NCBI GenBank assembly: GCA_030704615.1
Contig: CM060731.1
Location: 28,334,001-28,398,000 of the forward strand
Source: Takakia lepidozioides
Taxonomy: Eukaryota > Plantae > Bryophyta
Direction of reading: 5' to 3'
DNA: 64,000 nucleotides
The notes beneath the pieces are model-generated. The model had not been told where the DNA came from. It saw only the letters and a program-made list of their open reading frames with translations, and ran no database searches. The translations under genes and the position numbers were made by a program. Positions 1-64,000 of this stretch are shown one piece after another (the first letter of the stretch is position 1; every line of letters begins with the position of its first letter).

Positions 1-234
1 CCACAACCAGCCATGCCATTTTATGGCGAACCACCACGAAAACCCTCGACTCCCGGTGGTGAGTCGCGGTGAGTCTTGGCCCGCTCACTACGGCCCCTAT
101 GGACCGTGATGAGTCCCAAGACTCCCCACGACTCCCACCACGAGGTCTCCGCCCCCATGGTGAGTCCTATGCCACCCCCACTAAGTCCCACTAAGCTACC
201 ACCACCCCTTGTGGAGCCACCCCCACCGCAACCC
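1..234 (-). repeat. Inverted fragment of the Gypsy LTR (runs off the window edge)
   Basis: 1-234 is the reverse complement, with a few mismatches, of 457-689 and of the matching part of the 3' LTR (about 7445-7675). Confidence 0.9.
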
Positions 235-320
235 TGCCACTACCCGTTCCTTCAATCATGCAGGATCCCCCGTACACAATCTACAGTTCTCAGGTTGTCG
301 CGGCCATTTACCTTGATGGT

Positions 321-1023
321 AGGGGGTCGGGATGCAGGAGGGGCTGCCCTTGTGGTGGGGGCAGTGGCAGCGATAGGTACGGGGGGCTGAAGCACCCTTG
401 AGTGCCCAAGGCACTCAAGGAGGCGGAGGCGCTCACTAGGTGGAGCCCCGCACACCGGGTTGCGGTGGGGGTGGCTCCACAAGGGGTGGTGGTAGCTTAG
501 CGGGACTTAGTGGGGGTGGCATAAGACTCACCATGGGGCGGAGACCTTGGGGTGGGAGTTGTGGAGAGTCTTGGGACTCATCACGGTCCAATGGGGCCAT
601 GGTGGGTGGGCCAAGACTCACCGCGACTCATCACCGGGAGTCGAGGGTCTTCGTGGTGGTTCACCATTAAATGACATGGTTGTTTGTGAAACCCCCGCGG
701 AGAGTCACAGAAGTATATATAGAGGAGTAGTAACCCCGAGAACGGTGCAAGCCAGTTGGTGACCAAAAACTAGTGAGTAAGCGAGCGAGCCGGAAAGCGA
801 CCAAGGAGTGGGGAGCTATTCCGGACTGCCATCTACCAAAGGGAATTTCCACTGGGCCCAAATTGGTGGAGGGTCTTTTGGGAGAGTAAAGGGGGACCGT
901 TATGTCCCGGTGAGCAGCCGAAAGCTCCGAGTTGGCCCGGCGGCCAGGTTGGGAGTTAGGTGCGCGCATCAAAGCGAGTAACTATGACTTGAAGGGGAGC
1001 TTACCGAAGTGAGGTACACGATA
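321..1023 (+). repeat. 5' LTR (3' portion only) of Gypsy copy 1
   Basis: Near-identical to about 7307-8010. Ends GTACACGATA versus GTGCGCGACA in the 3' LTR, just before the PBS. Confidence 0.9.
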
Positions 1024-1025
1024 CT

Positions 1026-1037
1026 TGGTATCAGAGC
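1026..1037 (+). promoter_or_regulatory. Primer binding site, initiator tRNA-Met type
   Basis: TGGTATCAGAGC 2 nt after the LTR end; canonical plant iMet PBS. Confidence 0.92.
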
Positions 1038-1078
1038 TTAGAGTTCAGTACGTGATCGTCCTTGGGATCGGCCTCAGC

Positions 1079-4000
1079 ATGGGGTCGGGCAAGCCAAAGC
1101 GAAAGCGGAACGGCCCGAAAGTTGAGGATCTTGGTGAGCCCGATGGGGGCGACGTGTCACTGAAGCGGCCATTTGAGGAAGCGATGCATGCTTTTGAAAA
1201 CGAGGCCTCTCAAGAACGGGAGGAATCTGAGGAGTCGGAGCCCGAGGAATCCCTGAGAGCTTCGACAGACCACCAGGTGCCTCCCATTCCAGCAGCCTTT
1301 TGGGAAGGGTTGTTGGCACAGTTTGGCGGGACGTTGAAAGACGTGTTGAAGGCGGCTAATGTAACTTCCACTAAGGCAAAGTTTAAGGTAAAGCCTAAGG
1401 AACCCGACACCTTTGAGGGCGTCCGAAATCGGAAGGCACTCAACACCTGGCTCTTGGAGCTAGAGCAGTACTTCCGGGCGGCCAAGTTGAGTGACGAGGA
1501 TCGGGTGGAAGTGGCTCCCACCTATTTGAGGGGTTATGCTCAACAATGGTGGCAGAAACACCTTCATAACCAAGGTCCAAACCCGGAAACCTTGAACTGG
1601 AGTGGGTTCAAGGAACTGATGAAGAGACAGTTTGTGCCCCTCAACGCGTCCTGGCTCGCCGGAGACAAGATGAGGAATTTGAAGCAAACGGATGACATTC
1701 AGGGATATGTTCAGGCTTTCAATGTGTTGTGACTCGAAGTCACGGACATGGTAGAACCAGAAATGGTCTTCAATTTTGTGGCGGGACTGGCCCCATGGGC
1801 CAGTTGGAAGTTGGAGGAGAAGCCATCTAAGACTTTGAGCAAAGCAATTGAGAGGGTTGAATGCTTCTCGGATGTCCCTAGGGGCAAAAGACAAGGCCGT
1901 ACGGAGCTGAACCACAAGAAGACCCGGCGGGAGGGTGATTCCTTTCGACTGGAAAAGAAGTGGGATAAGCCACGTGGCGACAATGGCATGTGGAAATCGA
2001 AGGGAGGGCCTTCACACGCCAGACGACACCCAGTGCTCCAAAAGGAAAATCAGGTGCGACGCCTTATGGCGGACAAAATGTGATCTTCGATGGAGTGTGC
2101 TTTAATTGCGGGGAGCCCGAGCACATGGCTAAGAAGTGCACAAAACCCCGACAATTGAACATGACTCGGGCAACCACAGAGCTGTCGGAAGATTCCATCA
2201 GCTGCTTGGTGGAAGCGGTGGTCGCCAAGACTTGCAAGGTAGGCAACTACTCTTGTGAGTTGTATCAGGAAACTGGCGCCCTACGTAAAGGGGGTCAGTT
2301 ATTATTCGTGGATGGGATAATTTCCGGAACTAATGTGTCGTTGTTGGTGGACACAGGAGCGTCGCACTCATTCATGACACCGGCAATGACACAAAAGCTG
2401 GGGCTCTCGACAAGTAACGTGGGGCCTCTATTGAGGTGCGTTCTGCCAAAGGAGAACCACAATTGGCGACGAGGTTGGCGTTTGATGTTCCTCTTCAACT
2501 GGGGAGTTGGGAGGGACGTGAGAACTTCACCATTTGCGAGATCGATGGAGTGGATCTCATTTTGGGGATGACCTTTTTGAGCAAATCCGGAGCGGTCATA
2601 GATGGCCGCAAGTGAGTAGTCACGCTGTCGTGTGGGAATGGTGGCGAAGTTTTACGAGTTTCGGAAATGCCCAAATCCGTGGGAGGGCGAATAACCTTTT
2701 GTCAGCAAGGGAGTGGGCCGTGGAGGAGATACACGAGCCCCAATTTTTTCTTTACGTAAGACAAGTGAAAGGAGAAGGCGATGGGGAGCCGAGCCCAGAT
2801 TGGATCAAGGGGATCTTGGAGAAATACCAAGATGTGATGCCGGAGGATTTACCAAACGGCTTGCCACCGCGAAGGGGAGTTGACCACAAGATTGAGGTGA
2901 TACCGGGATCGGAGCCGCCTGCCAAGGCATCCTACCGGTTGAGCCACAGAGAGTTGGTCGAGCTGAAGACTCAGCTCAAGGATGTTATGTCAAAGGGGTA
3001 CATCCGGCCAAGTAAGTCACCTTACGGAGCCCCGGTGCTATTCGCAGACAAGAAGGATGGGACGCTGCGGATGTGTGTCGATTACAGGGCTCTGAATAAG
3101 GTAACTATAAAAAACCGGTACCATTTTCCAAGGATCGACGACCTTTTCGATCGGTTGACAGGAGCGAAGTATTTCAGCCAGATCGATTTGCACTCCGGCT
3201 ATCATCAAATTCGAGTGGCGGAAGGAGATGAGGAGAAGATCGCGTGCATGACAAGGGATGGTTCATATGATTCTTGGTGATGCCTTTTGGGCTCACCAAC
3301 GCACCCGCGACCTTTAGCACGCTGATGAACAGCCTTTTCCAGAGTGGCTGGATGACTTTGTGATTGTGTACATCGACGACATCTTGGTGTACTCGAAAAC
3401 AAAGGAGGAGCACCTCAAAAGTGTGTTCCAGAAATTGCGGGAAGGGAAGCTGTATGCCAAAGCTACAAAGTGCGAATTTGGGGTCACAAAAGTGGAGTTC
3501 CTGGGGCATGTAATTACACAAGATGGGATAAAAATGGATGACCGAAAGGTGAGAGCGATCTTAGACTGGGAGCCTCTGATTTCGGTCCCGGGAGTGCGAT
3601 CCTTCCTAGGACTCGCCTCCTATTACCGGAAGTATGTGAAAAATTTCGCCAAGATCGCGGGGCCGCTGTCAGACCTTCTGTGTAAATCCAAAGTCTGGGT
3701 ATGGAACACCTTTTGTGGCCAAGCTTTTGCCGAGTTGAAGCAGCGGATGGCGGAAGCTCCAGTCCTCAAAATCCCGGAGTTCGACCGTTCATTTGAGATT
3801 CATACGGATGCGTCGGACTTCGCGATTGGAGGTGTACTCATGCAGGATGGACGTCCAGTGGCTTACGAAAGTAAGAAACTGAATGAGGTGGAGCGACGGT
3901 GGCCTACATATGAGAAGGAAATGAAGGCGGTGGTGCATTGCCTTGAGCTTTGGCGCCACTATGTTGGTTCCAACCCGGTGAAGGTGTTCACGGACAATGT

Positions 4001-6376
4001 CACGGTGAAGTATTTTGCCACGCAGCCTAAGTTGTCCCCAAAACAACTTAGGTGGCAAGATACTTTGGTGGTGTTCGACGTGGATATCCAGTACAAACCG
4101 GGACGGGACAATGTGGTGGCCGATGCTTTAAGTAGAAAGCAGCAACTCATGTTGGTGTACAAGGGCGAGACGACGCTCCAAAAGAAGATCTGGAAGGCTT
4201 ACCGGAAGGATGAGATGACAAAGTCCGTGATGCGGGACTTGAGGATGGGGGTTAAATCGCAGTTCCACTTGCAAAATGGACTGCTCCGGTATAAGCAAAA
4301 GCGTCTCTACGTGTCGAAGGGAGGGATCAGAGATAGTCTCTTGAGAGAATGCCATGATGGCCCGCTTGCGGGCCACGGCGGAGCCAAGCGCACCGCGGCA
4401 CTTTTGAAGAAAAAATATTTCTAACCCAAACTGAAAGAGGAGGACGAGGAGTATGTTAAGACATGCACCACATGCCAACAAAACCGGAGCGAGTACAAAA
4501 AGCAAGCGGGGCTGTTACAACCAGTGTTGGCCGGGTATAGCACTCTACCCCTGTTAGTGAGTCGGTTATCACCTCGGTTAGTAGGTATACATAACCGCAT
4601 ACATGGTATTTGTACAAAACAGAGCAAATAGATAACCGACAGTTGGGAGGTGAGTATGTATATATATATGTACCCTATATTAAGGTTAGCACTACAGTCT
4701 ATACCCGGATTAGTAAGGCGTTTTGACCACCCCTAGAACGGTTAAGTATAGGACACGCCTCCTCACACAACGCAACTGCATTGATTGCCATGATTGCCTG
4801 CATGCCTCACTATTGGCAACTTTTTCAAGAGGTGCGCTCAGTATGTATAACTTATTGCTATGTTAAATGTTAGCCAACTTCCCTCTTTGGCTTTCTTCCT
4901 TTCTTACTTTAGTCATTTTATTTGTCATTGTGGATAAATCTCTCATGTATTTGGAGAATTCTAGCATTACCTATCTATTACTCATCTTTATTAAAGGTTC
5001 TCATCTTCATTTGGATGTCATGTGGGAATTGATTATTTTTAACAAAAATCATTGAGAAGTGCCCATTCAATATATTATATGTAACCGCCAATTGCATATA
5101 TATCCACCAATTTTAGGACACCTCTAACCGTCCTATTCATAACCGTCTAAATTTGAAGCATTTTGTAGAATAGATAACCGATGGATATACCAAAATAAAA
5201 AAATTATCCTTATACATAAAATATTGAAGTAACCTTAATCGGCGGATATGTAAAATTCTTATAACCGGCCAACACTGGTTACAACCCTTGCCGATTCCAG
5301 AGGGGTTTTGGGAAAGTATCTCGATGGATTTCATGACTGCTATGCCGCTGTCAAAATGATTCGATGCGATCATGGTGGTGGTGGATGGGTTCAGTAAAAT
5401 GGGCCATTTCATCCCCACCAAGGAAACGGCAACGGCGCAGGAGACGAGGCGACTTTACTTCGCCCACGTCTTCAAGCATCATGGACTCCCGAAGGATATT
5501 TTCTCGGACCGCGATCCAAAGTTTACGAGTAAATTTTGGAGGGCACTTTGGAAGAAGATGGGGACGAGGCTCAAGATGAGCACCGCCTTCCGACCTACGA
5601 CGAACGGCCAAACGGAAAGAGTGAATTCCGTGGTGAAGCAGATCTTGCGGAATTACGTGTCGGCAGACTAATCAGACTGAGTGGAGCACTTGGACGCGAC
5701 AGAGTTCTGTTATAATAACACAAAACACTCCGCAACGGGAGTTTCCCCTTTCGTATTGGTCTATGGAAAAGCACCTCTGGTGCCGACAAGTTGGGCCGCC
5801 CAAGACGTTGAGAAACCGGCAGCAGCGGCGGTACTGGAAGAATGCGAACGTTTATTGAAGCTCGTAAAGTACAACATTGCCAAAGCTAGGAAACGGTATG
5901 AACGGCAGGCGAATCAGAAGCGGAGAGAAGTTAAGTTTGAGGCAGGCATGGAGGTCTGGTTGAACATCAAGAATTTCCGACTACCTCCGGAAGTGAGTCC
6001 AAAGTTCGTACCTCCGTATGCGGGACCCTTTCGCATCCGGAAGGTTATGAATGAGGACGTATATGAATTGGAGCTGCTGGCAAACAGCAAGGTGCACCCG
6101 GTATTCCACGTCTTCCTTTTGAAGCCTTACTTCAAAGATGAAGCGCAAGTGTTACGTCTGCCACCGGTGCTGTTGGATCATGAAAATGAACCTGAGTACG
6201 AGGTGGAGGCAGTGCTTAAGTCGAGGAGGTTCAAGAATCGAGAAACAGAATATCTCGTGAAATGGAAGGGCTATCATCATGTGGAGGCATCTTGGGTGCG
6301 TGCCTTAGAAATAGGAAACGCATCCGAGGCGGTTGCAGCTTTCGAAGGGCGACCTCAAAAGCGGAAGAAACGTTGA
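1079..6376 (+). pseudogene. gag-pol polyprotein with chromodomain, disrupted by stops, frameshifts and a hAT insertion
   Basis: ORF pieces 1025-1732, 1748-2083, 1990-2571, 2534-3280, 3360-4424, 5372-5671 and 5681-6376 carry successive domains. Stops such as TAA at 4422 and 5669 are TGG and CAA in copy 2. Confidence 0.93.
4522..5277. mobile_element. Non-autonomous hAT-type element (756 bp) inserted in the Gypsy integrase region
   Basis: TIRs CAGTGTTGGCCGG(G/T)TATA at both ends, perfect 8-bp TSD GTTACAAC (4514-4521 and 5278-5285), AT-rich non-coding interior. Confidence 0.93.
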
Positions 6377-6396
6377 TGGGGACATTAACCTTGGAT

Positions 6397-6410
6397 GGTG
6401 GGGGAGGAAA
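6397..6410 (+). promoter_or_regulatory. Polypurine tract of Gypsy copy 1
   Basis: GGTGGGGGAGGAAA directly before the TG start of the 3' LTR; an equivalent tract is present in copy 2. Confidence 0.85.
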
Positions 6411-8010
6411 TGCATGCTTAACCCGGCTTAGCTAGCTCAAGAATCCGATTGCAAAAACTTGTATTGTACAAACTTTGTTATAAATAAAATGGTTTCCAAA
6501 TGTTGTGCGTCCTATTTTGTTTGGAATGGTGATGCATGGTATGGTTGGCTAGTGTGTAGAATGCATGCTAGCTTACAAAAGTAGGAGAGGTAAATTGGAT
6601 TAATCCTGTGTTTGCGTAGTGTCGAAATCGGGTGACTCCCATCCAAGAGGCAAGGAAACTTGCGCCTTCCTTGGGAGTTCACGTGCTAGTGCGCACCTGG
6701 CGCGTGCGCGTACTATAGCTGCGCTACCGAGGGGGTTGCCTTGTAGTACGGGCTAACGCGGAAGCTACGTGCTTCCGTTCACGTACTATAATCGTGTAGC
6801 CTCGAGACGAAATCGTAGTGCGGCTTCGGCGTGTTCCCGTACCTCAGGCCAGTATTCCAAGACGGACCCAATTGTAGTGATTGGGGCCCATGGTTAGTTC
6901 AAGGTTATATTCCTAGTCAAAAAGGGTTCCAGGTAAACCCTTGCTCAAGGTGATGCCAAAAGCGGCATCATGAGCGGTCGCAAGCAATGTTGTTGCAGTA
7001 AGGCGATTCGATCCTCGGGGATGATCGTTCCTTGGCCTTGAAGTAGGCCAAGAAGAGTGCACTGGGTGGGGCTTGAGAGGCTCCACCCTTGGCCGGGACT
7101 TGGAGGAAGTCGGCCGAACTAACTAGTGGAGAGTAGAGTCAAGTGTGGGGTTTGGTTCTTTGCCATGGGACGTCATGGTACGAAAATAAACTCCTTGATG
7201 TGGGACGTTCTAACTTGGATGTTTGTTTCTACAAAATGGACAAGTCAATGAGGACATCGACTCCTTGTTGGTAGGGGTGCGTGTCGTGGCCCTTTGTCTT
7301 GAGGGCAGGGGGTCGGGATGCAGGAGGGGATGCCCCTGTGGTGGGGGCAGTGGCAGCGATAGGTACGGGGGGCTGAAGCACCCTTGAGAGCCCAAGGCAC
7401 TCAAGGAGGCAGAGGCGCTCACTAGGTGGAGCCCCGCACACCGGGTTTGCGGTGGGGGTGGCTCCACAAGGGGTGGTGGTAGCTTAGCGGGACTTAGTGG
7501 GGGTGGCATAGGACTCACCATGGGGCGGAGACCTTGTGGTGGGAGTCGTGGGGAGTCTTGGGACTCATCACGGTCCAATGGGGCCGTGGTGGGTGGGCCA
7601 AGACTCACCGCGACTCATCACCGGGAGTCGAGGGTCTTCATGGTGGTTCGCCATAAAATGACATGGTTATTTGTGAAACCCCCGCGGACAATCATAGAAG
7701 TATATATAGGGGAGTAGTAACCCCGAAAACGGTGCAAGCCCATTGGTGACCAAAAACTAGTGAGTAAGCGAGCGAGCCGGAAAGCGACCAAGGAGTGAGG
7801 AGCTATTCCGGACTGCCATCTACCAAAGGGAATTTCCACTAGGCCCAAATTGGTGGAGGGTCTTTTGGGAGAGTAAAGGGGGACCGTTATGTCCCGGTGA
7901 GCAGCCGAAAGCTCCGAGTTGGCCCGGCGGTCAGGTTGGGAGTTAGGCGCGCGCATCAAAGCGAGTAACTATGACTTGAAGGGGAGCTTACCGAAGTGAG
8001 GTGCGCGACA
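6411..8010 (+). repeat. 3' LTR of Gypsy copy 1 (1600 bp, TG...CA)
   Basis: Starts TGCATG after the PPT and ends GACA; colinear with the reverse complement of 58604-60185. Confidence 0.93.
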
Positions 8011-10065
8011 CAGGTGCTTCGTACGAACTAAATCCTCTGTCAACGATTTTAGTTACCCCGCATCTCCACCTTGATTCCGACGATATGGGTTTGTTCCCCT
8101 TCCTCTACCGGACTTAATCCTATCTGGGGAATGTAGTCGATAGATGGGCCTGGCAAAGAAGACGAAATCTCTCCAAGAGGACACCACAAACCCAGACCTC
8201 CAGAATACTTTCATCCACCCACTCAAGCACACCGTTACACCCAGCGTAAGCTCGCGTAAGACTCAAAAGCCACCACCCTCACTGCCGTGGCAGTGAGGCT
8301 TTAATAGTATTAGGTCATAATCTAATCTTAGTGCCGCGTGGCACTTACATATAGGTCCACCAGATGCCCTTCCAGCATAGCCATAAAAAGAAGCCAGATC
8401 ACTCAGACCCATCCTAATCTAAACCTAAACTAGCTGTTAGAATAAGACAGCCCCTAATAAAGCCATCAGCTGTTGCCAGCTCATCCTCATGTGCAAGGTG
8501 TAAGTTCATCGAGACTTCATCCTGGCTCCGTCCATCCCTTAAATCATCCGGAGCGCATCCCCCCTCCATTCATCCATGTCGAAAAGGAAGGTGAGAGGGA
8601 ATCCCAGCTCCACATGGTCTCCATCCCATGTTCTGTTTAAAAAAAAGAAAAAAAAGAAAAAAAGGGACTGAGGAGGGAGGCCCTTTAAATCATAAACTAG
8701 GTTATTCTGAGATCAAATCCTGCTACCTTGTCAGGTGTATTATAATCTTCTCCCACTTCCCTTCATGAGCCTTGTGCGTCTTTTTTGTTGCGATATACAT
8801 ATATATATATTTGCCAAAAGGCTCCATTTTTTGGTGGGCTCCTACCTCATTAAAGGAAAATGAAGGAATTGTTTTTCCAGTTTTCTGCCAAAACAGGGGA
8901 CATGAACCATAGGTTGTCGCCAGAAAATCCGTCCGATTGCCGTTGTGGACCTGTTAAAAAATGCCACCTGTCATATAGCGGACATTTCCAGAGGTGCCAG
9001 TTAATTTTCTTGCCACCTGGGCCGTTGGGTAGAATCCAAGGTATCCACTCGCTACCTGTGCGCCGAGTCATGATGAGGTGACTTTGAAAAAGGTTATTTC
9101 TCCCCCAACTATAATTAACAGTCATAATTTCGAAGACTCCCAAGTGTGAGTGTAAGGATTCCCCTACTTTCGAGTTGGAGTAATTCCAATCTCGCAACAA
9201 TGGGAACACCGGACAATGTGCTATAATGCTGGATAATCGGGATCGGATGCCCCCCAGTTCACATTTATAATCCAGTACGCAGTAAGTATCTGGTTTGCGA
9301 GTCTTCACCACAGGCCACTATATTTTGGAAATAGCTTGAGGAGCTCCAAGTCAGGCTGATCTAGAAAGGTAGCACAAGCGAGCGGTTTTGCTTCTTCACA
9401 TGAAAGGCGGTGGGGTCACCGTCATGTATGGCCCACCAAAACGCAGTCGGAGGAAAGTACAAAAAGGAGCTCTGACAGCAACGGTCCCAGCTCAGCTGTA
9501 GCCTGTATGGAATACGAAGAGTCCTCCTTTCCCCGAGTTTTCTCCTCTAGCTGCCGGCGTCTACAGGAATTGTAAACGTTAGTGCCCAAGTCAACCTTAG
9601 GGTGGTCTTAGGGTGGTCTTCCAAAAAGAATATTTCACAGAAAACTGTCTCACAGCGGTGGTATAAAACAGATGACATGTAGAATTTAGTCCTTGGTTTC
9701 TTGAGCTCGAAAGCACGCTGTCCCTCTTCCTCTTCCCGTCATAGAGGTCGCTGACTTCCTTTAGACACTATCTAGACTTCATCTCCTTCAAATCTGAATG
9801 TCACTCTCTCTGGGATCTCTTACTCCTCTCCACCGAGTCTGATGCAGTGAGGTCTGATCCAGTGCTATCTCCATACCTTCCAGGCCCTTCATCTCCTTTC
9901 AATTTATTCTAGAGGGCAACTCCAGACGTCCCCTTCGTTCCCACCTCCAACCCACGTACCAATCTCACAACCTAAATGGCAAGTTCGTGTGAAGAAGTCC
10001 CACACAGGAAGATATAAATCATCCCAGGCGCCAACGTAGTCGCAGGCACATTCCACTTTACTCCA

Positions 10066-11323
10066 ATGGGATCTCCTGCAACTTACAGAGCAGTTCTCTT
10101 GCTAATAGTGACCTGCATACTGCGCATATGCGCGGCGCAGACATGTGGAAGCCAGGCAGGGGGTGCACTGTGTACCAATAATCTGTGCTGTAGTCAGTAT
10201 GGTTACTGTGGAGCTAGCAGTGCGTACTGCGGTCTTGGCTGCCAAAGCGGCCCGTGCACTAACCTTAGCGCCCCCCAGCCACCCCCTCCTCCTTCACCTC
10301 CTCCTTCGCCTCCTGCTCCTCCTCCTCCTCCTCCGGCCGTTGTTTCTCCTACTCCTTCGTGTGGAGTGGGAAAGGTAATCACTAGAAAACTATTTGATCA
10401 GCTATACCCCAATCGTAACAGAACATTCTACACATATGACGCATTTATCGTTGCAGCCAATTCATACACCTCATTTGGAACAGCCGGCTCCAGAAATGAC
10501 ATAAGGAGGGAGATTGCTGCGCTCAGCGCTCACTTTCAGCAAGAGACAGCAGGTAAGGCCCCTATCCGCTATCAATCGAAGGCCTCTTTCGTCCGAAGTG
10601 CTAGGGTACCTGGTCTCTGGAATCTAAACATAATTTCCGAAGTGCACAGTTTCCTGAATGTAGTCTGAGTATCGACTTTGTTGTGGCAGGTTTATTCTAC
10701 GTGGAAGAGATTGATCAATCCTTCAACTACTGTGACAGCACCAGCACTCAGTACCCTTGCGCTCCTGGGCAAGCTTATTTTGGACGAGGTCCTCTGCAAC
10801 TCTCGTGGTCAGTAGCAACCTTCAAACCCAATTCTCAGAAGTTGGTGCATGGAAGTTGCAAGGTAGATTTGACTTTCAAGCCGGTCCAGATGTTTATAAT
10901 GCACACTGTTTAATTGGAACCTGCATTGCCTGACATGTTTTTTGTTACAGGAACTTCAACTACGGAGCAGCAAGTTCCTCTGTTGGCGCTAATCTCCTCG
11001 CTCAGCCCTACCTAGTGGCACGAGACCCCGTTATTGCTTTCAAGACGGCTCTCTGGTTCTGGACGACTCGCCATGGTGCCCAAGAACCCTCTTGCCATGA
11101 GGCGATAATTGGCAAGTGGAAACCCACAGATGCGGATAAGGATGCTGGTAGGTTACCAGGATTCGGGGTCACCACCGACATCATCAACGGTGGCATCGAG
11201 TGCGGCCATAAAAATGCAACTGCGCAGGAATCAAATCGCGTGAAGTACTACAAACAATATTGTGCCCAGCTGGGCGTGCATCCGGGAGATAATCTCGACT
11301 GTAGATGCATGAAGCCCTTTTAA
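10066..11323 (+). CDS. GH19 chitinase with signal peptide, hevein (CBM18) domain and Pro-rich hinge; exons 10066-10552, 10690-10807, 10951-11323
   Basis: [12 protein letters not shown]...CCSQYGYCG hevein domain; [11 protein letters not shown] catalytic glutamates; [11 protein letters not shown]|NFNYG; [14 protein letters not shown] introns keep the frame; TATAAA at about 10013. Confidence 0.95.
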
Positions 11324-12039
11324 GCATTTCTGAGGACCATCCCAAGGACATGGAATCTCCTTCCTCAGAGAAGACGCTTATAGCGTACATTTATGTCCAG
11401 AAGGACTGGCTGGCACCATAAGGATGAATCCCGGCTAGTAGGCTCCTTTTTGCGGAGGTCGGCTTTCCTTGGAATCTTAGTCTCCCTTAGATGAAGCAGA
11501 CGCTCACACCGTGCATTTGTCCCTTGAGTTTCACGTGAAAGAAAACTTACTCGTGTGGGTATGTCCTCCGAAATCATATCATTTTCAAGCTCAAAAATGA
11601 AAATTTCCTTCTTGACAGCAGTTCAAGTTAGTAGAGCTAGATGTCGAGGAACGCACTGGACAATCAGGCTGCCATCATTTGAATGTACATGTTTCCACGA
11701 TGTGCTAACTTATCGTCTATAATTCCTGAGAAGGGACAATTCGTTTGGACCCAATTTGAGCGGCGCTGTACTGGCAACAAGTCCCATGTGGAAATCATGG
11801 AGAGTAGGTAGGAGGTACTCCAAGTGTGCCGTTCAAAGTTCAAACGACGTGTGAAGTTGGTTTACATGTGTATAGATTTATGAGTGTATAAATTTCGAAC
11901 TTGTAGGGACGACAATAATTTGCGACATAGCTGTTCCACACTGAGCGATCATTCTATGCAACTGTATCTTTTGGTTGTTGTAGGATCGAACAATAATTTG
12001 CCAAGTTTCTAGATCTGTTGTTCTGGATCCACGTGCACT

Positions 12040-12200
12040 TTGGTACAATTCAGAGTCTGTGCCTTGGCAGAGTACTTGCACTCAATGCCTCCGATGATTA
12101 TGTCTCTGGTTACCCCAAATCCTAGAGGCTCCGTCCCCACCAGCTGCCAGGACCAGCGCCCGACAAAAGCATTATGGACTAAGGCTTTATCACATAAGGC
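12040..12200 (-). pseudogene. Degenerate inverted fragment of a chitinase 3' exon
   Basis: Minus strand reads HNAFVGRW...GFGVTRDIIIGGIECKYSAKAQ, matching HEAIIGKW...[23 protein letters not shown] of the adjacent gene. Confidence 0.75.
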
Positions 12201-13679
12201 GAGGCAGAACGTCCAGCACAAGAAAGTTGTCTCTCATGAGAACGTCCAGCACAAGAAAGTTGTCTCTCATGAGAGCGTCCATTCCAGATCATGCGAATAC
12301 TAGCTGCAAGAATACTGAGTAGCTGCTATTCACGAGCTCCGAACTAAATACCAATTATTGAGCGATTCTGAGATCCTACAACTCGCTTCAAAAGAGCTTA
12401 AAATCAGAGATGCCTTCAGAGTAGAAAATCCATTGTTTAGGCGATGTCTAGGCGATGTCTGTGTGGTGAGGATGGATCATAATAAGGAAGGCTCCCAGGT
12501 GGCTTCAAAAGTTTGAAAGTGCGGTATGCTAGGTATGGTAGAGATCTCTTGCTCACAGACTGCTGAGGAGGGGCCACATCCTCTTCCTTGCTTTGACTTT
12601 GGCGGAACCTCGCACCGACGCACACGATGTCACAGATTGACACACGCCTCGGACTTCGTGGAGGTGGCCACCCACATCACTCGTTCTCTATCAGAGTTGT
12701 GAGTTATGCGTGCCACGCCTCACTTTATTCCTTCCACGTTCAAAGGGCCAAAGAGACTAGTAAGACTTAATGCACACGTGGAATCTCTGACGGTACGCCG
12801 CTTCTCAGCATGTCAAATCTTCCCCACCCTCTTAAGCGAGAGTAACTTCACTTGGGGTTAAATGGAAGCGAGTGTAACTGTAATCCCTGTAACTGGCACT
12901 TGGTCTCGAAATTTGACTACGCATAATATGGACATAACCGGTTTTGGTGTCTTATTATGGTACTTTTTAAGGTTTTTTCCAGAACGTTATGGGCTGGTCC
13001 TGTGTCATAAGTCATAATGCGTCACCTTAGAGGCTACTAATATAGACCGTCAGATCGTCGCATATATTGACTGCCCATATCCAGTAGATCGTAGCCGTTT
13101 GTAGTACTGTTGATCAACGGTGGGGAGACACTGGTTACACTCTGGAACGGGTCCGTTGGAGCCCGTTCCACCCTACCGGAACACAGGCTCGCCCCTACAG
13201 GCTCACCACGTTCCTAGGTGAAACGGGCCGATAGGGCTCGTTCCATAGTACGTTATGGTCAGGAGGTGGTTTTTCTGCCAATTTTGCCCCTCCGTTAAAT
13301 GGCAGAATATTTGAGTAGATAGCAGAATGCCCCAGCAGGTCGCAGAATGCACAGGTAGTTGGCAGAATGCTCGGGTCTTCCATGTTTCGGGCAGTTTATG
13401 TCGAACACCTCTGACCATAATGCGATGGAACGGTCAGAGCCGGGCCATTCTGTCCCCTGAGCTGCCTTGCCGTGAATTTTGGCGAGGCCGGGACGGGCCG
13501 TTCTGTCCCCTTTGCTGCCCAGCCTGAAGTATTGTCTCGGCCTTGGAGTACATAACCGAGGTTTGGAGGCATTTTGCCTACGTGGCGGCGTTTAATTTGT
13601 CCTGGAAAGGCGTGTCACCCGCGGTAGCCCACCACCACCTGGGTTATGTCTGGTAGAGGGGGAGGCTTAACATGCTACT

Positions 13680-15120
13680 GGGTGTAGCCGGACAGGGGGT
13701 TGGTATCGCGGTGAGCACAACCCACGGTCATGGGAGTTTTATGATTTTTTAACCTCGGTCATAGATGATAGGAGTTATATGTTTTCAGAATGGAATAAAA
13801 CCATAAGCGGATATAGAGGACTGGTGCATTTATACGGTACATCTGCACCAATCCGGTGAGGCGAAACCTTCAGTAGTGTAGCTTGAAATCGTAAACCTAT
13901 AGCGGCGGCAGCGAGTTTCGTATTGAGAAATACTTGGTGATATGGGCACAAACCTTAGCAGCATTGAAGAAAGAGAACCTTAAAAGAAAAAATATCGCAA
14001 CAATTTCCTGCAATGAAAACAAAATAGTTGCAATTGATACAAAATACAATTCTAATGCTATACTTTCGCTTATTGAAATTTCCTAAACATTGATTTTGTT
14101 CAAAAACCTACATGCTTTTGAACCAATGTGGAGGGATATGAACTAAGGGATTTGAACTCATTTGCCGTAGCACAAGAGTTTCTCAACACGAAACTCTTGT
14201 CTGATAAGGGTTTTGTTCAAAAATCTGCATCTTTTACTAAACTCAAAACTCTTTGTCTGAAAGTGTTTTTAGAGGGTTTTGAACTGGTTGGCCGTAACAA
14301 AAGAGTATTTCAACACGAAACTCTTGTCTGATAGTGTATCTGTTAAAAAACAAGCATGCTTTTGAGACAATATGGAGATATATGAATCGAGGGAATTGAA
14401 CTGCTTTCCTGTAACAAAAGAGTTTCTCAAAAAGAAACTCATGTCTGACATTGTTCTTGTTCAAAAATTGGCATGCTGTTGAACCAATATTGAGAGAGAT
14501 TTGAACTGCTTCGTCGTAACAAAAGAGTTTTTCAATACGAAACTCTTGTGTGACAGTGTATTTGTTCAAAAACATGCGCGATTCTCTGGGCATCTCAAGA
14601 TTATTTTTCATATTTGTGAGCATCCTAACTGCACGCTACCCAACCTCTTTTTAGGAATCAGAGTTTCGCACTGCAAATGCATATCGAGAGAGTTTCGCTC
14701 TACAAAAATATACATGGGTAGGGCCTTTGAAAGTGACCTATTCATCTTTTCAGCTAGAGTGTGATTTCTTCTCAGGCTGGTTGGTACAAAGTTTCGCCAT
14801 GCGAAATTATCCATGGGTGATGATCTTAAATTTAAGATTAGGCCTCACTGCCCACTCTCGTGCCTCTTATGAAAAGGGTCTGCTATCGTGTGAGCACAAC
14901 GTGAGGAAAAAACCACGCTTATAGGATAACATGTTCATCAGGTATAGGGGCTACTTGTTCTTTATGTGTTAATTTCGCAAAATTGTTAGTTTTGCTAATT
15001 CCGTTTCGTTGTGGAAATTTTGCGAAAATTTGGTGGAAATTCAGGGAATATGCCCTTGTGCTCAGCAGGGAATCCCTTGACGGTACCGCGTCTTGGCACG
15101 GCTGGTGTCCGGCTACACCC
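13680..15120. mobile_element. Putative non-autonomous TIR DNA element with an internal tandem array
   Basis: 15-bp inverted termini GGGTGTAGCCGGACA / TGTCCGGCTACACCC. No clean TSD, so the superfamily is uncertain. Confidence 0.6.
14095..14580. repeat. About 4.5 diverged tandem units of 105-125 bp, each with a short hairpin
   Basis: Recurring TTGTTCAAAAA..CATGC..TTGAACT..GTAACAAAAGAGTTTCTCAACACGAAACTCTTGTCTGA. Confidence 0.8.
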
Positions 15121-16644
15121 CTAGCCGGTCTCGTCTCTACGGCTACCTAGTCTTTAGAGGAGATAATATCTAGGGGTCACACTTGTTGGAGGTACATAGA
15201 TCTGAGGTAACACTAGTCACCCATCAGTAGTTGCCATCAGGAGTTGGAGGCTACCTAGCATACCTCTCCCATTTCAAATAGTGGCAGGGGCAGACGGAGG
15301 AGCCCACACAAAAATAACGTCACAACGTACGAGTCCATTAAGTTCTTACAGTATTCCTATTGTTTTCCGTTGAGGAAGACGTCTATGTTTTACCTGGTGT
15401 GGTTGATCCCTGAACGAAGAATATTCGACAGTTGAGGTATTAATGAGAGGTTTTTGATGCTCTGTGAAGGTGTGGGTCTCTCACCTTTCTGCAGTGGAAC
15501 CTACAGTAGGAATAATGTAAAACCGTAATGCACATGTGAGATCGCTGATAGCACAGATTTTGGCATGTCAAATCTTCCCCATCCCTCTCAAGAGTGACAC
15601 AGATTGGGGCGACATGGAAAGGCATGTCTAACTTCCACTTGGTGTCATAACATTTGACTAATCAAAATCTGACTAAGTCAAAATTCGACACAAGTCTAAA
15701 ATGTGGTGGCAGGAAGTTACATTAGACAGGGGTAGAACGATTATGGACCGAGGTGAGAGTGACCTTGGTGACACAGACATCCATCAAAGCCATCACGACC
15801 ACTCAACCAACCAACTGCATTCTTAATAGTGAGTCGGAGGTAAAAGGGGTGGGAAGGATTTAACAAGGGGCCTGCCGGAGGAGCAGACGCCTGAGTCCGG
15901 CGAAAGTTTCGTCAGATGGCAGGCGTGCATTAAGTTCTTACATTATTCCTATTGGTTTTCCCAACCTACCTACCGAGCTCACCAAAACTATAAAGGGGTG
16001 ACCTCACCAAGAGCTTCATGCTGACATAGCAGAGGACTTTCCAGAGGAAACATTGCAGGAATAAAAAATCAGCATCAGCCCTTTCACGGGTGAGTGTTCT
16101 GAAGAGGTGTCAGAGCATTAAACTACCCAGGCACAACTACTGCTTGGTGAGCAGTAAATGAACCGATACCCACATTGTGGGTGAAGAGCAAAATCATCTT
16201 TGTGCAGGGACTGAGAAATGACAACAGACCGATTGGGGTTCTGATTTCACTTTGAGAAGCTCCAAGCAGTCGAAGCAACAGATCAATAATCTAAATTTCA
16301 CTAGCTACCTTTATTTATAGTAATGAAACACTCAAAACTTGTGTTCCAGCTCACACATCCCAGCTCTTAGCTGCTGTATCAGACATTATCCTGATTCTTT
16401 CCTCTCCGATCACTGATGGTGAGTAATTCAGAAAGTTTCTTTACTGTATTTCCCTTCTTTCACAACGAGATCACCTCCCAAGGGGGCTATATCTCAGCTG
16501 CACAAGCCGATATAAGACAGGGATGCAACTCAGGACCATCGTTTGCACAAAAGTTAGTACAATTGAGCATTCTAAGTATCCAAGTATCATTTTCAGTAAC
16601 TTAAAAAAATGTGGATGGGTGTTTAAAATGAGCTTAGGATCTCT

Positions 16645-19600
16645 TCAAGAAATCCGTCGGATTTGGATGGACTGCAACATATCAGCTGTGGAGATATCTG
16701 AGACAGCCACCACCAAATCACCCTGTTTCATCATGCCACGAGCCTTCAGCAGGGCAAATGTGCGCCGCAAATTGCTCTCCATGTCATCGGAGAAGTCAAG
16801 GCGGAACGGTATCAAACCCCACTGCAAATTGAGACGTTGGCGCACCGACTTGCTTTCCGTGAAGGCGAAGATGGGGCAGTCTGGCCGACATCGGGACAAC
16901 AGTGATGCCATGTAGCCTTGCCTTGTATAAACAAAGATAGCATCGACTTCCAACTTGTTGGCTGCATCCACTACCACTGTCACTCCACTGCAATGTAGTG
17001 ATCCTCACAACCACCTTTGCATCCAGATCAAAGGGCTACCAAATTCACACCAGACAACACAGATTGAGACGTTACTTTTTGTTAATAGACCCAGTAGTAA
17101 ATTTCTGGGCCATGTATATCACTGTGGGAGACACATAATTAGAAGATTTTGAGGCCACATGTCAGATGTGCTGATTCTGCTGGAGCCCGTCAATTATGAG
17201 CCCAAACCTCATTTCAAGGGTGTTGAGTTTGCAAGGTAACCTCAAAAAGCCTCTTCACAGACAAGACAAGGACACGTACCCATCTGAGCGGCGGAGTTGC
17301 AAATTTGCTCAGAGATACGTTCGTGGAGGGCTGTGGAAATCTCTGGCAGGCGCATAGATTGATGGTGCTTCTCCTCACGACACCAGCGCTCAATGCGAAG
17401 ACTCACAGTGCGCAGCACACTCAGAGCCTTTTCTGGGTACAATCCCATAGCCGACTCCCCCGACAACATCAAAGCATCTGCACGTTGCCTCACTGCATCT
17501 GACACATCGGCCACCTATCCAACCATTCTCCCCCATCATCAGATCAACCTTGATTCAAAACTTTAATCCTCTGATCTTTGTTGTTCCGCTCGAGAGGGGA
17601 GGTTGTATCCTGGAGGCTTCTGATCCCAAAAGGAAAGGTAAGAGTCTTTTGGGGGAACCATTTTAGGTTCCACTTTTATCTTCAGTGCACCAGCTGATTC
17701 AACTCGCTTGGTGCTCATGGAGGAGTGAAGATCTGTCAATCTTCAGTTTGTTTTCTTTTCGTCATCATTCAATACAAGCAGCTTCATGTCAGAGAACTAT
17801 TGATTCAGGAGTTCACATGTGCTTGTAGAAGTTTGGCTCCCTCCCAACACTGTGGGCTGGGGGGGCGGGGGGGGTGTGGGAGGTCGCTTGTGCATTTGGT
17901 TAGTGCTGAAAACTTGCTTTGGCAAGAGCTTCTGTTACAGGCCCTGGAATCCCTTTGGCCCTTTTTTTTCGCTGCCTCTGTGATTGCTTCCACAAAGTGG
18001 GGCTTTTCTCAGCTTTGCTGGTCTTTTCCTCTCTTACTAGCTCTAATGAAGTTAGGCATAAAACTTCCCTGAACTTGTTTCTGTGACATGGGCTAGGACC
18101 TTAAGGATGATCTGAAGGGTCTACCTACCCTCAGCACAAGACTGAAATTTAAACTCAGGGCGGGGAGCCTACCTTTGAACAAATGCAGAGAGGAAAAGGA
18201 GATTGTAAGACAATATCAAATTTCTGATACATTGTCCGGGGTATTCTCACCAGAGAGCAACCCTCTTCAGGAACATCAAGAACAAGGCAACTGCACCTCT
18301 GTTCACCAACTTTCAGAATCTCAAGGCTGAGCCTAATCCCTGGCCCTGTTGTAACTATTGGGCTGCTAACACACAGCAGATAGATGCTTGTGTGAAGGGC
18401 TTTCTAGAGGATATCAGGACAACCTCAACAAATTGTTTATATCAAGGGAAGTCACACTACTGGAGTGAGCACTTCACAAAGGTAGTGCCTACCCCCTATG
18501 TTCCCACCCAAACTGGGTGCGGAGTCTATGGCCACAAGGCTACAGCAAACGGAGTCTTACATCCACTTACTAGCTCTGAATACAAAAATATCTTGCAGTA
18601 AACCTGCTGAGCGGTAGTTTCCTGAACATTTGTAGGCTACCTACCGCATACCAGCATTTTGCAGATGAATGGAAAGCACATCATGGCCTCTAGATACAGT
18701 AACATTTTTTTCAGTTGCTCTGAAAGCCAACAGAGGTAAGTAGTCACCTCAGCACGAGTTGGAGTAGGGTACTCAATCATAGACTCCAAGAGTTGGGATG
18801 CCACAATCACAGGCTTGTTGAGCTGGCGACAGAGATGCACAATCTCCTGCTGTACTGACGGAACCTGCTCCAAAGGTATTTGCGCACCCAGGTCACCTCT
18901 CGCCACCATAGCTCCATCTGACACTTGTATTATGTCATCCAAGTTTTTCAGAGAATCACAGCTCTCAATCTTGGCAAACACTCCAATCGACCTGCTCACA
19001 CCTGCCAGAGGCAATCAGCAGCTATTCCAGAGGAACACCAGTTTACATACAAATGCACAAAATTCAACAAAGCACTTTAACTGGGTATGGCTCTCATGTA
19101 CCCAGTTTGAATACAGTTAAGCTTTAGCAACGACAGTGCCTCTGCTCCCAATATCGTTTGTGAGCAACAAGAATCCATATCTAGTTGCTCTGGTCATCCA
19201 CCCATCTGGCATTGACCTTCAAGAATATGAAGCAGAGTGGATCAACCTCAGACTTACCCATCGGGCGATCTTGCAGAAATGTAGCTCTTCAGATGCTTAA
19301 TTACATCAGGTGATTTCACAAAAGAGATGGCAATGAAGTCAACTCCCTCTGAGATCCCGAAGTCAATGTCAATCCAGTCCTGCACAGTCATGCAGAACTA
19401 TCAAGAACTGTAGTGTATCCCCATTCGATACTCATCAAGTTTCCCTTTCCAAAGTGTGCAAGCTATTCTTTCATCTGATGGAATCAACAACTGACATTGT
19501 GAGAAAAGAGAGACAGAGAGGGGAGTGCTAAATGCTGCAGTGACAAAACTTGGTGGAAGGTGCAAACTGAGTAAAATGTTTCCATCTGCCAAAGAGGTTA

Positions 19601-22465
19601 GGTGCTATGTACTAGACCCCGTGCTATAGATGCACCTATCATATTCCCCATACAGAACTTGTAGAAAGATTCAGGGGAGTGAGATGTGCCTTAGAAGAAA
19701 TGGTGGGGAGCATGGCATTGCGTTCTCGAACTAATCGGCCCTCCCTCCAGAATGTGAGATTAGCGCGTGGAAGCAGCAGACCAGGGTCAATGCACTTGCA
19801 CTTGACATCAGGGCCAATCTTTGCCGCCACCTCAAAGCGCACCATGCCTCCATCCACAACCAGCTCATCCCCCACCTTGACATCTGCCCATTACGTGTCA
19901 TTGTAAGATGATCACCCATTCTGGATAGTTTTGAAGAAGCAGCAAGAGCTCCAGGAAATCATGCAGATGCTACTTTCGTGTTATGATTGCTTGTATGCTT
20001 ATTTGCAGGACAGCTGCGCCGCTGGTGATTTAGGTCATGCTCAAACTTGTTCGACATCTACAAAAATTCCAAATCACCTTAATTTCTGCAAAGATTGTAA
20101 CTCGCAGAAATAAGTGACTGCATGAGCAGTGTAAAAGTTAGTGAGTTCCAGTGATACAACCCACTTTGTACCTAACTAATACTGAGGTACATACCCTCTG
20201 CAAAGCCATCGTAGTTGACTACTATGGTATGCTCAGGCAGAGCTCCTGCAAATGTGCGCACTGTAAACACCCACACCTCTCCATCCTGTCCACATATGCA
20301 AGCATCCCATTACCCCTGTCAGCAGAGGACTCTATGAGAGTGTAAAATACTATGTATGATCCTATCCTTGCAATCTCTCCTAGTCCTTCACATACCTACC
20401 TTAAGAGTGGCAATCTCCCCTCACTGTAGTTTGGGGTTGATGTTCAAGAGGTCAGTCTTCAGAGTAAAAATCCGTTTTATGGGAAGGGAGGTCCAAGCCA
20501 GACAGCTCACCACCCTTAAGACTGGTATGTCAGGCTGCTACAGTACAGCTATTATTAGGAAGTTGAAGTGTCCACCTTGACTTCAACAAGGAATGTGAGG
20601 TGGTTTTACTGACTGACTTCGCTAAGCAATAGAGGCACCCAAAAATACTTACTTTGCCACTTTCGATCCAAAACCAGCATGTCAATGCTAGCCATTCAGC
20701 AGATTCTCATCAGCTGGATGATGGCTACATCCCTATGACGCTCAGACTCATACCCTGATGGGTAACAGACGAATATCAAAAGTGGGTAGTAGTTGTCCTC
20801 AACTATACATCATAGCCATGGTCCATGAACAGGCTATAAATTTCTCCCTGGCTCTTCTCCTCTCCGTACGTATCCCTGTCGTGTATCTTGGTGGTGGCTG
20901 AGTTTTAGTAACACTGCTCCAGAATTGCCTGATCCCTGTCCCCCTCTCTATATCCTTGCATTTGGCTAACTCCACTCTTGGATTACTTAATCCTGTCGTG
21001 GTGTAGAGAAATGGCTAGTTGAGCTGCTCGTACATTTCTCGTGGTAAGGCAAGGAGAATGGTATGTCCATGAAGGTTCCTAGTGAACAAACACGACATTT
21101 GATGGTGAACTCATCCATGATGTCTTGTGCTAGGCCCTGTAGCAGCAGCATACCGTAGTTTATGTGTACCTTCTACATGATCCGGTCAATGTACATTGAC
21201 CGCATGGCTGGTCTACTATAGTCAATGCCTTGTGTCAGCATTAGGAAACATGAAAATGAGAGGATTGAGGATCTCTCTCTCTCTCCTCTGTTATTAGGCC
21301 TGCCTTAGAGTACGCATCTGCAGCATGGGTTGATAACTCCAACCAGGCTAAGTCTCTAGAATCCATTCAAGTGGGGGTGCTTAGGAGTGCATGTCAGCAT
21401 GCTCCAAAACAGCCAATGTGGCTGTTCGGGGTGAGTTTGGCATCCTTCCCTTAAGCTCCCGACGAGATGAATTCAAGGTCAGATGGTGGGGCCAGCTGCA
21501 ACATATGTCCAACATCAGATATCCTTAGTTAATCGACTCTATATCTTGGAAGCAGGTTCGCCCTGTCAAACAGGTTAAGTCCCGGCGGAAGAGAGTAGAA
21601 GAGATTCTCAAGGATCTGAATCAAGTCCACAAGCCTTGACCTCTATTGTCAGGAAATTGACTGATGAAAATGAAGTTAGGCAGAAAACTTCCCTGAACTT
21701 GTTTCCAGTCTGTGACATGGGAGAGGCCATCATGGATGACCTCAACACCTCGGCACTAGACCGAAATTTAAACTCAAGGCGGGAAGCCTACCTTTGAACA
21801 GCAAACAGAAGCAGAGAGGAAAGGGGGATTGCAAATGCCCGTCGTGTGGGCAACCTGAAGACAATATTCACTTTCTGATTCATTGTCCTCTTCAAATCTA
21901 TCAAGGGAATTGTGCCTGTACCTCTGTTTACCAACTTTGAAAGTCTCAAGGCTGAGTCAAAAGCCCAGGCCCTTTTGGGGCCTAGTTATCGGGCAAACTA
22001 CACACAGCAGATTGACGCTTGTGTAAAGGGATTTCTAGAGGAAAGCTGGATCAATTGTCTGTTCCAAGGTAAGACATACTACCGGTGTCAGCCCCTGACA
22101 AAGGTGGTTTCTGTCCCTTTGTGTTCCGCTCAAACCGAGCGTGGGTCAATGGCCACAAGGCTACGGCAAACAACGTCTTATGAGTACATTCTGTCTCTCC
22201 TCTTTCACTCTCCCCATCAAGGGGATTGTTCCTGTACCTCTGTTTTCCAACTTTGGTAATTGGGCAAATCACACACAGCAGATTGATGTTTGTGTGAAGG
22301 GATTTCTGGGGGATATCTGGAAAACAGATCAATTGTTTGTTTCAAGGTAAGTCATACTACCCGCGTCAGCCCCTGACAGAGGTAGTTTCTGTCCCTTTGT
22401 GTTCCGCTCAAACTGGGTGCAGGGTCAATGGCCACAAGGCTATGGCAAAGAACGTCTTATGAGTA

Positions 22466-22533
<68 letters not shown>

Positions 22534-24326
22534 TCTTGATGGTGGCTGAGTTTTTGGTAACACCACTCAAGAATTGCCAAATCCCGTTATTGTGTTAGAA
22601 ATTATTTTGCCTAGAACGGACTAGGATAATGGGAAACGGATTAGGGTTCTCCCTAGATCCGAACCTAAAGCAGACATGGTCAGAAAAGAGGCTGCCTTAT
22701 AGAGTTAAAAGCCGTGGCTGCTCCTCTCATTTGGAAGAGCAGGAAGGAGCTAAAGGAGAAGTTGCCTTAGTGCTGAACTCACTTTGGCTCTTTACTTTCA
22801 AGTGCTGCTTAGTATGACAACACAGGGCTGAGTGTTGCTGTAGCAGCATAAACAATGCTTCGCTTTGCTGATGCACTGTTGCAAGAGATACTACCACCCT
22901 CCACCCACTGAGCTATCTTTTCTTTCTATCTTGCGATCCATGAATGTCTCCTAGCTAAAGTGGACATGGATAACAACTGTCAAGCCATTTAAGCCTGGAA
23001 TTCTATGCAAATCACTAATCTATTGGTTGGTGGGTGTGCACAATGGGGCCAGGTGAGGCGGCTTCACTTGCATTAGAGGGTAGTCAGGCTGGGATTGTGA
23101 AAGGAAAGAAGGGCATAAGGGAAGCCTTCTTGCTGCCTCATACTTGGTGTGGAATGGTGTTGAGAGTAAACACATGTTTGTGCTAGTCTAAAAAAATTTG
23201 ATGGACTGTTGGAAGCCTACCTTGAAATAGGTAATGGCTACATGGATTCACACACTAAGACATCCAAGGGGCTCAAGTATGCCCACGTAGTGCATTATGA
23301 ATTTGCAGAACTACTTCAAAGAACCAATCCCCTGCTGAGCTCTGGCTTTTCTCATAGCTGCAGTTTTGACTTCTACGTAACCTCTACTAGAAATATTCTA
23401 GTATGAATCTATGAGGGTTTGTACTCTACCTGTGGAAACCATTGAAGGATCTTATGGTCAAAGCCTTGCTTGCATATGATAACACCTTATGTAAGCAATT
23501 GCAAGATTTATAAGCATACATGTTCAAAAATCTGAGTTTTGAAGGACTTGTGAGGTTTATATGTCATTGCTGGCGTCTATACTGAAGGAGCTGAAGCATG
23601 TCTAGATGTATGATGTCGTTAAACCTCTCTCTCTCTATCTCTCACCTCAGCTTTTACAGAGGCGGCACCTCCCAAATCACCCATGTGAATCTCGCTGCCT
23701 TCAGTATCCATCATAATGGCCACTGAATAGCCCTTCTCGGAATTCAGCTTTCGCACATTGCGGATGACTTGCCTGTGCCAGTCACGCGTACCATGACACA
23801 TATTCAAGCGAGCTACGTTCATCCCCCCCATAGCGAGCGCCTCCAATTGCTCAAACGCGCACGTTGCTGGTCCTATGGTGGCAATCAGCTTTGTTCTTCT
23901 GGTGCTGCGGAATCCATTCTCCTTAAGCTCCGCCTCAGTTACGGCATCTACTTCGATCGCGGAGGAGAACAAAGGTCTTTCACCTGCCTCCTTCTTGATC
24001 TGTACCAGACCATTTGTGAGGGCTCCATAAGCTGCATCAAGCACACCTGCGTGCGCATCGCTCGTTCCCCCAGCAATTATTGTTTCTCTTTGCGGCTGCG
24101 GTACCCCGCGTCGAATTCTTCCCTTGCCCAATCTGCTCGAACCCTCCCAACTCACCCTTGCAGCCAGGGTGCACACCGGGCCCACAGGTCTAAGCGAGAT
24201 GCAGCTCCTGGTGCTGCACCCAAGAGCCAACCCTCCAACCCCTCCTCCATGAAATGAAAGCACCCCCTGCGACCACGACAGGGCTGATGAGGCCGAGAGC
24301 ACCTGCAGGTGCATTGCCTGCGCCAT
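16645..24326 (-). CDS. PKP1: Plastid pyruvate kinase alpha subunit; exons 24326-23646, 20285-20195, 19883-19690, 19379-19258, 18991-18748, 17514-17280, 16961-16645 (627 aa)
   Basis: Transit peptide, then [83 protein letters not shown]. Exons sum to 1884 nt in frame; intron 3 needs a GC donor. Confidence 0.95.
18040..18560 (+). mobile_element. Old 3' fragment of the RTE-like LINE family in pyruvate kinase intron 5
   Basis: Homologous to 21665-22190 and to the reverse complement of 33058-33630; ends ...GGCCACAAGGCTACAGCAAAC. Confidence 0.8.
21289..22470 (+). mobile_element. 5'-truncated RTE-like LINE with a second tandem 3' end, in pyruvate kinase intron 1
   Basis: Matches the reverse complement of 33058-34115. 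The 3' terminus ...CGTCTTATGAGTACATTCT occurs twice (about 22190 and 22470); flanked by (TC)n. Confidence 0.85.
22469..22528. repeat. (TC)n microsatellite
   Basis: Uninterrupted TC run at the LINE 3' end. Confidence 0.95.
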
Positions 24327-24994
24327 AGTCTCCTTGACAATTCCTCTCTCAACACTCTAAAAAACTACATCAATGGAACAAAGAGCAGGGGAAGAGCGGG
24401 TGAATCCGGGGAGACCCACAAACTCGCAAATTTGTCCCTACCAAATTTGTCCTTACCAGCTTACAAACCCAGAGAAACGCACAGTTATGCGAGGGAATAC
24501 AGCCATCTGAGAATGTAAGGGATACCACAACGGACAAGTATTTTCATGCACACGTGTGCTGGCTTGCCGACGTCGTTTTCAAGGCACTTTTTGCCATGCT
24601 GCCTACAAACCTCCCCACCTGGAAACATCTCTGGCATTTGTGGGTTTGAACTTTGAAGGGTTCCTGCAATCAGAGGACATCTAGCTGGTTTTCAAATATC
24701 TGGAGGAATCTCCCACACTCTGCCCCGAGTACTCTGCATTTGTCTTTCTTGGAATAGCATTTCCTCGTAGTCACTCTATCTTATTCCTCGTACAATCACA
24801 CTAATTGCAACCCTCACTCTTATGGACATGTGGGTACGTTGGTGTGTGGGGAACTTAGGCGAGTATGAGATATTTAGGCGGAGTTTATCAGGTGGGACTT
24901 GCACAAAACATCGGAACATACTCTTGGGAGGTCCATGTTCCCCAACATTCTCCAATTTTGCTCCCCTGTTCCTGGGATCCTTGCTCTCCATAGT

Positions 24995-25300
24995 GGGACA
25001 GGGGAGCGGGGGACCACGCAACAGGGAGCGAGCCACATTCCACAGGGCGAGTAGGGGTGCAGGGTCGGGAACCGGGAGGAGGAGGGGAGCGAGATCAGGA
25101 AGGGTAGCGAGGTCAGGAACGGCGGCAAGGAGGGGAGCGAGCGCAGGAACAGGGGAGCGAGGTCGGGAACCGGGGACGAGGAGGGGAGCGAGGACTGGGA
25201 ACAGGGGAGCGAGCCGCATTCCATAAGGCGAGGAGGGGAGCGGGACCGGGATAGGGGAGCGGACTGGGAACAAGGAGGGGACAGGCGGAACAGGGGAGCG
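24995..25300. repeat. Purine-rich minisatellite with core AGGGGAGCG (about 10 copies)
   Basis: Repeated AGGGGAGCG(A/G) interleaved with GGGAAC/CGGGG, about 0.7 kb upstream of the pyruvate kinase ATG. Confidence 0.8.
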
Positions 25301-28078
25301 TAGTGACGATCTTGGACTTAGGATTATTTTGGAGATGAAAATTTTTATTAATCAACCCCATGTGCAAGCTATCGATTATCAATGTGACTATACATTGCCA
25401 AGAATTGGACCTCACGCCTCATCTTTGTGGCACACATCACCTAGCCACCACACTACCAACTGCTTCTTGTGATGCCTTTGATTTCCTAATGCTTTAATCT
25501 ACAAATACAGGCTCACAGGTGAGAGGGGAGAAGAGGGGTGGGGGGGAGATTTGACAGTGCGCCCTGCCAGAAAGTTGCCAGCCATCCCTACAAGGCTCCC
25601 ACGCTTGCATTCAACTGGTCGGATAAGCGTAGTCTGCTCCCTTATAAACAAGCCATCCGGAAGGAGGAGAGATAGAGGGGGTGGATCCGGTAGAACCTGC
25701 GTTGAGTGCATGTAGAGTCTCTAGTCTCTACATGCGTACAACCCCATCTATGGTCTGTTTCAATCCTATGGGTGCGATAGGCTTAAAAAAATATACCTTA
25801 ATGGTAGGTTTCGTGGGCCCAAGGGAAAGAGTTGGGTCTCTATCCCAAGAGCATTCCTTTTGTTGGGCCCAACTTCCAAGAGTTTGACGCCATAAATCAT
25901 GCCATGTAGGTAGTAGGTTGCCTAGTGGTCTTGGGCCCGGACCCTCCTGTAAATCGCTTGGGCCGATTTGAGGCTCTTGACCAATAGGATTTCTTGTTTC
26001 TTTGGTCTTGGGCCCGGGCCCTCGTGTAAACCGGTTACAATTACTCAAGAGTTGCACTGTAGAGATGGAGCTACCTTCAAGGAGTGTGAGCACTTGATAA
26101 AGGGAATTATTTTCCACCCTTAAAGACACCCATGAAAACTTGCAACACCCAAAGTGTTCCTCCCAACTTGACCCAAGCCAAGAGTCTAACAGATCCTTCC
26201 CATCGAAGGGTGCCCGGTGTTGTATGGCCATGAAGAGGACCAAGGCCACAACAATATTATGCCTTCTTGCTTCCATAGTTTAGGGATACACACTTTGATG
26301 GGAGACAACGTGAAGTGTACAAGACAGAGAACGGAAGAAGGGGAAGAGTGGCTATATTGGTGTAGGTTGGTTGGGCCCAATAGGTTTAGACGAGGTTGGG
26401 TAGCGTGTGAGCATGCTCACTGAGCACAAGCGAATATTAAGGATATTCCTAAGATGTCTTTCGAATATTCTTCAACGAAACTAAAATTGAGAAACTAAAA
26501 ACTTTGCGAAACTTTTTTTAACTGCTCACATAGGCCCTCACAGCATCACTTAAGAAACAAGTAACACCTACACACGATAAACATGTTACCCTATAGGCAG
26601 GGGGTTTCCTCACATTATGCAAATCGGATACCCCAGAAAACCCCAAAAAACAAAAATCATGGTTTTCAGTCCGGGTATGGGCAGTTTAAGCCCTAGAAAA
26701 GTTGATTGAGAAAATAAATCTGAAGGTACTCATATGCACCGTGCTGTTAACATGTAATTCCTATGACCGCAGTTTGAAAACATTTAACCCCTATGACAGC
26801 GGGTTGTGCTCGCGCTGTGCTCCCAGGATACCAACCCCCCTTTAGAGGAAGAGGACCCAATTCATTGAAAATTATATTCTAATCAGTTCCTTCAGCCCGC
26901 TTGCGGCCCCAAAAGCTCTAGTCTTGGCCCCATGATTGGTTGAGCCCGGGGCCTCGTGTAGACTACACGGGTCCTAACTAGCTGTAGTAAGTAAAACTGC
27001 AGGAGATTGCCTCCACAACTACAAACAATGAAAACGGAAGTGCTAATGTTCCTATATTCCATGAAGTGTGCAAGTTGGGAAGATAAATGGAGGGAAAATC
27101 AATATTAGGGTCCAATAGAAAGCCGAAATCCAAATTGAAGGAAAGGCATCTGCAGGTTGGTGGGGGCCAGAAATTTACTAGTGCATGTTTTGGCCTGCCC
27201 TAGACATTAGTTCAGTACAAAAGCACATGGAGCCAACAAAAGGTTGTGATTTGCTTCATGCTTGGCAAGTTCTTCCTCCCCTTCCTCTTCTCCTTCCCCC
27301 CGCCACCTGCGGTGCGATGGAAGGAGAACCTTTCAGACTGTGAAATGGAAATGACAATAGCTGTGAGGTGACACCCCAAAACCACCATAGACTCCATGAA
27401 GACCACTGAGAAAAACTTCATCTGACATTCACTTTTATCTTGATCACTGACCTCTTTAGTACAGTTCATGCAACCCCATGCACTGCCCAGCAGTACACTC
27501 CCAAATCAAAAATGCCAACTGAAGAGTACCAATTAGAAACTAACAGCAGAGTTGAACTTATCCATCTAGACATCACCCACCACTTGTACAAAGGTGATCC
27601 ATCTGTAACTTCACATATAGAATAAAATGCTGCTTTGCCTCGATTAAAATTAAACCTACCACCAAATGCCGATGATCATATATACACCACACTTCCCAGC
27701 ACCAAATCCATGACATTGCCTCTTAGAACACCAACACAGTAGGTCCATCCAGAAGGGATTACTTCCTACCTGCTGCCTGCCTCAACAGAAGTGGCTTATT
27801 ATTTTATCAAAGAATGGTTAAATGTTATGGGCACAAAACATGGTTTGCAACATCAATGCCCATGCACTTCCCAATGTTAGCCAACGTGCTGCTTCCATCA
27901 CACCCACCCATCACCCTGCTCACGAGCTCTGACTCACTTGCAGGGCAAGAGCCCTCAAAACTCCAGATCAACAATATGCAACTACCTGTGCTGCATCAAC
28001 ATAGTCACAACCCTTGGAGGGTGCATGGTGGGCTTGCATGCAGAGTGACAGCACTACTACCACAGGTGATCGCCTTCT

Positions 28079-29454
28079 TCAGTGACCTTGCTTGTTTGTT
28101 TTTGCCTTTGCCTGCACAACCCATCCATGAGGGTGATTTCCCTTGGCATGTACCACCTTGACCCTTCCCCCAAAACATGCCTATCGCAACAGGGTATATA
28201 AATCCGTTAGCCTTTTCTCGAGAGCTGTTACAAACCCAGATAAAAAGAAATTTCTGCCAAGGCAAGCAAGCAATGCAAACTGTCTGCACCTCCGCAGATA
28301 ATCAACACAAGCAACTAATCTCCTGCAGCACTGACTAACTGCATTTTGTGCAGAGTCATTGCAAACGTTTTCAGGGTTTCTAAATAACATGTCCTCCTAT
28401 ATTTACCCCCACCACAACTGAAAGCATGGATAATACCTTAAGGTAAGCCAACTTCATGGCTCCATAGGCCACCCCAACTGAGACAGCCGTTACACGTGCT
28501 ACCTGCAGGCATGTCCACAATCAGGCTAACATTTGTTTCTTTTAACTCCTCTCTCATAATCCCCTACCACTGTAGGCTTTCTCTCCTTGCTCACTCCATC
28601 AGGTTAAGGACTGAATTGCACTACGAAAGTTGACATCATTAATAACACAATAATCCAGTAACTACAGGATTTTTAAGTTTCCTGAGCTCCCAGAAGCTTG
28701 ATGGGAGAAGTGATGCAGGACAATACACCATGCAACATCCTTGCCAATGATTACTATGGTCCCTCCAGCTGTTCACATCCATCTTTCAGAAATTTAAGCA
28801 CCATGACTACATAGACATCCAGGGTTTTAGGGTGGATCGCTGGTGCTAAACCCTCTATGCAACATCATGCCGTCAAGAGCTTCACAAATCTCCAGAGACT
28901 AGCCTAACCAGTACCAGCTATCACACTGCCAACTGATGAGTTACAAAACTGTTGTGACCAAAACTTAGACAGTGGCGTGCAGTCCCTTATCCCAGCTACT
29001 ATGCTACCGTCCATATGTATGATCATGGGCGCCTCCTTCGCACCCTTCCTAAACAACTATCCCCAAGCAAAAGATTCCAGCATTCACAGATCTGGTGAGC
29101 AGAAAAGTCGATCTGGCATCTCGTGAGTCTACTCGAAACTATCCGAAAACAATTGCAGCTGTTTTCGATCATACATTTCCAGGCTTCTATACTCAAAAAG
29201 GAAATATGTCAATACTTCACCGTCCACTCTAATGCAAGGATATTTTCATACGCCTGCCTTGGTCATCAAATAACAAAGTCGATGAGAAACCGCAGCTCGC
29301 CTCGGAAGTTGCACTGCTGATGAGTGAGAATTGCAGGAGGGTATCTCACAGACAGGTTACAAAAACATAAGAGCAGAAAGAGAGAAGGAGAGAGACGTAC
29401 AAGAGCCAACGAGCTGGTGCCCGAGTAAGGGCCTGAACCGCTTGACCCCGCCAT
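28079..29454 (-). CDS. ATP21: Mitochondrial ATP synthase F0 subunit e (50 aa); exons 29454-29401, 28502-28437, 28111-28079
   Basis: Spliced product MAGSSGSGPYSGTSSLAL|VARVTAVSVGVAYGAMKLAYLK|AKAKTNKQGH*. GPYSGTS.LALVAR is the plant subunit e signature; both introns are GT-AG, phase 0. Mostly missed by the ORF track. Confidence 0.92.
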
Positions 29455-29993
29455 CGCTGCTAGTCAGGCAGACAGGAAGTAACTAAGATCGCTCGCTGTA
29501 TGTAAGCAGTAACCTAGGGCATCACCTCTTCTCTCTTCACCTTGTGAGGCGGATATTCTTCTTCAGACTTACATAAGTTTCGTATATCTACACGCATATA
29601 AATACCTATACACTGTGGCCGCTTTAGGATATAGAGATGGTCTCAAGGAAAACCCACAAAAAGATATCGAGGATGTTGGTTGGCCACAACGCCCTATCCA
29701 ACCAACAATTGCGAACACACAACACACCTTGAGATTGTCGTCGGGAAACATTTTCAACCGTTGGGCAAGTTCGATTTCCCGTCATTTCCCATCAACTTCT
29801 TTACACCATAATATTTGGTTTTCAGAGGGCTCGGAACTTAGCCAGTATCTTAACCCGGGAAATAGAAGAAAAATTGTGACAATCTCGCAATCAACTGCGC
29901 AGTCAGAGTGAACAGCAAAGAAGGTGCTGCAGCGTTGATCGAGTGCCTGCTTTTGCACCATGTGGAGGAGTTTAGGGCTGCATTGGAGCATCC

Positions 29994-32900
29994 ATGGCAG
30001 CGCACACAACGAGCATGGCACCCCGTCAGCCAGGCTTGTCGGGGTGCCTTCACAAGCCTGGACAGGGCCTGAAAGTTTCAAGGAGGTGTGGGTCGTACTA
30101 TCTATACGCCCCTAAGCACAGTCCCAACAGCATTACGTTGAGATTTGATTCAAACCGTTTCAAGGCAAGGGCGGGAGAGTGGAGACCGGTGGTGGAGGAC
30201 GAGGCTTGGGGACAGAGGCATGAGCAAGGGGGTGACCTGGAGGTGGAGGAAAATGAGGGCCCGGGTACCCCGGTGGCCACATTCAGCAAGGAAATTACTA
30301 ACCCAGTGCACCTCATTGACTGTCCGGGCCGTGCCATGGAGATCAAATACTTGGAGACTGGAAGATTTTTCGAGAAGTCCAGCGTTGATGTGCCCAAGAC
30401 AGCCACTACATCAGATGTTCCGAAATGGTTAGCTATTTACCCTACCGTAAGAGACACGAGGGATGGGCTACAACGGGTCTTGTTACGGGTAGTGAAGTGG
30501 GCGAGAGGGATGGTGTTTGGGTGGTCTAGTGTGAATGTCTAGAGTAGAGATCGACGAGGTTCAGTGATTCCAGGTAGTAGCGGATAGAATTTGTGCATGG
30601 GTGGGTGCGTAATTCAAATAAGGCCGAGAGTGCTATTTTAGCCATAATGGAGGAGATGGGTGGAATTGTCATAGGTTCTGAATTACGTGAACTTCCATTG
30701 TCCCCGGAAAGTCAATAGAAATCTTACATCTTTGCAGTGTGTAGGTGTGGAGATAGTTGATTAAGATCAGGTGGGATGTCAGGTTGGAGTTGGATACTCT
30801 GGTTGAGAGTACAAGGCACCAGGTGAAGAAAAGGGACCAGATTCATGTTACAGGACATCTGGTTGTGGGTGTTTGTGATGTTTACAATGACATAAGCTCA
30901 ATTTCAAAAAGGTGTAAAGGTAATACTTTCATTTTCCATCTGTCATCCCTCTCTCAATTGAGGGGCTAGACAGGTAGACCCATGTGTCAGAAAATAGATG
31001 AGGAAGTGCATCGGTTCCTTCATCCCACCAACATTTTGCCTCCTCTTAGCAGTCTTTCTGCGGAGTATTTTTCTTCAATAGTGCACAGAACCTTTGCTTT
31101 GTAGCCACACTCTCTCTTGGTTTACACCCTTTTGGACCAGAATGCACCTTAAACATAGGCCTGTTGGTTGAAGAGTGGGGAATGTATGTGGCAGTTAGTG
31201 AGTAGTGGAGTGTGGGATGGAAGTGGGTAGGGCCTGATGTGTCTTGTGGGAGACAGGTGGTTGTAGGCACAGTGAGCTTTGTAGGATCAGAGAATCCAGG
31301 TTATAATTTCTCTACTCTTTCAGCTCCCTCCAAAGTGGGCCAAGGAGCGGAAGGAGTGTGATGAGTCTCTCTCTGCCCTTCAATGTCCTAGAGAGGTCGG
31401 TGGGAGAGACAGGCTTAGTGAGACCTCAGAAAATCTCTACTTGAATGCAAGTCGAAGTGATTTATAATCATCTCTCACTTACCCCTAGCTAGCTCAAAAC
31501 ATAGAGGACACCAAGGTAGGCAGAAAGAAATGTACTTGGCATCCACACAGGCAATTCGGTTGAAGTTCAATGTAGAATTCTGCAATTACATGAGCCAAGC
31601 AGGGAAAAGGAAATCGTTGGGCCTGATCTTTGGACTTGCTCCCGACTTGCTCCAGGGGTGGGACTTACTTTTAAAATGATGTCATTTCTAGTTTTTAGAA
31701 GTATGGTGATACTAGTTTTCATGCATTGTATCAGTCTGCTCTCCCCTCGTTTCCTTCCTCCATTCTCCGTGCCCTTCTCTGCAGTCGAAGTTCAGGGGGG
31801 CTCTATGGCCCCAGTGCTTTGGTATTTCTTCAAGTTCATCTCTCTTCGGCCCCTCTCAATGTGCTGAGAACATTGTGAAAGCTTTTGCTAGTATCTGCAT
31901 CCCTAAGCCAAATATTTGTTTTCAATGAGAAGGCCCTGCCACTTTACAGTAGCCAACATTGTCCCAGTGAATGATATATTTGGGAAACTCGTGGATAGAG
32001 CAGCTCTGCATGCATTGGTAGTCTTGTGATAGAATCTCCTCACCAGTGGTCTGGTTTCTGTGGCGGATGCCTGAAAGGACATGCACCCTACTGTCCATTT
32101 TCTGCTTTGTAAGTTTGGCTTCTGGTTATTAACTTCTTACTGCTAGTTGGATTGCAGGCGAATTCTCAAAAAGTCCAAATACAAACCTGGAGAGGCTTTG
32201 GAAGGAACATTTTTCAAAACCCAGTTTGTGGTGGGAGAGTCAAGGCAAAAAGGTGAATGCCTGGTATGTCAAAGCAGAAGCAGAGAATAGCTGCACAGAA
32301 CGGAAATTGATGATAGTGCCCACTATCTATCCCTCCTTCTCTCCCTCTCTGTTTGCCTTCATTTTCTCCTCAACAGTGATTGGAAGTGCACCCACAGTCA
32401 CATGTCTCGCATCTGTTGCACAACAGAGGTCTAGTAAAGTAGTCCAGCGCAGCCTTATACTTTGTAGTAGTAGGGCAATGCCACCATTTTAGTTAACACA
32501 CACTGGTTGTCCGTTGCTGTGCACACAAGCTATAAAAAGTCTGGGTTATCTTATATATACTCTATAGGTTTGAAACCCCCAATCGGCTTGGAGGGGGAAT
32601 TATCACGTCAGCTAAGAGGAGATGCATCATGACATGCAATTTACTGCATTTTCTCCTTTGGCACCTGAGTGGGAGTTGCAATTGGCCGCACAACCACAGT
32701 TACAAGTGTCATTTCTAAGGTGGAGGGCTTACCCTAGCAGTGTTGATATAAACACTGTGCTTTCTGCAATGATGTCACTGCCAGCCTTCAATCAACAGTC
32801 AACTGGCTGCAATTGTAATGTGTCAGTGACTGTGCATGAGGAGCATGACAATTCAGCCTACTTCTATGTTGGTAGGTTAAACCCCTTTGTGAACCGTGGG

Positions 32901-35150
32901 ATGTGTAGTATCCAGGCAAGGTTAGTCTTGGTGAGATATGTCATACTGAACTCGAGCTGTGCTGTGTAAATTATGGTTTGTCATTGTCAGCTACTTAGAG
33001 TGAGGATGAACTTTTGAATTTTTGTTGCGGATATCAGGATAGCTGAGCAGGAATAGAATGTACTCATAAGACGACGTTTGCCATAGCCTTGTGGCCATTG
33101 ACCCCGCGCTCAGTTTGAGCGGAACACAAAGGGACAGAACCTACCTTTGTCAGGGGCTGACGCCGGCAGTAAGACTTACCTTGGAATAAACAATCGATCC
33201 GGTTTTCCAGATATCCTCTAGAAATCCCTTTACCCAAGCATCAACCTGCTGTGTGTGGTTTGCCCAATAACTAGCTGCAAAAGGGCCTGGGGTTTTGGCT
33301 CAGCCTCAAGACTTTCAAAGTTGGTAAACAGAGGTACAGGCACAATTCCCTTGATAGATTTGAAGAGAGCGTCTCTCTGGTGCGAGAACCCCAGATAATG
33401 AATCCGAAAATGAATATTGTCTTCAGGTTGCCCACACAACGGGCAATTGCACTCTCCCTTTCCTCTCTGCTTCTGTTTGCTGTTCAAAGGTATGGTTCCT
33501 GCCCTGAGTTTAAATTTCAGTCTAGTGCCGAGAGTGGGTACACCCTTGAGGTCATCCATGATGTCCTCCCCCATCTCACAGACTGGAGACAAGTTCAGGG
33601 AAGTTTTCTGCCTAACTTGATTTTCATCAGACAATTTCCTGGCAACTTGAGGTCATCCATGATTTCCTCCTCCATGTCACAGACTGGAAACAAGTTCAGG
33701 GAAGTTTTCTGCCTAACTTCATTTTCATCAGATAATCTCCTGGCAACAGACATGGCTTTGGAGACTACAGCCTGTAAGTCAGATGTATCCAGCAGGGTCA
33801 AGACTTGCGGACTAAGATTCAGATCCTTGAGAATCTCTTCTACTCTCTTCCGCCAGGATTTAGCCTGTTTGACAGGGCGATCCTGCTTCCAAGGTATAGA
33901 GTTGATTAACTTAGGATCTCTGATGTTGGACACATGTTGCAGCTGACCCCACCATCTAACCTTGAATTCATCTCCTCGGGAGCTTAAGGAAGGGATGCCA
34001 AACTCACCCCAAACATCAATAAGCACCCGCACTTGAATGGATTCTAGAGACTTAGCCTGGTTGGAGTTATCAACCCATATCGCAGATTCGTGCGTACTCC
34101 AAGATAGGTCCGATAACGCGACAAAGCATGGTTTTTTTTACCTCAGAGTTGATCCCTCTGCAGTGGAAAGATTTAGTGAGACCCAGCGCTTTGCGCTTGC
34201 CAGTTTGAACAACTTTCTGAATATGTGCATCCCAATTACAGTTGGAGGAAAACTCAACGCCGAGGTATGTGTAGGCAGGGAGGACCGGGATCTCTTGGCT
34301 TCCCCACTGGCACTTGAGATCACCCCCTCTCCTGACGTTAGCCTCTAGCCCCCAAAGGTCAAAGTATCTCTTGGTGCAATCAATCAATTCCTGGAGAGTG
34401 GAAGGAGTCTCCCTATGCCTGCGAAGTCATCCGCAAACATAAAGGCTGGTGTGGTGGCATCACCCACCCTTAACCCAAATCCCTCACTTTCCACATCCTC
34501 GATGAGTTGATTGATGAAAACATTGAAGAGCAGAGGGGAGAGGGTACATCCTTGAGCTACACCTTGGTCTATGTCAAAGAAGTTAGACTTCTGTCCATTA
34601 ACAATGACACAACTTTTGGTGTGAGCATACAAGTTATGGACAACTCTCCACATCTTTCCCTTGATCCCACATGACCAGAGTCGGAGCCATAGACCGTCTC
34701 CCCACACTGTGTCATAAGCCTTGGCTTGGAGTGAAGATATGATTTACACAGCCCCTGTTTCTCCGGAAGCCAGCTTGGCCTTCGTGGAAACAACCTCTAG
34801 ATTCCAGATCAAACTCGAGACGAGTACTTATAACTCTGCAAAATATCTTGCCAACTGCATTGAGGAGCGTGATGCCTCGGTAGTTCCCCGGCTCTTCTCT
34901 GTCACCCTTCTTGTGAAGATTGACATTGAGCAGGAATAGAGTATGGATGCAGGTCTTGATCAACCACAAGAGCACAAAGCAGGCACTTTGCATTGAGAAT
35001 CACAAGGAAGCCGCATGGGTCAAAGGACAATTGGAGAAGCTTGAAGCAGATAGGACAAATTCTGCTGCAAACCCTGGTGGAGGGAGATCGTCCGGGCACT
35101 TCCAGTATGATAGCCCCTCTTTCACAGATTCAGACCTCCTGGATTTCTGA
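29994..35150 (+). pseudogene. OSB: Degenerate OSB-family organellar ssDNA-binding protein gene; exons about 29994-30427, 30783-30919, 31257-31515, 32158-32252, 34950-35150
   Basis: SSB-like segments FSKEITNPVHLI..GRAMEIKYLETG, W|LELD..HQVKKRDQIHVTGHL and VVVGTVSFV. PDF-motif halves ERLWKEHFSKPSLWWE and HKSTKQALCI..WVKGQL. Exon 2/3 phase mismatch, TGA-TGA in exon 3, LINE inserted before the last exon. Confidence 0.8.
33058..34926 (-). mobile_element. 5'-truncated RTE/RTEX-like LINE with a 14-bp TSD
   Basis: RT motifs KKGD..PGNYRGITLL, QAGFR, GVAQGCTLSPLLF, FADD and YLG; C-terminal CPLCG..H knuckle. TSD TGAGCAGGAATAGA at 33044-33057 and 34927-34940; internal ~101-bp tandem duplication at 33545-33747. 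Confidence 0.92.
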
Positions 35151-35548
35151 TTCTTCCCTGTTAGTTGCATTGGGTTACTGCTAAGTACTTCTTCTGGTAG
35201 TTGTTACTTCTGTGCCTGGAAACCGTAATGAGCAGAAAAGGCCTTTGTTGGGGGCTGCAGAGGAGGTTACACACAGCATGGGACACATGTTTTTGGTCAG
35301 TGTGAAAGATCCCAGTTGTCAGTGCTTTTTGAAATTTCATGCTTAAAAGGATAGATGGTATTGCAGCCATGTTGAAGTTGGTAAATCTGTTGAAAGCATG
35401 GGCCACCAAGGTTAACCAACACAAAATCCTGTTAATGGGTAGCAAGGAACCTGTCCTCATACAGTGATCTTTCTTCAAAGTAAGTAGGAGCATACAAGAT
35501 GGTCTGAGTTTGAGCGTCAAGGTTTGTAAAAGTTTCAGTTCATGCAGG

Positions 35549-38179
35549 ATGGCGGGTTTGAACCAGACACAGTTGTTTGAATCAGGCACTTCCTCCATGA
35601 CAACTGCTTTTGAAAGGGGACCAAGAGAGGGAGTCACCATGAACTCTTTTGGCAGTCGCAGGGACGTGAGGAGTCTATGTAGGACAGGACAACTAAAGAG
35701 GGCGCTGTATATTTTGAAGCAAGGAGGCATTGCAGCAGACTCTAAAACATATGTATGTCTCTTACACGAGTGCATCAAGATGAAAGGCTTAACAGAAGGT
35801 AAGCAGGTGCACACCCACATTATTCAAAGTGGATTCAAGCCAAACACTTTCCTGCTCAATACCCTTATCAACATGTATGCCAAGTGCGGAAGTGTAATTG
35901 ATGCACGTCTAGTGTTTGACAACATGCCTGAAAGAGATGTGTTTACTTGGACTATGATGATGGGAGGATATGCCAAGCATCAGTACGGTAGGGAGACCTT
36001 GAAAATGTACAAGGAAATGATACAGGAAGGGGTGATGCCCAACAATGTCACATTTATTTGTGTTCTTAAGGCATGTGCCAGCCTGGCAGCCCTGGAAAAG
36101 GGAATGGATGTCCATGCTGACATCATTAAAGCTGGGATAGTGCCAGATATCATTCTGGAGAACACCCTTGTCGGCATGTATGCCAAGTGCGGGAGCATAA
36201 AGGATGCGCGTGCAGTTTTCAATAATATGGTTAAGCGAGATGTGGTCTCATGGAACGCTATGATCGCCGGGTATTTTCAACATGGCCTTCATAGGGAGGC
36301 CCTGCAACTATTTGAAAAAATGCAACAAGAAGGCATAAAGCCAGATGTCGTGTCATGGAACGCTATGATTGCAGGATATTCTCAGCATCGGCGTGGTAGG
36401 GAGGCTTTCAAGATCTACGAGCAAATGTTACGGGAAGGGGCAACACCTGACATGGTCACATTCATTTGCATTCTCAATGCATGTGCAAGCCTGGCAGCCC
36501 TGGAAAAGGGCAAAGAGGTCCATGCTGACATTATTAAAGCTGGCATTGGTTCAGATGTTATTCTGGATAATACCCTTGTTGACATGTATGCCAAATGTGG
36601 GAGTGTGAAGGATGCACGTCAAGTGTTTGATAATATGGCACAACGAAATGTCGTCTCATGGAACGCAATGATCACAGGATATTTGCAGCATGGGTGTGGT
36701 AGGGAGGCTTTGGAGGCCTATGAGAAAATGATACAGGAAGGGTTGATACCTGACAAGGTCACATTTATTTGTGTTCTAAATGCATGTGCCATGCTTGCAG
36801 CCCTGGAAAAGGGTGAAGAGGTCCATGCTGACATTGTGAAAGCTCAAATTACACCGGATGTCATTCTGGAGACTGCCCTGGTTGACATGTATGCCAAATG
36901 TAGGAAAGTGAAAGATGCTCGTCGAGTGTTTGACAATATGGTTCAACGAGATGTGGTCTCATGGAATGCAATGATCGCAGGATATTCTCAGCATGGGTGT
37001 GGTAGGGAGGCTTTGGAAACCTATGAGGAAATGACACGGGAGGGGGTGACACCAGACAAGGTCACATTCATCTGTGTCCTCAATGCTTGTGCGAGCTTGG
37101 CAGCCCTGGAGAAGGGCAAAGAGGTCCATTCTGACATCAAGGAAGCTCGACTTGCACCGGATACCATTCTGGAGACTGCCCTAGTCAATATGTATGGCAA
37201 ATGTGGAGGCATGAAGGATGCACATCAAGTGTTTGCCGAAATGGCTGAACGAGATGTGGTCTCATGGAATGCAATTATCGCAGGGTATGCTCAACATGGG
37301 TTTGGTATCGAAGCCCTGCAAGTATTTGAACAAATGCAACAGGAAGGCTTAAAGCCAGACAGTATCACCTTTATCTGTCTTCTCTCTGCTTGTAGCCATG
37401 TAGGCCTAGTGGATGAGGGCTCTCACTATTTCAATTCCATGAGCCAAAATCATGGCCTAACTCCTACCGTGGAACACTTTGGCTGCATGGTGGACCTTCT
37501 TGGCCGTGCAGGGCAGTTGGAAGAGGCAGAGGACTTCATCAACAAAATGCCAATCGAGCGAGGGGCTCCGGTGTGGGGGGCCTTGCTTGGTGCCTGCAGA
37601 CTTCATGGCAATGTGGTGATAGCAGAACATGCGGCAGAGTGCATTCTGAAGTGGGATCCACAGGATGGTCCAACTTATGTGATGCTATCAAACATCTATG
37701 CCGCGGCTGGCAGGTGGAATGATACAGCACGGGTGAGAAAAATAATGCAGAACAGAGGTGTTACAAAAGAGCCAGGGCGCAGCTGCATTGAGGTGGACAA
37801 CCAGGTGCATACATTCATTGGAAATGACAAATTGCACCCACAAATTGAGGAAATATATGCTAAGCTGAAGAGATTGTCAGGGCAGATGAAGGCAGCTGGA
37901 TATGTGCCTGACACTCGCTTTGTATTGCATGATATGGAGGACAAGGAAAAGGAGTTTTCTCTTTGCCACCATAGTGAGAAGCTGGCCATTGCTTTTGGGC
38001 TCATCAGCACACCCCAAGGGACACCTCTCCGCATCATCAAGAACCTTCGGGTGTGTGGTGACTGTCACACAGCCACCAAGGTCATCTCGAAGATTGTAGG
38101 GCGGGCAATTGTCGTACGGGATGCCAACCGGTTTCATCACTTCCAAGATGGGGCTTGTTCTTGTGGGGACTACTGGTGA
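35549..38179 (+). CDS. PLS-class PPR protein with E1-E2-DYW deaminase domain (organellar C-to-U editing factor); true N-terminus may be on an upstream exon
   Basis: 18 P/L/S motifs, E1/E2, PG box KEPGRSCIEV, HSEKLA, CGDCH and terminal DYW; uninterrupted ORF. Confidence 0.96.
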   Translation: MAGLNQTQLFESGTSSMTTAFERGPREGVTMNSFGSRRDVRSLCRTGQLKRALYILKQGGIAADSKTYVCLLHECIKMKGLTEGKQVHTHIIQSGFKPNTFLLNTLINMYAKCGSVIDARLVFDNMPERDVFTWTMMMGGYAKHQYGRETLKMYKEMIQEGVMPNNVTFICVLKACASLAALEKGMDVHADIIKAGIVPDIILENTLVGMYAKCGSIKDARAVFNNMVKRDVVSWNAMIAGYFQHGLHREALQLFEKMQQEGIKPDVVSWNAMIAGYSQHRRGREAFKIYEQMLREGATPDMVTFICILNACASLAALEKGKEVHADIIKAGIGSDVILDNTLVDMYAKCGSVKDARQVFDNMAQRNVVSWNAMITGYLQHGCGREALEAYEKMIQEGLIPDKVTFICVLNACAMLAALEKGEEVHADIVKAQITPDVILETALVDMYAKCRKVKDARRVFDNMVQRDVVSWNAMIAGYSQHGCGREALETYEEMTREGVTPDKVTFICVLNACASLAALEKGKEVHSDIKEARLAPDTILETALVNMYGKCGGMKDAHQVFAEMAERDVVSWNAIIAGYAQHGFGIEALQVFEQMQQEGLKPDSITFICLLSACSHVGLVDEGSHYFNSMSQNHGLTPTVEHFGCMVDLLGRAGQLEEAEDFINKMPIERGAPVWGALLGACRLHGNVVIAEHAAECILKWDPQDGPTYVMLSNIYAAAGRWNDTARVRKIMQNRGVTKEPGRSCIEVDNQVHTFIGNDKLHPQIEEIYAKLKRLSGQMKAAGYVPDTRFVLHDMEDKEKEFSLCHHSEKLAIAFGLISTPQGTPLRIIKNLRVCGDCHTATKVISKIVGRAIVVRDANRFHHFQDGACSCGDYW

Positions 38180-39574
38180 GACAAAATTCTTCCATGCCAA
38201 GGAAGTATCTGGCCCTTCCCATGGGTCGTCCATAGTAGCATCACCACCAAATTTCTAATAGAGTCCTTCACTCACTTTGTTTTCTAATTATTTTGTTACG
38301 TTGTTACTGGGTGAACAGCAACATACAACTTTCCCATTGTATTCTACTACGAACCAGTGGTCTTTAGACTATGAACCATTATTTAACTCCACCTGTCAGA
38401 GGTACTTTCCTTGTCAGAGTGGGCTTTAGAGTACAGAGGGTCCTAGACCCAAATAGATGTAAGCCAATGAATGGGGTTTCCCAAGCCTCTTTAGACTGCA
38501 AGATGTGGGGCACCTGGCCATGTATTTTTCCCAAAATTTTAAAGGAGTGGGCACTCCAAATTTGGAAGTTACCTCAACCTTGGGGTGAGTACCCAAATAT
38601 ACAAGCCAGGTAGTTGGGATGCCTTGGACAATATTTTGGGGCTGAAGAGAAGAAGTGGCTATGAAAGGACTCCTGCCCCTCATGTATGACTGTTGGTTAT
38701 GGGATGTTACATGCACTTCTTGTCCCAAGCCTCTGTCTTCCTCTACTCTCCTGCACACTTTGCCTTTATACTCCCTCTAAAAAGGGGTACCACTGCTGGC
38801 TGGGGGCAACCCAAATGACATACCCCAAATGGCACTATTTAGGATTTGGGAGTACTCAGTCTGTGCTGGTAGGGCTAAAGCCAGCCTAAAATGTCAATAC
38901 TTTTGTAAACTTGAGGTTTACATAAATAGCGTAGGATCATTAGACACGTCGGGTTAGTACTATGATTGAGAAAAAAGCATACACTTGACTACAATTTAGT
39001 GTGCAGAATTTTTACATCCACCCATCCATGCCATGAATTGTCGCTGGGGGGGCGCAGACAACAATTGCCCTAAGCTGTGATGGAGAAGACAGGTGCTTAT
39101 CAACATCCATTGGGTCGCATATGGTGGTCGCATGAGTGTCTATTATTCTTACAATCTACGAAGAACAAGAACCGTCGCACCTACTAGCTCATTTGCATCA
39201 AATCTTAAGAATGGTGTACAGTCATTGTGTTGTGACTAACTACATTAGCGGTGAAGAAGCTAATAAGAAGCTAATAAGGCTTCAGGCGAACCATGCCCTG
39301 TAATACCAATTCATTTGTGTCAAATGCACATGTGGATTGGTTATGATTACAATTAGTGGTGAAGAAGCCCTAGCCCAATGAGTGCCTTATAGCCACTGAA
39401 GGCTCGTTCAACTTTCAAAAAACTTCTCATATAATCGGTGGTGGATCATAGGCAATTCAAAAGCCTACAAAGGCAAAGCAAACATGCAAAAGCGTAAAAT
39501 TTCAGTCCTCCATGGATTGCTGCACTGCAATACCATGCTTATAGTACAATCTACCAGCACTAAAGCACTCTGAG

Positions 39575-40141
39575 TTACTTTCCAAAAATAGACTTCAGCC
39601 ACCATAGCCCTGCACGATCATCTGAGCTTGCGTCAACTTCAGAACCAACACCTTCCACATGGGTTGTTTTGTGCAGCAAGCTCACATCATAACCTTGCTG
39701 CTTGGCCTGTTCTAGCAGCTTCTCATATATCTCCTCACTGAGCTGAGGCGTGCGGCTCAGAACCCAAAGAAATTTCCTCGCGGGCTGTCCAACGAGCGCC
39801 CACTGATAGTCTTGCTCGTCCAATGCCAACACCCAATAATCTCCAGTAACGGGAAAGAGAGGCAAGAATGGAGGCACATAAAAGCGAACCTTGAGCTTGG
39901 CCTCTTCGCTCGACGGGTCCACTTTCCACGCCGACCCACGAATGTAACCCCTCTTTCCAGCTAACCAGGTCTCATTCAAAACTGAGATGGTCTGGTCTGC
40001 TTTCAAAGTGTAAGTAGCACGGGAATTAGTTCCATCCTTCGGCTGAAACCTTGACTTAATGGATGCAATCTCATACCATCGACCCTGATACCTTTCCAAA
40101 TCCACACCCTTTACGACCTCTATCTCCTTCGCTTCAGCCAT
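39575..40141 (-). CDS. TIL: Temperature-induced lipocalin (188 aa, CDS intronless)
   Basis: VVKGVDLERYQGRWYEIA, KLKVRFYVPPFLP, TGDYWVL, LWVLSR and C-terminal WWLKSIFGK; first ATG at 40141. Confidence 0.95.
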   Translation of the reverse strand: MAEAKEIEVVKGVDLERYQGRWYEIASIKSRFQPKDGTNSRATYTLKADQTISVLNETWLAGKRGYIRGSAWKVDPSSEEAKLKVRFYVPPFLPLFPVTGDYWVLALDEQDYQWALVGQPARKFLWVLSRTPQLSEEIYEKLLEQAKQQGYDVSLLHKTTHVEGVGSEVDASSDDRAGLWWLKSIFGK

Positions 40142-40749
40142 AGCTGAGACCAACTTTGCTGCAGAGCAAAAAGTTGTTTAAACAAGGAAGCTCCTAGAGT
40201 CTCCCAAATCTCTCTCTCTGGCTCTCTCTTTCAGCTTGCTACAACAAGCAGTAACGCTCGGCTATCTCTGTCCTGCTTATCCCCTCGGCAAATACGACTG
40301 AATCATACAGTAGAATGTCGTTGGTACTTGTCAGAACTGTGCAGCCAACATTTACACAGGCTTCGTCTTTCTCAACTCTCGTCAGCAGGGTGACGATGCT
40401 TCGCAGTGGTGGGGATTTGGCGTGGGCGGCAAGCCCGCATACTGCTCTGTCGGTGGGTTTACACGCCCTGCGGATTCTGCAACCACATTCACAGGTGTCC
40501 CATACCCCAGCGCTTTCTATGTGGGCCCAACACGGCACCAGCCTCAACACCGTTGGAGCTTGCATTTGGGTGGGCCTGTGTTGCTGCTGCTAAATTCTCA
40601 CAATCATCCTTCAACAAATCCCTCAGCTACACTTTTCTGATGGGGCCCACTCCTGAAGCTTTAATGACAAGGGATTTGTCTGGAGTATGATGCGAAAAAC
40701 AAAAAAAAAACAAAAGCTACGACCTACAAAAAAGTATCTTAGATCTCTC

Positions 40750-41379
40750 ATTTACGTTTTGGGCCTGAAAAGGGCTTGTTGACCGCTGACGTGGCAAGTA
40801 AACAAGCCCAAAACAGTGCACTCCAAAGGCCATTTTTGACAGAAAATTAGCAATTTTGGAAAAAGCGCTTCACCTTGTGGTGTGTGAGCATTACATACAC
40901 ACATCCACCATTGGCTTTTAAAACTTTTGTAGAAAAAAAAGTACTTCATTTGTAGGCACATTTTCTCTTGTCAATTTTGAGATTTCAACCCCCATGTAAG
41001 TGCATGCATAGCAACCATAGGTGAACAAATCAGTTGGACCTGCAATTTAGTGGGGTCATAGCCACTCCACTATTGATTTGGAAATGGTGGGTCTTGGGGC
41101 AAGCAAAATTGGATAAAGCTACGTTTTGATTTGGTCAAACCAATTTCTTTCCCACTTTTTCTTTGGGACCTGATATTTGAGGTCCGGGCCAACGCTATAA
41201 TCTCACAATTTCCACTGTGGACTTGGCTCATTTTTTGGTATGTCATGCATAAATGAGCTGGACCCATTGCTATAAGGCTGGAATCTCCAGATGATTTTTG
41301 GTAGGTTTCTAGGGGCAATTTACTGCAGCTGGGTACCCAAAATTGGTAAAAGTCAAAAAAGGGCTTGGGAACTTGAGGG
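40750..41379. mobile_element. Partial piggyBac-like element (right terminus only)
   Basis: Ends ...GGGAACTTGAGGG|TTAA. The reverse complement CCCTCAAGTTCCCAAGCC..TTTGACTTTT resembles the 48165 terminus. Left end not found; the start is approximate. Confidence 0.5.
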
Positions 41380-41754
41380 TTAAGGGCCCCAGGTTTGGAG
41401 TTGGTGTGAAGATTAGAGGATGGTCCAGGAATTAAAAAGCGGGGGTTATAGTATGCTACACCAGGAGTTCAATTAATAACTGCCATGTAAGGGGGTTTTT
41501 AAAAAAAAGATAGAAGGATGCCAGACCTTTTTTTGTTTTTTTTTGTTTTTTTAGACCACTTCTAGACTCAAGTGCAAGAACGAGTTGCACATAGCAATAT
41601 AAATATTTAATAGTTTATCTTCATATTTTAATTATTTGTTTAGTTATTTTTAGTATTCATCTTTTTAGTCATAACCTAAACTTATTAGAATCATTAAAAG
41701 TTATATTATTGTACGAATTAAATCAACACATATTTATAATTAAAAATAATTCCT

Positions 41755-42300
41755 GCAACGGCGTCCACAATCGCCAACAGGTCCGAATCCCTCCAATGGC
41801 AGTTTAGCCACTAGTTCTCCAAAGCATGGTCTTATCCCTGCTTGAGATCTGCATTGTCTCTCTAGCACCTAGGAGTATCCGTTAGGCCACTTTAGTCCTA
41901 GCTTTGGTGCCACGGTTTCATAGTGTCTTGTTTCAAAAGGGCTCGTTCTCCTTAGGGCTCCAGCCCTATTCCCCTCCCAAGGCTCAGTATAGTCTACACT
42001 CGACTTGGGTTGGCTTATTTTCTTTTGTCTCTCCATCAAACAGTTGCAAGTCCTCTTCGTAAGAGCTGATAACTCTATATTTTAGGCTAAAACGCCTCTG
42101 AAATTCTGTGGTCGGAGACAGGCCCAGGTAAATGGCTCTCAGTTACTGTTCTTAGTTATCCGGCACAGTCTCCGTGCGATCAGCCTCATGGCAGCCTTGT
42201 GGCACTCTAAGGGTTTTAATTTTTTTTTCCCTTCAAATAATTCCAATAAAGCTTCCAGGGCCAGACCCCTGTTTATCAATAATAATAATAAATAAATAAA
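41755..42300 (+). mobile_element. Possible retroposed (LINE 3' end) fragment
   Basis: GC-richer block in an AT-rich context, ending with AATAAA and an (AAT)n/A-rich tail; no diagnostic protein motif. Confidence 0.35.
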
Positions 42301-42869
42301 ATATTATTCAAAATTTAACTTTTATACAACCAGTCACTTATAACTACACCATGCTCTTAAACAAGTATGTTATATATATATATATATATATATTCAAAGA
42401 TCTATCACACAACATTGAGTCTCACTTTCATTTTCTAAACATATAAAGATTGGACATGTAACAATCTGATTCTAAGTATTTCAATCTATTTTTTCTTTCT
42501 ACTGTAATTAATTAAGAGAGTCTGACTATAGGCAACATTGTCAAAAACTGCGGAAGATGTACAGATATGTTTGAAGAGGCTAAGGGAGATCATGAGAGAC
42601 TTGAATACTCTAAGAGAAAAGAATATTTCCTAAGGAAAATAGAAAAAATATAAACTAATATAATAAACGTATCAACTTTGGTCATTATATTTATGAATCA
42701 CATATACTACTTATTGGTATGTACCGACAAAATTGGTAGGTTGTCATCATTTATTATAATTAAAAAAACTTTATTTTCGATAAACGTTCATACATCCATT
42801 TGTAATGCACTGACATCTTTTTTTGAAATAAACCTTTATGTTAGTATCTATGTTAAAAATTGAAAAATA

Positions 42870-44442
42870 GTAAGATATTATTTATAATTGCCCTTACGAC
42901 TCCTTAGGATTGCCCTAAGGAGTCCTAAGGTGAGGAGAAAATGGAAATATGTAAATTATTATTTATTATTGCCCTTAGGACTGCTTAGGGCGACCCTAAG
43001 CAGTCCTAAAGGGGGGGGGATGAAAACATATATATTATTATTTATAATTACCCTTGTGACTTCTTAGGACAGTCTTAAGGAGTCCTAAGAGGAAACAAAT
43101 GGAAAGACATAAATATTTGCCCTTAAGACCCGTTTAGGCAGCCTAAGGGGTTATAAGAGGGGAGAATGGAAACATATAAATTATTATCTATAATTGCCCT
43201 TAGGACTCCTTAGGGCGGCCCTGAGGAGTCCTAAGAGGGGAAAAATAGAAATATATAAATTATAGGAAAATAAAAACATATATATTATTATCTCAGCTCT
43301 CACACAAGAGGGTTAATGGCAGAGATCCTTCATCCTAAGGAGTCCTAAGAGAAGAAAAATGGAAAGACATAAATAATTGCCCTTAAGAGCCGTTTAGGTA
43401 ACCTAAGGAGTTATAAGACGGAAAAAATGGAACATATAATTATTATCTATAACTGCCCTTAGGATTGCCCTAAGGAGTCCTAAGAGGGGAAAATAGAAAT
43501 ATATAGTCCTAAGGGCAAATATAGATAATAATTTATATGTTTCTATTTCCCCCCTCTTGTAACCTCTTAGGTTGCTTAAACGGGTCTTAAGGGCAATTAT
43601 TTATGTCTTTCCATTTTGTAATTATAAATAATAATTTATACGTTTCTATTTTCCCCGTCTTATAACCCCTTAGGCTGCCTAAACGGGTCTTAAGGGCAAT
43701 TATTTATGTCTTTCCATTTTTCTTCTCTTAGGACTCCTTAGGACTGTCCTAAGAAGCCCTAATGATGATTATAAATAATAATTTATATGTTTTCATTTTT
43801 CCCTCTCTTAGGACTCCTTAGGGCCGCCCTAAGGAGTCCTAAGGGCAATAATAGTCATAAGAAGGGGAAAATTAAAAGATGTAAATTATTATTTATAATT
43901 GCCCTTATGACTCCTTAGGACGGCCCTAAGGAGTCCTAAGAGAGGGAAAATGAAAATATACAAATTATTATTTATAATTGCCCTTAGGACTCTTTTGGGC
44001 CGCCCTAAAGAGTCCTAAGAAGGGGAAAAATAAAAACATATAAATTATTATCTTTGCCCTTAGGGCCGCCCTAAAGAGTCTTAAGAAGGGGAAAAATAAA
44101 ACATATAAATTATTATCTATAATTGCCCTTAGGACTCCTTAGGGCTCCTAATGAGTCCTAAGAAGGGGAAAATTGAAAGATGAAAATTATTATCTATAAT
44201 TGCCCTTAGGACTCCTTAGGGCGCCCTAAAGAGTCCTAAGAGTGGGAAAATAGAATGATATAAATTATAATAGCCTCATAAGAGGGGAAAAATGGAAAGA
44301 TGTATTTTGTTATTTATATTTGTCATTAGGACTCCTTAGGGCGGCCCTAAGGAGTCCTAAGAGGGGAAAATAAAAAGATGCAAATTGTTATTTTTTATTG
44401 CTCTTAGGACTCCTTAGGGCAACCCTAAGGAGTCCTAAGGGG

Positions 44443-44445
<3 letters not shown>
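42870..44445. repeat. Tandem array of ~79-bp units (about 20), each with a 37-bp palindrome; block 43506-43853 inverted
   Basis: Unit TTATTATCTATAATTGCC-CTTAGGACTCCTTAGGGC-G-GCCCTAAGGAGTCCTAAG-AGGGGAAAA. Confidence 0.92.
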
Positions 44446-44478
<33 letters not shown>

Positions 44479-44699
44479 ACTTTAAGAATCACATGTACTA
44501 TTTATTTGTAGGTGACAATATTTATTACAATTAAAACAAGATTTTGTCTTCGATAAACGATCATACAGCTATTTGTAATGCACCGACATCCATTTTTAAA
44601 TTAACCTTCATAAGTTAGTACCTATTCAAAAAGTGTGTGGGATAAGGTTAATAGATAGCAACTTTTCATTATGTTTTCATCCAATTATTTTATTTTTCA

Positions 44700-45910
44700 T
44701 TCTTTCTTTTTAGACTGTACCTCATTTTTCCCCCTATAAGTATAGAAAACGATGATCATTTTCTTCTCTTTCTTCCGCAAGTTGTTTGCAGACAATAGAT
44801 CTCTCAATTTTTCTCTTTTACCTTCGTTTTTGTGTTTCTTCTTTGTTTCTGTTGCTTGTTTATGTTTCTCTATCCTTTTGGTTCTTTGACAATGTTTTTT
44901 AGTTCTTTTTAGTAGTTTCATTTGTCTTTGTTCTTAACTTTTGGTTCTCTGTTTATGTTTCTTTCTAATCTCTATTCTTTGTCTTTCTGTGTGAGTTTTC
45001 GATAGAATAGAACTTTCTCTTCATTTTTCTCTTTCATTTTGTTGTCCTTTGAAAACTCTATAAATATGCAGAACGAGGATCATTTCTTTCACTTTCTTCT
45101 GCAAACAAGCTTTTTGTATAGAATAGAATTGTCTCTGAGTTTTGCTCCTTTGCCATCGTTTGTGTTTCTTCCTTGCTTCTGTTGTTTGTTTATGTTTCTT
45201 TGTTCTTTCGGTTCTGTGGCAAAATAGAACCGTCTCTTAGTTCTTCTTAGTAGCCTTCATTTATTTTTTTCTTTCACTTTTTGTTCTTTGTTTATGTTTC
45301 TTCCTTGTCTCTGTTCTTTGTATTTATATGTGAGTTGTTCAGCGGAATAGAACTGTTTATTCATTCTTTTTGTTTCGTTTTGTTTTCTTTCCTCCTTGTT
45401 TATGTTTCTTCTTTGCTTTTGTTGTTTGTTTATGTTGCTTTGTTCTTTTGGTTCTGTGGCTAAATGAACTGTCTCCTAGTTGTAGTTCTGAGTAGCTTTC
45501 ATTTGTTTTTTTCCTTTACTTTCTGTTCTTTGTTTATGTTTCTTTCTGATCTCTATTTTTTGTATTTCTGTGTGAATTGTACAGCAAAATAGATATTTTG
45601 ATTGTTTCTTTTTCTTCGTTCTTTCTCTTTTTCGTTTTGTTTCTTTCCTCTTCGTTTGTCTTTCTTCTTTGCTTCTGTTGTTTGTTTATGTTTCTTTGTT
45701 CTTTCGGTTCTGTAGCAAAATAGAAATGTCTCCTAGTTCTTGTGAGTAGCCCTCATTTATTTTTTCTTTCACTTTCTATCTTTGTTTATGTTTTCTTTTT
45801 TATCTCTGTTCTTTGTATTTTTGTGTGAGTTGCTCAGCGAAATAGAAGTTTCTCTTCTTTCGTTCTCTTCATTTTTTCTCTTCGTTCTTTCTTTTTCATT
45901 TTTTTTTTTT
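44700..45910. repeat. T-rich diverged tandem repeat (about 4 units of 240-350 bp)
   Basis: Recurring TGTTTATGTTTCTTTGTTCTTTCGGTTCTGT..AAATAGAA..TCTC.TAGTTCT..AGTAGC.TCATTT. Confidence 0.8.
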
Positions 45911-47079
45911 TTTCTCCTAACATATTTGACACACTACCAAAAACACTATCTTATATTTCCAAGAAATCATCAAAATTCATTACATTGTGATTATGCCACT
46001 TGAATGTTACATCATAATCTATAGTGTATATGATATTCAAGCATGATATCAATATAGTATATACAACTTAGAGATTATACATATTTAATTATAATCAGAA
46101 TTATATATATAGTAAAAATAAGTATATGAAAAATGAATATTTATATTATATGAAATAAAAATGTAATAATAATTAAATGTATTTTAAAATCTAGCTATAA
46201 TCTAATGACGTCGTTACATAAATCAACTATCATTCTATCCATCAACCAGTCAATTATCATTCCATGTATTATCATAAATCAATCATTATCAGTTACAATC
46301 ATGTGTTATTTTTACTTACTACATAATTATTTATTCATATCACTTTATCTTATCATTACATTTTCATATTTCAAATTTAAAATCTTAAAAATTTACATTA
46401 TTTTTATAAATGAACATACTAAAATATTTATTTAAAAGAATCAATGTTTTTATTTATTTAAACATAATGATGTATATTATGTATTATAAAAATAAATATA
46501 TTATCAATTTATATCATGCTTTCAATGTCAGATTCATCATTCCAATTTAAATCTAATAAATCAATTTATCTATCATATTACATCTCAAAAACTTCAAATA
46601 TACTATTTATATTAACGAATTTTATTTTATTTTATTTTATGTATAATAAATTAAATATTTATTATATAATATGTAATAAATATTCTAAATATAAATAAAT
46701 ATATAATGTATAATGTATACTACTGTATTATATCATGTTTTCAACCTCAGACTTCATCATTTCAATAAATTCAAAATCCATTCAATCAAATTATTTATCA
46801 TATTATATTTCAAAATCTCCAATTTTTTTTTTTCCCTTTATGGTTAATCTTTAAGGCCTTTGGGCCATAATTTTGTATGCTATAATGGATAGCTATAAGG
46901 GTTTGAATCCCTATACAATTTTTATTTTTTTGTGAAAACCAGGGCTGAAACCAGTCCATTCTGATATAGGAGTTCATATTCGTATATTGTATAATGTGTA
47001 TATATCCATATGTATACATCAAATATGACATGTATAATATTGATCGTAATCTGATATACCAATTCAATCAGCAATAAAA

Positions 47080-47900
47080 AATCGTTAGAGTGATTCTAAG
47101 AAACTCTTAGAGTGAATGTGTTGTTTTTTTAATCACTCTAAAAAATCCTTAGAGCGGCTCAGAGCGGCTCTAAGCAAAAAGCAATATAGTTTATTCCGTT
47201 TTCTTGCTCTAAGTAATGCTTGGATCAAATGTGAATAGCCATTTAGATTTTTTTTGTTTTCCCGCTCTAATAAATCCTTAGAGCGGCTCTGAAGGATCCT
47301 TAGAGCAAATACAAATAGCAAGTTAGCTTTATCTGTTTCCCCGCTGTAGAAAATCCTAGAGCGGCTTAGAGCGGCTCTAAGGGATCCTTAGTGCGAATGT
47401 AAATAGCAATTTTTTTTTTAATTATTTTCTTATTCTAAGTATTACTTAGATCGAATGTAAATAGCAAATTAGTTTTTTCTGTTTTTCCACTCTAAAAAAC
47501 CCCTAGAGCGGCTCTAAAGGATTCTTAGAGCGAATATAAATAGCAATTTAGCTATTTATGTTTTCCCGCTGTATGAAATCCTTAGAGTGGCTTAGAGCGG
47601 CTCTAAGGGATCCTTAGAACGAACGTTAATAGCAATTTAGCTTGTTCTATTTTCCCAATCTAACAAATCCTTACATTGGCTTTAAGGATATTAAGGGATT
47701 GTTAGAATAAATGTAAAAAATATGTTAAGGTTTATCTTCTTCGTCATAGTTGACCGATTTGTTTTCCCGCGCTATGAAATCCTTAGAGCGGCTTAGAATG
47801 CTATAAGGGGTCCTTACAACGAACGTAAATAGCAATTTAGTTTTTTTTATTTTTTCCAATTTAAGAGACCCTTACATTGGCTCTAAGGGATCATTAGAAT
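47080..47900. repeat. Second tandem array (~80-bp units) with palindrome CTTAGAGC-G-GCTCTAAG
   Basis: Recurring AAATCCTTAGAGCGGCTCTAAGGGATCCTTAGAGCGAATGTAAATAGCAATTTAG..TTTCCCGCT. Confidence 0.9.
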
Positions 47901-48164
47901 AAATATAAAAAATATGTTAGGGTTTTTCTTCTTGGTCATGGTTGACTGTTGAGGCCGTATGACACCCTTTGAGATTTACCTCTTCTTCCCCTTCAATAAT
48001 TCAACTATTAACAATATAGTTATTTGGGCTAAAAATAATGTGAGTTTTTGGCTAAAATATATTAGGGTTTAGCCAGAACTTGTCGACGTGGCCTTATGTC
48101 TTGCCGAGAAACAAAAACTTGGCACTAGCTGGCATCCTAAAGATTGGAAGGTGAGACCTATTAA

Positions 48165-48811
48165 CCCTTAAACGCCCAGTGCCATAGTTTGACTTTTTCA
48201 GAAAACATGACCCCTTAAGTGAAAAAAAGGTGTAACTTTCATAAAATTAACTTTTTAAAGAACTTGACCGCACATTAGGTGCGTACCTTCCTCCTGCATC
48301 CACCTGCCGAATTTGAGGCCAATCAGCCCCAGATCCACAAAATGCCACCGTTGAATGTGGGCCCCATTATTGGGGCTCTTTTGAGAAACATATCCATTTT
48401 TGGTACTATTTTAAAGATTTGAGTGACGGGATCGAATGGGATTGAGGCGAAATTAGCAGGGTTTCATCCCTTGAGATCCCTCATCCAACAAAAAGTATCC
48501 AATTTGGCCAATGCATGTGATGTTGCCACTTGGTCAAACCTGGGAAAATCCCATGTTTCTCTCCCTCTCTCACACATGTGTGAAGAATGAAACAACGAGA
48601 ATTACCTTTATCAAATCGTGACCCCCCCTGCTTGCGTGATGAGACCTCTTTGCAACTTGGCAGATCCGAGGCAATCAGGCAATGAATCTTGGTGTGTCAG
48701 GTGCCCAAGAACACTATGTTTTTTTTTCACACAATTCCATGGAGAATGCAAAAAATTATTCAGATTTTTCTAAAACCCAAAGCCCGAAACGGGCTACTGG
48801 GCGTTTAAGGG
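48165..48811. mobile_element. piggyBac-like non-autonomous element (647 bp)
   Basis: Perfect 16-bp TIR CCCTTAAACGCCCAGT; left flank TTAA, right flank TTCAA (degenerate TTAA). Confidence 0.8.
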
Positions 48812-48980
48812 TTCAATAGGGGATGGTTCAGGCGCCATGGGGGAAGCAAGTGTCACCTAGGGGTGACATGTGTCCCAGGTCGGCGGGCTTCTAAAAGGTC
48901 CCACCGCCCTCTCTGAGGGTATAGGTATATACATATGACGCCAGCCGAAGCTAGCGTAAATAAGAGCCTCTTCCTTGTGT

Positions 48981-50449
48981 GGGCCCCTTTCGGGGGTGGG
49001 CTCTATGGTAACAAAAACCAGTTACTAAGCGGCAAGCTGGCCACTTTCAATCTTTCTTTTGTTGAGGATAATGGCTCTTAGTGAAGTGATGGCCGTGAGG
49101 TGTAATGATCGTAATGGGGTGGGGGGGGGTATATATATGAGGTAGTTTAAGGTTTTCTTTTAGGATTAGACTGTTGTGACAGTGAGCTCCTCTTTTGACA
49201 CTAGGGATATAAAATTGTCAGAGGGGCAGTGTTCCATCCATATTGACGGAGGGCTAGAACTAGGGGTTCGTATTTTTCACGTTTGAACATAATGGATTGG
49301 TCGGGATCTCTGTCATGACCAAAGGCAAATTCAATGATGTGAATAGTGAGGGAGGGGAGTGAACCTGTTGGTGCTGCCGACGAATATCTGGACATAATTT
49401 TGCCAGACAGAGGCATGGGTGATTAGCGCATGTATGTGGTAGCAACCATGAAGGTATTGTGTGGTCCGGCGGCCTACCTTGAAATGTGTCTGCATTAGTG
49501 AGATTGTACCATCTAGTTTTAGGGTGTGTGAGAAGAAGTTTATGGAGTTGCCAAACTCCTCAAGATTATGTCGAGTGATGTGAAGTCCATGGATAATGGG
49601 ATGTTTACAGTGGAGAAGAAGATGCGGCCATGTGTCCACTCAAGGGGGTTGGGAATAGCATAACGTGCAGTGCTTGTTATGATATAATAGAGGCCAAAAT
49701 AAATTATGTCGTTGATTGCCCATGTATTGTCCGTATCGAAATCAGAGCGTTTGTTTAATTTGGGCATCCGTGATTATTGGAGATTTTCATAAGTGATTAA
49801 ACATATGGTGGAGCAGCTGAGGTGGCGTAACCCATTTGGATATGTAGGGTTTTAGATAGGTGGGCAATGCACGGATTTGATCCATAAGGGCCAAACAACT
49901 TGTTTTAATTGTGAAAAAGAAGTACATGGTATTTGTGGGCTGCCTGAGTGGTGTACATAGACTAGTTTAGTTAGGGATGGCTCTGGATATTTCATATACT
50001 TTGGTAATGGTGGGGTTGATTCATAGATGATCGTACGTGGGTCAAGTATAACAAATGTGAACATTCCGGGGGGGCTAGCCAACATAAGGTGATCAGTGTT
50101 ATTGTGATTATTGTGCGGGATGTACATGAATATGGTAAAGGCTTTTGCAGATTTATGGGCGCTATTCTTGCCCAATGGATTGCTTCGATAGCTATACTAT
50201 AGTCCGGGGGGTGCGCAAATCCTCTACCTTGCCATTGATGAGATCTGGCCAAGCCTAGAGAGCCGAAACACTGGTCTACGTTATACAAGCTGGAGTAACT
50301 CTTCATCCCCATGGGGCATGTGAGAGGGTTAGAGTAGTATGAGTGAGTGAGTTTAAGTTCTGTTGTAAGAAAGTCTAGGAGGGCCATGGGTAAGGTTGAA
50401 TGGGTTCGTGCGAGAGAGCCCTGTGAGGGTATATAAAGAGAGCCGGGGT
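48981..50449 (-). mobile_element. Truncated and internally deleted RLE-type non-LTR retrotransposon (Dualen/RandI-like) with a PCIF1-like domain, CCHC knuckle and restriction-like endonuclease
   Basis: FRYGQYMGN..CTLC..DTWPHLLLHC..RHN, then (LC)PDI..IHIIEF..KREKY. Upstream SNPLTC..Y.S..D..FGS.G..AHPP motif. Candidate TSD CTCTTCC(C)TTGTGT at 48968-48980 and 50450-50463. Confidence 0.78.
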
Positions 50450-50796
50450 CTCTTCCCTTGTGTCTTACTATTTATTCACTTACTACTTACTAGTACCTAG
50501 GGGGCTCTGCACACGCAGGGCCCCAAAAAAACGCAAACCATGACATAATAAATTAATAGAAATAGAGCAAATGATGAATATGCCCCCCAGAGGCTAGAGG
50601 TATAGTGGCCCCCAGAGGTATAGTAATACCAGCCGGTTCCATAGTATTAGACAATTCAAATATTAATATCCATCGGTTCTCAATAGCCGCAAGACTTTGG
50701 ATTTGCAAATGGTTATCAACCTGTGGTAATCCAATTGTAATACCAGTCGGTTAGGTATCACTTTGGGTATAAATAACTGAATTTAACTTAATTTAA

Positions 50797-51996
50797 TCCT
50801 TAAACGACCATGCGACCTGATTCGGGTCACTACGTTTTTCATCCATGACGGGGTATTCGTGGATGAAGTCGGATAGAACCACTTCCTACATGAAAAATGT
50901 AGCGCGCGTCGAGATGCACATGTAAGAATTAGTTTTGCACAGAAAAACATAAATGCGCGCCGTGTAGGATGTTTTGAGCGCCAAGGGGGACCTAGAATTT
51001 GTGGCCCTAGCGCATCCAGCAAGGTTGACCAAGCCAACGTGGCAGAGCTGGGGCACAGCGGCTGCCATTGCCGGCGGGGGCCGCGTGTTGCGCCAAGAGA
51101 CTCGGTCGGGTGCACTGTGATGGGGCTTTTGGATTTCGCGGGGGCCCCTGAAGTTTGACGGTTCTGAATGACGAGGCCCTGTAAAATTTGGCCAGAAAAT
51201 GTGCCCGGGCCGGCAAGGATGTAGAAATCACTAAAAACATGATCTCTCCCTCCCAATTTCTTCGAAAGGGTGTTGGTTTTCACTATCCAGCATGGACTGC
51301 TACATGGCACAGAATAACCATTGGAACTAGAATTCCATTTAGAATTTGATGTCCCCATGGGGGTGCTTGGAGAGACATAGTGGCTAAGAAGGCCAATTTA
51401 CCCTACCCCCCCACCCAATTTCACATACAAGGCAACCTAGAGTTTCTTTGGGAATTTGGGTCTAGTTTTTTTGAGACAGCAATTTGTATGTGCCATAGAG
51501 TACGAAGATGGTGGGCATTCTGGAGGAAAATTCAGCCCAATACAGCAAATGTGTGGTCAAACCAAAATTATCCCTTCTTTTGGGGAGTGAACTTGAAAAG
51601 TCATGTTTGCTTTTGTTTGTTTGTTCGTTTGTTTGCACTTAAGCAGGTAGCCCAGTGGCTGGGTGTTTGTGCCTTGCCTGTGCATAATCTAGGTGATCAT
51701 GGGTGTCAATCCTTCAACATGTTCTTTCAAACCGCCCATTGGCCCTCGATGGCCTGTGTGTTGAGCATTAGGCTCTGTAAATTCACTGGACGTTAAAGAA
51801 ACTTTATCTTTATCTTCATAATCTGCAAATTACAACGGTGAAATGTGCTATAACTTTATGAGCATATGGTAGTTACATAGGGATATATAAGGTTCAATTT
51901 TGTGGATTCTTGTGGTAATGAGTTACACCCTCATCCATGAGGGTATGTACAATTTTTGGGGGGTGGCCCACCAAAAGTTAGCTGGTCGCTTAAGGG
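50797..51996. mobile_element. piggyBac-like non-autonomous element (1200 bp)
   Basis: TTAA|TCCTTAAACGACCA ... TGGTCGCTTAAGGG|TTAA: 14-bp TIR with 2 mismatches and TTAA on both sides. Confidence 0.8.
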
Positions 51997-52236
51997 TTAA
52001 ACAACAAAAGACGGAATTGAATTAAAAGTGGTAGCTAGAACATTGGTCCTTTAATTTATATGCATACCCAGTTTTCCAAAGAAAATAAAGTTTTTGTTGC
52101 AACTTAAGCCCTTTGCATTATACATAGTATGTTATGTAGGTATATGTAAAACAAGCGGCTCCGCCACAAGAGGCTCTGTCCTTTGGTGATTTTGTGGTTG
52201 TTGTTTTATACTTTCTCTAGGGCTTCATGAATCATG

Positions 52237-52474
52237 CCCATCAACCCTCCATAGACTAGGCTTAATGGGTAAGCCTAGTTATCTCCCTAAAGATGTCTCC
52301 ACAATGCCTATGTCCCTTGCAGATCCCATCAACCCTCTAAAGACTAGGTTGTCCCTCTCTCTCTAGGCTTAATGGATAAGCCTACTTCTCCGTTCTCTGC
52401 CTAGCTCCGCCTAGGCAAGAAGCCTCCACAATGCCTTTATCCCTTGCGGGTCCCATCAACCCTCTAAAGACTAG

Positions 52475-52516
<42 letters not shown>

Positions 52517-52600
52517 GTCTTAATGGATAAGCCTAGTTTCTCCGTTCTTTGCCTAGCTCCGCCTAGGCAAGAAGTCTCAACAATGCCTCTATCCCTTACG
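52237..52600. repeat. Three tandem units with hairpins and a variable (CT)n tract
   Basis: CCCATCAACCCTC..AGACTAGG-[CT]n-CTTAATGG.TAAGCCTA..ACAATGCCT repeated three times. Confidence 0.85.
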
Positions 52601-52895
52601 AGACAGAGCCAATAAAAGAAATCAGTTAGGAAAATTGGTTCCTTCTAGTACCCTAAACAATTTCAAACCTTGGGATCTTATTATGACTCAACGTCATCAT
52701 GAGCGGCGATCAAAAACATAAGAGTGGCAGCGCTCACCTTAGACATCGCCACTATGAGCTCGCATTCATTAGCTTTCTCTCTGCATGAATCCATACTACA
52801 GAATTTAGCTGTGCAGATCCTATTATAATTAAAAAATATTAATGTATGAAATTGCAAAACTAATGGTGCTGGAAGACTTGCTAAAATATTCACTA

Positions 52896-55300
52896 AGGGT
52901 GTGTTCAGACCTAGAGATAGCGGCGTCACTAAACTAGTCTATAACTATTGACGTTCACACATGCGCACCCTCTATCCGTAAATAGCTGACGTGTCTGTAC
53001 ACGTGGCATTGCAATGGCCCACTCTAACCCCATAGTTACCGCAAGTGATAACTTTGTAAAGACAAGTGGAATTGCATCAATGGTGATTACAAAAAAATCA
53101 CCGACTACCATAAAGATATTGGACATAACACATCTTATTGGCAAATGAGCAATGATGAAAGAGACCAGTCACCACTGCACGTAAGGGACATTGGACGTGA
53201 GGGAGATGGAGTGTATGTCCAGCCCAGAGAGGAGCCAAAAAAACACGTCCCTGCAACTTCGCGGACGACACATTTTCTCGGAGATGACTATGTCGCAGAA
53301 GATCAGAGTGTTTAGGAGATTTTGCCCTTGAACATGGTGCTCAAGATAGGATACATGCTTACATACTCGGTGACAAGGGGTATCCCTTGTTACCTTGGCT
53401 CATGATACCCCACAAGCAGAATGCGGACGTCCACCATACGATACTTGAAGACCTATTCAATAAGCACCTTTGCAAGGGGCGTAGTGTTGTGGAGTGTGCC
53501 TTTGGCATATTGAAAAAGATGTTTAAAAATTTGTTGATGAAAAGCAATCTTTACATTGCATTCTTTCCGGACGTTGTGGCATGTTCTTGCATGCTATACA
53601 ATGTTATATTGGACGAGAGGGACGTCGATGTAGACTCATTGCTACTACAAATATTGGAGCAAGAAGAAGCACTAGACGGAGTTCCTGATCAGGGTGTAGC
53701 AAGAAGATGCCAAAACAATGTGATAAACGAAAGAAATGTGAATGAACCCGATGTGGAACCTAGCTTGGAGGGCATTGAACGTTCAGGAATCGATCAACGA
53801 ATGGCTCCGGAGACATGTCTGGGAAACCAGCTATTCTTATGGTTCAATAAAACAATTGCACTGAGCTACTACTGTACTTCAGTCTTCAGGAAAATGATCT
53901 ACTCAAGATTGTGCTTCCATGAATCAATTGCACTGAGCTATTACTGTATTTCAGTCTTCAGGAATATGATCTACTAATCTGCTTATTCACCATCACTGGA
54001 GGAATCAGAGAGAGTTTACTATAGGCGGAATGTCTGCTGGATTCTTGATGAAGGCGTGGCACATCGCTGTACCCAAACTGGATAGGACCAAGACCATGTT
54101 CTTGCTCATTTTGAATGTTTTTTTTTGTCTCTCAGTTTCATGTAGTCCAGGTGCTCATTGGCAGTCTTATCTTGAGATTGAGTCCCATCAATATCCATCT
54201 GGGTTGCATTAATTCGATCCATAACATCGACTAAAACCTTGGAGTTTTTGTCTGTGGCTTCTCTAACCGGCATGTACACAAATGTTCGCTTCATTTTCAC
54301 CCTGTGCTCCCGGGAGCTGTTGTTGCACCATTCATAGGTGGCAAAGTGTTTCCAGCTCTTACAGGTGTTGTGCCTTCAGATGAAGCATCAACAAGGTTGA
54401 TAATAGGAGGGCGCTGAGGATTTCCGGACGATTGGGAATAGTCATCAACAGTCATATAAGTTGTTTTCTGGTACAAGGAAGAAAGCCGCAAGATTCTAGA
54501 GTCATTCATTGATCCTAGTAGGGCAACAAAAATATCTTTGAAGCATTTTTGGTGATCCACTGCAGCCTAAAGCTGAATAATGTGCGCTTTAAACTTGTAT
54601 GAAAAGTAACCCCCTGTAAATGGACCCTTCAGCTTGTTGATATGGATTTGAGTACAATCAATTGCTCCATATACTGAAGGGAGGCCACAAAATTGCTTAA
54701 AACCTGCCATGACTTCAGCTAATTCTTCCCCTCGCATGGCCAAGATATTTGATTTTAAAAAACCACGTTGACAGCGCATTAAACAAACTCATGAAGAACC
54801 ATGTTTACGGAAGACTTGCCAATAACAAACATCTTTGAGCATTGAAGGTATTCTGCTCCGTGTGATAATTTGTACAAGGAGCATGCAACTCTAATTCCTA
54901 CAGGAATTGCAACCTTATATTTCGCATCTTTCTTTTCAATGAAAGGCCGTAGTTCCTCTGTCAACTGTAGAACAACCTCCCTGGTAACCCGAAAAATGTT
55001 CAATCCACAGTGAGTTGTCATACTGCGTGACAAGAAAGTGTGAGTACCATGTGGTATTTCTTGCTTTCACCCAATCACCAATCTCTCTACTCATCAGTTT
55101 CTCGAAATTGCAAGATAATCTATACTGATGCAAAATCAACGAATTTCTCATCCCTTCAAACATTGCTCGATTCTGGTCAGACCATGAAGTCATACATCAA
55201 GGTATCACCCTCGGGCTCAAGGCAAAGGTGTAAGAGCTCTTGCGCATGCAACAAAACATGTATAAATCGAGCCGCAAGGCGAAGTGGCTCTTAGTTACGC
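52896..55300. mobile_element. Degenerate PIF/Harbinger transposon with an internal inversion
   Basis: TAA|GGGTGTGTTC terminus. Transposase N-half on the minus strand (GAIDCTQI, GSMNDSRIL, about 55200-54470); C-half on the plus strand (YILGDKGYPLLPWLM, RSVVECAFGILK, about 53320-53840). Confidence 0.85.
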
Positions 55301-55315
55301 CAGCTTCGGCCGGAG

Positions 55316-55318
<3 letters not shown>

Positions 55319-55375
<57 letters not shown>
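55319..55375. repeat. (TC)n microsatellite
   Basis: Uninterrupted TC run. Confidence 0.95.
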
Positions 55376-55378
<3 letters not shown>

Positions 55379-55380
55379 AA

Positions 55381-58100
55381 TCAAGCAAGAAGTACCAAGG
55401 CCAAGAACGGTGCTAGGACTTCAACTACTTCTTGTTTCATCTTCACAGTAAAATCCAGCAACTCGACATCAAAGCTATCAATAATTGAAGCGAGACGTTT
55501 GTTTTGTTTTGTTTTGTTTGTTTGTTTGTAGCGTCGTTGAGATCTCCCAAACCGTGAGGCCCCGGCGCTGGTGCTTGGTATCATTGGAAAGCCCTCAATG
55601 AGGAGGGGTGCACCGGCTTGGTCTCATTATTTTTGGACCCGCGGTGTGGGAGATATGGAATTTCAAGTACTTTTGGTCGCTGAAAATAGCAAAGTGGGCT
55701 TTGGGATTGCACTTGGACTTAGGTGACATTGGACACTGGAGGTCGCACTTGGGCCTCTATCTGGGAGACGCACATGGATACATAGGAGATTGCACTTGGG
55801 CTTAGATTGCAATTCTTCACACATGGGCCAATGGCACATGCTACCCTAGATCTCCCAAACAAGGGGGTCTCTAGATGCATAGTGGATACGTCGTAATCGA
55901 TGGGATCGCAGTTCGAGTCAACCAACAATCCATCCTTCTGGAAAGCCAAGGTCGAGTTCTAGAAATATGAACAATTTTGGTCGCTGAAAATTCAACTAGA
56001 TTACAAAATTGAGTGTTGGAATGACACTGTAGGTTGCACTTAGGCCTCTACATGGGAGAAGCACTTGGATACATAGGATATTGCACTTGGGCTTAGATGG
56101 GCCTTAATATAGGAGACAGACTTGGATACGTAGGAAAGAGCACTTGGTCTTAGATTTCAATTCTTCACACTTGGGCCAACGACACAAGCTACCCTAGAGG
56201 TTGCACTTGGGCCTCGATATAAGAGATGCACTTGGGGCGCTTAGATGACACTTGACACTTGGGCCAACGGCACAGGCTACCCTAGTGTGGCTGAAATCCA
56301 ACCAAGTTGTCGGGCCTATTTGCGATTTGAGCTGAAACTTTAAGGTAATAGTAATAGTTGCATTAAGGGCATCCGTAAGTAACCAATGCCCACGACTCTG
56401 GTTGAAGACACAACTACTCACCACAGAGAACAAGACATCCATGACGCTCTGAGCAACAGCCCACATTTTTGTTGTGGGAAACCGGGATGCAAGTGCCACA
56501 GTCTGCCGACTATAACAAAGATTTATGGCAGCACAAAATCGAAGAGCATCTTCAAAAAGGATAACTCGGCTAGCAAACCTACACTTGCTGAGCCCAAATT
56601 AACTAGATTATTACATCTGAAATTTAGAATTACCTGCACATGCCTGCACATGTAAACTATTGCAACTAGCATACAAATATGTAATTTCTGATTAATACTT
56701 GGTCCTAATGATGTTCTGAAAAAATGCAATCTGAAATTCTCATCTCGAGAGATTGCCTCGGTGAATAAGTATAGAGAGCTAATATTAATTAAGACACCTC
56801 CATAAGCCCATCTGAGCAAGGCTGGAGCAAGGGGGGGGTAATTCAAATTAGAAAAAAGCATCAAAACAGAATACATGGAAAACACATAAGGTCTAGAAGA
56901 TCTATAAGACCCAAAGCGAACCCTTACCTTGTCTTTACGGGTGTATTCAGTTTGCGAGGCCGCATGTTAGAATCCATACACGCCTTGTGCCACTCTTGGC
57001 GGCCCTCGCCAGATTTGTTTGGCCACGTAATGCATTTATGTATCTCAGCTTGAGCATGTTTAATCGATACATGAAACAATCCTTGACAAACTTTGTTGTC
57101 GTTCTTAGCATATTGACACATGATCCTTGAAATGGTTCGGTCAAGGCTAGACTGTCACAAATGACCACAAATTTCAAAGCTTGTGTCATTGTAGCTAGAT
57201 TGGACCCCTCATCCTTGACAAAACAAATGATACCCGAGTGAGAGTTTTAATTTTGCATTGAGAAATTAAAATTAAGTGGTAGTTTCGGGAGTGAGAGTTT
57301 TAATTTCGCATTGAGAAATTAATTTTTTTTGGTAAGACCAAATTTCTTAAGGAGCTCATTTAATTTGATGGCCATAGCTGCACCAGTAGTTTCTGTAGTT
57401 TCAAACAACCCGAGTGTAATGTGCTTCGGCTCCCAATCAGCGGTAAGAAAGTTCACTACAAGGGCGAACACGTCATATGCACCTTTTGACATCCATAGAT
57501 CAAAGCTTGCTGTAGCAGAAATGCATGTAGATAAGGCAGGCAGGACAAAAATCTCCAAAGTTTGACTTACCATGGAAGGTAGGATGTCATCGGTAAATGC
57601 TTTCATGGATAGAAAGACTATTCTTGGGCATAATCGGAGGACCAGCCTCTGCAACCAGATATTCTCCACTGTCCTTAGCGGAAAATAGTCTTTGATAATA
57701 AATAGGATCAGATCTTCCAGAAGCCCTATTTGTTGCAGATTATCCTTCCTAAATGAATCAACAGCTCCAAAAAAAGGATGAAATTGTTGTAGGGGGTGAG
57801 GGCAGATCTCTTCTTGGCAGGTTGTTGGTCAAGAGGCCTCGTAGGTGTACTACTAATGTGAGCTTCATACATCCTTAGAAGGGCCCCATGCTTAGGTTTA
57901 TATGTGTTTTCATTACGGTGATACCGTTCTTGGAATTGTAAGTAATCAATCCCTTACGACGACTAGGCTGGACTTACAGTATGATGGTGACATATCGTGC
58001 ATCGCATGACCTGCGTCGTTACAAGATCCACCATTGAACCGTCGTTGACTTTGAAAAATGACCAAGCTGGTGATGTCCAACAATGTGGTCTCTAAAAAGT
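55381..58100 (-). pseudogene. Degenerate hAT-family transposase, interrupted by a tandem-repeat block at about 55600-56290
   Basis: W.FF..RCTIC..H BED-like finger, SFDLWMS, VVNFL..DWEPKHITLGLF, KDEGSNL, L.TPVKTR; frameshifts and stops; termini not found. Confidence 0.85.
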
Positions 58101-58603
58101 GGCTTGCTCACACAACATGCGCCATAGAGGTTCTAGTAGGCGTTCTCCTGCTGTTTCAATGGACAATCTGGTGTCCCCAATCGGCCTCTCCCTCTCTGGT
58201 GGCATTGCCAAATTGTTGATTCCTACACTTTCACATGGCAGGCCATGGCTGGGAGTGATACTTCCTTGGGACTCATAAATAGGAGCGTTATGATAAGATA
58301 TAAGGTCAGGAGGTCGATTTAATGCATCAATGCCCTCTCCCTCCATTCCACTTGAGTGTGGTAGTGCGGGTCCCATTTCCATTAATGCCATCTCTTTCCA
58401 TGATTCTTGGACCCTACACCCAAAGCTCAAAGTTCATTACTATGGGCCCTCAATCACAAATCCAAAAGCATTAATGGGGTCCATTTTCATATTCAATCCA
58501 TGTGGCCCTGCCAAAACTCTGCAAGCTCCATCGGGCGGGCTTCATCCCATTTTCGCATCAATCCATCGCTTCCTAATCCCAAACTTTATAAGCTCACTAC
58601 AGC

Positions 58604-60185
58604 TGTCGTGCACCTCACTTCGGTAAGCTCCCTTTCAAATCATAGCTACTCGCTTTGATGCGCGCGCCTAACTCCCAACCTGGCCGCCGGGCCAACTCGG
58701 AGCTTCGGCTGCTCACCGGGACATAACGGTCCCCCTTTACTCTTCCCCGAAACCCTCCACCAATTTGGAACTAGTGGAAATTCCCTTTGGTAGATGGCAG
58801 TCCGGAATAGCTCCCCACTCCTTGGTCACTTTCCGGCTCGCTCGCTTACTTACTAGTTTTTGAATACCAACGGGCTTGCACCGTTCTCGGGGTTAGTACT
58901 CCCTATATATACTTTTGTGACTGTCCGCGGGGGTTTCACAAACAACCATGCCATTTTACGGTGAACCACCATGAAAACCCTCGACTCCCGGTGATGAGTC
59001 GTGGTGAGTCTTGGCCCACCCACCACGGTCCCATTGGACCGTGATGAGTCCCAAGACTCCCCACGACTCCCGCCACAAGGTCTTCGCCCCCATGGTGAGT
59101 CCTATGCCACCCCCACTAAGTCCCACTAAGCTACCACCACCCTTCGTGGAACCACCCCCACCGCAACCCGGTGTGCGGGGCTCCACCTAGTGAGCGCCTC
59201 CGCTTCCTTGAGTGCCTTGGGCACTCAAGGGTGCTTCAGCCCCTCGCATCTATTGTTGCCACTGCCCCCACCACAGGGGTAGCCCCTCTCGTGTCCCGAC
59301 CCCCTGCTCTCAAGGCAAAGGGCCGCGACACACACCCCTACCAACAGGGAGTCAATGTCCTCATCGATTTGTCCATTTTGTAGAAACGAACATCCAAGTT
59401 GTGGCGTCCCACATCAAGGAGTTTGTTTCCGTACCATGGCGTCCCATGGCAAAGAACCAAACCCCCACTTGACTCTACTCTCCACTAGCTAGTTCGGCCG
59501 ACTTCCTCCAAGTCCCGGCCAAGGGTGGAGCCTCTCAAGCTCCTCCCAGTGCACTATTCTTGGCCTACTTCAAGGCCAAGGAACGATCCTCCCCGAGGAT
59601 CAAATCGCCTTACTGCAACCGCTCATGATGCCGCTTTTGGCATCATCTTGAGCAAGGGTTCACCTTGGACCCTTTTTGACTAGGAAGATAACCTTGAACC
59701 AACCGTGCGGCCCAATCACTACAATTGGGTCCGCCTTGGAATGCTGGCCTGAGGTACGGGAACACGCCGAAGCCGCACTACAACTTCGTCCCGAGGCTAT
59801 ACGATTATAGTACGTGAACGGAAGCACGTAGCTTCCGCGTTAGCCCGCACTACGAGGCAACCCCCTCGGTAGCGCAGTTGTAGTACGCGCACGCGCCAGG
59901 TGCGCACTAGCACGTGAACTCCCAAAGAAGGCGCAAGTTTCCTTGCCCCTTGGATGGGAGTCACCCAATTTCGGCACTACGCAAACACGCGATTAATCCA
60001 ATTTATCTCTCCCACTTTTGTAAGCTAGCATGCATTCTACACACTAGTCAACCATACCATGCATCACCATTCCAAACAAAATAGGAGACACAACATTTGG
60101 AAACCATTTCATTTATAACAAAATTTGTACAATACAAGTTTTTGCAATCGGATTCCTGCGCTAGCTAAGCCGGGCTAAGCATGCA
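58604..60185 (-). repeat. 3' LTR of Gypsy copy 2 (TG...CA)
   Basis: Reverse complement is colinear with 6411-8010. Confidence 0.93.
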
Positions 60186-63100
60186 TTTCCTCCCCCACGG
60201 TCCAAGGTTGATGTCCCCATCAACGCTTCTTCCGCTTTTGAGGTCGTCCTTCGAAAGCTGCAACCGCCTCGGATGCGTTCTTAATTTCTGCGGCACGCAC
60301 CCAAAATGTCTCCACATGATGATAGCCCTTCCATTTCACGAGATACTCCATTTCTCGATTATTGAACCTCCTCGACTTAAGCAATGCCTCCACCTTGTAC
60401 TCAGGTTCATTTTCATGATCCAACAGCACAGGTGGCGGATGCAACACTTGATGCCGATTCGGACGCGCCTCATCTTCGAAGTAAGGCTTCAAAATGGAGA
60501 CGTGGAATACCAGATGCACCTTGCTGTTTGCCGGCAGCTCCAATTCATACACATCCTCATTCATAATCTTCCGGATGCGAAAGGATCCTGCATACGGAGG
60601 TACGAACTTCGGACTCACTTCCGGAGGTAGTCGAATTTTTTTTATGTTCAACCAGACCTCCGTGCCTGCCTCAAACTTGACTTTCCTCCGCTTCCGATTT
60701 GTCTGCCGTTCATACCGTTTCCTAGCTTTGGCGATGTTGTACTTTGCGAGCTTCAACAAGCGCTCGTGTTCCTCCAACACCGTTGCTGCTGCCAGTTCCT
60801 CAACGTCTTGGGCAGTCCAACTTGTCGGCACTAGAGGTTCTTTTCCATAGACTAATACGAAAGGGGAAACACCCGTTGCGGAGTGTTTTGTGTTATTATA
60901 ACAGAACTCTGTCGCGTCCAAGTGCTCCACCCAGTCTGATTGGTCCGCCGACATGAAATTCCGCAAGATCTTATTTACCACGGAATTCACCTTTTCTGTT
61001 TGGCCGTCCGTCGTAGGTCGGAAGGCGGTGCTCATCTTGAGCCTCGTCCCCATCTTCCTCCAAAGTGCCCTCCAAAATTTATTCGTAAACTTTGGATCGC
61101 GATCCAAAACAATATCCTTTGGGAGTCCATGATGCTTGAAGACGTGGACGAAGTAAAGTCGCCCCGTCTCCTGTGCCGTTGCCATCTCCTTGGTAGGGAT
61201 GAAATGGCCCATTTTATTGAACCTATCCACCACAACCATGATTGCATTGAATCAGCGGCATAACAGTCATGAAATCCATCGAGACATTTTCCCAAGACCC
61301 CTCTGGAATCGGCAAGGGTAACAGCCCCGCTTGCTTTTTGTACTCGCTCCGGTTTTGTTGGCATGTGGTGCATGTCTTGACATACTCCTCGGCCTCCTCC
61401 CTCAGTTTGGGCCAAAAATACTCTTTCTTCAAGAGTGTTGCGGTGCGCTTGGCTCCGCCGTGGCCCGCAAGCGGACCATCATAGCATTCTCTTAAGAGAC
61501 TATCTCTGATCCCTCCCTTCGGCACGTAGAGACGCTTTTGCTTGTACCGGAGCAGTCCATTTTGCAAGTGGAACTGCAATTTAACCCCCATCCTCAAGTC
61601 CCGCATCATGGACTTCGCCATCTCATCCTTCCGGTAAGCCTTCCGGATCTTCCTTTGGAGTGCCGTCTCGCCCCTGTACACCATCATGAGCTGCTGCTTT
61701 CTACTTAAAGCATCGGCCACCACTTTGTCCCGTCCCGGTTTGTACTGGATATCCACGTCGAATAGTGTCAAAGTGTCTTGCCATCTAATTTGTTTTGGGG
61801 ACAACTTAGGCTGCGTGGCAAAATACTTCACCGTGACATTGTCCCGTCCCGGTTTGTACTGGATATCCACGTCGAACAGTGCCAAAGTGTCTTGCCACCT
61901 AATTTGTTTTGGGGACAACTTAGGCTGCGTGGCAAAATACTTCACCGTGACATTGTCCGTGAACAACTTCACCGGGTTGGAACCAATATAGTGGCGCCAA
62001 AGCTCAAGGCAATGCACCACCGCCTTCATTTTTTTCTCGTGCGTAGGCCACCGTCGCTCCATTTCATTCATTTTCTTACTTTCGTAAGCCACTGGACGTC
62101 CATCCTGCATGAGTACACCTCCAATCGCGAAGTCCGACGCATCCGTATGAATCTCAAATGGGCGGTCGAACTCCGGGATTTTCAGGACTGGAGCTTCCGC
62201 CATCTGCTGCTTCAACTCGGCAAAAGCTTGGCCATAAAAGGTGTTTCATACCCAGACTTGGATTTACACAGGAGGTCTGACAGCGGCCCCGCGATCTTGG
62301 CGAAATTTCTCACATACTTTTGGTGATAGGAGGCGAGTCCTAAGAATGATCGCACTCCTGGGACCGAAGTCGGAGGCTCCCAGTCCAAGATTGCTCTCAC
62401 ATTTCTGTCATCCATTTTGATCCCATCCTGTGTAATCACATGCCCCAAGAACTCCACTTTTGTGACCCCGAATTCGCACTTTGAAGCTTTGGCATACAGC
62501 TTCCCTTCCCGCAATTTCTGGAACACCCTTTTTAGGTGCTCCAGGTGTTCTTCCTTTGTTTTCGAGTACACCAAGATGTCGTCGATGTACACGATCACAA
62601 AGTCATCCAACCACTCTTAGAAAAGGCTGTTCATTAGCGTGCTAAAGATCGCGGGTGCGTTGGTGAGCCCAAAAGGCATCACAAAGAACTCGTACGAACC
62701 ATATCTTGTCTTGCATGCGGTCTTCTCTTCATCTCCTTCCGCCACTCGAATTTGATGATAGCCGGAGCGCAAATCGATCCGGCTGAAATACTTCGCTCCT
62801 GCCAACCGATCAAAAAGGTCGTCGATCCTTGGCAAAAGGTACCATTGATAGTCACCTTATTCAGAGCCCTGTAATCGACACACATCCGCAGCGTCCCATC
62901 CTTCTTGTCTGCGAATAGCACCGGGGCCCCGTAAGGTGACTTACTCGGCCGGATGTACCCTTTTGACATTAGATCTTTGAGCTGAGTTTTCAGCTCGACC
63001 AACTCTCTGTGGCTCAACCGGTAGGGCGCCTTGGCAGGCGGCTCCGATCCCAGTATCACCTCAATCTTGTGGTCAACTCCCCTTCGCGGTGGCAAGCCGC

Positions 63101-64000
63101 TTGATAAATCCTCCGACATCACATCCTGGGTATTTCTCCAAAATCCCCTTGATCCAATCTGGGCTCGGCTCCCCATCGCCTTCTTCCTTCACTTGTCTTA
63201 CATAAAGCAAAAACTGGGGCTCGTGTGACTCCTCCACGGCCCACCTTGCTGACAGAAGGTTTATTCGCCCTCCCACGGGATTGGGCGTTTCCGACACTCG
63301 TAAAACTTCGCCACCATTCCCACACGGTCGCGTGACTACTCTCTTGCGGCCATCTATGACCGCTCCGGATCTGCTCAAAAAGGTCATCCCCAAAATGAGA
63401 TCCACTCCATCGATCTCGCAAATGGTGAAGTTCTCACGTCCCTCCCAATTCCCGAGCTGAAGAGGAACATCGAACGCCAACCTTGTCGCCAATTGTGGTT
63501 CTCCTTTAGCAGAACGCACCTCCATAGAGGCCCCCACATCACTTGTCGGGAGTCCCAGCTTCCGTGCCGTTGCCGGTGTCATGAAGGAGTGCGACGCTCA
63601 TGTGTCCACCAACAAGGACACGTTTGTTCCGGAAATTATCCCACTCACAAACAATAACTGACTCCCTTTGCGCAGGGCGCCAGTCTTCTGATACAACTCA
63701 CAAGAGTAGTTGGCTACCTTGCAAGTCTTGGCAACCACCGCCTCCACCAAGCGGCTAATGGAATCCTCGGACAACTCCGTGGTTGCTCGAGTCATGTTCA
63801 ATTGTCGGGGTTTCGTGCACTTTTTAGCTATGTGCCCGGGTTCCCCGCAATTAAAGCACACTCCATCGAAGGTCGCCTTCTGTCCGCCATAAGCTGCTGC
63901 ACCTGGTTTTCCTTTCGAGGCACCGGGTGTTGTCTTGACGTGTGAGGGCCCTCCCTTCGATTTCCATGTGTCATTGTCGCAGCGTGGCCTATCCCACTTC
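58604..64000 (-). mobile_element. Ty3/Gypsy chromovirus copy 2 (same family), degenerate, cut by the window edge within gag
   Basis: Zn knuckle, protease, RT, RNase H, integrase and chromodomain ORF pieces 63861-60220 are highly similar to copy 1; PPT at 60186-60197. Confidence 0.96.

Follow-up and report, generated by a model that had tools for sequence, protein, structure and literature searches.

Splicing of a PPR-DYW editing factor onto an OSB-type gene in Takakia lepidozioides, a probable member of an old fusion family

PPR-DYW editing factors are usually seen as self-contained, intronless genes with their own transit peptide. We analysed a stretch of 64,000 nucleotides from Takakia lepidozioides (the window; contig CM060731.1, positions 28,334,001 to 28,398,000 of the forward strand), in which an intact PPR-DYW reading frame stands 400 bp behind an OSB-like gene on the same strand. 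This arrangement raises the question whether the editor is a gene of its own, a newcomer that captured parts of its neighbour, or an established part of an OSB gene. A sequence-only reading of the locus had favoured capture. In that model, a retroposed intronless PPR took the OSB promoter and targeting exon by splicing exon 1 directly to the PPR, and the rest of the OSB gene died. Positions below are those of the window, on the plus strand unless stated otherwise.

The RNA evidence consisted of contigs, not raw reads, from two public runs (X1 and X2) of two studies on the same organism, and we treated these contigs as RNA because they carry canonical GT..AG joints. Record 1 of X1 begins at 29886, a contig end that gives the lower bound for the transcript start, and the 5' leader (29886-29993) contains a single upstream ATG, at 29960 and out of frame. 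Exon 1 (29994-30427) was joined to exon 2 (30783-30919), and exon 2 to exon 3 (32158-32263), in both runs (joints 30427|30783 and 30919|32158). The joints 32263|34953 and 35104|35548, which lead from exon 3 to exon 4 (34953-35104) and from exon 4 to the PPR exon (35548-38179), were found together in one 260-nt contig of one run (X1 record 4), which matches the window exactly and takes only 27(+3) of its letters from exon 3. A left end of this length is the expected k-1 overlap with the X1 contig of exons 1-3, which ends at 32265 at a graph branch. Intron 4 is accordingly a 443-nt GT..AG intron (35105-35547). The region 29886-38179 is one transcription unit, in which OSB exons are spliced to a PPR exon.

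This order of joints replaces the exon model of the sequence-only reading, and the TGA-TGA that had been reported in exon 3 (which we placed near 31324, where a TGATGA lies) was absent from the spliced contigs. The proposal that the PPR is expressed through the OSB gene stood in one part: the PPR is a downstream exon of the OSB-like unit, and one contig confirmed the predicted acceptor ATGCAG| at 35547|35548. The proposed donor did not stand, as the donor feeding 35548 is 35104, which lies inside the last OSB coding exon and is preceded by exons 1-4. The route of the fusion therefore runs from this internal donor to an acceptor that is separated from the PPR start codon by a single base, and the contigs show expression of the editor solely as the terminal exon of the OSB gene.

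What kind of gene supplies the upstream exons? OSB proteins are defined by an OB fold together with one or more PDF motifs, and the PDF motif alone is sufficient for binding single-stranded DNA (PMC6963530, PMC13393729). We found that exon 1, delimited by its joint and its homologs, carries the start codon, a putative presequence and an acidic stretch, and that it probably encodes the first half of an SSB-type OB fold. Recomputation of coordinates and phase agreed with the earlier description of this exon as an open stretch of 144 codons with a phase-2 donor, TG|GTTAGC, and this donor lies at the conserved OSB position P-x-W. The N-terminus is basic, Ser/Thr-rich and acid-poor, as had been noted, with no D/E, seven R/K and nine S/T among its first 50 residues, a composition that fits an organelle presequence. 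The PPR's own leader does contain acidic residues (four D/E among its first 40). In a tblastn search confined to the window, exon 1 shared 38-40% identity (E 3e-22 to 2e-12) with three proteins that contain the SSB Pfam domain (P0002, P0004 and P0006), and an exhaustive search with exon 1 returned SSB-domain plant proteins that included P0006. Two other matches of the exhaustive search, P0001 and P0003, were repetitive proteins and were rejected as spurious. A word search with exon 1 gave no matches, Pfam, run at E up to 10, found nothing on exon 1 or on the exons taken singly, and Atlas gave a weak SSB lead (0.78).

The OSB identity of the gene became clearer with P0006, a typical OSB protein of 275 residues that has an OB fold, the module W-W-D-N-R..P-D-F-K-H-K and a tail ending in ..D-F. 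By tblastn, P0006 matched the window as four collinear pieces, exons 1-4, in line with the earlier view that the upstream gene is OSB-like. The SSB domain of P0006 spans residues 45-140, and exons 1-2 align to residues 7-118. Exon 2, with the motif K-K-x-D-Q-I-x-V-T-G-H-L from the middle of the OB fold, was 50% identical to residues 93-118. Exon 3 encodes the first half of the PDF module (L-W-x-E-x-F..W-W-E-S-Q) and is placed by RNA joints, tblastn and the introns of relatives. Exon 4, placed by X1 record 4, encodes the second half of the module and the OSB tail up to its phase-2 donor, CCA|GTATGA. It was 45% identical to residues 215-275 (E 1e-8), and its local score of 99 compares with a shuffle mean of 23 (z 17.8). 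The alignment to P0006 continued past the donor into the first 46 nt of intron 4 (35105-35150), raising the score from 99 to 113 and sharing the ...D-F-stop ending. We interpret these 46 nt as a relic of the original OSB C-terminus, with the old OSB stop at 35148-50.

Parts of the OSB protein are missing or altered. Residues 119-180 of P0006, which comprise the last OB strand and the linker, had no tblastn counterpart in the window, and a search of intron 2 for the last OB strand found none at E up to 10. The PDF motif is lost, as had been reported, with L-I-N in place of P-D-F in exon 4. The module also carries E-S-Q for D-N-R and Cys for the conserved Trp, and is still alignable. Judged by its sequence, the upstream gene is of the true OSB type: half of the SSB OB fold is recognizable, the PDF module has degenerated and the C-terminus is a relic.

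Intron 3 contains a 5'-truncated LINE remnant on the minus strand (33055-34929). Pfam detected RVT_1 on the minus-strand reading frames 34384-34707 and 34712-34993, and read depth over 33055-34929 was at repeat level, with loose contig ends at both limits. The LINE ends 23 nt before the acceptor of exon 4, consistent with the previous placement of a LINE before the last OSB exon.

The PPR exon was as intact as the sequence-only reading had stated. Its reading frame of 876 codons runs from the ATG at 35549 to the stop at 38177-9 (35549-38179) and encodes PLS repeats, E1/E2 and a DYW deaminase. Pfam matches were PPR_2 (1.7e-116), PPR (9e-99), E_motif (5e-18), Eplus (3e-6) and DYW_deaminase, the last across its full profile (9.4e-46) with H-S-E and C-G-D-C-H present and D-Y-W before the stop. 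The exon also contains internal 303-nt PLS triplet repeats. A word search with residues 1-110 of the PPR leader returned nothing, and a match made by eye between its M-A-G-L-N-Q.. and the lycophyte M-A-S-M-T-L-G.. was unsupported by tblastn. The PPR reading frame itself has so far been unhit by decay.

If the PPR were a separate gene, it would have its own promoter within 35150-35548 and its own short mRNA, and the spliced chimera would be transcriptional noise from read-through. An isolated contig of depth 3 at 35240-35418, inside intron 4 and downstream of a stretch free of contig cover (35105-35239), would suit such a pair of genes, as would the persistence of the old OSB stop and a PPR ATG that follows the acceptor by one base. 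However, no contig among those of X1 and X2 links 35418 to the PPR, and at 35565 there are only two contigs, the spliced form at a depth of 14.1 and, at a depth of 8.9, a variant that lacks 3 nt. Furthermore, a PPR that probably belongs to the PDF-bearing clade described below would be very unlikely to lie, by chance, 400 bp downstream of an OSB gene and in the same orientation. We consider two genes joined by read-through improbable and prefer a single gene with the PPR as its last exon.

The capture model fared worse. As it had pointed out, two phase-2 acceptors precede the PPR (TTTCAG| ending at 35538 and ATGCAG| ending at 35547, followed by G ATG GCG), so that a direct splice from the phase-2 donor of exon 1 would be in frame, and exon 1 does begin with a presequence-like segment. 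Nevertheless, neither 30427->35548 nor 30427->35539 occurred among the contig joints, and exon 1 was spliced to exon 2 in both runs. Marks of retroposition were also absent around the PPR: there was no A-run within 800 nt after the PPR stop and no flanking direct repeat in 35100-39200 that would represent a target-site duplication, though such marks, if old, could have decayed. Recent capture by a retroposed PPR is further contradicted by plant relatives in which an OSB PDF module already stands ahead of the PPRs. Taken together, these points make the capture model very improbable, and we continue with the single OSB-PPR gene.

Can the OSB exons and the PPR be translated as one protein? The answer depends on exon 3, which has two donors. 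The first, AAG|GTGAAT (32252|32253), is in phase 0 and homologous to the PDF-module donor of relatives. The second, CTG|GTATGT (32263|32264), lies 11 nt downstream; it is the one found in RNA, and it shifts the frame. Local translation with donor 32252 gave a single reading frame of 1149 codons across the five exons with no internal stop, in which the four upstream exons contribute 273 codons in frame with the 876 codons of the PPR, and the open frame of exon 4 continues into the PPR frame. The observed mRNA, read from the ATG at 29994, is stopped in exon 4 by the TGA at 34957-9, which precedes the PPR ATG by 146 nt of mRNA. The main PPR-containing mRNA therefore has a 227-codon upstream reading frame with a premature stop before the last junction, which suggests that little PPR protein is translated from it and that nonsense-mediated decay is likely to act on it. 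Other transcripts read on from exon 3 into intron 3 (32264-32540; record 2 of X1, 32236-32539, and record 8 of X2, 32156-32490), fading by about 32600 and reaching zero depth from 32650.

These results change three earlier statements. The phase mismatch that had been assigned to exons 2 and 3 is an 11-nt donor shift at the exon 3/4 joint. The in-frame fusion that had been predicted is out of frame in the observed mRNA. The claim that the OSB gene is dead except for exon 1 was too strong, given that the four RNA-supported exons are all open and that donor 32252 brings them into the PPR frame. Decay of the OSB part was correctly recognized in that signs of it are present, and overstated in that exons 2-4 are still open and are spliced in RNA.

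We propose the following account of the locus. An OSB-type gene, whose exons 1-2 encode a putative presequence and half of an OB fold and whose exons 3-4 encode the PDF module, is transcribed from a start at or before 29886. Its transcript is spliced, from a donor that lies 15 codons ahead of the former stop, to the one large exon that encodes an intact PLS-DYW factor. The intended product would have 1149 residues, comprising an OSB presequence for putative import, an OB/PDF remnant, an RNA-reading PPR array and a DYW cytidine deaminase, and it would require the conserved phase-0 donor at 32252. In the available RNA, exon 3 appears mostly to read on into intron 3 or to use the +11 donor. Because the PDF module is degenerate, the last OB strand is missing, the LINE lies 23 nt from an acceptor and the donor is mis-set, this copy may be in early decay or weakly productive, a proposition that we hold to be about evenly balanced. 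The judgement that its transcripts are mostly unproductive may be wrong, because contigs drop minor variants, and an in-frame isoform shorter by 11 nt would vanish as a bubble.

That possibility leads to a more favourable reading, in which the fusion is fully working: functional mRNA is made via 32252 and yields the 1149-residue protein, and the +11 isoform and the read-on transcripts are regulated unproductive forms. The continuous upstream frame argues for this, as does AAG|GTGAAT itself, which has the position and phase of the liverwort and lycophyte donors, and a minor 11-nt variant would be invisible in the contigs. On the other hand, the X1 contig is unbranched through 32252 and from there to 32265, the sole junction between exons 3 and 4 is 32263|34953, and the fusion would have to work with its P-D-F and Trp signature residues replaced and its last OB strand without counterpart. 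A fully working fusion is possible, in our view on the less likely side. We retain the account of a copy in early decay or weakly productive, with the caution that for this copy an intact reading frame and a spliced transcript are not proof of a protein.

The relatives of the PPR bear on the age of the arrangement. Searching them by phmmer with the C-terminus of P0006, we found PDF modules at the N-terminus of 23 of the 120 best PPR relatives, between one and three per protein (E down to 5e-37). Among the 23 are the relatives most similar to the PPR of the window, from Diphasiastrum complanatum (53-56% identity), along with a Sphagnum protein and two from the liverwort Calypogeia. A single exon of the liverwort gene encodes all PPRs together with the second PDF half, and because of this the fusion is not an annotation artefact. 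A phase-0 intron after W-W-D-x-R-x-x-K is common to the liverwort gene (L003), the lycophyte gene (L004) and the window donor 32252; the window RNA has an intron at this position of the PDF module, with its donor shifted by 11 nt. Furthermore, in both the lycophyte gene L004 and the window the PPR exon is preceded by an exon that ends in a phase-2 donor; this is a PDF exon of 146 nt in L004 and an exon of 152 nt in the window. In a tree of the C-terminal 420 residues, the window grouped with all 12 PDF-bearing sequences in the tree, with a moderate SH-aLRT of 82, as sister to the PDF-bearing group and not inside it; the smallest starred set comprised 31 rows.

Because lycophyte, liverwort and moss relatives already have an OSB PDF module and share the phase-0 intron, the arrangement appears to be inherited, and the gene in the window is probably not a new capture but one copy within an OSB-PDF::PPR-DYW fusion family that is old among seed-free plants. 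The junction at intron 4 may be of separate origin, because its boundaries differ from those of the lycophyte gene, the donor by a few codons and the acceptor by about 29 codons. No match to the N-terminal parts of the family was found in 35105-35640 that would represent a PDF remnant in intron 4. A search of the full-text literature found no description of a fusion of OSB or PDF with PPR-DYW.

The copy in the window differs from these relatives in what it has kept. There was no OB fold in the best 120 PPR relatives from other species, nor within 3-8 kb upstream of L003 and L004, and among the copies inspected only this one has OB-fold exons and the old OSB stop. For this reason, we suggest that the locus documents the making of the fusion. 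Exon 4 also resembles the stand-alone OSB protein P0006 (score 99, or 113 with the relic tail) far more than it does the PDF modules of the fusion family (32-54). Like the missing OB fold of the relatives, this weighs against a copy of the old family. The copy looks like a full OSB gene with a PPR exon behind it. This could mean that the family began in this state, or that an exchange with an OSB gene took place later. In its strongest form, the ancestral reading would have a complete OSB gene and a PPR-DYW exon making both a stand-alone OSB protein, ending at 35148-50, and an editor, by splicing at 35104; we regard this as rather unlikely. If it is true, the locus shows how a family of editing factors gained a targeting peptide and a single-stranded DNA-binding module, and it suggests that these factors are tethered to organelle DNA and edit co-transcriptionally. 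Should the PDF module be functional in these proteins, RNA editing would be physically tied to single-stranded organelle DNA.

Compared with the OSB family, the upstream part of the gene has the same succession of a putative presequence, a sequence that aligns with part of an SSB-like OB fold and a PDF module of about 50 residues with a W-W-D-N-R-type lead-in, and it shares the acidic C-terminus ending in ..D-F and the exon 1 donor at P-x-W. Unlike that family, the window has no last OB strand and linker, the P-D-F has become L-I-N and the conserved Trp Cys, and splicing onto the PPR exon cuts the last OSB coding exon 15 codons short of its stop. The downstream part resembles PLS-class PPR-DYW C-to-U editing factors in its PLS array, its E1/E2, its DYW domain with H-x-E and C-x-x-C-H and its D-Y-W end, and in its one long coding exon, whereas here this exon is the fifth and the first four come from an OSB gene.

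The way the two parts are joined recalls conjoined or read-through chimeric genes, in which the last exon of the upstream gene is spliced from an internal donor to the first acceptor of the downstream unit. In contrast to such chimeras, the combination of modules in the window recurs in distant plant lineages, and because of this we consider it inherited and not a sporadic read-through. A further comparison is with the PDF-bearing PPR-DYW proteins of Diphasiastrum, Calypogeia and Sphagnum, which are uncharacterised database entries. Like them, the window has an OSB-type PDF module ahead of the PPRs, a phase-0 intron after W-W-D-x-R-x-x-K and a C-terminal region that groups with theirs at moderate support, and like the lycophyte gene it has a phase-2 intron before the PPR exon. 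Those proteins show no OB fold and have well-conserved PDF modules, whereas in the window the PDF module is degenerate, its exon is more OSB-like, and the OSB tail and stop have been kept.

At position 30273, in exon 1 of the OSB-like gene (organellar ssDNA-binding protein type; 29994-30427, + strand), both public RNA runs, which come from two studies and are available as contigs, carry T where the window has G. The change from G to T would replace Val with Leu in this exon, and the mismatch probably reflects variation between strains or alleles rather than editing. We also found, at window position 35565, one contig with a depth of 8.9 that has a 3-nt deletion within the leader of the PPR-DYW ORF (35549-38179, + strand). 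The leader is thus present in a second allele or in a near-identical paralogue as well. An upstream ATG lies at 29960, within the transcribed leader (29886-29993, + strand) of the OSB-PPR unit, and opens a uORF of about 50 codons (29960-30115) that is out of frame and spans the OSB start codon at 29994.

Contig depth was extremely high at 33050-33250, reaching about 32,000 in the first run (X1) and about 9,000 in the second (X2). This stretch lies where the antisense LINE remnant (33055-34929, - strand), inside intron 3 of the unit, has its 3' end; RNA contains very large amounts of the LINE element or of a SINE-like tail.

Elsewhere, the block at 42000-48000 is very AT-rich (GC 27-34%, compared with 42-56% in the rest of the window), with a strong AT skew inside it at 44-46 kb. 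Two bodies of Ty3/gypsy chromodomain-type LTR retrotransposons, carrying domains for gag, RT, RNase H, integrase and chromo, lie at 1025-6376 (+) and 60220-63582 (-). An ORF at 23619-24323 (-) encodes the beginning of a pyruvate kinase barrel domain and probably represents one exon of a gene for pyruvate kinase, and another at 10066-10665 (+) encodes a chitin-binding domain and the beginning of a GH19 class I chitinase.
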